Shown here: positions 1 to 64,000 of the stretch, piece after piece
Layout of the letters: every line of letters starts with the position of its first letter
How positions within the stretch are numbered: position 1 is the stretch's first letter
NCBI RefSeq assembly: GCF_000143415.4
Contig: NW_003314348.1
Span: 376,227-440,226 of the forward strand
Length of the DNA stretch: 64,000 nucleotides
Source: Selaginella moellendorffii
Lineage: Eukaryota > Plantae > Lycopodiophyta
Reading direction: 5' to 3'
Notes under the pieces: model-generated
Databases searched by the model: none
Seen by the model: only the letters and a program-made list of their open reading frames with translations
Told to the model about the DNA's origin: nothing
Translations under genes and position numbers: made by a program

Positions 1-548
1 GTACAGTTCCGTCAGTTGGCCGGGAAGATTTTAATCAGTTTTGGTGTTAAGTATTCCCTTGTTCCAAAGGTTAAGTCACTTTGGCCAGAGTTTTGGGTTA
101 AATGCATGTCCCCACTTGTAAGTGCCACTAAAAGCCTTTGTTTTACTGTTACTGCTGAGGAATTTATATATTCCTTTAAAAGTGGATGTTGTTATTGATT
201 TTCCCATCTCAAATGTTAAGTTGTGTGTTAAGGAGGTTGAGCAGTGTGAATCTTTTTCTTATATTGTGTTGGCTAAAGTATTTTATATGAATGGTAGGAA
301 GTCCTTTATTTTCCAAGCTTTAAACACATGTTCTTTTGATTTCCCCACTTCTATAAAGCTAGTTGTTATAAATTCCTCTTTTGTTGCTTCTTTATCCACT
401 TTTTCTTCTTCCACACTTGTTTTTCCTTGATTTTTCTCATTTTCTCTTTTTTGCCTCGACACTTCCAACTTTTTTTTCTTCAGAGGAGGGGGTAGAGGGG
501 ACGGACGAGAGTCCAACTTTGATGATGGAGTGAGGATGAGTGTATATG

Positions 549-1685
549 TGTAGCGCACGTGGTTTTGACCCTTTATCCTATGGTGATTTACCATAGGATA
601 ACACCACGAAACGGAACCTAAACCCTCTTTGTGGCACGTGACAGATGCCACGTGTCACATGCCACGTGTCCATAGGAACCCGAGGTTCAGGGCCTTGAGC
701 CACTGAACGAACGAACGGTGCCAAACTCCCAAGCATGGAGCCAAGGAGTGATGGAACCGAACCACGGAGTAACTCCCGAGCATAAAGCCCAAGGAGGGAA
801 GGGACAGGGGCCCGGAGCGACTTGGAACAGTCCTGAAGCAACCAGCATCCCAATGCCAGGACCAGCACGCAAAAGGGAGCCAAACGGAGTTTGGCGCTAT
901 TTGGGCATACCGGTGGCCTAACGTGAGGATATGGGTACTCCACTAGCTAGCATGGAATGGAACTTGGGCTTAGACCCAAGCCGGACGCAGAACAAGGACA
1001 GGCACGCAAGCGGGAGCTAGACTATGCCTCAGGTTGGTCGGCCATGCCCGACCTACCCACTATCCCTACTATACATTTAGAACCCCCCATAGCCCCCCCC
1101 CCCCCCTTGAGGAACACACGCTTTGGGCTTTCACCCCAAGCCTCCCTTAGTATCTGGAGTTAGTCTCTGGGACAAGCTCAAAACTTACTAAATATGGAAT
1201 ATCCTTAGATTGTGAATTTGGACACAGGACGAACACCATTGTGTTCAGGCCGATCTCTACATTCTGTAGATATACCAAATGAGCAAATCTGGACACTTTC
1301 CATAAATAGCATTTGGGACCGAAATGAGACTAACACAAAGGGCATGATAGCGAGGGTGTTTGGCAGACACGGTAAGCTATCATGTAGCGATATTGAGGGA
1401 CCAATCTCAATACACGAGGGTTCTTGTCACTAGCCAGTGCAAGACATAACGAGACGGGAACTCCTTACCGGGCTAAGTATGCTTAGCTAATAACACGTAG
1501 GAATTCCGTCCTTATGCTCGTCCGGTCTAAGTACACTCGAAATGCCCAGTTAACTCCACTAGCACAAGAGGGACTGATAAAGGGTCCAGCAATACCGACC
1601 TCCTGCCGTCGTGGCAGTAAGGTAAGAGTGTTCGTAAGGACTGGTCGACAGGTAACTTTCGATACCCGAAGTCACATTCGCGACA
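549..1685 (-). repeat. 3' LTR of family A element
   Basis: Begins TGTAGCGCAC, ends ATTCGCGACA; near-identical to 6635-7792. Confidence 0.95.
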
Positions 1686-1700
1686 CTCTCCCCCCCTTGG
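1686..1700 (-). other. Polypurine tract (PPT)
   Basis: CTCTCCCCCCCTTGG on + is a purine run on - immediately abutting the 3' LTR. Confidence 0.9.
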
Positions 1701-4199
1701 GAAGATCGACGTCCTCGTCGATGCATACTCGAGTCTAGAATACCGCCAAGGAAACAACTCCAGAAAAAAGTTCACGGTACTCACACTATGTGAGAAATGC
1801 ACCAACTTAAATGAGTTAGGGGGAACCTCTTTGTTTAACGCGGATGCGCTACCAGCTCAAACACCTTCCGGCCGTCACCGACAAGGAAATGACCAACGGA
1901 GTCAGCCACCCTTGCTGCTCTAGGAGTCACCCAGCTACAAAAGTGTGATACGCCCTGCCCGCAGAGACATAGAGAGAGAAGCCAGAGGCCCCAACCCTCC
2001 TGAGCAAAGAAACCAAACCCATCGGTAAGGTTTAGATAGACTACTGTCAACAGGCAGTTTAGAGTTGTTTACACGGTCACACCCTTTCAACGGAATAAGG
2101 AACATCGACAGAGAGGCGGGTTATGTGACCAGTCGACAGTAGCTACCCCATGACTAGAGATTTCACCATGCACACGAAGTGCCGAAGCCAGTCTGCCTAT
2201 ACTGGCCCAAACTCAAAGATCAATATATATGGACTATATCAAAGTCATAAACAATGATATCTTAGAGATTTAATTATCAGTGAATAAAGCTTAGATTAGA
2301 ACACAAAAGTATTCCAAGTAAGTTATCATCCGATAAACTAGTATTACAGTATAGGAACCACCAAGATCATCATAATTTGGCAAACATAGGAATGACCATC
2401 CAATAAAATTCAATAGCTACCGAAGATAGTAGACAGTAAGCCAACAACTTACTAGAGAGAACTCAAAGAACACAAAGTATCATTGACTAACAAGCACAAT
2501 GCTCGCGAATGTATCACCCAAAGGAAATAACATCCAAATCTATCAAAACTAACTCGAGCAACAATCAACAGAAGAGAATGAATGTGGTAAGACCAACAAA
2601 CACTCATGCCTGCCAACTATCACAAAAGCCAATCGGAATAGATCCCAGCCAACAATACCAAGGAACTCAAGTTTGCCTAAGCAAGTGTTAGCAACATCCT
2701 ACTGACGTCTCAAACCCAAGAGACCAATCCAAAGCAAACCACAAAGAACATGTGGTAATGCGAAAAACCATAAGCCATCAAAGAGAATAACTAACCACCA
2801 TGAAAGATCATCAATCATCCCATCAATAAAGAGATGCATAATCATCGTCTTAGAAGGAATCCACCATCCCGAAGAATAGCAAATCAATCTAGATCAACGA
2901 TAATCAAGCAAAACCTCGTACAAGGATAATCAATTATCCTAGATGATAGTCAATCATCACCAATGATTGCTAAATGCAAATACTAACTTGTATATCGAAG
3001 CTAAAGAGCCAAAAATGCCTTCCCCCCAACAACTTCTAACAAATGGAACAATGAGCATAATAAACTCAAAGGACCAAAAGTTCGAAGAAGCCTATAGCCA
3101 AGTCTTGCTTAATAATGATCACGAGTCTCATAGAAGCTAACTTCAATGCTAAAGAAGAAATCATGATGCAACTCACAATATCTTCCTCAACACATCCATA
3201 AGCCAAACTTCATAATGCCAAAGCTAATGAAAAGCATTTCTGCATCAATCCAAAAGCTAAGCATAGCAAAGTTATGCTCAACAAGTGATCACCAAACGAT
3301 CCTCCATGAATCCATCTATAGCAAGACGTAACTCACTTCATAGCAAGCACGAGAAGAATCATCAATGATCGATATATTTCAACTAAAATCCCATAAGGAT
3401 TCAACATTCTAATATCGATCACTAACTCTTCCTCTTGTAGAGTTAACATAGTTCACGACTGAATCACTTTTCAAGGAAAAGCTAAAGCTCAACCCCTACT
3501 AAACAATCTCATCTAGAACACAACTAACTTAACTTGCCACTCAGTTCATTTGAACGTCAACACAGTTGCTAACTAGCAAATGTATGAATGCCAACAACAC
3601 AAAGCTAAAGCCAAATCATCAACACTATTTTTATCAGAACTAATGAAACTCAATATCAATCCTACAGAGAGACATCTCATTTCACTCAAGTCTCAATATC
3701 AACAATATCAATGACAAGGCATCACTTCAATGCCATCAACATCAGGACAAAGCTAGAAGAAAGCAAGAGTGAATCACCACTCGGAGCTTTCCAGCAACCA
3801 AGCTAACCAAAGTCGAAGATACTTTACTCAGTATCCAAGACCAATTTCTTCAGCAATACTCAGTGACAGATAACACATCATCAAGGAGTGAATCACCACA
3901 TCCAAGACTCAATGAAATCCAACACCACGGACTAAACGTAACCAAATGATATCGACAGAGATAGAATCGATATACTAACATAGGAAACCTATGCAAGTCT
4001 AACGACACAATCCTCCGCAACACCATCCAGTAAAGCAAGCCCATCACTGCTAAATCATCATCGAGCAAAGCAAGTGTCAACGGTCCTTGATGAAGTCTAC
4101 AAGTAATCACTAGTCGCAAAGCAACTGACAATCACTCCTCAACTTGCATTCACAAGACCCAAACACCAACTCTTGTCATCAAGTCACATACTTATCCAA

Positions 4200-5560
4200 C
4201 ATAAACATAATACCCCAGGTATGAGATAAAAGTTCATAGATAAGCACAAACTAAATGAACACTCAAATCCAACTCAACTGCGATAAGCTCACCAACACAC
4301 TTAGTCAATAGCTCTGAGCATGCTTTGAAGAGGCTAGCTATGCATGATCAACACTCAGTCGAAACTAAAGTGAAGACCATGAGATGGACTCATATTGGTA
4401 CACAACCTCCTCATAGACAAAGCTATAGTACGGGTACCAACATCGCAACCTCAAACAACTAAATTGGACATCACCATCCTCAGCCAAGGCACAGAGCCAC
4501 CAAAACCAAGTCAAGATCAGTGAGAGCTCACTACTCTCATAGAGTCTAACGTAATGCAAGGTGCAACCTGCCACCAAGCATAACACTACAAAAGAAAGGT
4601 ACAAGGGTCACCTTTCTGAGAAAAGTGCAACGGCCACTTTTCTACACTAATTCCAGACTCTATCCAACTCAATTGCCTTAGCCCCAAAAGTTAGCATCCC
4701 TTTCAGGCTGCATCATACAAACTATCTACTAAGGTTTAGGCCAACCAAAGCCAACTCCAACCCCTTCAATAGTTTGTACTGGCGTACGAAAACGGAATGG
4801 TTTTCGGCAAAGTGATCAACAGATCAGCCATTGGGGAAGTCTAAGAAAATTTGTGAAAAATTTCCCATCCTAGAGAAAGAATGACTCTCAGTCCAGGATT
4901 GCAAACTTTCAAGACTCAACCAACTTCCTCCTACCAACAACTTCACATAGGCTCACTTCAACACAAATTCTCATGATCGAACAACATGCTTAAGCATCGA
5001 ACATCTTTGCCCATATAACCGACATCCAACACCGACATTCGAAAGTGCAAAATGAGCATCCAAGGCTTGATCACAAAGACCACATCATCGGATATCCACA
5101 TTGCACTAACACTTTTCTTCAACCACCTTCAAGATCCAATGTGAAGCCAAAACACTAACAAAAAAAATGACATGGAAAATCAAGCTCTAAGGAAAATTCC
5201 TCATCACTTGAAATAACAATGCCACCTCCACTAACACAAGTGCTAGTGATGTCAATGCCCCAACTACACATCTTCTCCATCCAACAATTTACTCCAAGTG
5301 TTAACGGATCAACCAACAAGCCATAGCAAATGAATGCTATAACCCTTTTCCAACATCTTAATGGGCAAACTCTAGGAAACAAGGTACCTACTTAAGCTTA
5401 GCATAATGAACCACCAACGAGAATCTAGTCAAAGCTACTACAATGCTACTTCGTGCAAGTAGACTAGCTTCTCCATCAACCACTTTGGGGTTGATCATCA
5501 TTTACTCAAGCAACTTCGTAAACGCATTACTCTTTATCACATGGATATGATATAAGCATC
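4200..5560 (-). pseudogene. Heavily decayed Ty1/copia-like pol remnants (integrase then RT order)
   Basis: Minus-strand fragments in copia order: IKSNAF (~5540; cf. LKxKSEAF), IAFICYG...GV...IVISSDEEF (5155-5382 ORF; cf. CIFLGY..GVKGY..IIISRDVVF), CMMQPE (~4700-4720; cf. YMxQPEG), DPC (4601-4609), LHYV (~4550; cf. LLYVDD). Many stops and frameshifts. Confidence 0.55.
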
Positions 5561-6620
5561 ACAATGACTTGATCATCAATTGAGTAACGCAATGAGCAAT
5601 GCCTATGTCATTACTTCAAACATTTATGTGAGTATCAAATGCCAACTCGATTCGACAAAATGCAACATAAATGCCACACTCCACCAATAAAGGTTTACGA
5701 CACCCAACACCACTAACTTTTGTTCACAACACGGACAAGCTCATGCCACTCTCTTTCCGACCAAACTCAACACTAATCCAACACCAAGCTACTCAAGGAG
5801 CAATAGCAAGGTTCCCCGGAAAAGAATTGAGCATTGCAACCCAAGTCTTCCAATAGCGAGCCTAGACAAAATGGTTTAGTGTTTCACCACTATCCATCCC
5901 ATAACTCACCACTTGTAAGACCATCACTTCCAACATGCATCAAGGTAGGGACTCTTGATTGCATGATGTGAACACAAGCAATGAGTTAACACCTCGTTGC
6001 AAATCATCTCTCCAAGAAGAGAAGATGATTTACGTATTTGATCCTCCGTCCTCGATGAGTCTCTTTTCGGTCTCATCTTTGACCAAACCTCAAGCTTGCT
6101 TTCGCACTGTCTTTAGTTCAATCCAAGAAAAGTTTATGAGGGAGCACGGCAATGATTACTTGAACCAATAGACTATTCCCTACAGTCTTGATTGATCCAC
6201 TTATAATCATGCCTAGGAAAGATCCACTAGTGCCGCGCTAAACAGCTACGGACCAGCCTATTTGCCACTCATAGCAAACCCAGGTAGGTTTGCTTTCACC
6301 CATGGTACAAGGAATAACTCATGGAACCACCGATAGGCTAACATTAATCCTACCAACTCAAAGTGTAACCTTGAGTTGCTAATGTGCCTCACTCACAAGC
6401 CCAAGCGCAAACTTGTGCAACCGGAACAACTCAAACCCTCTTATGAGCCCAAGAGCAAGCTTATATAATACGGTACAAAATGGTAACCAAAACCATACCT
6501 AAGGAATGATTGCGAAGCCTTTGCACCCAAACGTGTACCCACTCGGATCATCGTTTTCATCTCTGCGTATGCAATGAGACTAGTTGCCCAATCTCATTGG
6601 ATAGTATCGCTGAGACGTAT

Positions 6621-6632
6621 CCTCTGATACCA
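6621..6632 (-). other. Primer binding site, tRNA-iMet
   Basis: CCTCTGATACCA is the reverse complement of TGGTATCAGAGG, 2 nt from the 5' LTR. Confidence 0.9.
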
Positions 6633-6634
6633 AA

Positions 6635-7792
6635 TGTAGCGCACGTGGTTTTGACCCTTTATCCTATGGTGATTTACCATAGGATAACACCACGAAGCGG
6701 AACCTAAACCCTCTTTGTGGCACGTGACAGATGCCACGTGTCACATGCCATGTGTCCATGCCACATGTCCATAGGAACCCGAGGTTCAGGGCCTTGAGCC
6801 ACTAAACGAACGAACGGTGCCAAACTCCCAAGCATGGAGCTAAGGAGTGATGGAACCGACCCCCGGGGTAACTCCCGAGCATAAAACCCAAGGAGCGAAG
6901 GGACAGGGGCCCGGAGCACCTTGGAACATTCCTGAAGCAACCAGCTTCCCAATTCCGGGGCCCGCCCCCAAAAGGGAGCCAAACGGGGTTTGGGGCTTTT
7001 TCGGCATACCGGGGGCCTAATGGGGGGATATGGGTTCTCCCCTAGCTAGCATGGAAAGGAACTTGGGTTTAGACCCAACCCGGGCGCAGAACAAGGACAG
7101 GCCCCCAAGGGGGGGCTAGACTTTCCCCCAGGTTGGTTGGCCATGCCCGACCTCCCCCCTATCCCTTTTAAACATTTGGAACCCCCCAAAGCCCCCCCCC
7201 CCCCCCCCCCCCCTTGAGGAACACACGCTTTGGGCTTTCACCCCAAGCCTCCCTTAGTATCTGGAGTTAGTCTCTGGGACAAGCTCAAAACTTACTAAAT
7301 ATGGAATGTCCTTAGATTGTGAATTTGGACACGGGACGAACACCATTGTGTTCAGGCCGATCTCTACATTCCGTAGATATGCCAAATGAGAAAATCTGGA
7401 CACTTTCCATAAATAGCATTTGGGACCGAAATGAGACTAACACAAAGGGCATGATAGCGAGGGTGTTTGGCAGACACGGTAAGCTATCATGTAGCGATAT
7501 TGAGGGACCAATCTCAATACGCGAGGGTTCTTGTCACTAGCCAGTGCAAGACATAACGAGACGGGAACTCCTTACCGGGCTAAGTATGCTTAGCTAATAA
7601 CACGTAGGAATTCCGTCCTTATGCTCGTCCGGTCTAAGTACACTCGAAATGCCCAGTTAACTCCACTAGCACAAGAGGGACTGATAAAGGGTCCAGCAAT
7701 ACCGACCTCCTGCCGTCGTGGCAGTAAGGTAAGAGTGTTTGTAAGGATTGGTCGACAGGTAACTTTCGATACCCGAAGTCACATTCGCGACA
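6635..7792 (-). repeat. 5' LTR of family A element
   Basis: Direct repeat of 549-1685, adjacent to the PBS, followed by TSD ATATG. Confidence 0.95.
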
Positions 7793-7872
7793 ATATGGCA
7801 GTGGAGTGAGGATGAGTGCATATGGTAGTGGAGCAAGGACAAACAACATAGGTTGGGAGTGAAGAATCTCCT

Positions 7873-7972
7873 NNNNNNNNNNNNNNNNNNNNNNNNNNNN
7901 NNNNNNNNNNNNNNNNNNNNNNNNNNNNNNNNNNNNNNNNNNNNNNNNNNNNNNNNNNNNNNNNNNNNNNNN
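7873..7972. other. Assembly gap
   Basis: Run of 100 N. Confidence 1.
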
Positions 7973-8183
7973 GCATTTGGCTCTATTTCCGACTTTGTTG
8001 AACTTGTTCTCACTCTGCCAATTATATCCAACCTCACTCCACTACCATGTGCATGAGCATAGCAAGTCTAAATGGAATATCTAGCTTTGACGTAGTGAGG
8101 CCAAGCGGATGTGATAGTGGAGTGAGGTTGGATATAAATGGCAGAGTGAGAACAAGTTCAACAAGTCTGAATAGAGCCAATGC
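7973..8183. repeat. Imperfect inverted repeat (~70-bp arms)
   Basis: 7973-8046 is approximately the reverse complement of 8113-8183, e.g. TTGTTGAACTTGTTCTCACTCTGCCA / TGGCAGAGTGAGAACAAGTTCAACAA. Confidence 0.85.
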
Positions 8184-10639
8184 TTCAAAACTTTTTTTCA
8201 TTTGAGGAGGGGATAAGGAGAATGTGGAAAATGAATAGAGTGAGTTTGACCTCCTTGGTTCAAAATTATGGTTGCATGGTTGGTTTAAACATTTAGGAGT
8301 TGCATGCAGAGTTGCAATTGGTTTATCAAGGTTCCGTAATTGGCTAATACTTATGCCATGGCTTTGGATTTTATTTCAGTCATAATAATCAGTTAGTGAT
8401 TTTGTGGGAGTTTCAGATTCTTGTAGTAGTTTATAATTTCTCAATAGAAGTTTTAGATGTTCCACCTGATTTATTATCATCACATTTTCATCTTCCACAG
8501 TAAAGTTTGTAAATATATATATATATGTATATACATGTATTACCCTAGCTAAGTAATACACTAATTATAGTACTATAGCATATGGATCCTCCATTTGGGA
8601 TTGAATCTAGTCCATCTATTCTTGTATATAAGCAGGGGTCTAAATCCCAAATAATATACATATTCCTATATCCCGAGCACTCATAACACTTAGTTAACTA
8701 TTTTAAAGATCTATTATTAATCATGAATTCCCCATCATTCAATATATTTATACCTATATATTTAAATACTAAACTTATTTTAAAAATAAATAAAAATAAT
8801 TATTAATTAAAAACATCATTTAAAATAAAAACTAATTCTCTAAGTTTTATGATAACTTAGGTAATTAAATCATAAATTTAACTATTTTAAATTATAAGCT
8901 TATTTTATTGATAAATATTAGACTTTTAACTTTCAAAAGATAATATACCAAAAAGTACAATAAAAGTTCTTATGAGAGTTTCTATTTTACTTTCAGTTAT
9001 TTACTTCCTTGACTACTAGAAATAATCTTATTTACAACCTATATAAATAAATTTATCATATACTATATTGATAAAATTCAATGAAATCATGCAATATATA
9101 AAAACTCATAAAGCTAGGAAATAGCACCACACAAGATATTTTTTAATATGATTCAATCCTATATAACTCTCTTTTAATTTGGCTGTCAAATAATGGAAAA
9201 AACAACCTTAAATAAATTGCTTTCTAGTATGTGTGCCTTTATAAGTAATCTGAGAAAATTAAATGAAAAATCATATTAAAAGTGGTAAGATTCCTATAGG
9301 AAATAATTGACTCAAAAGTGTAAAAATAGAGTATTTTAGTGGATACAAGCATATTCTCTAAGGTTTTGCAACATAATATAATACCTCTCCAAGGTTTTGC
9401 CATGTGGCATACCACCAAAGAAGCAAAAGAAAGATGCTCAAACTCATTATTGCACTTGTAAATAAAATGCTTCAATAAATAAAGACTTATAGGGTTTCTA
9501 TATTTTTGTAAGCTCTTTACTAATATCTTTCCAATAGAGTCTTAAGATGCAAATTTCATTATGTTAACTACTCCCTCACCTAGCTCAAATTTCATAATAA
9601 AATAAAAATGGATAGAGCTATTAGCAAAACACAAAGGAAGATTGCCAAGAAAGAAAATGGGGGAATTATGACAAGGTAAAATGAAAAGAGGTTAAAAATA
9701 TAGCTTAATCTAATGTTAAATTGCAAATGGCATGATAATGATAAAAAATTTAGAGAAAATTAACAAGAAAGACAAAGCTCTCTTTAAATTAGTTTGTATA
9801 AAATAAATATTAAAATTTATATGTGATTCAAATAGAATATATATTTTCTTTTTATACAAATGAAATATCAAAAAACTTGACACTCTAGAATATGATAAAT
9901 CAATGCCAAAACTCTTAATTTTATTAAAGATTAAAATTATATTAATACTAATTTTAAGATATTCTTTAATTAATTAAAATATTATTTACTTGATTTGAGC
10001 ATTACAGAATATTGCTGTATAATTCGCAATTGAGATCCATCCTTATGTATCACTCTCTCTCACACATATAAAATGCATTATTAAAACAATAAAAAATCTC
10101 TAAAGCTTGAATTAGGTGGTGTGGGATGAAAAAATATATATATACTCAATAGGAAAAATACACAGATAATGATAAAGAATATTTTCAGAATTTTTACTTT
10201 TTGAAGATGTTACAATAGTAATATTGTCTGTAATAACATGAGTTAATAGAGAGCACACCATTTTGAGGATGGCTCATATGTGCAAGATAGTAGAAGTTGG
10301 TTAAATATAGAGAATTATTATCAATCCTCTAAAAAACCTTTTGAATCTATCTATTAAACTTGATTGTTGTATTTTTAGTAGTATCATTCATTTTGTATGT
10401 CATTATCAAGAGAAGGGGAGATCACAAAACTACTAAAATACTAAATAATAGAGAAGAAAATATTAAACACTCTTAGTATAAAATCCTTAAAACCCAATTA
10501 ATTTGGTCTCATGTATGTAGTTGATTTAAAGTTAAAATGTTTATGAGTAAAATGTTTGGTATTTAATTTCCAAACATGGCTATTAATAGTGATTATATTC
10601 TCAAAAAATACAAAGAGATGGCAAATAGATGATATAATC

Positions 10640-11780
10640 CCCTAATTTGATGCTAAGTAGTGAGTGGTGGTGTAAAACCAAACTTAAATGGATATTACTG
10701 ATGAAACTACCCTAAAACCATAAGCAAGATGAAAAGCAAGTTCCTAACTATGATTGCTAAGAAAAAATATTAAAGTTTGCAAAACTAGTACTTTAAGTTA
10801 ATCAAACTTTGCTTGCTAATAATAACATCTAGAGGAGGTGGTGGTGGAATATAAGTGGGATCAAAAGGGGTATGATACATTTTTAATAAAGAAATATAAA
10901 ACATTGAATGCAAATTTATAGATGGTGAAAAATTAAGTTGATAAATGACCTCAGAAATGAGAGAGGGCATAAAGAAAAAACCCAAATATTGATAACCTAG
11001 ATTATTGTAAAGATGTATGGTCTTTCAATTACAATGAAGAAGCAAAATTTTTTATCCAACTAGAAAAGAAGAATTAAGTTGGTAAGAATAATTAATAGTA
11101 TGAAAATAAGTAGTTTAAGCATAAGAAAAGTGATAATAAAATTCCTCATAAAAAGAATCTAATATAGTAGGATAAGCAGCAATATAATCATTTATAAAAC
11201 TAGGTGCTGGAGAAAATAAATATAACTAATGAGAATGAAAGTTATAATTAATGAAGAATAGAGAGTGATGTATTAAAGAGTGTTATGAATTATTATAAAA
11301 TGAAAGAGATTAACCAAGTTAGTTTATTGCTGGGGAATAAAACATCAAAGATATTTCTCAAGAATTTGAATAGTACACTCTAATTACTCATCAATTTGAG
11401 GATAGTGAAAAGTGGATAACTTACTTTTGACACAAGGAAATAAACTGGCACCAAAAGTTAGAAATAAATTGAGGCCCTCAATCATTAATAATATTATTCA
11501 TCAATCCATAAATGTGAAAAGTTTTCTTATAAATAAGCTCAATCAATTACTCTTCATCAATTTTTTTATAGCATAGCAAGAAATATGCCATTTTAGAAAA
11601 TAATAAAAATACTATCAAACCCTTAAAAAGATGGAAAATTAGTAAAGAGATACATTGAGATAAATTTCCAAGGCTCTAGAGCAAAAAGAAGAGGTTAAAG
11701 AAAACTAGATAGAACATGTTATAACATCTTGTTTCCTAATATATGTTAGAAGTATAAATCAAATTTTTAATATATATACA
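10640..11780 (-). pseudogene. Very old, AT-drifted Ty3/gypsy integrase remnant
   Basis: ORF 10785-10985 YQLNFSPSINLHSMFYISLLK resembles the gypsy GPY/F-downstream motif YxLxLP..HPVFHVSLLK. LSTFHYPQID at ~11390-11420 resembles STAFHPQTDG. Confidence 0.65.
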
Positions 11781-13107
11781 CTTGAAGTGATGTGTAAGGA
11801 ACCAAACTCCTGAAGGTGTTGAAGGCTAAAGGATCCTTGAAATCATGACTAGAACAGTAAAGAGTTCATCAAATGAAACTGAGTTCAAGATTAATTCCCA
11901 AATCAACTTTAAGACTGAGTTTGAGATTAAGTTCAAAATCAAGTTTGAGATTTGATATAGAGTCTGAGATCGAGTTCGAAACCAAATGCAACATTAAGTC
12001 CGAGATCGAGTTTGAGACCGAGTCCAAATAGTAATATAAGTTATGGGGTGAAAGCCCAAAACAATCATCTTCCAAGGGAGGAGAGGCTACAAGGGGTTCT
12101 AAAAAATATAATAGAGATAGTGAAGTTAAGGACCCAATCTTGAAGGAACTTTTTAATAATGTTTTTAAACTAAATTAACATTGGGACTAGGGGTTAATAG
12201 GGGTTAATGGACTTGGGTGGGAATGAGCATAGACTCAAGGGGTTGCTAGAAAGGCCTCTTAGGAAAGTGCTTTAAAACAACTCCCACTCCTAGAAAGGAA
12301 ATTGATTGTAGCATTTCTAGCTCATATAGAATGATGCCCCACTTGAGTACTATATAACTCATTGTTCCTTCCTCCTTCTTGGGGACTTGGGCCTTCCCTT
12401 TGAGACGAAAGTGGGGGAGTAGGGGTACCTATACTAGGCTGTTAGGCCATGGTGTTTCCCCTTAAGATCTCGAAGTAAGAGATGCATTTAAGGCTTGGGA
12501 TTTATAAAGTCCCATGATCAAGTTATGTTGTACTAAGGGATGTTAAAAACTGTGCTTAATTGTTTGTGCTTATAGGGAGTGTAGCTAAATCTTCAGTCTA
12601 GTGTAACTAAAAAAGGGGGGTTGAGAGAGAATTTAGGAATTCATGGATAGATGGATAACACTCCATTGCTCATGTAATGAGTAGCTAAATCCAAGTAGGT
12701 CTAAATAGGAATTGATATCTAAGTAGGAGCTAATACAATAGGTGAGAACTTTGGTGAGAAAACTTAACTAAGGCTAAGGCAAAGGTGGTTGGATAGACAA
12801 GGTAAACTAGCAAATTAGGAAAGGAGAATTTATGACTTACCAATTTGGCATTGGAGGGTTTTTTTAGTTTTAGTGAAAGATAGAGGCAAATTGCTAGGAG
12901 ATGGCTAAAGTAGAGCATAAGAAAACCAAGGTAGAGACAGAACCTCCTCCATAGATAGAACTTCCAGTTGAACAAGAAACTATGGATAAAGAATCCCTAC
13001 ATAAGGAGGACTTTAATGATGAAACTTTCAAACAAGAGTTTAGTGGTGAGGTTTGGTCATCCAAGGCTTCATTAGACACTCTGAAAGGACAAGTGGCATA
13101 GACTAAT

Positions 13108-13269
13108 TGTAGCGCATGTGATCATGGGATGAGATTTGGATATACTGTCACCGTGAATCCTTAGAACCTTGGGGGATAAATGGGGATAAAATAGCCACTA
13201 AGGGCTCTCTCATCAAGCAATTGCCCCTTTTCCAGTTGGCTTAAGGGGAGAGAGATAAGGTGCGCTACA
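13108..13269. mobile_element. 162-bp insertion with TG...CA inverted termini (TRIM-like solo LTR)
   Basis: TGTAGCGCA...TGCGCTACA termini; 5-bp TSD CTAAT (13103-13107 and 13270-13274). Confidence 0.85.
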
Positions 13270-13399
13270 CTAATGCCCTACTAGAAACCCTCATATGCAA
13301 TCTAAAACGTGATAAGAAGCCAAAAGAAAAAATAAAAGGTTGCAAATGATAGTAGTGTAGAAGGCGTAGTTACTTGCCACAACATTCCTAACTTGATCC

Positions 13400-13720
13400 A
13401 TTCTAACATATTTGGCTCTATACAAAGCAACAGGCTTTGGAAACAGATGCCAAATTGCATCATCAACTTAAATAATCCTTGATGAAGATGATGCAATTGT
13501 TAGAAGGCATCATCACAATCATTGGCATGTCCAAATGTATGTTTGAAGATGTCTGAGAGAATACTCCAATTCTTAAGAGTGGTTGCGTTCAAACCATTGT
13601 ACCATTGTAGCAACCCTTTGGTAGGGACTGAAGCAAGACCAAACAAGATCGAACAAACAAAAGTAAAATTTATCCCCCAAGTAGTTCTTAAGTACAAACC
13701 AAAGCCTTCACTAGTTTTCA
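13400..13720 (-). pseudogene. Retrotransposon gag fragment, antisense to the surrounding element
   Basis: LLQWYNGLNATTLKNWSILSDIFKHTFG...DDAF*QLHHLHQG matches the Retrotrans_gag pattern (W..L....I.W..L...F...F....L..L.QG). Confidence 0.6.
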
Positions 13721-16368
13721 AGAGAGTGAATAATTATAAAATGGTGGAGGATTAATTTTACAATATAGAGGATTACTTCTAAGCATTGTAGTTACTAAGG
13801 TTGGAAAATGTCTCATGTGCAAAACCATATTTAGTAGATAATGTTAAGTCTTGGTGGAAAATAGTAGAAGCTAACAAAGGACTAGTGGCTACTTTAGAAG
13901 TAACGAAGGTAAGGATTTACATAATTTATATTCCCCTAAATGCTACTTTACACCTAAAGGATGAGTTGAGTAGGCTAAAGCAAATAAGAACCATTCAAGA
14001 ATATATGGATGTATTTATGGCCAAGAGGATCTTTATCACAAATATGGGTGATATATATATGTTCCATCCTTTCATATTAGACTTGCAAACTTGGGTTCAG
14101 GGCGAGATGATGCATTGGAACCCAACAAATTACAAGGAAGCATTGAATGTAGCTATCAAGGTGCATTTCAATAATAATCTGCAAAAAAGGAACACAATCA
14201 CATTTAGCAAATGTGCCAAACTAATAGGGATATATGAAAAAGGGAAATTCAAGAAAAGTTTCTCTAAGAATGAATTTTTACGATTATGGAAAGGCAGATC
14301 TAGTGGCTAGAGAGCAAGTATATAGGGGAGTCAGGCAAAAAAGGACAAACCTACTGATAAGAAAAACCAAATCTGCTAATAATATGGGGAATAACATATA
14401 CTACAATTATGGTGAAACAAGATATTTCTTGAGAGAATGTCCCTATCCTAAGAAAGCTAGAGTCAATATAACCATTAAGTCAGGTGAACTCCAAATTAAG
14501 GTATGTGATTCAGTCCTAACTTTATTAAGATTTTTATTAACATATATGCTTCAGATAATTTTGTGTTTGTAGACATAGTTCAGTAAGCCAAACTAATAGT
14601 ATAGTGGTTGAAGAACCAAAGACTATAGAGTTTGTTCAGGGTAGCTAAAACATTGATGAGATACTTTGACAAACAAGAATTGAAGGATATAGAAAGTGGA
14701 TATAGATTTCATCATTTTTGACATAGCGGGATTTGATATGATCTTCGAGATGGATTGGTTTAATTGGTTTGTAATAACCTTGTATAGACAAGATAGGAAC
14801 TTGGTGGTATTGGCAAATGCGTAAGGAAAACAATATAGAGTGGAGGCTTAAGATCTAAAGGTAGGCAATATAAGGCTAAGAACTTCTTCTTGAATTTGGT
14901 GTTTATAAAAGGATAACTCACTAAAGGAACTAAGGTAACATTTTTGTGCTTACTCTCAATAAAGAGTGATAAAAAGACAGGGATAAAGGAATGCTTTCAA
15001 TGATTTAGTATGTGTTAAATCAATTTTGAGATACTATGTTAAAAGAATTACTGGCTAAATTACCTTTTACCTAGCCAATAGAACATAAGATTGAGTTGAT
15101 GAAAGGTGCTAATACAATGGTTCGTCCCTTTTATTGGTTGAACGAAGAGGAATTTGAGAAGCTCAAATGCCAACTTGAGGAGTTGGTTGATAAAGGGTAA
15201 GTTAGATTGAGCAAGTTACTATATGGGGTGCTAGTGTTATTTGTGAAAAAGAAAGATGGCTTTATATGCATATGCATAGATTATCAGTTTCTCAACAAAT
15301 ATATAAAGAAGAACAAACACCCTTTATTAAGGATTGAGAACTTTTTTGATAGGTTGAGAAAGGCAAAATACTTTTCAAGAACTAACCTAATGTCAAAATA
15401 TTACTAAATCAAAGTAACAGAGGAAGATGTCTCACATCTTTGCACCCTATCAAGATCACTTTATAATCATTTATATTGACGACATCCTTATCTATAGTGA
15501 GACACTAAAGCAGCATATTGAACATTTAATAAAGGTTTTTGAGAGACTAAGGGAACATCAGTTGTATGTTAAATAGAGTAAATATGACTTAACTCAACAA
15601 GAAGTAAAGTTTATTAAACATGTAATGGGTAAAGATGGACTCAAGGAGGACCCTAAGAAGGTCCAAGCAATTTAGAAGTGAGAACAACAATCAAATGTAC
15701 ACAAGTTAAGGGCATTCTTGAGGATGTGCAACTATTATTGAAATTTTATCAAACACTATTTGAAAGTAGCCTTACCTTTAACAGACTAAACAAAAAAAGG
15801 GAAAATGGTATGAACAGTGGAATGTGAAGTGGTATTTGTCCACTTCAAAGGGAAATTGAGGAAGATTCATGTGTTAGCATTACTAAATTTTGATAAAAAC
15901 TTTGAGGTAGAAACAAACACTTCAAACTTTATATTGGGCATTTGAAGCAAAATAGTCACTTAGTGATGTTCTTATCAAAAAAGTTGGTTAAGGCCCAATG
16001 AAGGTGGCTTGCCCATGAAAAAAATTGTTTGCAATGGTCATGGTAGTCAAAGAGTGGCAACACTACCTTGGGAAGCACTTCAAGGTATACACAGACAATG
16101 TGGCAACAAAACACTTCACTTTACAACCCAACCTTCGAAGAAAACAAGGTTGGTTGGAGGGAAGGGGGGGGGGGGGGGGGCCGCAAAAGGGGTTGCAAAG
16201 GGTTTCAAAAGTATTTTAGGGATAATGATATTAAAGGTTTAGTCTTGAAGGACCAATAGTGTTTCCAAACCAAGTTAAAGTTAAGTTTGAGGTTAATGGC
16301 CTTGGGGGGGAGTGAGTATATACTCAAGGGGGTGCTAAAAAGGCCTCCCAAGGAAGGGCTTTAAAGCA

Positions 16369-16468
16369 NNNNNNNNNNNNNNNNNNNNNNNNNNNNNNNN
16401 NNNNNNNNNNNNNNNNNNNNNNNNNNNNNNNNNNNNNNNNNNNNNNNNNNNNNNNNNNNNNNNNNNNN
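16369..16468. other. Assembly gap
   Basis: Run of 100 N. Confidence 1.
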
Positions 16469-18609
16469 GGGATTGTCAGATGGCTGGTGCAATGGTTGGT
16501 ATGACTAAGTGTTTGTTGGTCTTACCACATTCATTATGTTCTGTTAATTGTTGCTTAAGTTAGTTCTGATAGATTAGGATGTTATTTCTTTTGGGTAATA
16601 CATTTGCGAGCATTTTGCTTACCAGTCAATGATACTTAGTGTTCTTTGAGTTATCTTTTGTAAGTTGTTTAGCATACTATCTACAACCTTCAGTAGTTAA
16701 GTTTTATCATTATGTTTCCTTGATAATATACTAGCTATTGAATTTTATAGAATGGTGAATCCTATATTTACCAACTATAGTGATCTTGGTGGTTTCTCTA
16801 CTATATTACTGGTTTATCGGATGATAATTTACTTAGAATATTTTTGTGTTCTAATCTAAGATATGATCACTGATAATTAAGTCTTTAAGATATCATTGTC
16901 TCTGACTTTGATATAGTCCATATATTGATCTTTGAGTTTAGGCCAGTATAAGCAGACTGGCTTCGACATTTCATGTGCATGTTGAAATCTTTAGTCATGG
17001 GGTAGCTACTGTTGACTGGTCACATAACCTACTTCTTTGTCGATGTTCCTTATTTCGTTAAAAGGGCGTGACCGTGTAAACAACTCTACCTACCTATTTA
17101 CAATAGTCTATCTAAACCTTACTGACGGGTTTGGTTTCTTTGCTCAGGAGGGTTGGGGCCTCTGGCTTCTCTCTCTATACCACCTACGGGCAGGGGCGTA
17201 TCACACTTTTGTAGCTGGATGACACCCAGAGCAACAAGGGTGGCTGACTCCATTAGTCATTTCCTTGTCGACGATGGCCGGAAGGTGTCTGAGTTAGTAG
17301 CGCATCCGCGTTAGACAAAGAGGTTACCCCTAACTCATTTAAGTTGGTGCATTTCTCACATAGTGTGAATACCGTGAACTTTTTCTAGAGTTGTTTCCTT
17401 GGCGGTATTCTAGACTCGAGTATGCATCGACGAGGACGTCGATCTTCCCAAGGGGGGGAGAGTGTCATGAATGTGACTTCAGGTATCGAAAGATACTTGT
17501 CAACCAGTCCTTACGGGCACTCTTTTCTTACTGCCACGATGGCAGGAGGTCGGTATTGTTAGTCCCTTTTATGGTCTCCACCCAAGCTAGTTGAGAAATT
17601 GGTCATCGTGTGTGCACTTGACCAAATGAGCATAAGGACAGAATTCCTATATGCTATTTGTCAAGCATACTTGACCTGGTTAGAGAAACTCATTCGTTGA
17701 CTTGCACTTGCTAGTGTTGGGAACCCCCGCGATATTGAGACTAGTCCCTCAATATTCGCTAGATGATAGCTTATTGTGTCTGCCAAACACCCTCGCTATC
17801 ATACCCTTTGTGTTGGTCTCATTTCGGTCCCAAGTGCTATTTATGGAAAGTGTCTAGATTAGCTCATTTGGCATATCTATAGAATGTGGAGATCAGCCTG
17901 AACACAATAGTGTTCGTCCCGTGTCCAAATTCGCAATCTAAGGCCATTCCATATTTAGTAAGTTTTAGACTTGTCCCAGAGACTAACTCCTGGTATTAAG
18001 GGAGGCTTGGGGTGAAAGCCCAAAGCGTGTGTCCCTCAAGGGGAGGTGGGGGGGTGGTTGTGGGGGTTTCCAAATGTATAGTAAGGATAGTGGGTAGGTC
18101 GAGCATGGCCGACCAACTTGAGGCATAGTCTAGCTCCCGCTTGCGTGCCTGTCCTTGTTCTACGTCCGGCTTGGGTGTAAGCCCAAATTCCCTTCCATGC
18201 TAGCTGGTGGAGTACCCATATCCTCACGTTAAGCCACCGGTATGCTGAAATAGTGCCAAGCTCCATTTGGCTCTGTTTTGCATGCTAGTCTTGGCATTAG
18301 GATGCTGGTTGCTCAAGGACTGTTCTAAGTCACTCTAGGCTCCTGTCCCTTCACTTTTTGGGCTGTATGCTCGGGAGTTGCTCCATGGTTCGGTTCCGTC
18401 ACTCCCTGGCTCCATGCTTGGGAGTTTGGCACCGTTCCTTTGTTTAGTGGCCCAAGGCCTTAAAACTCGGGTTCCACACCACTGTCCTTTGGACACGTGG
18501 CATGTGACACGTGGCATCTGTCACATGGCACAAAGAGGGTTTAGGTTCCGCTTCGTGGTGTTATCCTATGGTAAATCTAGGATAAAGGGTAAAAACCACG
18601 TGTGCTACA
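16469..18609 (+). mobile_element. Second family A element: 3' internal region, PPT and 3' LTR (17463-18609)
   Basis: Reverse-complement homolog of 549-~2650. [19 protein letters not shown] ends at 17462; LTR TGTCATGAATG...GTGTGCTACA. Confidence 0.92.
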
Positions 18610-21600
18610 GGTGGCATGGATGAGTGTCTCGCTTGGCTAGCCAATGTGAAGAAGTTCTTGGATGCTAGGGGAACTCCAGATGCAAAGGCTTTAGTAGCTA
18701 TTCCAATGGTTTTGCATGATGCGGGTCTTCGATGGTGGAATTGGCTTGAGGAGTCTCATGTTGCAGATAAAAAACCACCAATGTTTACCATGGATGAGTT
18801 TGAGGTTGCTTTTCATTTATGTTTTGCCCCTTATTACGACGTGGAGAATGCTTGTATAGAATTTCAACATTTCCAGCAAGGGAAAATGATGCTCGGGGAC
18901 TATATTGAGAAGCTTACTCACTTGATTAATCATGTTCCAACGAAGGATCCAGATCAAAACAAGTCCTACTTCATTGATGGCCTACATAGTGAGAGCATGC
19001 AGCAACACTTGCGTCATTCTCAGCCTACAAAGAGTTTGGAAGAGCTCTTTGATGCGGCTCGTCGACTTGACAATGACAAGCACAAGTCTCGCAAGCGTTC
19101 ACAGAGTCCTTCTATCGAGAATCGTCGTGATGATTTCTGTGGACACAAGGATGGGAACAAGCATCACAAGTTGAAGTCAGCGGTGACTACTTCGAATGCA
19201 AAGGGGTCCAAGAAGCAGAAGTTCTTTGTGAAGAATTATAGACAGGGTTGTCATCATTGCGGTGAACGTGAACACTACAAGGCTGATTGTCCGCAATTAA
19301 AGAACAAGCAGCAGGATAAGAAGAATGGCCAATATTCTTCTCACAGTAAGTCAGATACTAAAAAGTTGCACACTTTATAGCGTGAGGATGACGAGAACGA
19401 CTATTCCGGTCGGAGGAAGAGACTTTCAATTGTTATTCATCAACTCAACTGTGTGTGGAACAAGATGGAGCTCAAGGATACATGTGCATTAGCTTTAATG
19501 CTAGAGGGCATGTTCCATGGCGATCCAATGCAGATTTTACTGGATAGTAGGGGCGATGACAACTTTGTTTCGGCAAAGTTTGTTGCGGAGCATGGCCTGG
19601 TCACATGCGGAGTTCTTCCATACACAGTGGAAGGTGTAGCTACCTCTGCTCAGCATTTCGATGCTTGTGTCAAGGGGCTGGAAGTGTTGGTTGGCAAAAC
19701 CACACTTGTGGAGACTTTTTATCTTGCAGATATCCATCGTGTGGATTTCATTCTTGGGATGCCATGGTTGGTGAAGGTGGATCCAGAGATAAAGTGGAGT
19801 ATTAATTGTATCTCGCTAAAGTATGGTGGTGTTCAAGATGTGTGGTTTGGCAAGGGCGTTCAACCACAAGTTGTTATGCTCTCTACTACATCTTTGAAGT
19901 TGTCATAATGGAAAAGCACTTTCGAGTTACTTGCTGTTTGTTCGTGACTTAGGGGACCAAGGCACGTGTGGGGGAGAAGTAGCAGTACAGGAAGTACTTG
20001 ATGAGTTTTCTGATGTTTTCCCATCTGAACTTCCCATGGGTTGCCTCCGTTACGAGGTGTGGAACATGGGATTACATTGGAGCTGGGGATACGGCCAATT
20101 TACTGGCATCCATTTTAGTTAAGTTATGCGGAGGAGCAAGAAGTTCAATGACAAGTCAAGGAGTTACTTGAGTTTGGATTTATTTAGCCAAGTAAGTCTC
20201 CATTTGGTGCTCCAGTCCTGCTTGTGAAGAAGAAGGATGGTTCAATGTAAATGTGTATTGACTATTACGCTTTGAACAAAAAGACAGTGAAGGATAAGAT
20301 GCCGATGCCACGTGTGGATGATATCCTAGACAAGCTTGGTGAAGCACGAGTGTTTACCAAGATTGATCTAAGGAGTGGATATCATTAGATTGCAATGAAT
20401 GATGCATCTATCTCCAAGATGGCATTCAACACAAGCTTCGGACATTTTGAGTTTACAGTTATGCCGTTTGGTTTGACGAATGCACCAGCCACATTTACTC
20501 GGTTGATGACGGAGGTATTTGGGCATTATCTTCATAAGTTTGTGAAGATTTTCTTGGACGATATTCTTGTTTTTAGCAAGAATATGGAGGAGCATAAGGT
20601 GCATTTGCACAAAGTTCTTTTGTTACTCCAAGATAACAAACTTTATGCGAAGAAGAGCAAATGTGAATTTGCAAAGTCGAAAGTGGAATATTTAGGCCAT
20701 ATTGTGACATCTAAGGGTGTCAAGACAGATCCACAGAAGGTGGTTGTGATGGAAAATTGGCCTACACCAACTACAATGGCCGAGTTATGCAATTTTCTTG
20801 GTATGGCTAGTTACTACCAACGTTTCCAACATAAGTTTGCAGAGGTGGTTATTCCTTTGACGCAGTTGTTACGGAAGAATGTGCCATTCGAGTAGAAGAA
20901 GCCACAAAAAGAGAGTTTTGTGGCGCTAAAGCGATTGTTGAGCGAGACTCCAACCAATCGCATTGCTAATTCATTGAAACCTTACGAGGTGACATGCGAT
21001 GTGAGTGGTTATGCATTGGGAGGAGTTCTCATGCAAGAGGGACAGCCTATTGCATATGAGAGTCGAACTTTGAATTCTGCGAAGTAACGCTATTCCACAT
21101 ATGAGCAAGAGTTATTCTCTATTGTTCATGCTTTGCGGACATGGCGGCACTATCTTTATGGTGTAGTGTTCATGGTGTTGATAGATCACAAACCACTTGT
21201 GTATCTTTTCACACAGAAGGAGTTGAACACTAGGCAAACTTGTTGGATGGTCAAACTCATGGAGTTTGGGGAGTTTCCTATTGAGCATCGTCCAGGAAAA
21301 TCAAATGTGGTGGCAAATGCTTTATCTCGTATTCATTATATGACAACATTACAAACACGATTTTGTCATCATTTGAGTAAGGTGATCAGTGAGTTTGGGC
21401 AGTTGGTTGGGCATGCTCAAGCTTAGGATGTTGAGATGGCCTCTTTGCGAGACCAGATGGAAGCCCCTTTCTCATTGGTGGATGAGATTCTTTACTACAA
21501 TGGCCGTGTATATTTGCCAAGGGTGGATGCGTTACTTACTCACGTTTTATTCCACTATCATGATCGTCTAGAAGCCGGTCATTTTGGGGGGAAGAAGACG

Positions 21601-22761
21601 TATGAGTTGATTAAACGCAATTTTTATTGGAGGAATATAAAAGCTGATATCCTCAAGTATTATAACTCATGCGAGTTTTGTCAGCAGGTTAAGGTGCCAC
21701 GGGAGAAGATGGGGGGACTTTTGCAACCTTTATCTATTCCTCAGAGCCATTGGTGTAGTATCTCTATGGACTTCATCACTTGTCACCATGAACATAGAGG
21801 CAAAAGGAGCAAGTATGGGTTATAGTGGATCAGTTGACGAAGTATGTGCAGTTGTTGGCTCTTCGGAAGACTATCATTGCCTTAGACTTGGCTACGGTTT
21901 ACTTGGAGAAGGTTTTTCCGGATTTTGGTTTGCCGGAGGACATCATTAGTGATCGAGATTCAAAGTTCACTAGTGGATTTTGGAAAAGCTTTGCAAAGGC
22001 TATGCAAGTGACTTTGAAACTCTCAAGTGGAAATCATCCTCAGACGGATGGGTAAACCGAGCATGTGAATCAGGTGGTGGAAGATATACTACGTTGTAGC
22101 ATTGGTCAAAGGCAAGGATAGTGGGATTTATATCTTCCGTTGGTGCAATTTTCTTACAACAATAACCAACATAGTGGAACCAAGCTAAGTCCTTACTTTG
22201 CCATGTTTGGAAGGCATCCTCGAATAGCAGTGGAGTTGGGATTGCATTTGAGTAAGGACCTTTAAGATAAGCTTGATTCCGAAACTACTGATCTAGCCAC
22301 AGAATTGGATGATGATTCTGGTGGTGTGCAAACAGAATTTGCAAGCAGCTCAGGATAGAGCGGAGAAGTTTGCCAATGAGCATCGCCAATTCCGGGAATA
22401 TAAGATGGGTGATCTCATTTTTGTGCAAGTGATATTTCCATCAAGTAAGCGGGGGAACACTTTGGTACCTTTACGGATAGGGAAGAATGATAAATTTCTC
22501 ATCAATATGCTGGTCCATATGAAGTGCTAGAGCGCATTGGTAAAGCGGCTTATCCGGTGTGGCTGCCAGCTGGGGTGAAAATTCATTCGGTATTTTATGT
22601 CAGCCAGTTGAAAGGTGTACTATCTCGGAGTGACGGGCCCAATGCCTCTTTGATGTATACGGTTGTGGAAGATGGACCAAGAGCTTAAGCAAGGTTCCCC
22701 AGAAAGGGTGATCACTGGTACAAGTCATTGGGACAAAGACTTTGTTGGGGGGGGGAAGAAT
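18610..22761 (+). mobile_element. Ty3/gypsy gag-pol, pseudogenised (gag-CCHC, protease, RT, RNase H, integrase, GPY module)
   Basis: CHHCGEREHYKADCP knuckle; LLDSRG protease; MPFGLTNAPATF and FLDDILVFS in RT; H..H..C..C and SDRDSKFTS/HPQTDG in integrase. Several in-frame stops. [18 protein letters not shown] at 22747-22761. Confidence 0.95.
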
Positions 22762-22971
22762 TGTTAGGTGCCAGCTTTGACCACGTGGTCAACATTGGAG
22801 GCTCAAGAGTATATAAGGTATATTAGGGTAAGGGACAAAACCTACCCTAATGCTTACAATGGAGCGGTGGCACAATGGAGCTTTTGAGGTAGCTCGGGGG
22901 TGGCTGGGTGGTGAGGAACTTCAAGAGGTGAGTCTAGGGGGATTAGATTTCTGTCTTTTTGCGCCGGATCA
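22762..22971 (+). repeat. Probable 3' LTR of the gypsy element (right boundary uncertain)
   Basis: Starts TGTTAGG directly after the PPT; candidate end GGATCA before a switch to AT-rich DNA. Confidence 0.5.
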
Positions 22972-24367
22972 TATTAATTACCTTCACTTATTATAAACAC
23001 AATAATTTTCTTCTTATGCTTTTTTATGTTATACATCAATAGATTACCTTATATGCTAGTTTTCTACTTCCTAGACACCTCATTTTAGCAGTGGTTGTTT
23101 AGCCATTAGAGGGTTATTCAATATTCATATCTTGAGTATTTATATTGGTGAAGGTGAGGGGCATTGCAATTAAAGGACAAGCTTTTTGGTAGTGTTTTAC
23201 TCTAGTGTTCAAGATTGTGTTTTTGATTTTTAATTCCTTCATTCTTCTTTAGATATAGATAAAAAATTCTATAAATAAACTTCCAATTATATTTAATCAA
23301 GCTCCAAAACTTATATTAATATAACCAGAAAGTATATTCAAGAATCTCCTATTACTTTTTCTTTAACCAGAAAATGTAAGTACTTCTTTGACTTTGGAAC
23401 TTTATTTTTAGAAGGAGCTTATACATCTACTTTTCTTATTAAAATTTCTACTTTTCCATCATACCAATAACTAATGTAATAGTGAGTGTGTTGATATATT
23501 AAATTTTAGCCTGATACTTAAGATCTAAGGAAGTTTTTTGTTTTAAAAGTGCTCACTAATTTGGTTGATATCTTTGAGAAATTTTCTATATGAAATTGTT
23601 TTACTAGAAAAATATGCATATAACCTATAGTGATCTCATCAGCTCTAGAAAGAAGGATCTAGCTGCTCCTGTTGCTCTTGTCGCTATGCATTTGCTCTGG
23701 AAACCCTTGTCTATACTAGTTTGAAATTATAAAAAAACAAAAAATCTTTTAGAGTCTTCAAAAAGAAACTCAAGACTAATGACAAAATCCCTGTAGAAAA
23801 ACAAAAAGCATAATGGCAAAAACAAAAAGATAAACCTTTTCACTTTGAAGATCTTGATGTTATGGCACCTTAAGAAGACACCCTACCATTCTAGAGGAAA
23901 GTATCTCAAAGCCAAGGCAGGGATAATTGATAATTTAGAGAGAAACATAAAATGGTCCAATCCCTAACTGGCTTGTAACTGGATAGATTTGGTGTTCGTG
24001 TAAAAGAAAGATAAGGAAAGAAATGATGTTGTGATTATGTGTCACAACACTTCTAGGAACTAAAACTTGAGAAGGGACAATTTCCTCATACGACCAAGAA
24101 ATTTTTCTAATAAAATGTCTTCAGGAATACAATGCTTCTAGCTAGTGCAGATTTTCTTTTTCCTCTCCTTGGATGTTCAACCTGCTGTCCACCACACGTA
24201 TAAATCTGTGAGAACGGAAACTCGTAAAGGGTTTTAAATGGTCGTTGAATATGGTGGATGGATCTTAACTAAACCAGAACTTTAGTTAGGTTAATTTTCT
24301 TCTTCCTGGATTAGGTTTTAATTCTTTCTTGAGGATTCCGCTCTTCCTCTCGATCGAACGAATCGCG

Positions 24368-25810
24368 ATGCATGCGCTGCTCGGCCGCATTCTCAGCGCC
24401 CCGCCGGAGCAGCTCCTCTTCCTGGCCTTCTCATTGCTGGGGACGTACTGCGCGATCAGAGCCGGGATCCAATTCGCCACCGCGATCTGGATCGTCTTGC
24501 TCCGGCCGGGCAAGAATCTCCACCGCTACGGGAGCTGGGCGGTGGTGACGGGCGCGAGCGATGGAATCGGCAGGGCGTTTTGCTTTCAGCTCGCGGCGCG
24601 CGGCATCAACGTGGTGGCAGTGGGGCGCACGGAATCCAAGCTGGAGGAGCTCGTGAGGGACATCCAGCGGATCTACAGTGGCGTGCTTGTGAAATTCGTG
24701 GTGCTGGACTTCGCGAGCGAGAAATTGGAGGCGGGATTGAAGAGCATTGGCGAGGTTGTGGAGGGATTGGAAGTGGGGATTCTCGTCAACAACGTCGGGG
24801 TGAGCTATCCCTACGCCAGGTACTTCCACGAGGTGGACGGGGATCTACTGGAGAGATTGGTGCGCGTCAATGTGGTGGCTACCACTCGGATGAGCCAGCT
24901 CCTTGTTCCTCAGATGCTCAAGCGGAGAAAGGGAGCCATTGTCAACATTGGCTCTGGATCTGGAACGATTCTTCCATCGGATCCACTCTACGCCATCTAT
25001 GCCGCGACTAAAGGGTGAGTGGGGGCTTTCTCTTTTCTCCCTTCTTCTTCTAGCTTCCTTTCGTGTTCTTCCAACATTGAAGTTTCCTTCTTCGTGTTCT
25101 CTCTCACTCATACATGATTGAGGCTGGCGAATTTTCCTTCATTGCCTGAAAGATTGTATCGCTTTCTTCCTCGTTACTGTTTTCTTGCTCTCGTGTTGCC
25201 ACGCACATTTTTCTTTTCCGCCACACATCTCTGTGCATTTGTCTGAAAGATCCCATTGTTTATTGGCGATTTCACTTTTCCTTTTTATCAATGTTGGCTG
25301 TCTAAAGTTTGATATTCTTTCATTCTCGGTTCTGAGGGGCCAGTGGGAATAATTTTCATGCTCCACCACCTCCACCGCATTGATTAACAGTGCACAGTTT
25401 TGTATCCTCTTCTCGCTTCCCAGGTACATAGAAATCCTGTCTCGATCCATGTACAACGAGTACAGGCACTGTGGGATCGACGTCCAGTGTCAGGTACGAG
25501 GAAAAAAAAAGAAGAAAAAGATTCCAGGCTTGAGTTTCCTTTGCATTTCCAGGTTCCTCTCTACGTGAAGACGAAGATGGCCAAGATAAGAAACACTTCC
25601 CTCACTGTCCCGTCCCCAGAGGCCTACGCAAAGTCGGCACTGAGAAGCATTGGCTACGAGGCGGTGGCCACGCCTTACTGGGCACACCATTTGCTATGGT
25701 GGCTCATCAGCCTCGTCCCCGAGAGGATCGTCTCCGCCATTCGCCTCAGCAGCAATCTCGATCTGCGACGAAGGGGCCAAGCCAAGGACGCCAAAGCCAA
25801 AGCGAATTGA
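24368..25810 (+). CDS. KCR1: Very-long-chain 3-ketoacyl-CoA reductase (SDR); exons 24368-25014, 25424-25493, 25553-25810
   Basis: YGSWAVVTGASDGIG NAD-binding motif, LVNNVG, catalytic YAATK, GIDVQCQVPLYV; GT-AG introns. Confidence 0.93.
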
Positions 25811-26049
25811 TTTCCACAAAGTGACACAGCTTTAAACGTATTCTATCCACGGGTTTGATTGACTTTTGGAGCCCGTGACAAGTGAAAAATAAAAAGTTGG
25901 TGCCATGGGATGCTGTGATTACATTTAATAACGGCAAATTGGCACGGTATTTTATTTTTTACCAAATCTATAATATTATTAAGAATTTTAAGAACATAAT
26001 AATATTATTAAAGAATGTAGTGTAAGACTAGCAAAGATCAGTAGTTTTC

Positions 26050-28029
26050 CTATGCGGTCATGCCATACAGGTTGGAAAGAAGTACATAAGCCGAGGAGTC
26101 TTTGGAGTTGAGGCCCAGAACCGATTTGGCGGCTTTGGCACCGTGTTGGAGGCTGCTATGGCTTCTACACGCTCCAAGGAAGCACCTCCATTCGAATGGA
26201 TCCGGCACAAAAGGCATGCTTGCGAGGAGATCTTGCGCGTCGCTGAGCCGGGCAGCTCGGCCCAGAAGATCAACCACGCAGCAGTAGTGCTGCTTGGTGG
26301 GTTCCAGTCCGTAATCCACGATCATGGACGCGAAGCACGACTTGCCGAGGTAGAGCTTCCCGGCGTGATTGCATGCGAGCAGTGCCAGGACGAAGCAAGT
26401 CTCGTCCGGCGAATCCACCGTCTTCATCGTGTAGAAGGCGTCAAAGGCATTTGCGGAGCATCCGGTCTGCGTGTAGAGTGTCATCATTGCCCCCCACGAT
26501 GCGACATTCTGTGTCGGCATCCTGTCAAAGATCTTCTTGGCGTGGCTGATGTTTCCTGCCTGGGAGCACACCGACAGCATCGCCGTGTAGGAGAAAGTGT
26601 CGTGCTCCGGCATGGCGTGGAACATTCTCACAGCCTCCTCCAGATGCCCGTTCTGGGCATATGCATTGAGCATAGCGTTTCTACATACGAGATTCTGGTC
26701 TGGCATTTCGTCAAAGATCTTCTTTGCGTGCTCAAGATGGCTGTTTTGCGTGTACGCGGCGAGCATCGCAGTAGAGACTATGAGATTTTTTTCTGGTATG
26801 GAGTGAAAGATAGCTTCCGCAAGATGAAGCTGCCCGCTTTGGGCATATGTGGAGAGCATCGCGGTCGAGGCTACAACATCCCTTTCCGGCATTTCGTTGA
26901 ACATCCTCTCGGCATCTGAATATTTTCCCGCTTCGGCATATGCGGTCAGCAATGCCGTTGACGAGACTAAGTCCCGCTGAGGCATGCTGAAGAAGATTCT
27001 CTTAGCATCGACGAGATGCCCGTTCATGGTATATGCGGCAAGCATTGCAGTTGTGGTGGCCAGGTTGCAGAAAGGCATTCTCTGATAAACTAGCCAGGCC
27101 TTGGCAACATGACCCGTTTGGGCGTAAAGAGAGAGAATTGCCGTCGAAGACACCATGTCGTGGAATGGCATTCTCCCGAGAAAGATTCTTTCGGCACCTT
27201 CCAGATGCCCATTTACGGCAAATGCTGTGACCATAGCTGTTGTTGAGACGAGATCTTGCTCCGGCATGGAATCAAACAATCGCTTTGCGGACTCAAGCTT
27301 TCCAGCGTCTGCGTACGCGTTGAGTATCTCAGTAGAAGATACCACATTGTGTTCTGGCATGCTTTTGAAGACCTCAATGGCTCTCACAAGATACCCTGAT
27401 TGGGTATATGCCGTTAGCAAGGTGTTCCACGTCATAAGATTCCTTTGCTCCATGCTCTCAAAGAGATTCCTGGAATCAAAAACATTTCCCTCTTGTGCGT
27501 AGGCACCAAGCATCGCGGTTGACGAGACAACGTCGTGCTCTGGCATGGAATCAAACACGAGTTTTGCTGCAAAAACATGCCCTGTTTGGGCAAATGCCGC
27601 AACCAGTGAAGTCCACGAAATCGTGTCCCGTGCTGGCATTTCCTCGAACAGCGCTTGCGCGTCTGTGAGAAATCCCTGTTGGGCGAATGCAACGATGATC
27701 TGGGTCCAAGAGAACAGATTCCTTGCGGGCATTCGATCGAAGATGCCCTTGGCGCTGTCCAGTTGCCGGTTTTGAGTGTACGCCGTGAGCATGAAATCCC
27801 AGGAGAAGGAGTCCCTGGCATCGTCGTCGAGGGTGTTAAACACCTCCTCTGCCTGTGGGAGATTTCCGTGCTTGCCATGGAGCTTGAGGAGCCTGTTGGA
27901 GACGAATGCGTCCCAGCGGAGAATGTGGGCGGGGATTCGAGTGTGGATGTGTTTGGCGAGCGTGGAAGTGCCGCACGAATCGATGAGCTCAATGCATTGC
28001 CTTCTATCCAGGACATTGGCAATGGCCAT
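26050..28029 (-). CDS. PLS-class pentatricopeptide repeat protein with E domain (organellar RNA-editing factor type), intronless
   Basis: Many ~31-aa repeats (A..IF..MP.RD.VS.TAML.AYA..G). C-terminal HYCCVVDLLGRA...W..FLGACR.H...SAYVLLSNLY; no DYW. Confidence 0.95.
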   Translation of the reverse strand: MAIANVLDRRQCIELIDSCGTSTLAKHIHTRIPAHILRWDAFVSNRLLKLHGKHGNLPQAEEVFNTLDDDARDSFSWDFMLTAYTQNRQLDSAKGIFDRMPARNLFSWTQIIVAFAQQGFLTDAQALFEEMPARDTISWTSLVAAFAQTGHVFAAKLVFDSMPEHDVVSSTAMLGAYAQEGNVFDSRNLFESMEQRNLMTWNTLLTAYTQSGYLVRAIEVFKSMPEHNVVSSTEILNAYADAGKLESAKRLFDSMPEQDLVSTTAMVTAFAVNGHLEGAERIFLGRMPFHDMVSSTAILSLYAQTGHVAKAWLVYQRMPFCNLATTTAMLAAYTMNGHLVDAKRIFFSMPQRDLVSSTALLTAYAEAGKYSDAERMFNEMPERDVVASTAMLSTYAQSGQLHLAEAIFHSIPEKNLIVSTAMLAAYTQNSHLEHAKKIFDEMPDQNLVCRNAMLNAYAQNGHLEEAVRMFHAMPEHDTFSYTAMLSVCSQAGNISHAKKIFDRMPTQNVASWGAMMTLYTQTGCSANAFDAFYTMKTVDSPDETCFVLALLACNHAGKLYLGKSCFASMIVDYGLEPTKQHYCCVVDLLGRAARLSDAQDLLASMPFVPDPFEWRCFLGACRSHSSLQHGAKAAKSVLGLNSKDSSAYVLLSNLYGMTA

Positions 28030-28192
28030 GCCATCTAAAGCTCCAAGATTTGCCCTGGAAGATTATCATACGCCACAATCGCATTGTTTAGGCAAGCTCC
28101 GGAAGATCTTGCGAGCCGCGATGATCGGTCTGGGCTCACATTGAGCGCCTCAATCGCGTCTCCCCACATTCCCGCCCATCCTGCCTTGCTAA

Positions 28193-28217
28193 AACCCTAA
28201 GATTGCTTTAGGGTTTA
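28193..28217. promoter_or_regulatory. Inverted pair of telo-boxes in the divergent PPR / RRM-gene promoter
   Basis: AAACCCTAA...TTAGGGTTT. Confidence 0.55.
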
Positions 28218-28239
28218 TTGGTGTGATGAGCTCGTGGCT

Positions 28240-30533
28240 ATGGCGGGCATGATGCTCCTAGCGAAGAAGATCGGCGCCATTCCGGTGCTCAGCAAGGGCG
28301 CCACGGCGGGAGCTCTCGGAATCTCCAAGCGCAATCTCTGCGGTGGTGGCGGCGGCGATGGGAGGTACATTCCCGGTATGTTTGTAGAGAATCAAGAAGG
28401 CAATCAGGAGAATCAGGCATGGCCTCCACCCACGCAAGAAGGCTTTGTGATGGACACGGGGGCTCATCCACAAGCGCCACCGCCTCCTCATCCTCCTCCA
28501 ACGCACGCCGGATTCGTCCAAAGCATGAGTCACTCGCACTCGAGCAATGGATTCGTGCCGGTGGTGACGCAGGGTGGATTCACGGATTACAGCTCTCCAT
28601 ACCAGCAGCAAGGATACTATCCTCCTCCTCCTCCACCACCTCCTCCTCCGCAAGTTCCATACCCCTGGAACGCCCAAGCACAGCATCAACTCCATCACCA
28701 CCAGCAGTATCCACCGCCGCCTGGCAGCGCTCACCCCCAGCACTACAATGTGGAACCGCAAGGATACTACCACGTCCAGCAATATAATGTGGAGCCACAG
28801 GTACTTTACAACGCTGCCCCTGTGCATCAACACTACGTCCCACCTCCTGACTATGGCTATACTTACTCACAGCAGAGTGTTCCGGCTCCTCCAGCTCCAG
28901 CTCCAGCGCCGGCGTATGGTGGTCAGGATGTCAATGCAGCGGCCACTTGGTCTGATACTTCTGCTGTTCCCACTACTACTGCTTCTCAGGCCGTGCTGGT
29001 GGAAAGTCACGAGACGAGCGAGCGTGTAGAGGTACTTGGCTCGACAGAGGCAGAAACTTATGAGGCTTCGCAGGTTGGTGGATTGGAGATGAGTGCCGCA
29101 GCAGAGTTGCACGTTGAGCAGCAAAAGCAGCACGAGATGGAGCCGGAGGTGGTTGCTGTTCCTCCTGAATCACAACAGGTTGCTCCACCGCCGGCAGAGA
29201 TGCATGAGGAGGTTCACGAGGAGGTGGCGAAAGCGGAAGCCAGTGAAGCTTTTGCTGAGGACAAAGGTGGTGAGGTGGAGATGGTTGCGGCTGTGCAAGA
29301 GCCCGAGGTGCAGGCGGAGGAGACTGGCACTGTGGCCGAGCACGAGGCGGAGGGAGAGTCAGCGGCGGAGGAGTCACAAGAGTATGATGCGGCAGCGATG
29401 GCTATGGCTGAAGCAGGATTGCCGAGTGGCGGTGGTGTTGAGGAAAACGAAGAGGCTACCGAAGGGAGCAGTAGAGATGAAAGTGAGGCCGTGGTGGAGA
29501 CTGTGGAGCATGTGGAGGAGCCTGTGAAGGGCCTGGAGTCTCTACTCGAAGTGGAGACGTCCAAGGCGCCAGCGCCACCTCCTGCCTCTCAGAACGAAAG
29601 CTTTCTGGAAATACTCTCCAAGACGAACACGAACGTGAACGCGCGACAGGTTCCCAGGCAAAGGCCACCGCAGCTGTCGTTTCGCGCTCAAAGTAAGCTT
29701 CCAGCTCTCGGTTTTATGCGTCCATTCGCGCGCTAACTTCATTCGTTTACATGGCACCAGGAAAGACGTATGCCAAGCTACATAATCTTCCGAGGCAGAT
29801 ACTTAAAAACGATATCGTGAATTACTTCTCGGAGCTGAATTTGCAAAAGGACAGCGTTCACATGACTTATGATGAAAAGTTTTATCCCCTCTACGCGTGA
29901 GTATCACTTCCTTTCAGTCGTTTCGCTTTTGACAGATTGTTTCCATAGCCATATTGCCTTCGATTCGACGGAAGCTTTAAAGAATGCTGTCAAGATCCTG
30001 CAGACCAAAGGCCGTTTGGGCGGACGGATTGTCAAGATGGAATCGGTAATATCATGCTTGCTGGAGCTAATTTGCTTCTTTGTTTTCGTGATGTAGTTTG
30101 TCCAGTTCATGCCACCTACACATCCACAGATGACCGAGCACTTGAACAAGTATCTCGGTCGAATGGTATGTCGACCATTGCTCATCCCTTGGCTTGCTAA
30201 TCATCTTTTTCTCTTGGCAGCTGCTAATGCTCCACATCCCGCCTGAAGGGAGGATCGAAGACTTGGAGCGCTTCTTCGATGGATACGGCTTTGATCCATC
30301 TGCACTGTCCATGCTAGATGCGTAAGCTCTCGTTTCTTCACCTTCCAAACCTTATTGTTTCGCTTGCTTTCAGAGTACAAATGACGCTTGCAAGGTTTCC
30401 GAAGGAGGGCAACAGGATGGTTCGCCGGGCAGCCATTGGTTTCTGCTCGAGCTTGGAAGCAATGAGAGCTCTCCGAGAGAAACAGGGAGACTTTGTCCTG
30501 AATGAGCCCATCGAGTTGAGGTTGATCCAGTAA
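28240..30533 (+). CDS. Organelle-targeted two-RRM-like protein (At5g02740 'S24e family'-like) with long Pro/His/Glu-rich N-terminal insert; multi-exon
   Basis: Transit-peptide-like start. Exon 1 to ~29692. Later exons read YAKLHNLPRQILKNDIVNYF...KGRL..., IPPEGRIEDLERFFDGY, AMRALREKQGDFVLNEPIELRLIQ*, matching that family's pattern from memory. Confidence 0.7.
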
Positions 30534-30863
30534 ACGTACGAACTGGCTTCTCTTTCAGTCACCACTTCCAAAAAGAAACAACTGGTTTTCTCAAAGAAGG
30601 CCCTCACGGGAGAGTGGAAATAAAGAAGAAAGAACCTGCTTGGTGGCTGTGTGCTCCGCTTACTTAATCTCTCCTGAGTAATCTCTCATCCGGAAATCTC
30701 CGTAGAGAAGTTTATTGTGTTGCTAGTTATATAGAATGAATATAATGACAATATATAAAACCTTTTAGGTACTTAGTTGAATTAAGCTCGAAGAAAGAAG
30801 TCCAAACATTCGAAACAAAAACAAAGGACCAAAAAAAACTCTCTTATTTTCGTCCAAAATCTA

Positions 30864-33800
30864 TCACCACCTTCTCGACGAGTAGCCGCTGCTTTGCTGC
30901 TGCTGGGGCTGCTGCTGCTGCTGCTGCTGCGGTGGATTCCTCCTCGACGGTGGCTGATACTTACCAGGCTTTGGAGGCTCAGTCGTAGTCGGGGCCGGGG
31001 CTGGCGCTGGCAAATCTCTCCGCTCGGGCTCTCTCGGGTAGTCTCTCCCCGGATTTCTCTCGGGCCCCGGATAATCTCTCCTCTCGTGGTCTCGGCTCCG
31101 CTCGTAGTCCCGGCTCCTCTCGTCCCGGAGATCTCTAGGTGGCGGCGGCTCCTTCTCCCTCCTGTCGTCGAAGCGCGACGAACGTGACGAGTCCAGGGCG
31201 CCGCCTCTGAATGGCTGAGACGAGCGCGGGAGCCCGAAAGACGATGAAGACGGTGGCGGCGCCCCTCCCTCTCTCCTTGTTGGGGTGAAGAGGCTCGACT
31301 TCTCGGTCAGGGCCTCGCGTTCCTTGCGGGCTTTCTCCTCCGCCTCCGCTTCTCGCTGCCGTTGCTTGGCGGCCATCTCGTCGAGTTTGGCCTTCCTCTC
31401 GGCCTCTTCCACCTTACGCCTTTCCTCCTCTGCAAGACAAGTTGTTAGATTCTTTCTTGCAACGAAGTAAACCACATACCTTGTCTCCTGCGAGCCTCCT
31501 CCTCTTCTCTCAGTCTCATGAGGCGCGCCTCCTCTTGGATCCGATAGTACTCCATCTTCCTTCGTCGCTCTCTCTCTTGCCTCCGCAGGGATCTCTCCTC
31601 TGCAATCCTTTCCTCTCGAATTCTCATCTGGCGTTCAAATTCACCTCTGCGGCGGCTCGAAACCTCGTTTTGAACATCCTCCTGCAAAAAGCATTAAGTA
31701 CAGCCGAACACAAAAATGCAGGCTCATTCACCTTATCTTGTTGCATTCTTAGCAGTCTTTCCTTCTCACGGAGGTCTTCGGAGTGTTGCAGCCTACTCTG
31801 CTCAACGGCCAGCTGCAAACACCACAGATTGATTTAGTTAAAGATCACAAATAAGCCCAGTACCTTCTGTTGCTCCTCGAAATAAATTCGATCATCTTCT
31901 TGGCGCTTCAAGTACATAGCTTGAATCAGAGGGCGCTCTTCTTCACGCTTTGCTCTTTCGTAATGATCCACTGTCTTCGCAAGTTTTTGGAGCCTACGGT
32001 CTAGCTCCTCGCGCTCCTTCTTTTGATCCAAGAGCACTTGCTGCATTATGGCCTCTTTCGTTTTCGGCTTATCCTGAGAAAAGCCACATCAATAACATAT
32101 GGTAAGAAGTTCAGCCTCATCCTTACCAGGTCAGTCGGTTTCTTTTTGAGCCTTCCCTTCTGCTTGTCCAACAGAAGTTTCGCATCTTCAATCTCCTTCT
32201 CCTCAATTTCCCTCTTTACTCTTTCCTCCACCCTTTGCTCGGATTCCCGCTGCAACCTTAATCTTTCCTGGTCCTCGAGACTCTTTTGCTTCTGCTGCCT
32301 TCTGATTTCCTCCTCGCGTTCCTGAAATAACGCATAAGAATACTTCGAATGCCAAAAAACCACGCTTACCGCTTCTAAAATTTGTTTCTCCTGGTCCTCC
32401 TTTCTCTTCTCAATGATCACTTTACGGGCCAAAAGTCGCTTATGGTCCTTTTCCACAATGGAAAGAAGCTCAGAGAAACGTTGTTCGGGTCTTTTAGTAG
32501 GTTGTTGCATGAGACCTATGGCCTTGTTAAGTCGCTTCGCCAAAATTGTAAGATGGTTTTTGATCTTGTCAGACTCTAGATCCTGTGTAAGTGTAAAGCC
32601 ATGTTGGACACGGAAATCAAAGGATGTAAACATACCTGACTGCCAAAATGAACGACACCCTTCCCGTGATCAATTTTCATCTGAACGAAATTGTACTTTG
32701 CAGCATCTACAGCAAGCTTCTCAACCACAGTAAAGCTGTAGAAAGGTATCATGTTGCTGAGGTTTGTGATTCGCATCGTCTGATAAACTTGGGACACCTG
32801 GACAAGCAGTATGAAATTGTTCACAAACTTGATTACGACAATACCTGCTGCAAAACTCTCAACGTAGTAAGGTTCTGCAATGCTGGAATAAACTCCTCAA
32901 GAAGAACTTCGGGAACTGGAGAAGCTGCTGAAAGCTTATCTCCAAGCTTAGGTAACTTCGTGAGAAGAGGTTGCACTTTCGTGGCAAGATCCAGAGGGTG
33001 GAACTCGTTTTCTAACAAACAGTACAAGTCCTTCACCTCAGGCAGGACGTACGTCAACACTCCTTTGGATATCTGCTTAAAGAGACCGTTGGCAAGTGTG
33101 ACGTAAATTCAGCTGATAACTTACCAGATCAGAGAGCAAAGCAGAGCGGGATAGCTGCATCAAGTACGGTTAGTTTCGACACGAAGCACATAAACGAGCT
33201 TACCGCTTCGCGGTTGTCACGTTTAGGATCCAACGAGAACCCGAGAAGGTTAGCCATTCTCACGTTCCTGTCCTTCTCAATCTCGAGCTCGAAATGATGA
33301 GCTCCATGCTTTCTATCGTACGGTTGAACCGAAATCGTCGAGAGCAGGACGGATGAAGCCATCAGTTGCAGATCCTTCGGAGTGAGGTTCTTGTTGTAAC
33401 TCTTTTGAAGATTATAGAGCTTATACCAAGCATAACCATGGTACAGATGGCTTTGAGAAACCCAGAAGATCTTTATCAATTTAGCATAGTAGATAGCCAT
33501 CATCTGAGGTTTCGGAGATTTTTTAACCATCGACATTAGCCCATGAATGTCCTCTATCGTTCGAAAGGCTTCCTGCATTCAAGCAGTCAGAAACTTGAAC
33601 ATTCGCTCTTCCGAAATTGAAGAAAATACTAACCTGCCAAAGCTCGAGCTCCGTTGCAACTTTCAGCTGTTCTAGACGAGTATCGAGATAAAGCTGCAAA
33701 CTCTCCGGAAGCGTCAAATCCGGCCTGTCTCTCTGGTCTCTGTACTTGTTGAGATTAGCCAGGTGATTCCTCAAGATCTCACAAAGGCGGCGAAACTCAG

Positions 33801-34502
33801 TAGTCCGCTTGTATTGCAAGCAGAACTGGAACGCACGGTGAGCAGTCATCTGCCAGACAATAACAGACCACCGGAAATCAGAACGAATGCAAAAGAACAG
33901 GCATACTTACGGCGTACAAGTTCTCCAGCTTCGAATTGTTGCGAAGGATCTCCAGCACTGTCCTGTAAGTCTCCCACAAGAACTTAAACCACGGCGTGAC
34001 GAGCTCTCTGTCGGATCTCTCCTTCCCCTTCTCACCGCTCACGTAGCTGAGCATCAGATCCTCCGGAGTCTTCTCAGCCTCGAGGTCCTCCACATCGAAA
34101 GTTACCACGGCAGCCTCCGCTTGGGCCTGGGCTTGCTCCGCCCGCTCGCTGGAAAGGTGCATAAAGTGCTTGATCACCTCTTCCAGAGAGCTCACGTTCA
34201 CTTGCTGGCAAGCTATGCGGTACTGGATGAGACCATCCTTTGCAAATCGGCCGCGTCTCATGTCCACGCACAGCTCCACGTACTTGAACATAATCTTCTC
34301 CAGCGGCTTCTGCCACGCCCGATACCGCTTGGAGGTGATGAGATCGTGGAGAGCCTGGAGCGCAGCCGCCTTTTGCCCCACATTCATCAATTCTGGAGCA
34401 GCGATTGTCAATCCCCGAGCTGCGACACGAAATTTCACGAGAAGGACAGAGATTACCTTCCGCTCGCTTGAGAGCATTCTCTGGCTTGGCGAAGGTCGCC
34501 AT
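30864..34502 (-). CDS. TIF3A1: Eukaryotic translation initiation factor 3 subunit A; multi-exon
   Basis: [15 protein letters not shown]|ELMNVGQK..., [16 protein letters not shown]-region and coiled-coil exons, RD/RE-rich tail. Confidence 0.97.
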
Positions 34503-34620
34503 GGCGCCACGCCCCCGCTACGAAGAACACACCAGCAGCCTTACTAGGGCTCAAAACCCTTAGGGCAGGCGGGGTAATCCTACGGCTTAAAATTACTCCA
34601 ATCTCAACCGACCGATAGAA

Positions 34621-36704
34621 TTATTCACGAATCGACGGTCGCGATCGGGCTCTACAGATGACTTGTTTGCAAGCCAGTTCCTCGTCGACGAGCCAAAGGC
34701 CCGCCGCTTCTAAAGCTTGCTTCGTCCCATTTTTCTCCCGAGAACTCTCCGGACGAAGCAAAATTCGAGCTCCTGCCGGCGCTGTCCAGTTCTTCGAGAC
34801 CAAAGTCTCGGCTGGAGCTCCAATTTTGACGCTCCCGGCACCGCTCCACAGAGCCATCCCCAGCGAGAACTTTTTCTCGCGAAGTAACTCCTCTAGCGTC
34901 TTCATGAAGAGCTTCGTCTTGTCGCAGCTCCTCGCGAAGAACAAGCCACTGTGGAAGCTCTTCCCGACTAGAACTGCCAGGATCTCCTCGTCCACGCTCG
35001 TGTTGCTGCTTGACAGAGGATGACTGGGCCAAGTAACGTCGGGTCTCGCAAACCAGACGCTGTATCCCATCGCTATAATCTGCTGCATCGCTCGGATCGA
35101 ATAGATTGTACCGTGATCATCTTCTTTCTCTTCGTCTCCTCCCGGTGTTTCGTCAGTCAGCAACACAGGATGGCCTCGTCTCGCAAGCTCACTCGAAGTG
35201 TTGTAGTCTCGTCCCAGCAGGAGATAATTCTTCGTCCTCAAAACAGCCATTTGACACAGCCAGTTCCTGACCAGTCCGTCGTCCACACCAACGCTGTTAA
35301 CCAGGATAACTTCATTCTCCGAGTGAATATCTGAGAGTAGCGCTTCCAGGTGTTTGAAGCCATTGAGAAGCCTGTTCCGGAAAACCTGGTGGAAGCAGTA
35401 GTCGTACCATTTGAGCGTTGATAATGCCGGTATTTCCCACATGTCGATATCAGGAGTCCCGTGTCTCTTGATCAGTTTGGAGTCCGGTCCAGCATCCTTG
35501 TGATAATTGACACCTCGAGTCCGGTGGGAAACGCTTAACGCTCTTCCTCTGAGAAAGTTTGTGTAAACGTTGAAATAGCCATGAGAGTGGACGAACTTCA
35601 GAAACCAGGGCGTCCATATGTTGTTGCCGAGTTTCTTGTACCAGTCTGTCGTAACCATCCCGTCTATAATTGGCTCGATCTCTTTGGTTTTGTGTTCGTC
35701 AAACCACTGCCGAAATTCCCTCCAGGGTTTTGGAAAGAGGATCTGTCCCCATGTTCCAACAAGCTGGTAAAGAAACAAACGGGTGCTGTTGTCCAGCGCA
35801 ATACGATTTCCTCCTTTACCTGCATCTTAAGTTTAGCAACCAGATCAAGGTGACAATAAACGGACTTACCTGGAACAAACCTCGGCCTCTGAAGTGTAAT
35901 GCCGAAAATGGAAGGATCAAAATTTGCGGGATCGTAGTAATACTTAGCAATGACGCTGCGCACGTATCGGTAGTACAACGGAGACAACTGCATGTCGTCC
36001 TCGACGACAAGAGCAAACTGGTGATCGGATGAAGGCCACCACGCTTCCAGCCACTGAACTTGAAGACCAACGTTTTGCGTTCGATAGTGCACCTGCTTAG
36101 AACCGTGCGGCCACTTGAACCTGTCCAGAAAATTCAACAACTGCCGAGCCTGCTGTAAATTCCTTTCCACGGGATCGCTGCTTAGCTCTATCTCTTCTGG
36201 CTCGATCTCAGCTTCATCTTGCATGTTGATCACCCCGACCTCAGTGCTATTAACGCTTGCTGGACCATAGTCCTCGATGTTGTCAGCTTGAGACAACAAT
36301 CTTCGGCTAGACGCGTTTGCTGCTGCTGCTGCTGCTACAGGCTTGAAGTGGTCGAGATGCACAACAAGATTGACTGTGTCACTGCCGTAGTCTGCAATGG
36401 CCAGAGACCTCAAACATCTTCGTAGCGAGTCATATCTGTCGTACGCGAGAACCTGGATGACAAACTCAAACTTCTTGCTCACAACATTCCTGTCCTCCTC
36501 TTCTTGACTCGGTGGTGTGAAGCTAAGCCAGTCGAGAACCGCCGTAACCGGGAGGCTTCTTCGAAGAACGGGTCTTCCAGCCCCATGGAAAGTGAGACTA
36601 GCGAAGGTGCCGATGGAGATGAGTCCAAGGAGTAGGATGCAGGTCTTCCGCTGGCACAGCTGAAGGACCTGCTGAAGAGACCAGTGCTTCCGCCTGCCTC
36701 TCAT
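34621..36704 (-). CDS. Type II membrane GT-A glycosyltransferase-like protein (At5g12260-like); intron 35820-35869
   Basis: N-terminal TM helix; VLAYDR..SLRRCL.SL..ADY, WLEAWWP, VVEDD motif, LYQLVGTWGQ; C-terminal nucleotide-diphospho-sugar-transferase-like region. Confidence 0.8.
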
Positions 36705-36893
36705 CTCTCACCACCGGGAGAACCGAGCTCACTATTAATCCTACATTCCTTCTACTCTAGCTAGCGTACCTGTCAACACCCAATGTTCCATTCGCGCTCA
36801 AAAACTTTGCTGGAGCCCTAGTGCCCTGAGATCTGTTTGCTTTAGCACGCTCGCCACGTGGAAAGTGTCCTGTTTTTAATTTTTCCCCTTCTA

Positions 36894-38103
36894 TCAAGAG
36901 CGCGTTAGTCGACCAAAATTATCTCTGTTCCACTTTCCTGATTTTTGGTGTGAGCCACAGTTGTAGGTGAAGCATGCCCCTTCTTCGTAGACGCAGCTGG
37001 AGAGCAAATCCTGTGCTTCTGACCACGCCTTGTCAAAACAGCCTGTTCCTGATGCCAGAACGTTGCGTTGTCGAGCTAGCCGGCCCCTCTTTGACACAGG
37101 TGTCCACAGCTCCCAAGTTCCAGCGGCATGTTCGTTGACAAGATATGAGTGACCCGGTTGTTGGAAAGATAGAATGATCCTCAGAAAAAGGATGATCGCG
37201 TGGATCACGGCTCCAAGAACTGCAATGGAAGCCAGGTGCCAGGACTTGAGAACCTGATAGCCGAAGAGCATGCAGCATGCGCAGCTTAGTTCTTCTTCGT
37301 CTTCTTGTTCTTCTTCTGAAGAAACAAGCAATGAATCCCGTAAAGGTAAGGTGAGATTTTCACCTGTACCAACAAAACGCATTGCTGTAGCCATTCAAGT
37401 ACTTCAAACGAGAAAATTACCAGAATCGCATGAGTTTGGGCATGTTGGCTCGTCCCTTGGAAGACAGAGATCCAGTCGTTGGAAATGTGATTGCAAAGCA
37501 ACTACTGGTAAAAGCCTTCCGGGACTCTCGTGTTCGTCCACTGACAAAGAACAAGAAACTGAAAACTGAAAACTCGAAGTGCCAAGGCGATCAAGCAAAC
37601 CTGTCTGGGACGAACATTTTTCTGGAGCTGGTCCCGTAAGAACAGCATCCGCATGGTAACCCCCAGAATCTAAGGTAACAGTGAAGATGTGAGGGAATAA
37701 AAAGAAGAAACACTATACGTGAAGCACCTACCATCTACGACGAATACCCGCCACCATAAAATCGGAGCTTGTTGATCGGTCGAGACATCTATCTCAACAA
37801 TTCCCGGAGACCCAAGAAAGGGCTCCAATGGAACCTTGAGAACATAGAAATTGCTCGCCAATAAGCTCCTCCACACCTAGTATTATAGAAACGATGAAAA
37901 GAACCTATCGACGTAGAAAGAAAAACTACCTGATCACGAATGGACACCGAGATCTGTAGCGGGCACAAATCACTGCTGAAATTCTCGAGCTTGATGTCTA
38001 CATGCCTGTTAATCAAGATCACAAGCTGATTCACGGGAGAAGAAGCGCCGAGCGTACCCGAAGACGGCGAATCCGGCTCGAGCTCCCGATGCCACGGCGC
38101 CAT
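36894..38103 (-). CDS. Hypothetical multi-exon protein with a C-terminal-half TM segment
   Basis: ATG at 38103; ORF pieces joinable through ~50-bp GT-AG introns; hydrophobic LASIAVLGAVIHAIILFLRII. Confidence 0.55.
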
Positions 38104-38271
38104 CGAGCCCCGTGAATGCGACGAAGAGGAGGACGAAATAACCTAAGGCGGACATTCCCGCCATAGCTTGCCCTTCGAAATGAAGGGCAATCGGACGGCT
38201 ATAATGCTCCCATTCAACGATAGATTCGTTTCTTCATCTTGTTGGGGCTTGCGCGAAGGCGACGACGACCA

Positions 38272-40854
38272 TGGCGCCTGCCAGACCAGGGTAAGCTCTC
38301 GCGATTCTACTGCTAGATCTTGCTCGATCGTTCTAGATAGTCTCTTCTTGCGGAGTTGCCCTAAGATTCTTGGAAATCCAGGAAACCCGTGAGAAGAAAT
38401 ATCGAGACTAACCTCATTGAGATGGATTTGGACGATGACGATGAGGAAGATCCCAACATTGGCGAAGACATGCTTCTAAGTCCAGTGAGTGCTCGCCGGA
38501 GAAATTTTCTTTTAGCTCTTTGTTTGAAGTTGCTCTACACAGGAGGAGATCAAGATCTTAGGCGATAGAGGATTTGACACCGTTGTAGAACGGCTTAAAG
38601 TGCAACTCAGTAAGGTTTGCTTTTGCGCTTGCCAAAGCACTTGGCAACTTTTCTTTGCTCCTTTCGTTTTTGCTTTCTTCTTTCTTCCGATAACTTAAAT
38701 TTTGTCGTTGATTTTTTGCAGCTGCCAAAACTTCGAGAATCGAGCACTTGAAAGACGTGATCGCGCAGCTCGAGAGTGATGTTGAAAAGGCCAGGAAGCT
38801 CATTCCCAAACAAGACATATCAAAGAGCGTGCTGCTAGACAAGGAGCGTTCGCGGTGGCGTATACGGAAACTGCAAGGCGAGGTCACTACACTGAGCTCG
38901 CAAGTCCGCTACTTCAAGGGTGAGAATGAGAAGCAGCAAGCGGAGGAACACGGCAACGAACAGCGGGTATGAAAACTTTTTCCTCGCTCACAAACTTTGG
39001 CGAAGCTAAAACAAATCAAGATAAATGTTATGTGCAGATCGAACACCTGCAGGAGGAGCTCGATAAAGAACGAGATCGCGTCCAGAAGATGTCCATCGAG
39101 CTCGCAGCTTGTAGAAGAAGGGAGGCGGAGCACAGGAACCTCTTAGTGGAGGTGAAAACGTTGCGAGCCGAGAAGAACAGGCAAGAACACGAGCGCCGGA
39201 GCACCGCTTACATTCTCAAAGTCAACAAGATGCAACGGGCAGAACACATGAGGCTCTTCCGACGAGAAGTGCCAGGCCTCAACGATCTCAGCGATACTTT
39301 TCCATATGGAAAGCGTGTTCGTCGAAAGGTGACACTGGCGAGACCGAGCTCCGCGGCGTCGGAAAAGAGAAAGATTTCGATCGCAAGAACAGTCGATGGT
39401 TAGTGTTCTCGAGAGTCTTCCACGGCACTTGCTTATCCACAGCTCTTGCAGGCTCTTCCATTGAATCTTTACGAGAACAGCAGGAGAAACAAGCAAGACC
39501 CGAGGTATAGCAATTTTTTTGTCGCTCTCTTCGCGTGAAAATTAACGTGAAAATCAACTGCAGTTGCCATGCCCGTTGCTTCTCCCGAGACAAATCGACA
39601 GCATGTCTGCCTCAAAGAAATCCCATGCAACGCGACCTCTTGCGTTGCTCATTCCGAAATGCGGCATAGAAATCAAGCAGGTGCCTGTGTTGATCACAAG
39701 GAGGAGGAGCTCAGTGAAATTCTCCCGAGAGGAAAATCCAAAGCTCACAGTGCTTCTCCCGGGAAAAGTCGCGAAACAGCTTGGACAGCCAGAGCTTGTA
39801 TCCTACGACACGGTCTTCAACCGGCAAGCAGGGAACAGGGATCAGACCATTAAGCTGCTCCTTCCAAGGCAATCAAAACAGAGCCAGTTCCAGGAAGAAC
39901 AGAACGAAGAGCTTAGGCCCGACGTCCAACCGTGTGATCAACCGACGCGAGCTCTGATTGAGAAGTACGAGAGGGACGAACTGGAGACGAAACAGGAGAT
40001 GAAGCAGCTGCGAATGAACCTCGGAATGAAAATGCAGACGATAAAAAACATGAGCACTCAGCTGGCCAAGAGGGACGAGGAAATCAAGGCATTACAGGCA
40101 CTAGCAGGCTCGCCGCTTCCAAGGCCAAGCACTCCCGATCCAAACGACGAAAGCGACGAAGAAGAGCGGGACTACAATCAGCACTACATAAAGCAGCTGC
40201 AAATGGACTCGTCCCTCAAAGCCCAGGTTGTCAAAAACTTGACCCTCCAACTCCAGAGGAGGGACGAAGAACTCAAGCAGTTCCAGAGCTCTGAAGGCGT
40301 GTCAATGCCGAGAGCGTTCAGAGACTCGTCCCAAAGCAACAACGCCCAGCAAGTGATAAAACAACTCCAAGTGGAGCTGGGGATCAAACTGGACGCGATA
40401 AGAAACTTGAACGACCAACTCGACAAGAGGGACCACGAGATCAGCCTCCTCCACAGGCAGCTCGAAGTAACAAACGAGAAGAAAAAGACATGGAATGTCT
40501 GGGAGAACAGATGTTACGAGGAACCAGTGAAACAGACTCCAGCAAGCGCAAACTCGCTTGACCTTCGGAAAAGGATTGTAGAGCTCGAGATGGACTTGAG
40601 AGCCGCCAGAACCGAAGCCGACAAGCTCAGAGCCACCGCTGATCCAGAGTTTCTTGAAGAAATCGAGCGCGTCAGGACGGAAAACCAAGAACTTAATCAG
40701 GTACCTGGTTTTTGGCTCGACTTCTTTAGCTGATGCTTGCTTTTATCGATGGATTGCTTCCCAGTTGTGTGAGCGCTATGAGAAGATGCTGCATTCTTAC
40801 TGTGGCCAACTCGGCGTCCCGTTCAAACCTCTCAGGAGCGAAGGACTGAGGTGA
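38272..40854 (+). CDS. Hypothetical multi-exon coiled-coil protein
   Basis: ATG at 38272 followed by a GTAAGC donor; heptad-rich exons (38748-38972, 39040-39400, 39564-40700) with three internal repeats of (I)KQLQ.xL..K...IKNL..QL.KRD.EI. Confidence 0.6.
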
Positions 40855-40926
40855 GCTCACGCTCCCTTATCTTAGTATAGCAAACATATTGTTTTGAGAA
40901 TCCATCCTAGCTGACTTTGAGAGAGC

Positions 40927-42780
40927 TTACTGTGTCACCTCCACGCCACTCTCTGGAGACATATCCCTCCCTGTTTCGTCATCGTCCTCGTCCTCGTCCT
41001 CGTACTCCTCTGCTCTTCTAACAAACTGTCCCTTGACCCGGGGCCTCTGCTCAGCCAAACGCTTGCGACTTGCATATCTGATCTTCTTCTCGTAGCACCT
41101 GTCCTTCCGCTTTTGCCTGAACTTGTGTAGCGCTGCCTCTCTCCGCTCCGCTACGCCAGCTTTTCTCTCGGGTCCAACTTGAGGCAACGCTGCGGCGTTC
41201 CAAGGGACCTGTTGCGATGGTATGTGCAGAGGAAAAGGATAGTACGAGAACGCTGCTGCCGGGATGGGAGTAGCCTCTGGCGGCGGCACAGCTTGATAGT
41301 AGTGTATCGGTGGCTGTAGCAGCGTCGAGGGGTGGATCGAGTGCGGCACCATGAGCGGCGGGATGATGTGAGCCTGGTTGAAGACGCCGGTAGCAGCGTG
41401 AGCAGCAGCGGCAGCAGCAGCACGGGGGTCGTTTATCTGTAACACCTGGTATTGTTCCGCTGCTCCAGTCGTGGAGGAGCTACTCCATGGTATTGAATGC
41501 TGGTGGTGGTGGTGGTGGTGGTGGTGGCTTTGCTCTGGATCATCATCGGGTTCCTGCGTTTGAGTTAACTCAGCCGCTTGGTTTCCTCTTGCTCCGACCT
41601 GGCCTGGTTCTTCTAAGTCTAGAGGCTGCTGCGATGTTCCTACAGGCACTTCCATGCACGTAGGGGGCTGTGTCGTCGAATCGGGTTTTTCAGCGTTCGT
41701 TGTCCTGCTGACGAGCCTTGTGTAGCTCAAGAATGCGGAAGATTGGCCCAGTTTCAGTTCGCTCTTCCTTAGAGGAGACGGTCTTCTTTCTGGAAGAGAA
41801 AAGCTATAAGGCTTTTTGAAAGAAAGATGGTAGCCACACTTGCAAACTCACCTGGTTCACCAATCTCTGTTGTTCTTGTGGAATCTTTGGACTTCGGCGT
41901 CAGTGACAATTCTAGCTCGGGTGCCTGCCATACTTCGAACGTTAAGCTTTTTCCCAGAAGAAATAGTCAGAAAACAACTAACCTGTTCTTCGTCTTCGGA
42001 GATTGGTTTAAGCTTCTTGACTTTGTTGTCGTTGCTATCCTCCGAAAAGATGTCAGTGCTGAAAGTGTTCGACTCACTCGTATCCGAGACAAAAATCTCG
42101 GCTATGGTGTTTCTGCTCGACAAGTGTCCCTTGAGTATGTGTTTTTCTGTGAGTCCTAGCTGCGAAAAGAGAGAAGAAAACAAAACATGCTTCTTTCTAA
42201 GACCAAAAAAACTACCATTCGTCTTCTTCGCCACATATGAGTCCACAGATTGAGCAACTCATTTATGCGCAAAGGCTTCACCAGATAGTCGGCCGCCCCA
42301 AGTTTCAAGCACTTGACAACCACGGCCATCTCATCACGCGCAGACATCACTGCAAAGAAAAACTCGCTCCATCAAAAACAACTCCAAGGAAGAAAGATCG
42401 TTTCATCTAAGCACAAAAGAAGATTTACTTACTGACGATTGGAATGTGCTTGAAATTCTCCGACTTCACAATATGTTTGAGCATCTTAAATCCTCTACCA
42501 TTTGGCAGCTCCACCTCGGAGAGCACCAAATCCACCTTAGAATCAGTGATATTTAGCACCTCCACAACTTGTCTAGCAGTCTTTACAACGGAAACTACAA
42601 AAGGTAAAACAATTGCCAAACGTTACTAGATAGATCAAACTTTCGCACAGATCACTACATACCTTGATATGAACAGCGGCACAGCAGCTCTTTCACCTCT
42701 TGCGCGGTGGCCGAATCCTTATCACACAGAAGAATGCGTACTCGGCTTCTATCAAACCCGATCTTTCCCTCGCCCTCCAT
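40927..42780 (-). CDS. TOC1: Pseudo-response regulator, TOC1/PRR1 type; multi-exon
   Basis: [13 protein letters not shown] (TOC1-type start); pseudo-receiver [10 protein letters not shown] with E at the phospho-site; [13 protein letters not shown]; CCT domain [43 protein letters not shown]. Confidence 0.92.
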
Positions 42781-42976
42781 CCTCTTATCGGCCACCGCTA
42801 CACGCGAGGATTTCTACCGCATTTGTGCTGAATGCGAAGATTCATCCTCCACAGAGAGAATGCGGTCGAATTGAAGCCCTAAGCTCGATTCACACATACC
42901 GATCGTGAGCGCCGTGGGAGGAACCCTACTCTCTTTCTCCTCCGGCCATGGCAAATTAAACTAGAAAGAGAGAGGG

Positions 42977-42985
42977 AGATATTTT
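42977..42985 (-). promoter_or_regulatory. Evening element AAAATATCT upstream of TOC1
   Basis: AGATATTTT on +, ~200 bp 5' of the TOC1 ATG. Confidence 0.8.
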
Positions 42986-43086
42986 TCTTTACCTCTGGTG
43001 AAAACCGTGGTAACTGGCTTTGCGGCTGTTCCATATTGCGCCACGTCACCACACTGTAAAAGAGCAAAGTGAATGCCACCTCGAGG

Positions 43087-43108
43087 CCAATAGTGATTGT
43101 CCACGTGG
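43087..43108 (+). promoter_or_regulatory. ERSE (CCAAT-N9-CCACG) overlapping a palindromic G-box CCACGTGG
   Basis: CCAAT agtgattgt CCACG TGG; an additional GCCACGTCA (C/G-box hybrid) lies at 43040-43048. Confidence 0.65.
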
Positions 43109-43324
43109 TGGCGAGGCGATATCTTGTGGGTGGCGCAAACGTGGACGATGAGATCTCCACCGCACTTTCAACCCAGCGGCCTGGATCTCTCGCTCTTAAA
43201 GTTTAAAAGGGTCTACGAGAATATTCTAGAATCTCTTTCAGCGCTTGAGAAATTTGGGAGCTCATTTGGCGATGGAGCTCCGGAGCTGCCGATCGAGCGT
43301 CAATCCTTCGCTGCCAAGGCCGCA

Positions 43325-44896
43325 ATGGGAGGCGCAAGTGAGGTAACATCAATGTCCGGCATTCTTGCTCGATCGAGCGCTTGCTTGCCTGTATACCCTA
43401 AGCAGCGATCGTGTCGATTCCCAGGGATGTATGCAGGGCGCTGGTGAGCGGATGGTCGGATCTGGGAGATGACGATCTTGCGATCTCTGAAATCTCTGGT
43501 GGCATCACGAATTTGCGTAAGAAAAAATACGATGAACTTGCTAGCGAGCGAGGTTAAAGTTTGCGTTTCTAGTGCTAAAGGTCTTGGACAAGAAACAGAA
43601 TGAAGCTGTTACAGTGCGAATTTTTGGTCCCAACACCGACGCTGTCATCGACCGGAAGCGCGAACTCCAGGTGTCAAGCTGAGAGTGTCTCAATCTCCAT
43701 CCACGTTTTGATCCATGGAGCTAAGTTTGCTGTATGTTGTAGGTGCTGCCACATCTTTCGGAATCAGATTTTGGAGCAAAGCTCGTGGGATTATTTGAGA
43801 ATGGCATGATACAGTCCTTCATTGAAGCACGGACACTCGTTCCAGTAGGTGTGATTTATATCGAGTACTTCTTTTTTGCCTTGATTGTCACTTTTTCTTC
43901 TCCTTCCCAGACTTGTCCAAGCCAAATGTAGCCTCGCTTATTGCAAAGGAGCTGCGAAGGCTACATTCGTTGCAGATACCCGGATCAAAGGAGCCTCAAC
44001 TTTGGGAGGATATTCTCAAGTTTTATGACAAAGGTATGTCTTCTTCTTTTCTTTCCTTTTTACCTTCATACATTACAACGTTTGGCAGCAAGGCTGGTAT
44101 CATTTGAGGATAATGCAAAACAGGAGAGGTTAGGGGAAGTGTCATTTTCGCGACTGATGGACGACATAAAAATGCTGAAGGTGGAGTTCCTATCGTGATT
44201 GACACATCCTAAGTTTGTATTACATGATGCAGGGCATCAGCGACTCCTTGAAAGCGCCGATCGTATTTTCTCACAACGATCTTTTATCAGGCAATATCAT
44301 GCTCAATGAAGCTAGCGGTACATATATCTCTTCACATTTCGGAAGCCTTTCTAACTCGGTACTTTCAGGCCGGCTCCATCTCATTGATTTTGAGTATGGT
44401 TCTTACAGCTACCGAGGCTATGATATTGGAAATCACTTCAACGAGTATGCCGGCTTTGAATGCGACTATTCCTTGTAAGCCATCTTACTCTCTCATGTTT
44501 AAACTCAAAAGTTTGCCAGGTACCCGAACAAGGAGGCACAGTACCACTTCTTCAGGCACTACTTGTCTCCTATAGATCCATCGAAGGTGCGTGTGTACTA
44601 CAGTTTGCTGGACAACAATGTTGTTTCTCTGTAGGTCTCCGACGACGAACTTGAAGTTTTGTTTGTAGAGACGAATTTCTATGCGCTCGTTTCTCATTTG
44701 TATTGGGCGATATGGGCCATCGTCCAGGTAAAAACAAAGTTGAGCAGTAAATGGCATGTGACATCTGTATTTGCAGGCAAAGTTCTCACCAATCAACTTC
44801 GACTACCTTGGATATCATTGCCTGAGGTACAAAGAGTACGAGAGACGCAAGAAAGAACTCGCCGTGTTCTCGATCGTCAACATCTGCAAGCAATAA
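43325..44896 (+). CDS. CEK4: Choline/ethanolamine kinase (ethanolamine kinase clade); multi-exon
   Basis: ISGGITNL, VTVRIFGPNT, FGAKLVGLFENGMIQSFI, Brenner motif FSHNDLLSGN, IDFEYGSYSYRGYDIGNHFNEY, SHLYWAIWA. Confidence 0.88.
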
Positions 44897-45018
44897 GTAG
44901 TCACTAGGTACAAGTAGGCCTTGCTAATTGTCATACTTTCTTCCTCTTGCAAGTAAAGGATCTTAGGCTGTCCCATTTGCGTTCATTGGATTGAAAACGC
45001 CGTCTTGCAGAAGAGAGA

Positions 45019-46019
45019 ATGGCCCTGACGAGGATTGGAGGTCCAGCAACAGCAGCAATGCCATCGCTACCACAAGTTCGAGCAGTGTCCAATGAATTGT
45101 GCTCGTGGAAGTATTTGGTGGGTAAGAGGGCAATCATTACGAGCAGCAAGAGCTGGCTACTAGAAGTTCGCCGTGGAGGATTGCGTTCTTCTCGACGGCT
45201 CCGCTCTACTGGAGAGAATTCTGATTCTTCGACCCCAAGTAGCCAGGTTTGTTCCAAGTCTTAATTTTTTGGTTTTTTGGTTTTAATCCCAGTTTCCTCT
45301 TTTGTAGAATGGTGAAGCTCAACCAAGCGCTCCTCCATCAAAACCTCCTCCAAGTCCTAGTCCACCTCCAGTTCCAAGTAAGACTGGAAATCGTATCGTA
45401 GCTCTTGTTTCTGCTGCTGCTGCAGTGTGCTTATTTTTGGCCAACAGAGGCGCTGGGGTCGGCCCAAACTTGAGCGAGCTCTCAGCAAAAGCGATGCCAT
45501 ACGAAGAGGTATCCATCTCGTTGACTCATCAAGATTCGTCTCGTTACAGGCCTAAGTTTTCTTCTTCACCTGCAGGCGATTCACAATGGCAAGCCTACTG
45601 TCGTCGAGTTCTACGCAGACTGGTGTGAGGTGTGCCGTGAGATGGCTCGCGATGTCTACTCGGTGGAAGAGAAGTACAGGTAATTCTTGCGTGACAACTC
45701 TGGCTTTTGCTGATATGTTTATGCGGAATGGAGCAGAGACCGCGTGAACTTTGTGATGCTGAATGTGGACAACAGTAAATGGGAGGCAGAGCTAGACGAA
45801 TTTGGCGTGGAAGGCATCCCACACTTCGCATTCTTGGATGGGAAGGGCAATGAGGAAGGCAACATAGTGGGCAGGCTACCAAAGAAGTATTTTGCTGAAA
45901 ATGTGGATGCACTTGCAAAGGGACAGGAGACGATTCCACACTCCAAGGCTGTAGGCCAGTTCTCTGATGCCGAGCTGCGTCAGTCTCCACGGATGGCTTC
46001 ACCTCGGACACATGGATGA
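45019..46019 (+). CDS. HCF164: Thylakoid lumen-side thioredoxin-like protein HCF164; 4 exons
   Basis: Transit peptide, TM segment, [28 protein letters not shown]...[25 protein letters not shown]-terminal PRTHG. Confidence 0.93.
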
Positions 46020-46769
46020 CAAGGCCCAAGGAATGGCTAGTATATTTTAGTATATGTTTGTTACTCATGCTTTGATTGGTGCTTCATCTTTGTGAACATT
46101 GATTATTAGTTATTTTTTTGAGAACCTCATGTATAAATTAAGTTCCTTGACTTAGAAGTGTATTATAAAACAGTAATAGATATAAATAGTAATGGGATTA
46201 TGGCAATTAATATGTGATTACACTAGGGAGCATTATGTATTTATACATGGGTTGTGGTAATTAATCTAAAAACTGTAGCTTATATATAAAAGCAAGATTA
46301 AAACCAATTTAATAGCTATCAAAATCCTATACTTGATCATCCCTTCTTCTCAGAAGAATGGAAAACAGTCAAAGTTCTCTAATGAACAAGCCAAGATTTG
46401 AAGGAACATTAAGTAGTAATGGATCTATAGATGGTGTTAATTGTTCTTAATTCCTTTATATAAAGTGTTTAAACTACTATATATCCATAATTTTTGGAGG
46501 ATCAGCCTATTGGATGTCATATCAAACTTTATAAACTTGCAACATTTAATATAGTTTTGTGAGACACAAAATCCCTAGGCCCCAAAGTGGAGCCGAAAGG
46601 CTGCCACGTGGTAGTGGCTGACGTGAAAATCAAACGAGCATAACACATTTGGATTAAAAGTTCTGACTTGAAAGGTCGAGAGCGGAAGTGAAACTCTCAA
46701 CGACGTGCTCAAGGAACAAGCACGGAGCAAGTAATAAGTGAGTCTCTAAAAAAAAAGGGACACAAGAGG

Positions 46770-47200
46770 ACCCGAGATGGAGTCTAAGATGGAGTCCGAG
46801 AAAGACTCGAGTTAGAGTCTGAGATGGACCCAAGTTGGAGTCCGAGATGGAGTCCGATATGGACCGAGATGGAGTCCGAGATGGATCCGAGATGGACCCC
46901 AGTTGGAGTCCAAGATGGACCTAAGTTGGAGTCCGAGATGGAGTCCGAGATGGAGTCCGATATGGACCGAGATGGAGTCCGAGATGGACTTGAGATGGAG
47001 TCCAAGATGGACCCGAGATGGAGTCCGAGATGGAGTCTGAGAAGGACCCGAGATGGAGTCCGAAGTCGAGACTGAGACCAAGACTGAGACCGAGACCGGG
47101 ACCGAGACCGAGACCGAGACTGAGACCGAGACCGAGACCGAGGCCGAGCCCAAGCCCGAGTCCAAGTTCGAGTCCAAGCCCGAGTCCGAGTTCGAGTCTG
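46770..47200. repeat. Hexamer/12-mer minisatellite inside family B LTR (GAGATG-GAGTCC, GAGACC, GAGTCC blocks)
   Basis: Directly visible tandem units. Confidence 0.95.
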
Positions 47201-47289
47201 AGAGGATGAAAGCCCAAAGTGTTCGTCTCCCAGACCCTGGGGGGTTTGGTGAGCTCTAAAAGTATAGTAATGGGGAGGACTATAGTGAA

Positions 47290-47385
47290 GCCAGTTTGGC
47301 CAGGAAAGGCCAGTTTGGCCAGGAAAGGCGAGTTTGGCCAGGAAAGGCTAGTTTGGCCAGGAAAGGCTAGTTTGGCCCAGGAAGG
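47290..47385. repeat. 19-bp tandem repeat x5 (GCCAGTTTGGCCAGGAAAG)
   Basis: Five copies here versus two in the homolog at ~63140-63175. Confidence 0.9.
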
Positions 47386-48865
47386 CTGTACCCAGTGTTG
47401 GGTGATGAGCTGCCCACTGGGAAGTCCAAGACTAGAGTGAACACAAACAAACAAGTGGGGTAGCTTGGTGAAGTGTTCAAGAGCCAGCTCTAGTTCCCCT
47501 AAGAGATCAACTGGCCGATGCTCTCAATCCAAGTGTGGGTGGCATTACCTACTTGGATACCAGGTGTGGCTCAATAGAACCTCGCTCTAAGCCCATGGCT
47601 AGAACACCCAAAGGTGGAAGGCATGGAGAGTATCTAGGAGGCCTGCGTAGGGCCATGGTGTTCCAAAATGTTGTCCCAAAGTCTCAGACTGTGGAAAGGA
47701 AGAGGAGTAGGCCTCTGGTGTAGTGACCAAGGACATAGTCACACGGCAAGGAAGTTCTAGAGGGCCATGGGACTTAGTGGTCAGGCCTATGGGCCTTGAT
47801 TCAGTGGCAGTGTTGGCAAACACGGCCATGGACAGAAAGGGACTTGGTAAGGACCGGAAAGGAGGTATTAGGGAAGGCTATCCCCATGTCTGCGGGCATC
47901 CTAAGGATGCTAAGGAGTGGATCTGAGATGACCACTCATGGATGGAAGACCCAATCTTGGAGAGACAGGGTTGCAATGCAGGTGGCTTTGGACCACCGAT
48001 GTAACCAAGGTAAATGGGCATGGCCTAGCGTAACGGGCTGGTATGTTGGTGGTACCTTGGGTCCCGGTCATGGGATCGGACACGTGGAGCACTTGGACCA
48101 AATGCAAAGGTTGAGTGGCAGGGATGCCATTATCGGGGCTAGCAAGCCCAAGTCCGAAATAGCACTTATGGAGGTTGTGAGTGAGACTCTTCCAAGTGGT
48201 CAAAGGTGTGGTTAAGTGACTAAAGTAGAAAGGAAAAATTAGTCGCTTAAAGCTCTATTTCGTTAAAGTGGGATTTATTCAGTAAAATGGGACTAGGTAC
48301 AAATTTTCAAGTATTTGAAAATGACGTGAAATTATATGTTTTTTGTCCAGGGGCTAGACATATCTGGGGCATGGTGACTAGCGCGGTGACTTTGTGTCCA
48401 GACTGAGTCCATCTGGTTGTATAAAAAATCTCATTGTCAAGGTGAACAAGCCGAATCTGAAGCTAAAGAAGAGCGATGGCATGCGTGCACACACTATTTG
48501 TTTGTTCATTGAGCGTGTGGTGAGCTTTCCAAGATGAACGTCATTCCTATTAGCCAGACATATAACTTAATGGTGAGAACATTTAGATATTATTCAATGT
48601 TATCTTTTTCTAACGAATCTAATTGTGAAGGTGTAGCAAGAGGCATTGCTAGTCTGGAGAAGTCATTTAACTCATTTGACCCTTAGTGTATTTTCATGAA
48701 ACTAAATAACATTCATATTATTAAGGAATTTCTCTAGTACCTTTTTTTTACGACATAGAGGCTTGCATTTCTTTCAAAGGTGATTTAGTAAAAGGCCTGA
48801 GGGCACATGCCATTCTATTTCTCAGACCGGTATTAAGATATACTAGTGCAAAGGGCCACATGCCA

Positions 48866-51800
48866 TCACGCCTCCTCTGATTCAGATTCGGATTGTTCAC
48901 CTTGAAATAAAATACATTAGAAACTTAGTAAAGGAATATTAATGAATCTCACCTTGAACCCGGGTTATGAATGCTCTTGCTGCATCTCTTGCATGGTCTG
49001 GCAAGGTGATGGTGGCACTCTGCTTCCGCATCCAACCATGCACAACATTATCCACCGATATGCTCATGCTGGGATCCCTTGGATTCAGCACCCATCTCTT
49101 TTCTAGGCAAGCTCGTTAGATGGTCAAACTCATAGAGTTTAGAGGGTTTCCTATTGAGTATTGTTTGGGAAAATTGAATGTGGTGGCAGATACTTTATCT
49201 CATGTTTATCATATGACGACATTACAAACATAGTTTTGTCGTCATTTGATCAAGGTGGTCAATGAGTTTGAGCAATTGGTTGCACGTGCTCTGAATCCGG
49301 CTTCTTGTTCCTCGGCCCACAATAGTGATCCTCAACATCGTTATCTGTCACTGCATTTCCAGAGGACATTGTTCCGCTACTATCTGGTGCTCTGGGTTCT
49401 GGCCAAAAGGACTCTTCCAATTCTTCATATACAACCGGCCCATTTTGGATAGCAGATATAATCTTCTCCCAGTATTCGAGCAAAGGCTTGCACCTCTTAA
49501 AATAGGATTCTCCACCAAACACCAACCCCCTCTTCCAGAAGGCAATATGCTGTCTAATCCCGGCCACTATACTTTCCTGGTCTTTGAGTCCATCCGGGTG
49601 CATCGGCCGTGGGGAACCCTGAGGAATCATAGGTTCCCCAATTATGGGATCTCTCTTGAAGAGTTCAATGCCATCCACTGGCAGCCACACTGTGTCCCAT
49701 TCTCTCATCTTGTACCTCATCACTGGAGCACCGTCACGCATGCTGAAATGAAACTGAAGAGGCTTGGAGTGGCCAATCAGCATTTCGGATCCGTCCCTGA
49801 TGTAGCCTCTTACAAACCCCTTAATGTCTGGAACCTCTGTCACAAGTGCAGCTTCAACAGTGCCTTTGATGCAATTTTGGAATTCATCGTAGAGTTGTGG
49901 GAGGGTGAGGACATTGGATCGCCGGAGGGACTCTGCCAGGTGACTGAACATGGCATCGACGTCTTCATGAGTGTGCCCAACCATGAGAAAGCCAAGTGTA
50001 ACCGTTTCAAATATGCCTTTGGCAACAAGCATCGCCAAGTACGCGAAGACGTACATGTTTTTGTTCTCACTGCCAGCATTGTCTGTTTGGAGCAGAAGAT
50101 GGGGTGGAAGGCCACATCGGCCGCAAGAACTTCCTTGAGATTCTGCTTTGTTTGGATGAGGCTGTGCATTCACCGGGCGACCAGCCTCGTCGGAATGACA
50201 TGAGGCCTCACGTGATAACCCTACAATCTGACGGCCAACATATTCACTAGGATGGCATGGGGCCCCACGCGATACTGCAAGCCTTTGCTCCTCCTCCAGC
50301 TGAACCCTGTATGGGGTTCGATCGACAAGGGCCTTATGCAAGGGTTGGCCGTTCAGCTCAGTCTGCGCACTTTGCAGAGACCTTAAGTGTTTTGCTAAGG
50401 ACGCAATCATCATGTTTGCACCCCCGCCACCCCATAGAGGCACAAAGAAGTTCCCATAGTTCTGGGCACCATGCCCATGAGCGATTATGCCAAACAGAGA
50501 CACAGGCAGCTGCATGGATGAAGAGATTGCCTTGGGGGCAGGATTGAGTCGAGGTAAGCACGTCTTTTTCTGATCCATTTTGTCGTGGATGATGCAGAGG
50601 TAAGAGTCAGGTCTCTCCATGGAGAGAATCCTGTTATGATAATATGCAGTCCTGCAGCTTCTCTGCTCGATGTTGTGGTCGAGCCGCCTTCTAACCAACG
50701 TCTCTCGCTCTTGAGCGCTGCAAGAATTCTTCGACAAAGCCATTTTGATAGCAGTGCACTCGTCACACTTTGAAAAGCTGGAGTACTTTCCTATACTCAC
50801 ATCCCTGAACCTGTTGCTCCACAATCTACTAAATCTAGATTGGCTCAGCTTCCTATAGCCATTACTCTGGAGTTCCCGATTCACATCTTCCAATATGGCC
50901 CCCTTGGTATACATGGAAGGGAGAACTCGTTGGGTGTCTCGTGTTCCATCTTCCAAGAGGCGGGTTTTATGTGGTTGCTGCTCGCTACATGTCTCGACAA
51001 ACCTCTTGAAGATTGCCTCTCCATATACAACATGACCCCTGGTTTTGTGCGTACCGTCGTTCCCATGGACTGCCTGTTGAACCCTTTGTTCCTCGAACTC
51101 AGTTTTGATTCTGTAGAATGTGGTTCGAGGGACTTCATAAATGATTCTCCATGCCTTCATGCAGACCAAACCCCTCTGGAAGACCATGCCCCCCACCTGA
51201 TGTTCTGAAGCATCAACAGATGACCGTAATGCCTCATACACAAAATTGCGAGCTGCCTTCCAGGACAATGTCTTGTATCTTGCTCTCTCCTCTTCAATAG
51301 CATCCCAATCAGCATGTTGACAGCACCTCCTCTTGCAACAAGCAACTGTCGAGACCATTCGAACCTCCATCGCCATTTTCTGCCTTTTCGGTTCGTTGCT
51401 CAGATCCCTTTGGCTGCGCTGTAGGAAGGTGTACTTTCTTTTCCCATGAAGAGATGTTCTGTCATCAGTTGTAGTGGTGTTTGATTGTGAATCCTTCACA
51501 TTCTCAAACACTAAATGCCTCAATTTCCACCGCACAATGCTTCCAATAGTCAGACTGTTTTCTTCTATGTCAACAACCTCTAAAATCGCAACTCCAATAT
51601 CATCCCAGCCCAATTCTTGATTAGCAACCGCATCTCTTGGATCGACAACTGTGGCTAAGCCCTCAGCTACCACCTCCCCCTCGGGGTTGTTTAGAAACAC
51701 CTTTGCCTGAATCCATGTAGCACGGTTCTTAAGATCCACGGAGGGAACATGCGTCGCACTTGCGTTGTCCCCAACATCTACTTTCTTCTGAAGATTTTTC

Positions 51801-52015
51801 AAGGCAACAACAACATTTACCCCGACGACTATCTCTCCTCGTTCAATAGCAACCACATTCCCATCGAAGACAGTCTCTACTGATACAGCAGCATTGCCTT
51901 CCCCAAGCCTTTGACAGTGTATAACAAAGTTCCGATCCATAGACACAAGGGTCCCTTTTGCAACTCTCTTCCCACCATTCAAAATGTAAACCTTTTCCCC
52001 AACCCTGAAGGCCAT
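48866..52015 (-). CDS. Sola-like (DUF7869-type) DDE transposase, C-terminus disrupted by a gypsy-derived filler
   Basis: 918-aa ORF with CCKRRCC, VCMKAWRIIY, HGN, FSKCDEC, IIHDKMDQ, LQTDNAGSENKN, FLMVGHTHEDVDAMFS. The native tail resumes at ~49100 (RWVLNPRDP...RVQ), intron 48901-48952, last exon GEQSESESEEA* (48866-48900). Confidence 0.85.
49103..49291 (+). mobile_element. ~190-bp Ty3/gypsy pol fragment (RNase H end/linker)
   Basis: Colinear with 21230-21418 (GATGGTCAAACTCAT...AATGTGGTGGCA...ACATTACAAACA...). Confidence 0.9.
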
Positions 52016-52380
52016 TCTGAAAGTGCAGAAAAGAAGTTAAGACCATACAAAAAATGATTGGAGAATGGCCTAAATCATAACATACCAAACAACCTAACTA
52101 GCATGAGGCCACATGCCATTATTCAAACATGCTATTGACACCCACATGAAATTTCGCATTCACAAAATTGGCATGAGGCCTCATGCCATCTTGATATACA
52201 CACAGCTGCAGGCAAGTAAAAACATACATGACAATACGCTAGCCATGAAATTGCAAGGGCCCAAGATGGCATGTGGCCTCATGCCATTTCTAAATGTGGT
52301 CCTAAACCATTCCATGGTGAACATACCAGGAAGCACAAGTGCCGAATATCAAGAGGAAGCGGTAGCCACACCAAAGACAG

Positions 52381-52452
52381 TGCCGCTCGCAACACCGCAA
52401 CTACTCGTAGCGCCGCTCGCAACACCGCAACTGCTCGTAGCGCTGCTCGCAC
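52381..52452. repeat. 30-bp tandem repeat (~2.4 copies) in the transposase leader
   Basis: CCGCTCGCAACACCGCAACTRCTCGTAGCG repeated. Confidence 0.85.
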
Positions 52453-53300
52453 AAACTGCCACTCGCATAAACTACCGCTCGCAATGGCGCTCGCAATGCC
52501 GCAACCGCTCATAGACGCATAAACCACAGCTCACAACGCCGCTTACACAAGCAGCGCTCACTGCGCTCAGCGGAACCAAGAACACGGCGCACAAAAATGA
52601 TAGACCTAGGAATGAGTTCGAGAATTCAAAAATAACACACGCTTGAACATCACATCAAATCCTCTGACAAACCAGATCTTATGATTCCTCTGACAAATTT
52701 CAAACTGAGTAGCTTCTAGACTTTGCTGTCGGAGGTTGAACTTTGTCACATCATGTCCTTGTCTCGATCCAGCTGTGCCATGTCAGTGATTCGAACTTTG
52801 CCATGCCATGTCAGCGATCCGCGCCAAGATTATTCGCCGTGTAAAGGAATAATTATGCTGTGTGTGTACGTCCATTTATGGCAATATAAGGCCACACGCC
52901 ATTCAAAGAATAATGCTAGTCGAGCATTTTTTGGTGCATTTTTGGGTTCAAAATTGCATGAGCCCACACACTATAAAGTTTACCTGTACCAAAAATAGAA
53001 ACAGCTTTATTTACTTGGGAATTTAAGTGGTTGAGGCGTACAAACACATGCCCTACTTACATTCATTTGGTTGCTTAAAATTCAAAAATATTATAAACCT
53101 TTCTTTTTGCATTTTCAATGTTTTCAATTATGGTTTTTGATTTTCGCAGGACCAGCCTAGTAATTTATTTGCATCCCGTCATGTTTATAGCTAGCTTTCG
53201 TTTGTCCCCTTCGCTGGCCTGAGATACATCTGCTCAGAATCTGCGTCTTACAGCATTTGCCCAGAAAGGGCATCTTTCTTCACGCAGCATTTGCCACATG

Positions 53301-53325
53301 TTTAGGGTTAGGGTTTAGGGTTTAG
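53301..53325. repeat. Short telomere-like / telo-box tract
   Basis: TTTAGGGTTAGGGTTTAGGGTTTAG. Confidence 0.8.
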
Positions 53326-54452
53326 CAATTCAGTAGCTTGATAAACATGCAAATACAGAACTTGATGCAAAATCCTTTGATATGTCACAATGCCCCTAGG
53401 ACCATAAACACATTTCAATAGAGAGGGTCCTTTCATTTCATAACTCCTTACGTAGATCTTGGTGAAACCAGAGTTAGTGAAGTTGGTTTCTTGTGATCTC
53501 GCATCTGATCATTGTAAGGCTCGTGTGGTCTCATGTGGTGTTCGATCGAGATGCTTCTTTGCAGGGTCATCAAGAAGGACATTGTATACCATTCTATAAA
53601 ATCTAGTTGCGATCTAACGGTTGGATCTCCAGGAAACTCAAAACAATCTCGCGCGTGTCAGAATATTCTAGGAATATACTCCTATGTGCTCCTGAAAATG
53701 GCATGCGACCCCATGCCATTCAAGAGATAACGCCAGATGACGCCAAGCATTTTTTGGTGCATTTTTTGGGATCAAAATTGCATGAGCCCACACGCTTGAA
53801 CGTCACATCAAATCCTCTGACAATTTATTTAGCTGAACATCTGGCATTTTTGGAAATATAAGATGCTTTGGAATATCCAATCATGCATGGTATAAATATA
53901 GCGAGGGTATTAAATGATATCCCAATCATGATCTTTCTTTTGGATTTCGCGTGCATGCAGTCCGAGGAATGATGACGTTGTGGATTTCTTTTGGATTTCA
54001 CGCATGCGCGCGCCGATCCAGAAATTAATGGTGGCGCCCAAGTCCGAGGAATGATGACGTGGCGGGATTACCAACCGTCGTGACATTTCGCGCATGTGAG
54101 GTTAGGTTTTGGATTTTGCTTCGTACTCGCGCTCGCATCGTGCTCCCACTCGCGCTCCCACTACTCTACAGGTTTCTCGTGTGCAGCGGCGTCCACTTGC
54201 GCTTGCATCACACTCGCGCTCGCATCGCGCTCGTGTGCATCGGCGTCCACTTCAAGACACACCCAGTTTGTAACTTCGCCGCCAACTCCGCCGCCCACTC
54301 CGCCACCCACACGCAGCCCACTTGGCGTCCCGGGAGATTTCAGCGCCACTCTCCAACTGTAAGTGGCAGAGTAGCCTTGCTGCTACGATCCGCTGCACAC
54401 ACAGTGCACATTCGCCAGCGAGTCCGGTTGTCACGCCTCCATTCGGCTTCAA

Positions 54453-57400
54453 ATGGTAAGTCTTTTAGGCCAAGTAGAAAATGGCATGAGGCCACATGCC
54501 ATTCAGTAGCAACATTGGCATGCACCGATTGGGCTCTCGAGTGCAGTCCGGTTACAGATGGCGTGAAGCATCACGCCATCTTAGGATGCAGCCTCAAGAC
54601 ATCTGATGCAGTGGTGAATGGCGTGTGGCCTCACGTTATTTCCAGCTACTAGCTTTTCATCTGTCAGCTCTAATTGTTGTGCATTTCTGAACAGGCGAGG
54701 AATTGCGTTCTTCTTCCAGCCACTGTCAATGTGGATGCAGAGAAGGGGGAGGAGCTCACCAGTTGGACTTTCGGGATGGAAGGCGAGGATCTGAGGCTGT
54801 ACAACACAGATGGTGGGAGAAAAGAATGCATGGGGATCCTCATCCAAGTGACAGACACTCCATGCAGTTCCATGCAAGAATATGGACTGGCACTTGTGGT
54901 AGAGACAGCGTCTGCCTTCAAGATCCACCTTGCACATCCTAGCGGCTTCCCGGAGGGGGGCAGTGGCTATGAGGAATTCCTAGAGGGAGCTAGGGAGAGG
55001 TTGTCTAGGAGGCCCACAATTTCAAAGACGCTGCGGGTCTATGAAGATCACATGGAATCCACGGACCTCACCTACGGCGATGTTCAAAAACTATATTCCA
55101 ACATTGAGCCGTTGAGAGTGACTCCAGTTCGCGAAGCAAAGGGGAAGGGGGTCGATCTGGAAACTACCTCGAAGCAGAAAAGGGTGGTCAAGCTCAAGCC
55201 GACGTCCGACTCTCCTGCTCCAAAAAAGAAGCTACTCAGTGATGCCATTGCCTCGGGTTCGAACACTACACCCACCAAAAAGAAGAGCCGCAAAGAGCAG
55301 AAAGAGCAAGAAGAGGCAGCAAAAATCGTCGCAAATAATAGTACTTGTTACTATTCCAACAATGTATATACAATCGACGTGAGCCGTATCGACATCCAAA
55401 GCAAATACAACCACAGGCTAGTATCTGATGAGTGGGTGGAGAAACTGAAGCAGAAGATGCTGGCAAGTCCAGTAACACCTGACATTGCAGACGTGATCCC
55501 CTACTACCGAACAATGAAGGGCGAGACGAGGTTTCCAGACTTGATCAATAGGAAGGTGTTGGACGATCAGAACATCCGGTTCTATGCCGTCTCCGGGCAG
55601 CATTCTAGCTTGGCGATGCAAGAGATAGTTGTGGATATTATGGTGGGCGAGGAGGTGAAGAAAGTCTTCAAGACAAGAGTTGTCCGCCTGATAAAAGGCA
55701 ACTCGCCCCTCCGATCTATCATATACATCTCCCACGCGCAGAATGTCAAGCAAGAAACGTGCTACAAATCGGGTCTGCACGAGACATTGGCACGAACACG
55801 GAAGCTCTGGGTTCAACTGAAGAAGCCACAAAAACCAGGACAAGGACGTGCACTAGCAACTAGCGCCTGGCAGGTAAGCCTCGTTGCATGTGGCATAGCA
55901 TGTGGCCTCACGCCATTTCCATTGCAGGAATTCTCGAGTCTTCTCTCGAAAACACTGGGGGTCAATGACACACTCAGCATCCATAACATTCTACTCGCGA
56001 CAAAAGTTGTTTTTGACAAATGGGTAGATGTGCTGAGGAGGTACCATGACGGGGAGTTGCCAAACTCAATGGGTGTGGAGGACGGCCGGAAGCCCAATGA
56101 TTTGAAGCTCAACGCCTTGCGTTTCTCGCGGTCTCTAGACGACGACGACCTTCTGACAGTGGCTAATGCTCTTCTACGTGGTGAGGTTGTCTTCAACAAG
56201 ACCAAAATGACTCCCGGCCATATTGTGACATACGAGGACTTGTGCACGACTCTGAGAGCTCGTGCGCTATTGAAGGATTGGATCTTCGAGCAAGTGGCCG
56301 TGGCGAGGGTGAGCATCGACACCACGCAAGAGATGATGGAAGCGCTGGAGTTGTCAAATGAAGACATCGACGAGTACGTGAAGGGGGCCCCCAAGTTCAT
56401 CGATCTGCTGCGGGATGCCACGAAAAGTAAAGCTGAGAAGTTGGATCAGTATCCAAATTTCATTAAGATTGATGTCGACCGCCGGCTTCAGAAACAGCTC
56501 GACCCCGCAGCAGAGGCCTATCGAGAACCTTACCGGGTATACTTGAATTCGGATGAGGATCAAAGGTGGAGGAGCATCGTTTCCCGCGGAGATGAGCAGG
56601 TCAAGAACATCTTTTGTGTGATGGACTTCACAAACGAGGAGATCACTCATGCAGACGAAGTCAGCTCCATCATTGACTTAATGGTGGGACTTGCGGAGGT
56701 GGAATCTTCAGTCCACTATATGATCTACGACTCCGAATCCTATCACAAGTTCTGGAAGGCCTTGAACGAGGTGAAGGCTCGGTTGAAAGGCAAGGAGATG
56801 CGGGAGATCCATGGGATAATGGCTAAGAAGAAGATACCGACGAATGTCCGCATCTTCACACTCGCCCTTGTTATTGGTCCTGCAGCAGAGTGGGACTGGA
56901 GTGACTTCTCAGCTTCGTTCGACAAGGCCAATCGAATTGATCTGAGGGAGGTCAATTTACCCGTGCCTGAGGAACTGAAGACGGCTATGGAGCTTTCGAA
57001 TCCAAAGAAAGCTCCAGGTGCAGCATGGGAAATGCTCAGCTGGGTCTTCAACGCAATAGCGGGTGGGTCATCTGCTTCCGACTCCAAGGGCAAATGCGTT
57101 GTCGAGTACAACTGCGGCGGACTATTCTTTCGAGCCGCACTACTCAAGGGTGTCCCTTGTGTTGCGGTGACAAACTCCATTGAAGAGGTGACTTCAATGG
57201 AGCATATAATTACAGTTGCCAAAGAAAAACAGTATCTTCTCTGTGAACCTGGTGAGTACACACTTTAAGTTTAAATGTTATCTCACAAGCTCTGTATGCA
57301 GGAGCGTGGCCACCCCCAGATGCTGAAACGGCGTTAACAGCTACTGTTGAAGATACCCATGTTGGGCCGAGCTCACAACTTGCACAAGGTAAGGTCACAT

Positions 57401-60075
57401 GAGGCCTCACGCCATTTTGATTATAGATCGTTGTGAATATTCAGACACGAGGACTGAAAAGCGCACTGGTGGCGCATCGAAGAAGGACAAACAGACAAGC
57501 AATAGGAAAAAAGGAGGTACAAATTATATTTGCAATGGCGTGTGGTCTCATGCCATTCCTTGCAGAAGAAACTTCTTCAAAGGCAAAACAGGCAAGCACC
57601 AGCCAAGCTCAAACTGACAGTGGTCATAAAAAGTGAAAGCACGTTGGACAGTCGTCGAGATCAGAGGCGTTTGATTCGAAAAGGAAGAAGGGCAACGAAA
57701 AGATGATAGGTAATGCCTCGCGGTTATGGCGTGTGTGCTCATGCCATTCATTGCAGATCAAGGGCTGAGTGAAAGCAGGCAGTCACCACCTCATGACTCA
57801 GATTCCTATGGCGGACTCCCCTTCCCCAATCTCAATGGAGAGGTACAATGGATGAGGGAAGCTTTTCAAGGCAGGGCCACGTTTTTCTCATCTCGTCGTC
57901 TTCGAAGGGTGCAAGAACGTGCAGAAACCATGTTAAGACAGTCGGGTGAGGATACGGTCCTAGGTCACGCACTAAAACAAGCTATGGATGTCTTGTATTT
58001 TGAGATGGAGACTCGGCCAGATGATTTTCCCAAGATGGTCCTGGAAGAACAAGCCATCCAGCCTGAGCAGCCTATGGAAGAAATGCAGGAGGGGGATGAG
58101 GAGCCAGAGAAAGATAATGAGCAAGAAGAGCAGAAGGACGAAGAGGAGGACAAAGAAGAGGAGGACAAAGAAGAGGAGGACGAAGAGGACTTGGATGGTC
58201 CTCACAATGGTGACGATCACAATAACGACGACGACGATGATGACGACGATGGCCAGCCTGAGGTGGCCAAAGAGCGGCGGAGGAAGGTCATACAAGACAA
58301 ACCATCAGGTAAATAATAATACATCCATTCCTAACCTTTTACCATTTCTAACATTGTCCATGTAGGTCGCAGAGCAAATGGTAAGTAGAGATTATTCAGT
58401 TGAATTTACAAACTCTAGCCTTTAGTGTCGAGGAAGGATAGTGCCAAGCAAGGGTCGAAACGTATGTCCAATCCTTCAGAATCAGCAGTGCGCTCAAGTG
58501 ATATCGGTCCTAGTTCCTCAATAGCAGTTGATGGTAAATACAGTATAGTCGATTCAATGTGCTAATGAGTTTGTTTTTAGTAGCACGGGAGGATACCATC
58601 TCAATCGAAGGGAGATATTTGGACATGCATATGGATCCGCCAGTGGACTCTACTTGGCTGCAAGAGTCATCAGAGCTGGTGGAGGCTACTATCCATATCA
58701 ACGCCAAGCAAGCTGACCACGCTCCACTTGATGCTGCCCATACCACTGAGTCAATCTTGTCCACGTATCCAACTGACGGTGACCAGGCGCCATTAGACCC
58801 ACATGAGGCCGCCCCAGCCGCCGAGCCGGTCGTATCCTCATTTCCAATAGACTCAACGTGTGCCCAATCGTCTGACTACGCGCCGTTGGAACCTCCCTAC
58901 ACCGCCCCTGCTGCTTGTTCGGTCATGTCCACTTTGCCAACGGAGGCACCAGCTGAAATGGCGTGTGATCACACGCCATCAAAACCACCCCATGCCACTG
59001 TTGAGCCAGTTGTACCAGAGTCTACAGCTGAAATGGCATGTGCCCACACGCCATCGGATGCGATTGACCCCACATTGCAGAGGAGAGTATTTCCGCCCTT
59101 CACGTTTCCTCGACCAAAACCCTCTCAACGACCATCGAGAGCACCATTCGCTAATATTGTAGATGGTAAAATTGACTTGTACCATTTTTTATGCTGACGC
59201 ATTTTATTTCAGAGTCACGGCGAAGGTACTGTATCGTTTTTGATCTGAACGGTGTCCTTTTCTCCCATGAGCGTGGCTCGTCCTCGAATGTCATTGCACC
59301 CTCCAAAGCCTGCGGTCGCAAGTTGGTCAAAAGAGACAGATTCACATTAATCACACGGGAGAAACTGCGGGATCTAATAATGACCATGCGACACTTAAAA
59401 CAGAGGGCCGGGTTCAATTTGCAATTGGGAGTTTGGACATCCATGATGCGCCACAATGCATTAACGTTGCTACAGATGATGCACGATCAGACGCGAGTAA
59501 TATTACCATTTGACTTTCTCCTAACGCAGGAGGATTGCTTGACTATGGTCCATGTGAGGGGTAGCAAGCCCATCTTCGTCAAGCCAGAGGCTGTAGTGAT
59601 GAACCGGACTGCTAGCTCAAGTGAAATCCTCATCATCGATGACTCGCCGATTAAAACTGCAGCGAACACGCACACATATGCAGTGCACCCCATCTCTTGC
59701 AGTATGGAAACTAGGGAGAAGAAACCGTATGTTCTGGGGGACCTTGCAAAACGGCTTGGAGCGATGGTGATAGAGAACCGGCCAGTCCAGGAGGTGGCTG
59801 CAGAAATCAACCAAATGGCAGATGGAACGGTATATCAGAAGCCATTTGATCGGACAAACACCAGTCATCATTTATGGCATGTATATTGTCTAGCCAAGCA
59901 CTATCCGCATCTCCATAATCTGCTCAACCGGATGGGTTCTTCGACCACTGAACATGAGCGTGGACGTATTAGAGAAGAGATGGCATTACTATTGGGTTTA
60001 AATCCTGATAGTGTGGAGAGTGATGAAATTCCAAGATTATTGTATAGGCGTTGGAGGCAAAAAATAACAGTCTGA
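54453..60075 (+). CDS. Transposon accessory protein: ParB/DGQHR-like + degenerate N4/N6 methyltransferase-like + acidic linker + FCP1/SCP-like HAD phosphatase; multi-exon, one in-frame TGA (57634-57636)
   Basis: Long exon ORF 54694-57251 with in-frame 54-bp intron 55874-55927. Downstream exons link through ~45-56-bp phase-1 GT-AG introns (57252-57301, 57389-57444, 57517-57565, 57710-57756, ...) to the last exon 59213-60075. Motifs NHR..W.EKL..K, FYAVSGQHSSLA, GKCVVEYNCGG..AALLKG, IVFDLNGVL, GVWTS, LIIDDSPIK. The 5' micro-exons are uncertain. Confidence 0.72.
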
Positions 60076-60570
60076 GATGGCATGTATTTATTTAAAAATG
60101 TAACTTATTATGGCATGGTGTTCCATGCAATTGTATTAATATTAAAAGACAATTCTTTGAGAGGATTTGCATTATACTAGAAGTGTTACAGCATGTTATT
60201 GGAAGTCTACGAAGTTGTTTTATTAATAATGGGAAAGTAAAGATTGAATGGGGACTTGGGCTCCACCTAGACTCGGAGCAACTGAGCCAATATTAAAAGG
60301 ATGGAAAGAAATTGGACGACGATGACAAGGAGAAGAGAGAGGTGAAGCAGTGGCAGGGGGAGGAGAAGTGATTGAGTAGACATTTCCTTGTTTAAAATAA
60401 AATGGCATGTGCCTCAATGCAGTTGAATTTTGTTATATTTATATACTATATAAAGGTTTGGAAACCTTATTTTACAAGTGGGATAATGACAATTCCCACT
60501 TTAACGAAATAGAGCTTCTTACAAATTTCTTCCATTTAATAAAGAGCCCCTTAAACAAACATACCATAAA

Positions 60571-61392
60571 TGTTGCAAATGTGACTTTGGGTATTGAAAA
60601 ATATTTGTCGGTGAGTCCTTACAATACTCTTTCCTTACTGCCATGACAGCAAGATATTGGTACTGCTAGTTCCCATCATCAACCCCTCTTGTTTAAGTGT
60701 TAATAAATTGGATTTAACATTTGTACTTAGCCAAATAAACATAAGGTACGAACTTCTATGTGTTTCTAGCTGAGCATTCTCGGTCTAGCTTTTAATTCTT
60801 TTTTGCTCTGTCTTGCACTGGTTTGGCAAGAACCCTCACATATTGAGTCTAGTCCTTGAATATCATTATATGATAACTTACCGTATCTACCAAACACCCT
60901 CGCTATCATGCCTTTTGTGTTAGTCTCGTTTCGGTCACAAATGCTATTTATGGAAAGTGTCTAAATTTGCTCATTTGGCATATTTACAGAATGTAGAGAT
61001 TGTCCTGAACACAATGGTGTTTGTCCCATATTCAAATTCACAATCTAGAAAGATTCCAAATTTAATAAGTTTTGAGCTTGTCCCACATACTAACTCTTGG
61101 TATTGAAGGAGGCTTGGGGTGAAAGCTCAAAACATGTGTTCCTCATTCCTCAACGGGGGGGGGGGGGGGGGGGGTTCCAAATGTATAGTAGGGATAGTGG
61201 TTGGAATGCACATCCAACCATTTAAAACATTAGTTTGGCTTTTGCTAGGTTGTGTTGATCTTTGTTTTGCTTCTGGCTTGGGTCTAAGCCTAAGCTCCAT
61301 ACTGCTCTATTCAATGGGGTACCCTCTTCCTCACATTAGGCCACTGGTATTCCAAAATAGTGCCAGAGATCATCTAACACCATTTTGCGTGT
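60571..61392 (+). repeat. Older truncated family A LTR
   Basis: TGTTGCAAATGTGACTTTGGG... colinear with 17463-18290 at lower identity. Confidence 0.85.
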
Positions 61393-61449
61393 AGGTGTTA
61401 GATATGGAGAGCTAGTACTCATGAGATTGTACTGGACCCTCATTTTGTA

Positions 61450-62230
61450 GTGCAACAGGCTTGGAGTTTGACTCCAAATTCAAGTGCGCTATAATAAAAT
61501 TGAGAAAACAGAATAACACCAAGTCATCCACTTTATACTCCATAGATGGATGATGATAAAAGTTGTAACACCATTGTTATCCCATTTATATGCAGCCCAA
61601 GTATTTGGCAAACTTGGTTGGATTAGTGGAAGAATGCTTGTCAAATACTAATCTTAAAACCTAGCATAGGCAGCTCATAGCAATCATGAAGGTAAACTCA
61701 ACTCTATTGACAATATTGGAATGACGTACTCTTTACCAATATTTGACTATAGAGAAAGCTTTATTAGATTAAATGCCACTAACTCAAACAAATAGAAAAT
61801 TGTAATTGACTCTAACTGTCTTTCCATAATATGAACGGGAATATTACAAGCTTGGCACTAAACGCAACTACACATATACTAAATAATATCATATCACATC
61901 TCTGGGCTACAGAAAAATTTATGTAGCTTCTCAATCACCTTCTATTAATGTTCGAGAACCATGTAGATATACATAAAGTTTCTCAAGTTGCTACTAAACA
62001 CCTCTTTTATGAAGTAATTCACTTTTATTAGTTGTAACATATAATTGATATATGTAATAGGATGGTGTTGACCAGGCATACTTGGGCTCTATTGCATCAA
62101 CACACCTCCAAGACCAATACTAAAAGTATCTATACCCAAAATAAAAAGTTGAGTATAGTTAGGATATGTCAAAATTGGAGGAGTTGTCAATAACTCTTTG
62201 AGATCTATAAATGCCTGCTCATAATCTATA
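61450..62230 (-). pseudogene. Decayed Ty3/gypsy RNase H/integrase remnant
   Basis: EQAFIDLKELLTTPPILTYPNYTQLFILGIDTFSIGLGGVLMQ matches the RT-RNase H tether pattern. Confidence 0.75.
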
Positions 62231-62267
62231 GACAAAATAAAAGACAATATTGACAACTTCAACAATG

Positions 62268-64000
62268 TGTAAGCAACTAAATTTTCCATTCTACTTTAGT
62301 CACTTAACCACACCTCTGACCACTTGGAGGAGTCTCATTCACAACCTCCATAAGTCCAATCCAGGACTTGGGACTTGCTAGCCCCGAGAATGGCATCCAT
62401 GCCACTCAACATTTGCACTTGGTCCAAGTGCTCCACGTGTCCGATCCTATGACCGACACTCAAAGGTACCACCGACATGCCCGCCCGTTATGCTAAGGCC
62501 ATGCCCAATCACCTTTGCCACACTGGTAGTCCATTACCACTTGCATCACAGTCTTGGCTCTCCAAGACTAGGCAAACCATCCGTGAGTGGTCATCTAAGA
62601 TCCACTCCTTAGCACCCTTAGGATGCCCACCGACAAGGGGAATAGCCTTCCCCAATATCCCTCTGTCAGTCCCCACTAAGTCCCTTTCTGCCCCTGGCCG
62701 TGTTTGCCAACACTGCCACTGGATCGAGACCCACAAGCCCGACCACTAAGTCCCACAGTCCTCTGGGACTTCCTCACCACACGACTGTGTCCTTGGTCAC
62801 TACCCCAGAGGACTGCTCCTCTTCCTTTACACAGTCTAGGCCTTTGGGACAACATTTCGGAACACCATGGCCTTACGCGAGCCATCTGGGTACTCTCCCC
62901 GCCTTTCGCCTTTAGGTGCTCTAGCCATGGGCTTAGAGCGAGGTTCCGTTGAGCCACGCCTGGTATCCAAGTAGGTAGTGCCACCCACACTTGGACTGGG
63001 AGCATCGGCCAGTCGATCTCCCGGGGGAACTAGAGCCGGCTCTTGAACACTTCACCAAGCTACCCCGCTTGTCGGTCCGTATTCACTCTAGTCTTGGACT
63101 TCCCAGTGGTCAGTTCATCACCCAACACTGGGTCTGGCCTTCCTGGGCCAAACTGGCCTTTCCTGGCCAAATTGGCTCCACTGCAGTCCTCCCCCTACTA
63201 TACTTTTGGAGCTCACCAAACCCCCCAGGGTCTGGGAGACGAACGCTTTGGGCTTTCACCCTCTCAGACTTGGACTCGGACTCGGACTCGGACTCGAACT
63301 CGGACTCAGACTCGGACTCGGACTCGGTCTCGGGCTCAGCCTCGGTCTCGGTCTCGGTCCCAATCTCGGTCTCGGTCTCGGTCTCGGTCTCGACTTCGGA
63401 CTCCATCTCGGGTCCATCTCGGACTCCATCTCAGACTCCATCTTGGACTCCATCTCGGGTCCATCTCGGACTCCATCTCGGGTCCATCTCGGACTCCATT
63501 TCGAGTCCATCTCGAACTCCATCTCGGGTCCATCTCGGACTCCATCTCGGACTCCATTTCGGGTCCATCTCGGGTCCACCTCGGACTCCAACTCGGGTCC
63601 ATCTCAGACTCCACTTCGGACTCCAACTCGAGTCCATCTCGGACTCCACTTCGGACTCCAACTCGGGTCCATCTCGGACTCCACTTCGGACTCCAACTTA
63701 GGTCCATCTCGGACTCCACTTCGGACTCCAACTCGGGTCCATCTCAGACTCCACTTCGGACTCCAACTCGAGTCCATCTCGGACACTTCCACGTGTCATG
63801 TGTTGGTCCTTTTTGGGTCCCTTTTTGGAGCCTCGCTTTTTGCTCGCTTCGTGCTCATTCCTCGAGCACTTCTTTGGGAGTTCCACTCCCACTCTTGACT
63901 TTTCAAGTCGGAGCTTTTGGTCCAAACGTGTTACGCTCGTTTGGCTTTCGCTTCGGCCACTACCACATGGCACCCTTCCGGCTCCACTTTGGGGCCTAGG
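62268..64000. repeat. Family B LTR, inverted relative to 46558-48249; runs off the window end
   Basis: Begins TGTAAGCAACTAA; reverse-complement colinear with 46575-48249, including the hexamer arrays. Confidence 0.9.

Follow-up and report, generated by a model that had tools for sequence, protein, structure and literature searches.

Family-specific palindromes in a Sola-like transposon of Selaginella moellendorffii are candidate operators for a ParB-like helper protein

The window analyzed here is a 64,000-nucleotide stretch of the Selaginella moellendorffii genome (GCF_000143415.4, contig NW_003314348.1, positions 376,227 to 440,226), and it harbors a cut-and-paste DNA transposon with the following ends and one insertion:

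48250..60513: Sola-like cut-and-paste DNA transposon, 12,264 bp, delimited by a pair of terminal inverted repeats (TIRs) and a 4-bp duplication
48246..48249 (+): left target-site duplication (TSD), CTTA
60514..60517 (+): right TSD, CTTA
48250..48273 (+): left TIR, 24 bp
60490..60513 (-): right TIR, 24 bp
49103..49291 (+): Ty3/gypsy-like RT/RNase H fragment, which breaks into the transposase tail and is specific to the present copy

The TIRs match each other at 24 of 24 bases, and a paralogous empty site near 62270 has a single CTTA. The original prediction had confined the palindromes described below to 48250-60517; no site in the window lies outside that span, but the element itself ends at 60513, and 60514-60517 is the target duplication. 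The element belongs to a young multi-copy family; many near-identical contigs span 48250-60513 end to end, and 147 and 137 contigs depart from the window sequence at 48249. The present copy is damaged, and at the Ty3/gypsy-like fragment (82% identity to window positions 21230-21418) contig depth drops from ~750,000 to 3,000-90,000. The element combines a 4-bp TSD, TIRs, and a DDD-type transposase core, the features of Sola (Sola1) elements, and on these grounds it is classified as Sola-like from its sequence. A 4-bp target duplication is also described for Sola1-1 and Sola2-1 of Ectocarpus (PMC12477816).

The element encodes two genes on opposite strands:

48945..52015 (-): transposase gene, DUF7869 (Pfam PF25273, E 1.4e-42), with a putative 3' end
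52017..52326 (-): putative transposase 5'-UTR intron, predicted from splice signals only
54453..60075 (+): accessory (helper) gene, a spliced model with a predicted 11 exons and ~1,640 aa, and a premature stop at 57634
54456..54694 (+): putative first intron of the accessory gene
55361..55762 (+): predicted ParB-type N-terminal domain with an SGQHS motif (pLDDT mostly 78-90)
55775..56500 (+): conserved helical region, candidate DNA-reading domain
56525..57250 (+): predicted beta-class amino-methyltransferase-like fold lacking the catalytic PP(Y/F) motif, low pLDDT
59227..59673 (+): NIF/FCP1-like phosphatase domain (Pfam PF03031, E 4e-6, above the cut-off)

The transposase has 51 relatives and shares 32% identity with a DUF7869 protein of Physcomitrium; no paper on DUF7869 was found in the open-access literature. 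Residue D478 is invariant, and D645 and D687 are each present in at least 90% of 18 alignment rows; we take these three residues to be the DDD triad. The N-terminus has weak matches to Transposase_23 (TNP1/TnpA-type; E 0.03-0.04, below the cut-off).

With the introns first noted for the accessory gene, no stop-free spliced model could be built in the present copy, and one stop (57634) had to be accepted. The predicted ParB domain aligns to ParB 7bnk with a Z of 10.9 (rmsd 2.0 over 95 residues), and ParB, Noc, PadC, and KorB are among the top 13 structural-match rows for the helper. CTP-binding ParB proteins have a GxxR nucleotide-binding patch; the corresponding patch here reads SGQHS, with GQH instead of GxxR, and within it G86 and H88 are invariant in 11 rows, as is an Arg 25 residues later. 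In ParB clamps, a helix-turn-helix DNA-binding domain follows the N-terminal domain; in the helper, some ParB/Noc alignments extend through the helical region to residue ~312, only at an rmsd of 8-13. The methylase-like fold (residues 403-644, with pLDDT <50 for much of this range) aligns at Z 8.0-8.4 to five enzymes of this class, including MboIIa, CcrM, rotifer N4CMT, and PvuII, and Pfam gave no match over it. Active N4C/N6A DNA methyltransferases have catalytic (D/N/S)PP(Y/F) and FxGxG motifs. In the helper these read VMDFTN and EYNCGG, and the five aligned homologues retain the Asp, with PP(Y/F) in none. Because the catalytic motif is missing, the fold is probably non-methylating, and may therefore be a DNA-binding or scaffolding part. 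Similarly, NIF/FCP1 phosphatases have a DxDx(T/V) motif, which in the present copy reads DLNGV, with the second Asp replaced.

A full HMMER search with the helper returned 16 matches, two of which (P0100 and P0105) were dropped as repeat-driven. Word-indexed homologue searches with the helper found nothing, PDB sequence searches found nothing significant, and a single-sequence fold reached a pLDDT of 33. No relative of the helper was present in viral or prokaryotic contigs, and none of the transposase in viral contigs.

The original prediction described about 20 palindromes restricted to the transposon, and we find 22 palindromic sites of 22 bp (consensus ATGGCRTGWGSSCWCAYGCCAT) and one half-site, all within 48250-60513:

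48476..48866: palindromes 48476, 48792, and 48845; left end, downstream of the transposase
50195..50273: palindromes 50195 and 50252; transposase insert with the lowest conservation (residues 581-607)
52098..52287: palindromes 52098, 52168, and 52266; putative transposase 5'-UTR intron
52881..53798: half-site 52881 and palindromes 52953, 53698, and 53777; between the two genes
54481..54639: palindromes 54481, 54558, and 54618; putative first intron of the accessory gene
55895..55916: palindrome in intron 55874-55927, an intron supported by homologues
57394..57747: palindromes 57394, 57535, and 57726; one apiece in putative introns 57389-57444, 57517-57565, and 57710-57756
58958..59054: palindromes 58958 and 59033; low-complexity coding stretch with a local duplication
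60110..60423: palindromes 60110 and 60402; right end

Scored within the window with a symmetric weight matrix, 22 sites inside the element and none of the 51,692 positions outside it reach 12, and leave-one-out scores of the sites (12.2-35.1) compare with an outside maximum of at most 8.5. Markov-3 shuffles of the element (n=200) yield a mean of 0.14 and a maximum of 2 sites at this threshold. A perfect 20-mer at 52169-52188 had been noted and is present, as are the sites named in four introns and at four coding positions. Non-coding DNA is strongly preferred: putative introns hold 10 of the 22 sites in 8% of the element (p 3e-6), while coding sequence holds 4 of 22 in 64% (p 2e-5). Three sites fall in the putative first intron of each gene, and no palindrome is near the host genes of the window.

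The near-constant spacing that had been proposed is also borne out. With at most two mismatches allowed, a 6-bp spacer recovers 17 sites, spacers of 0, 2-5, 7, 10, 12, and 13 recover none, and spacers of 1, 8, 9, 11, and 14 give few matches, most of them overlapping true sites. The central 4-6 bp, which were said to vary, are instead conserved, with 39 of 44 half-sites retaining G10/C13. At positions 9/14, 35 of 44 half-sites have A or T, yet the two positions pair in only 8 of 22 sites. Regular variation in the arms is limited to CG versus TG (16 and 27 of 44 half-sites), and the suggested check for arm covariation found R and Y to be independent (A.T 8, A.C 8, G.C 3, G.T 2; Fisher p=1). Apart from two pairs with common flanks (58958/59033 and 52953/53777), the flanks match at 12.2 of 40 positions, close to the 11.6 of random pairs. 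Just 1 of 22 palindromes is bordered by a repeat of as little as 3 bp, with neither a MITE-type duplication nor a common body, and the sites are thus not the mobile MITEs with their own TSDs that would have undercut the prediction. Given the fixed spacer, conserved center, independently varying arms, and unrelated flanks, the palindromes behave like double-stranded binding sites, and not like hairpins or MITEs. Among the near-identical contigs, the majority base is nearer the consensus at six listed site positions (50198, 52098, 52970, 53708, 54566, and 54570), which counts toward a binding role but is also expected from neutral decay of the present copy.

Comparison was made with 80 related loci (54 non-redundant; 780 kb), which were retrieved by their transposase and so cannot separate the helper from the transposase as the binder. 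In a blind palindrome count, 10 of 25 loci outside the large L035 group exceed their own shuffles; the other 15 have no excess, and most of these have little non-coding DNA. The L035 group has its own palindrome, with at least two sites in 42 of the 80 loci; this motif has no match in the window, and the window motif has four weak matches in the 780 kb. Related families carry different palindromes, a point that the original prediction had proposed to check, and in several relatives these occur in tandem arrays. At the loci L018, L022, and L023, the transposases share 75-90% identity and the terminal word is common to all three, yet their palindromes differ through mirrored changes in both arms; terminal words are also common to the window element, L001, and L003. 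At L023, the terminal word is at both ends of a region with six palindromes, and the ends match, with a matching duplication lacking; an automatic TIR-plus-duplication search of 35 related loci found no convincing element. In 14 decayed L035-group copies, sites are no better conserved than flanks (0.78 vs 0.81; at G/C columns, 0.74 vs 0.72).

A helper profile matches 4 of the 80 loci (2 of 54 non-redundant). In L062/L064, helper-gene remnants (E 2e-8) point away from the transposase, with a palindrome array between the genes, and the same layout recurs in L071/L073 (E about 0.01, improving to 2e-5 when the search was focused). Only the profile matched; the window helper exons gave no credible tblastn or phmmer match in any of the 80 loci. 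A helper match is also absent in 5 kb upstream of L023 and in 5.4 kb of L025, and six-frame Pfam searches upstream of L023, L026, L045, and L057 found nothing.

We consider it moderately probable that the palindromes are family-specific operators for the ParB-like helper, likely directed against host silencing. The dimeric, parS-like operator of the original prediction is in part supported, given the predicted ParB fold opposite the transposase, the differing palindromes of related families, and the absence of MITE features. A helper dimer would dock on the palindromes, where the predicted ParB-type domain may let it load, with one subunit reading each half-site, possibly via the helical region behind that domain. 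The clusters in both first introns and the intergenic region would place the helper over both promoters, from where it may spread or bring in host demethylation, in the manner of VANC and TnpA. The methylase-like fold would contribute to DNA binding or scaffolding, and the transposase would read the element ends, not the palindromes. Weighing against this reading are the low number of loci matched by the helper profile, the palindromes of L023 and L025 where no helper was detected, the 15 loci with no palindrome excess, the flat conservation in decayed L035-group copies, and GQH in place of GxxR. A bolder version, which we regard as quite unlikely, makes the helper a nucleotide-gated sliding clamp that reads a methylated operator, spreads over 12 kb, and reopens the element without methylating anything. 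It draws on the CG versus TG variation in the arms, as thymine and 5-methylcytosine both present a methyl group there, and it would have the helper load exactly when the host has silenced the element. If true, the mirrored changes that separate sister families would be the trace of a rapid lock-and-key arms race among Sola elements of land plants.

The main rival binder is the transposase itself, which could read the palindromes for self-activation or transpososome assembly, probably via N-terminal TnpA-like repeats, leaving the ParB-like gene another job. The weak Transposase_23 matches point this way, as do L023 and L025, which have palindromes and no detected helper, and the precedent of TnpA and the AtMu1 transposase, which bind family-specific motifs and demethylate their own elements. 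Those factors, however, bind termini, and the palindromes are spread throughout the element; moreover, families with common terminal words (L018/L022/L023; the window element, L001, and L003) differ in their internal palindromes, and we judge this alternative somewhat unlikely. If the helper is the binder, it might instead serve movement or inheritance, by bridging the ends of a 12-kb element or by repressing its own and the transposase promoters. The ParB fold family includes both partition proteins and the repressor KorB, and clusters of sites occur at each promoter and at each end, but the lone sites within four small internal introns are more easily explained if the helper coats the element than if it pairs the ends, and such a role seems distinctly unlikely.

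The prediction had also offered a selected RNA hairpin, here one that would tune splicing or stability of both transcripts. Perfect sites do have folding energies of -10 to -13 kcal/mol, and a 3' splice site is no more than 10 bases away from three of the sites. This reading is nevertheless disfavored, and very improbable, since the arms do not covary, what would be the loop is both conserved and self-complementary, 3 of the 8 genic sites with mismatches have A.C on the sense strand, several sites are intergenic, and an Rfam search gave no match. Equally little credence attaches to a neutral origin, as footprints of a tiny mobile unit, local duplications, or host transcription factor sites. 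The two flank-sharing pairs and the tandem arrays of relatives speak for it, but the remaining flanks are unrelated, target-type repeats are nearly absent, every family has a private word, and host genes in the window have none nearby.

The favored reading, operators for a ParB-like helper, has partial precedents. For Sola1-1_Ec32 of Ectocarpus, a protein with ParB-like and N4C/N6A methylase domains has been proposed to bind the element that encodes it and to modify it; that element is likewise >10 kb and Sola-type, with a 4-bp duplication that tends to end in A, termini that begin AA, and the ParB-methylase gene on the opposite strand (PMC12477816). The main text of that report does not mention palindromes, and the likeness of the helpers is one of predicted domains: ~1,640 aa in a land plant versus 1,104 aa in a brown alga, here without the methylase catalytic motif and with an added NIF domain (PMC12477816). 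In the red alga Bostrychia, the ParB-like accessory protein of Plavaka PAG3 is proposed to bind inverted repeats within its element, which has another transposase superfamily and a 2OG oxygenase as partner domain; in the main text, to which the supplement may add, the repeats form tandem arrays beside the gene, in contrast to the dispersed intronic sites here (10.1101/2025.02.11.637652). In the VANC/VANDAL system of Arabidopsis, too, an accessory protein goes with family-specific motifs that lie in introns, between genes, and in the non-coding ends, as found here, although its motifs are non-palindromic, 8-9 bp, and in tandem repeats, its transposase is of Mutator type, and its function is proven (PMC5735166); no homology of the window proteins to it was seen. 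Spm TnpA and the AtMu1 transposase are element-encoded factors that bind clustered family-specific motifs and activate cognate copies, differing in that binding is terminal and the factor is the transposase or derived from it (10.64898/2026.08.24.746577). Bacterial ParB/parS, Noc, and KorB resemble the present system in the predicted N-terminal fold and in a dyad DNA site of similar size. They differ in that the window helper has GQH rather than GxxR, has no ParA partner, and is a spliced eukaryotic gene product fused to methylase-like and phosphatase-like domains.

As published examples already exist of a ParB-methylase helper in a brown-algal Sola1 and of ParB next to arrays of inverted repeats in a red-algal Plavaka, the window element is best described as a land-plant variant; in the main texts of the open-access literature, we found no report of a palindrome-studded, ParB-helper transposon in land plants. 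The idea that a ParB-like helper marks or protects the transposon encoding it remains a proposal, made in papers on algal genomes, with no test in the literature found. Should the helper counter silencing, it would constitute a plant anti-silencing system made of bacterial parts and unrelated to VANC and TnpA, and also a set of orthogonal protein-operator pairs. The element offers a defined 22-bp site in a young multi-copy family, with sister families whose mirrored changes are natural specificity controls.

The palindromes are a real and well-defined feature of the Sola-like DNA transposon, whose principal parts are listed below.

48250-60513: the element; terminal inverted repeats agree at 24/24 bases, with CTTA on both sides
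48476-60423: span of the 22 palindromic sites
48945-52015, minus strand: DUF7869 transposase gene (E 1.4e-42)
52881: one extra half-site, recovered with the leave-one-out matrix
54453-60075, plus strand: helper gene, modeled as one unit (∼1,640 aa, 10 introns, single stop at 57634)

The original observation of about 20 dispersed palindromes within the transposon is borne out, all sites and the half-site being inside it. With a symmetric weight matrix seeded on 13 near-perfect sites, 22 palindromes score at least 12 (the cut-off), against a mean of 0.14 in 200 shuffles and none among the 51,692 window positions outside the element. In leave-one-out scoring, the sites reach 12.2-35.1, and the outside maximum is at most 8.5. 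The near-constant spacing of the arms held (the spacer is invariably 6 bp), but the supposedly variable center did not, as G10/C13 is retained in 39/44 half-sites. At positions 9/14, 35/44 half-sites have A or T, and the two positions are complementary in just 8/22 sites.

Both an operator for a dimeric protein and a selected RNA hairpin had been proposed for this symmetry, along with a check of arm covariation. At positions 6/17 the combinations are A.T (8), A.C (8), G.C (3), G.T (2), and other (1), with no covariation; furthermore, G10 and C13 are only two bases apart and so could not pair across a hairpin, yet they are retained, which argues against the RNA reading. The conserved center and absent covariation fit two half-sites read on double-stranded DNA, as would be expected of a dimeric operator. 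The palindromes as a mobile unit, such as a MITE with its own TSDs, were rejected, because their flanks are mutually unrelated apart from two local duplications, and no flanking duplications were found around them.

Ten of the 22 palindromes are located in 11 inferred introns comprising 8% of the element, although four of these introns had been proposed with site positions already known; five of the ten helper introns are site-free. Coding DNA (64% of the element) holds four sites: those in the transposase occupy its least conserved insert, and those in the helper fall within low-complexity sequence. Three intronic palindromes (in 55895-55927, 57535-57565, and 57726-57756) end 9-11 bases ahead of the 3′ splice site and occupy almost half of their 47-54-base introns.

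Helper intron 55874-55927 is backed by homologs that lack those residues or terminate there, while the remaining introns are based on splice signals. Searching 1.84 billion representatives yielded 16 matches, of which 14 were retained. In a structure model built from 23 rows (mean pLDDT 60.7), residues 15-148 match ParB (Z 10.9, rmsd 2.0), with ParB, Noc, PadC, and KorB all among the top 13 rows, and residues 403-644, a low-confidence region, match beta-class amino-methylases (Z 8.1-8.4); Foldseek returned no PDB match at E ≤ 0.001. One homolog is like fungal DUF3723 proteins in its features and, below the significance bar, like ParB/DndB clusters in its structure. The methylase catalytic motif is absent from the window helper and five homologs, and a NIF-like match (E 4e-6; motif DLNGV) falls in the last exon. 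Judged by motif, the helper is neither an active methylase nor a canonical CTP-type ParB. Annotated S. moellendorffii genes of 379-451 aa (P0099, P0115-P0117) match its helical and methylase-like regions but lack the ParB domain, and are possibly domesticated or truncated helpers. Gene density, short introns, and a named Selaginella homolog of the helper suggest a lycophyte-like host.

We analyzed the best 80 of 231 loci from a transposase scan (54 non-redundant). Outside the group of L035, a locus representing a large set of relatives, blind palindrome counts exceed shuffles in 10/25 of these loci; most of the other 15 have little non-coding DNA. Refinement of 15 picked seeds gave palindromes of 17-24 bp, some of them arrayed in tandem and others scattered through introns or coding sequence. 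Related families carry a different palindrome: that of L035 has at least two sites, in kept positions, in 42 of these 80 loci and none in the window, and the window palindrome has four weak matches in 780 kb of related loci. Palindrome types follow the transposase tree (27 rows). The sister loci L018, L022, and L023/L029 share 75-85% identity over the N-terminal part and 86-92% elsewhere; their palindrome arms differ as AC/GT, AG/CT, and TC/GA, mirrored, and no family word has a site, at one mismatch, in a sister bearing another word. L025 and L044 differ in the same mirrored manner at one position. A terminal word is common to L018, L022, and L023, and a 14-base terminal word found in the window is repeated in L001 and L003, behind their transposase; ends and internal sites thus change at different rates. 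In 14 decayed copies, the palindromes are no better conserved than their flanks. Further arrays, with other words and perhaps linked to the elements, occur behind the transposase or further off (L036 3389-3560, L080 4289-5743, L019 20717-21413).

In L062/L064 and L071/L073, a helper profile detects remnants oriented divergently from the transposase, and L073 has the window's layout with a different palindrome. The profile has no match in 76 of the best 80 loci, and no helper was found within 5 kb upstream of L023 and L025; several contigs start inside a palindrome array, so a helper may lie past the break. The palindromes are very probably sites for an element-encoded protein. That this protein is the helper is fairly likely, and we lean slightly toward its acting there against silencing; by analogy, the system may work like VANC or parS.

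Residues D478, D645, and D687 are conserved in the transposase, and its motif presumably matches Sola. It has 51 relatives, the named ones chiefly from mosses and a liverwort. The 4-bp duplication of the element agrees with Sola rows in the Ectocarpus library (PMC12477816). That source describes Sola1-1_Ec32, in which an opposite-strand ParB-plus-methylase gene is proposed to bind and modify its own element; here the helper gene, also opposite the transposase, encodes a predicted ParB-type fold and a low-confidence methylase-like one, and its methylase motif is missing. Other reports describe a ParB-like PAG3 adjoining tandem inverted repeats in Bostrychia Plavaka (10.1101/2025.02.11.637652), and functional models with proof in VANC (PMC5735166) and TnpA/AtMu1 (10.64898/2026.08.24.746577). 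PMC4738411, PMC5751038, PMC4455052, PMC8634313, and PMC10853773 supply background only. We found no land-plant report of such a design in the open-access literature. The present design is a land-plant variant of this recently proposed kind, and its new aspects are a defined, dispersed putative operator, a likely dead methylase with an apparent phosphatase-like domain added, and the mirrored palindrome divergence between sister families.

Contigs departing from the window at 48249 number 147 and 137 in two runs, three of four runs reach all 30 bins, and 33,362 of 66,015 matching contigs in sequencing run X1 are at least 99% alike. Contig depth does not equal copy number, but this is clearly a young, multi-copy family. 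The window copy differs from the contig majority mainly in carrying A in place of G and T in place of C, a pattern expected of methyl-C decay. Its transposase tail is also interrupted by a 189-bp gypsy-like insert private to this copy. In run X3, one contig with a different flank after 60517 marks a second insertion, also with CTTA (60514-60517), which hints, from this one contig, at a preferred target. The element lies at the edge of a high-copy host repeat (46574-48249) that holds 6-, 12-, 19-, and 35-bp tandem units and has an inverted paralog (62270-64000; 78% over 1.8 kb), with a single CTTA near 62270. Midway between the divergent genes is a short plant-telomere-like tract (53301-53320) whose length differs among copies; a similar one occurs in L022 (125-152), ∼1 kb upstream of its palindrome array. 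GC-rich CTCGC-type short tandem repeats (52374-52543, 53956-54060, 54186-54232) are upstream of both genes, close to inferred transcription starts. Another ∼0.8-kb repeat has four window copies at 72-78% identity (866-1685, 7156-7792, 17470-18258, 60571-61391). A decayed Ty3/gypsy element (18586-21700) retains gag, protease, RT, and RNase H pieces with stops, and its RNase H portion shares 82% identity with the fragment that interrupts the transposase.

What the first reader, a model, noticed from the sequence alone, without database searches (positions are those of the whole stretch)
56520..57230. Degenerate beta-class N4C/N6A DNA methyltransferase fold next to the ParB-like domain
GKCVVEYNCGGLFFRAALLKGVPCVAV (from 57089) aligns by eye with motif I GDxVLDPFxGSGTTxxAAxxxGRxxIG, preceded by a K.P...ll.w helix. 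YRVYLNSD...DEQVKNIFCVMDF (56530-56629) sits where GD....dSVDLIxTDPPY is expected, giving motif IV before motif I (beta permutation). Both the DPPY/SPPY and FxGxG motifs are altered, so it is probably a pseudo-enzyme. Established: ParB-methyltransferase fusions are common in phages and bacterial mobile elements. Inference: a prokaryote-derived module was repurposed as a DNA or methyl-base reader.
Basis: inference. Interest (0 to 1): 0.75.

Follow-up and report, generated by a model that had tools for sequence, protein, structure and literature searches.

The report
Plant transposon's dead bacterial DNA methylase
A young, many-copy jumping gene of a land plant carries a second gene whose protein is predicted to join a bacterial ParB-type DNA-binding module to a DNA-methyltransferase-shaped domain that lacks the catalytic motif, and this protein likely binds a short palindrome repeated 22 times in the element to control its own copies rather than to write methyl marks.

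Summary
The motifs are at the stated coordinates. Alone they are not detectable (0.1 bits on a phage beta-MTase HMM; shuffles up to 7.4), but homologues carry the case. A colinear liverwort protein hits PF01555 (E 6e-4, below cut-off) and M.RsrI. A Selaginella homologue's Atlas model matches PF01555 clusters (TM 0.68-0.71). A 7-sequence plant profile matches phage beta-MTases over motifs X-I-II (P 4e-5). My own model of the window domain was too poor to confirm the fold. All 7 plant domains keep only the D of DPPY, so a pseudo-enzyme is likely, and the loss is family-wide, not decay of this copy. The domain is not a host gene. It lies in an 11-exon accessory gene (ParB-like, helical, MTase-like, NIF phosphatase) of a 12,268-bp multi-copy TIR transposon (4-bp TSD, DUF7869 transposase) with 22 copies of a 22-bp palindrome. 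The residues lost are those that hold the target base, so 'methyl-base reader' is doubtful; a cofactor-binding or scaffold module of a self-regulator is likelier. The ParB-MTase design is published for Ectocarpus Sola1-1_Ec32, and this scan noted it before on other plant DNA, including inactive versions with a phosphatase.

The parts
48250..60517 (.). TIR DNA transposon, 12,268 bp, young and multi-copy
   Evidence: TIRs and TSD; 2.4-3.3 kb contigs about 99% alike in run X3 and up to 2.9 kb in X12, runs of only 3 Mb of contigs, both ending at 60517
48250..48273 (+). left terminal inverted repeat (24 of 24 match); TSD CTTA at 48246-48249
60494..60517 (-). right terminal inverted repeat; TSD CTTA at 60518-60521
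49291..52015 (-). DUF7869 transposase ORF with DDD-like acidic motifs (aa 482, 649, 686 of the ORF); 3' end replaced in this copy at 49111-49290
   Evidence: Pfam E 1.4e-42; motifs; replaced piece
54453..60075 (+). predicted 11-exon accessory gene, 1643 codons, 10 GT-AG introns, one in-frame TGA at 57634 (codon 912, behind the MTase-like domain)
   Evidence: gene model by coordinates; intron 2 junction matches RefSeq model P0020 and ORF ends of homologues; same domain order in P0038; no transcript evidence
55334..55873 (+). ParB/Srx-like domain with GQHS in place of GxxR
   Evidence: alignment A3; homologue P0012 TM 0.51-0.59 to ParB_N clusters
55874..55927 (+). 54-nt in-frame intron holding one palindrome
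   Evidence: junction conserved in homologues
55928..56500 (+). conserved helical domain, no fold match listed; candidate DNA-binding domain (inference from ParB layout)
   Evidence: pLDDT 57-92 per 10-residue block; best-scoring stretch to P0001, P0005, P0011, P0016
56501..57251 (+). beta-class amino-MTase-like domain, catalytic motif lost (the finding)
56618..56635 (+). motif IV remnant VMDFTN (only D kept)
57098..57121 (+). motif I remnant VVEYNCGG
59213..60075 (+). last exon: NIF/FCP1-type HAD phosphatase-like domain (DLNGV, IIDDSP)
   Evidence: Pfam NIF E 4.4e-6, above cut-off; fused in P0038
48476..60423 (.). 22 copies of a 22-bp palindrome ATGGCRTGWGSCWCAYGCCAT-type; 11 in other non-coding DNA, 7 in accessory-gene introns, 2 in accessory exons, 2 in the transposase ORF
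   Evidence: 22 inside, 0 outside at up to 4 mismatches; 20 at up to 3 mismatches against a shuffle mean of 0.03

Best explanation
The stretch is the likely catalytically dead, beta-class DNA-methyltransferase-derived domain of a transposon accessory protein that would bind the element's own 22-bp palindromes through its ParB-like and helical domains and so regulate the element. Shown: the element's ends, copy abundance, palindrome array, domain order and family-wide loss of PPY. Predicted: the Rossmann-type beta-MTase fold (from homologues) and the spliced 1643-codon product. Inferred: the protein recognises the palindromes, which crowd the introns and the non-coding DNA between the two divergent genes. 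The dead MTase domain would keep only a cofactor (SAM/SAH) pocket or act as an interaction scaffold, and with the C-terminal NIF-type phosphatase domain it would help keep or switch the element on against host 5mC silencing, as VANC proteins do for VANDAL elements.
For: Fold: P0038 hits PF01555 (E 5.8e-4) and M.RsrI motifs X-I (E 0.18) and is colinear with the window ORF (three HSPs, best E 1e-13). P0001 residues 230-451 align with TM 0.68-0.71 to PF01555 clusters in 8 of 10 Atlas rows, several of them ParB fusions. Profile-profile P 4.3e-5 with controls. AF2 strands fall at YRVY, IFCVMD, CVVE in beta order. Dead: D kept in 7 of 7, PP[YFW] in 0 of 7; motif I one residue short in 4 of 4 that reach it. 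The dominant family form differs from this copy at 8 of 881 sites, none in either motif. Long retention: Selaginella, Riccia and Calypogeia homologues at 20-28% identity. Cis sites: 22 palindromes, none outside the element; 7 of 9 within the gene lie in introns that make up 12% of it (P 1e-5). Host pressure: 25 of 32 listed transitions against the dominant form are at CG/CHG (33% expected, P 2e-7). Precedent: PMC12477816, bioRxiv 2025.02.11.637652 (passages), PMC10398659 (abstract).
Against: My AF2 model of the window domain has pLDDT 22-46; Foldseek found nothing and VIA-align gave only generic alpha/beta folds (best Z 6.3, no MTase in the top 50), so the fold of this very protein is inferred through homologues. 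The motif III/IV half has no profile match. The ParB-like profile does not beat shuffles against 7 phage ParB domains (15.6 against 16.8) and lacks the GxxR arginine in 13 of 13. The motif II acidic residue is Thr in the window, which weakens cofactor binding. No binding, expression or methylation data. The palindromes could be transposase sites. This copy has a TGA at 57634 and a replaced transposase end. I could not show that the unnamed homologues lie in transposons.
Confidence: 0.55

Rival explanations
1. The protein is a transposition co-factor: it loads on the palindromes like ParB on parS and organises or bridges the 12-kb element for the transposase; the dead MTase is a structural spacer.
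For: ParB-like fold; palindromes run from 226 bp inside the left end to about 100 bp inside the right end; long elements need help to pair ends (inference).
Against: Sites crowd introns and the region between the two genes rather than the ends; the CTP-binding arginine is absent in 13 of 13; the phosphatase domain is unexplained.
Confidence: 0.15
2. One reading: the dead MTase domain itself reads DNA or a methylated base (4mC, 6mA or 5mC).
For: Fold kept for a long time without catalysis. Inactive MTase domains in DIRS1 elements were proposed to bind nucleic acid (PMC4738411, passage).
Against: The base-holding PPY is what is lost (role recalled); the four residues after the Asp differ in all 7 domains; the domain is acidic; the segment between motifs IV and X is not conserved.
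Confidence: 0.1
3. It is an active methyltransferase with a non-standard active site that marks the element's DNA or another substrate.
For: Asp of motif IV and D/E-x-x-x-G-G of motif I are conserved. The Ectocarpus protein is predicted to make 4mC or 6mA (PMC12477816, passage). Unchecked AI notes report intact relatives in other plants.
Against: No conserved substitute motif after the Asp in 7 domains; motif II acid missing in the window; the plant enzymes shown to make 4mC keep TSPPY (bioRxiv 2021.02.12.428880, passage).
Confidence: 0.1
4. The domain is a vestige carried along without a role of its own, or is not MTase-derived at all in this lineage.
For: Low sequence conservation of the N-terminal half; no fold match for my model; window domain scores as noise alone.
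Against: Full-length domain and motif I kept in a lycophyte and a liverwort at 20-28% identity; 864-codon frame open in a methylated, mutating element.
Confidence: 0.1

Closest known systems
Sola1-1_Ec32 accessory gene of Ectocarpus (PMC12477816; passages; supplement rows; figure and sequence not seen)
   Same: Large TIR transposon with 4-bp TSD; accessory gene on the strand opposite the transposase; ParB-like plus N4C/N6A MTase domain; proposed to bind and modify its own element.
   Different: There the MTase is presented as able to methylate; here PPY is lost family-wide. A NIF phosphatase domain is added. Land plant host; 12.3 kb against 21.5 kb; 24-bp perfect against 282-bp imperfect TIR; 'palindrom' has 0 hits in that main text.
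Plavaka PAG2/PAG3 of the red alga Bostrychia (bioRxiv 10.1101/2025.02.11.637652; passages; supplements not seen)
   Same: ParB-like accessory protein beside arrays of inverted repeats, proposed to bind its own element; PF01555 domain on the same element.
   Different: ParB is fused to a 2OG oxygenase and the methylase to SET, in separate genes; EnSpm/Plavaka transposase.
Prokaryotic and phage beta-class N4C/N6A MTases (PF01555; M.RsrI; ParB_N-PF01555 fusions)
   Same: Predicted fold and motif order; ParB-like domain upstream.
   Different: No (D/S)PPY, shortened motif I, about 190-aa helical domain between ParB and MTase, spliceosomal introns.
VANDAL/VANC anti-silencing system (PMC10398659, abstract; PMC5735166, search listing only)
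   Same: TE-encoded accessory protein with cognate repeated motifs in non-coding parts of the element (functional analogy).
   Different: Different protein and transposase families; VANC binding and effect are shown, here inferred.
MpDN4MT1a/b of Marchantia and N4CMT of bdelloids (bioRxiv 2021.02.12.428880, PMC8885841; passages)
   Same: Beta-class amino-MTases of bacterial origin in eukaryotes, one in a land plant.
   Different: Active, keep SPPY, host genes; 'ParB' has 0 hits in both texts. Relationship to this family not tested.
Inactive MTase domains of DIRS1 retrotransposons (PMC4738411; passage)
   Same: A transposon that keeps a catalytically dead amino-MTase domain.
   Different: PCIF1-derived, other MTase group, retroelement polyprotein.

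Membership tests
beta-class N4C/N6A DNA MTases (PF01555) | class I MTase fold in permuted order (motif IV before X-I-II) | tested here: inconclusive
   Met for homologue P0001 (TM 0.68-0.71) and by strand order; the window's own model has pLDDT 22-46 and gave no MTase match
beta-class N4C/N6A DNA MTases (PF01555) | homology over motifs X-I-II at the C-terminal end of the domain | tested here: met
   hhalign P 4.3e-5, controls at most 20.4 against 39.7; P0038 to PF01555 and M.RsrI
beta-class N4C/N6A DNA MTases (PF01555) | catalytic motif IV (D/S/N)PP(Y/F/W) | tested here: not met
   0 of 7 plant domains; only D kept
beta-class N4C/N6A DNA MTases (PF01555) | motif I DPFxGxG and acidic motif II | tested here: not met
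   EYNCGG, one residue short; Thr at the acidic position; 36 of 53 phage domains have E/D there, 15 not parsed
beta-class N4C/N6A DNA MTases (PF01555) | Pfam gathering score 26.7 | tested here: not met
   window no hit; P0038 20.3 bits
beta-class N4C/N6A DNA MTases (PF01555) | methyl transfer to DNA | not testable with these tools
   needs an assay
ParB/Srx N-terminal domain | ParB_N fold | tested here: inconclusive
   P0012 TM 0.51-0.59 to ParB_N clusters, one row meets the Atlas bar; profile match not above shuffles
ParB/Srx N-terminal domain | GxxR nucleotide-binding motif | tested here: not met
   G-Q/A-H-S/T in 13 of 13
ParB/Srx N-terminal domain | binding to a cognate palindrome | not testable with these tools
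   array present; binding untested
Sola DNA transposons | TIRs and 4-bp TSD | tested here: met
   24-bp TIR, CTTA TSD; 4-bp TSD as Sola feature from PMC3627910, PMC3845634 passages
Sola DNA transposons | AWWT-type target preference | tested here: inconclusive
   the one insertion seen is CTTA, not AWWT; Sola1-1_Ec32 TSD is biased to end in A
Sola DNA transposons | transposase groups with reference Sola transposases | not tested
   DUF7869 hit only; the DUF7869-Sola link is recalled and from AI notes; defining paper not held

The most novel reading that the evidence does not exclude
A clade of land-plant transposons turned a phage-type ParB-methyltransferase into a non-catalytic regulator: the dead MTase domain senses the host's SAM/SAH state and the fused phosphatase acts on RNA polymerase II or chromatin at the palindromes, so the element switches itself on when host methylation weakens. 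This would be a second, independently evolved anti-silencing system beside VANC, built from prokaryotic parts.
Probability: 0.15. Interest if true: 0.85.

Novelty: new variant of a known kind. Interest (0 to 1): 0.5.

Why it matters
[quoted passage not shown] The algal ParB-MTase accessory genes were proposed to write a mark. A family that lost catalysis but kept the fold, the ParB-like domain and a palindrome array across lycophytes and liverworts shows that writing the mark is dispensable, and points to binding as the core function. A young, many-copy family with a defined 22-bp site makes this directly testable.

Tried and rejected
No whole genome held, so no copy count or dN/dS. Word-based homologue searches: nothing new. 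Metagenome locus scan: 103 pattern matches, none confirmed. Single-sequence AF2: pLDDT 34. AF2 with 14 sequences: MTase part under 50; Foldseek pdb and viral no match; VIA-align generic alpha/beta only, MTases not listed. PDB sequence searches with the window domain, A1 and A3: no relevant hit. PHROGs: nothing relevant. Of 19 phmmer hits, 3 were dropped as repeat artefacts (P0002, P0006, P0014). Near-duplicates (P0005, P0016, P0020-22, P0028, P0030, P0031) were left out of the 7-domain count. The 53 phage beta domains were chosen from 107 ORFs for having motif I and an upstream PP[YFW], so their motif counts hold by construction; 22 of 53 formed the compact profile. Homodimer prediction of ParB-like plus helical region: no verdict. 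No RNA holder listed; run X20 is only guessed to be RNA and showed no listed splice joint. First gene model had an off-by-one acceptor, corrected. Rejected: decay of this one copy as the cause of motif loss; a domesticated host gene. Searches that found no paper on a land-plant or inactive version. Iyer 2011, Bao 2009, the journal versions of the two preprints and bioRxiv supplements were not seen and may bear on novelty.

Full report
1. Observation. The finding lies in an 864-codon frame, 54674-57268. By itself the domain is invisible: no MTase hit in Pfam, PDB sequences or PHROGs, and 0.1 bits on an HMM of 22 phage beta-MTase domains where shuffles reach 7.4. The by-eye match therefore needed homologues.

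2. Homologues. phmmer against 1.84 billion representatives gave 19 hits; 3 were repeat artefacts. The named ones are from Selaginella moellendorffii, Riccia and Calypogeia; the rest are unnamed records. Cluster look-ups added P0026 and the full-length Riccia protein P0038. P0038 is colinear with the window ORF (HSPs at the ParB-like, helical and motif I regions; best E 1e-13). It hits PF01555 at residues 727-788 (E 5.8e-4, 20.3 bits, cut-off 26.7) and NIF, and aligns with motifs X-I of M.RsrI (E 0.18). The Atlas model of P0001 (pLDDT 0.60) matches PF01555-carrying clusters in 8 of 10 rows with TM 0.68-0.71 over about 200 residues, several being ParB fusions. The window links to P0001 and P0026 in the motif I block (z 6.3 and 8.6; leave-one-out HMM 23.5 bits against a best shuffle of 3.8). 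A 7-sequence plant profile matches the phage beta profile over 59 columns (probability 69%, P 4.3e-5; reversed 13.0, best of 30 shuffles 20.4 against 39.7). Against this: the motif III/IV halves do not match (P 0.11), my AF2 model of the domain has pLDDT 22-46, and fold searches with it found no MTase. I put the beta-MTase ancestry of the domain at about 0.88.

3. Catalysis. At motif IV the seven domains read DFTN, DLRR, DSAN, DATT, DFAR, DLTH, DANS: D in 7 of 7, PP[YFW] in 0 of 7. Motif I reads EYNCGG, EYGCGG, DINTGG, DFFSGG in the 4 that reach it, one residue shorter than DPFxGSG. The motif II acid is Thr in the window. The dominant form of the family differs from this copy at 8 of 881 sites, none in these motifs, so the loss is not decay of one copy. 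From recalled enzymology, PPY holds and stacks the flipped base, while the Asp of motif IV and the acid and glycines of motif I face SAM. The pattern thus fits loss of base binding with possible retention of a cofactor pocket, and fits a methyl-base reader poorly. The domain is also acidic (net -8). Probability of no DNA amino-MTase activity, given the fold: about 0.8.

4. Context. The gene is part of a 12,268-bp element, 48250-60517, with 24-bp perfect TIRs and a CTTA duplication, inserted 2 bp inside the end of an LTR-like repeat whose other copy shows the empty site. Runs with only 3 Mb of contigs hold long pieces about 99% alike, ending at 60517, as expected of a young high-copy repeat. 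A DUF7869 transposase (E 1.4e-42) runs on the other strand, head to head; its 3' end is replaced in this copy. Ten GT-AG introns of 45-239 nt give a 1643-codon model: ParB-like, helical, MTase-like, low-complexity, NIF phosphatase-like, with one TGA at 57634 behind the MTase-like domain; whether other copies share the stop was not seen. Intron 2 is supported by a RefSeq model and by where homologous ORFs end; there is no transcript evidence. A 22-bp palindrome occurs 22 times inside the element and never outside in 64 kb; 7 of the 9 copies within the gene lie in introns (P 1e-5). Of 32 listed transitions against the dominant form, 25 are at CG or CHG (P 2e-7; these are the rows shown, a part of all differences), which indicates host 5mC on this copy. 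The host is a land plant with short introns, likely a lycophyte (inference; one AI note on this genome says clubmoss).

5. The ParB-like domain. Its conserved motif is F-x-x-S/D-G-Q-H-S, without the GxxR arginine in 13 of 13. Homologue P0012 matches ParB_N clusters at TM 0.51-0.59 and fungal DUF3723 by features; a profile match to 7 phage ParB domains was not above shuffles. ParB-like is likely but weakly shown, and CTP use is doubtful.

6. Mechanism. Most likely the protein binds the palindromes and regulates its own element, with the dead MTase as a cofactor-binding or scaffold module and the phosphatase-like domain as effector (0.55). Binding and effect are inferred. Rivals: transposition co-factor (0.15), base reader (0.1), non-standard active enzyme (0.1), vestige or other fold (0.1).

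7. What is known. Sola1-1_Ec32 of Ectocarpus has the same layout with a ParB-MTase gene opposite the transposase (PMC12477816; passages; supplement rows; the lead came from AI notes, and I read it myself). Red-algal Plavaka elements carry ParB-oxygenase and methylase-SET genes with inverted-repeat arrays (bioRxiv 2025.02.11.637652; passages). VANC gives the functional analogy (PMC10398659; abstract). Dead MTases in DIRS1 are a precedent for pseudo-enzymes in TEs (PMC4738411; passage). Active plant and rotifer 4mC enzymes keep SPPY (passages). Searches found no paper on a land-plant or catalytically dead version; Iyer 2011, Bao 2009 and bioRxiv supplements were not seen. This scan has noted such elements on other plant DNA at least ten times, four of them with a likely inactive MTase and three of these also with a phosphatase domain; one note with 22 copies of a 22-bp palindrome may be this same family. 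Those notes are unchecked and are not counted as support.

8. Verdict. A real feature; beta-MTase-derived and likely dead; part of a transposon accessory gene; it fails membership of PF01555 as an enzyme but is built like one. New variant of a known kind; interest 0.5.

Noticed in passing
window 46560-48249 and 62270-64000: Two inverted copies of an LTR-like repeat with 12-bp tandem arrays; the transposon sits 2 bp inside the end of the left copy, and the right copy shows the empty site.
   Followed up: partly
window 49111-49290: About 180 bp that differ from the family form (172 letters in run X3) and look like a retroelement fragment by eye; they replace the transposase 3' end.
   Followed up: partly
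window 53300-53325: Plant telomere-type GGGTTTA repeats inside the element, between the two divergent genes.
   Followed up: no
window 54695-55159: N-terminal 155-aa domain of the accessory protein without a family hit; P0003, P0004, P0010 and P0017 also have long N-terminal domains.
   Followed up: no
P0012 residues 100-290: The ParB-like domain's nearest Atlas clusters by features are fungal DUF3723 and cnidarian hypothetical proteins, by structure also a mollusc cluster, hinting at a wide eukaryotic family.
   Followed up: no
P0001 / P0020-P0022 (Selaginella moellendorffii): Annotated as 379-451-aa genes with the helical and MTase-like domains but no ParB-like core; truncated models or a domesticated derivative.
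   Followed up: no
window 59242-59256: HAD motif I reads DLNGV (DxN instead of DxD), so phosphatase activity is uncertain.
   Followed up: no
window 549-7500 and 16160-18620: Three copies of another LTR-like repeat, two direct and one inverted, next to Gypsy-like gag/pol remnants at 18586-20892.
   Followed up: no
window 26053-28062 (-): PPR-like gene among compact host genes.
   Followed up: no
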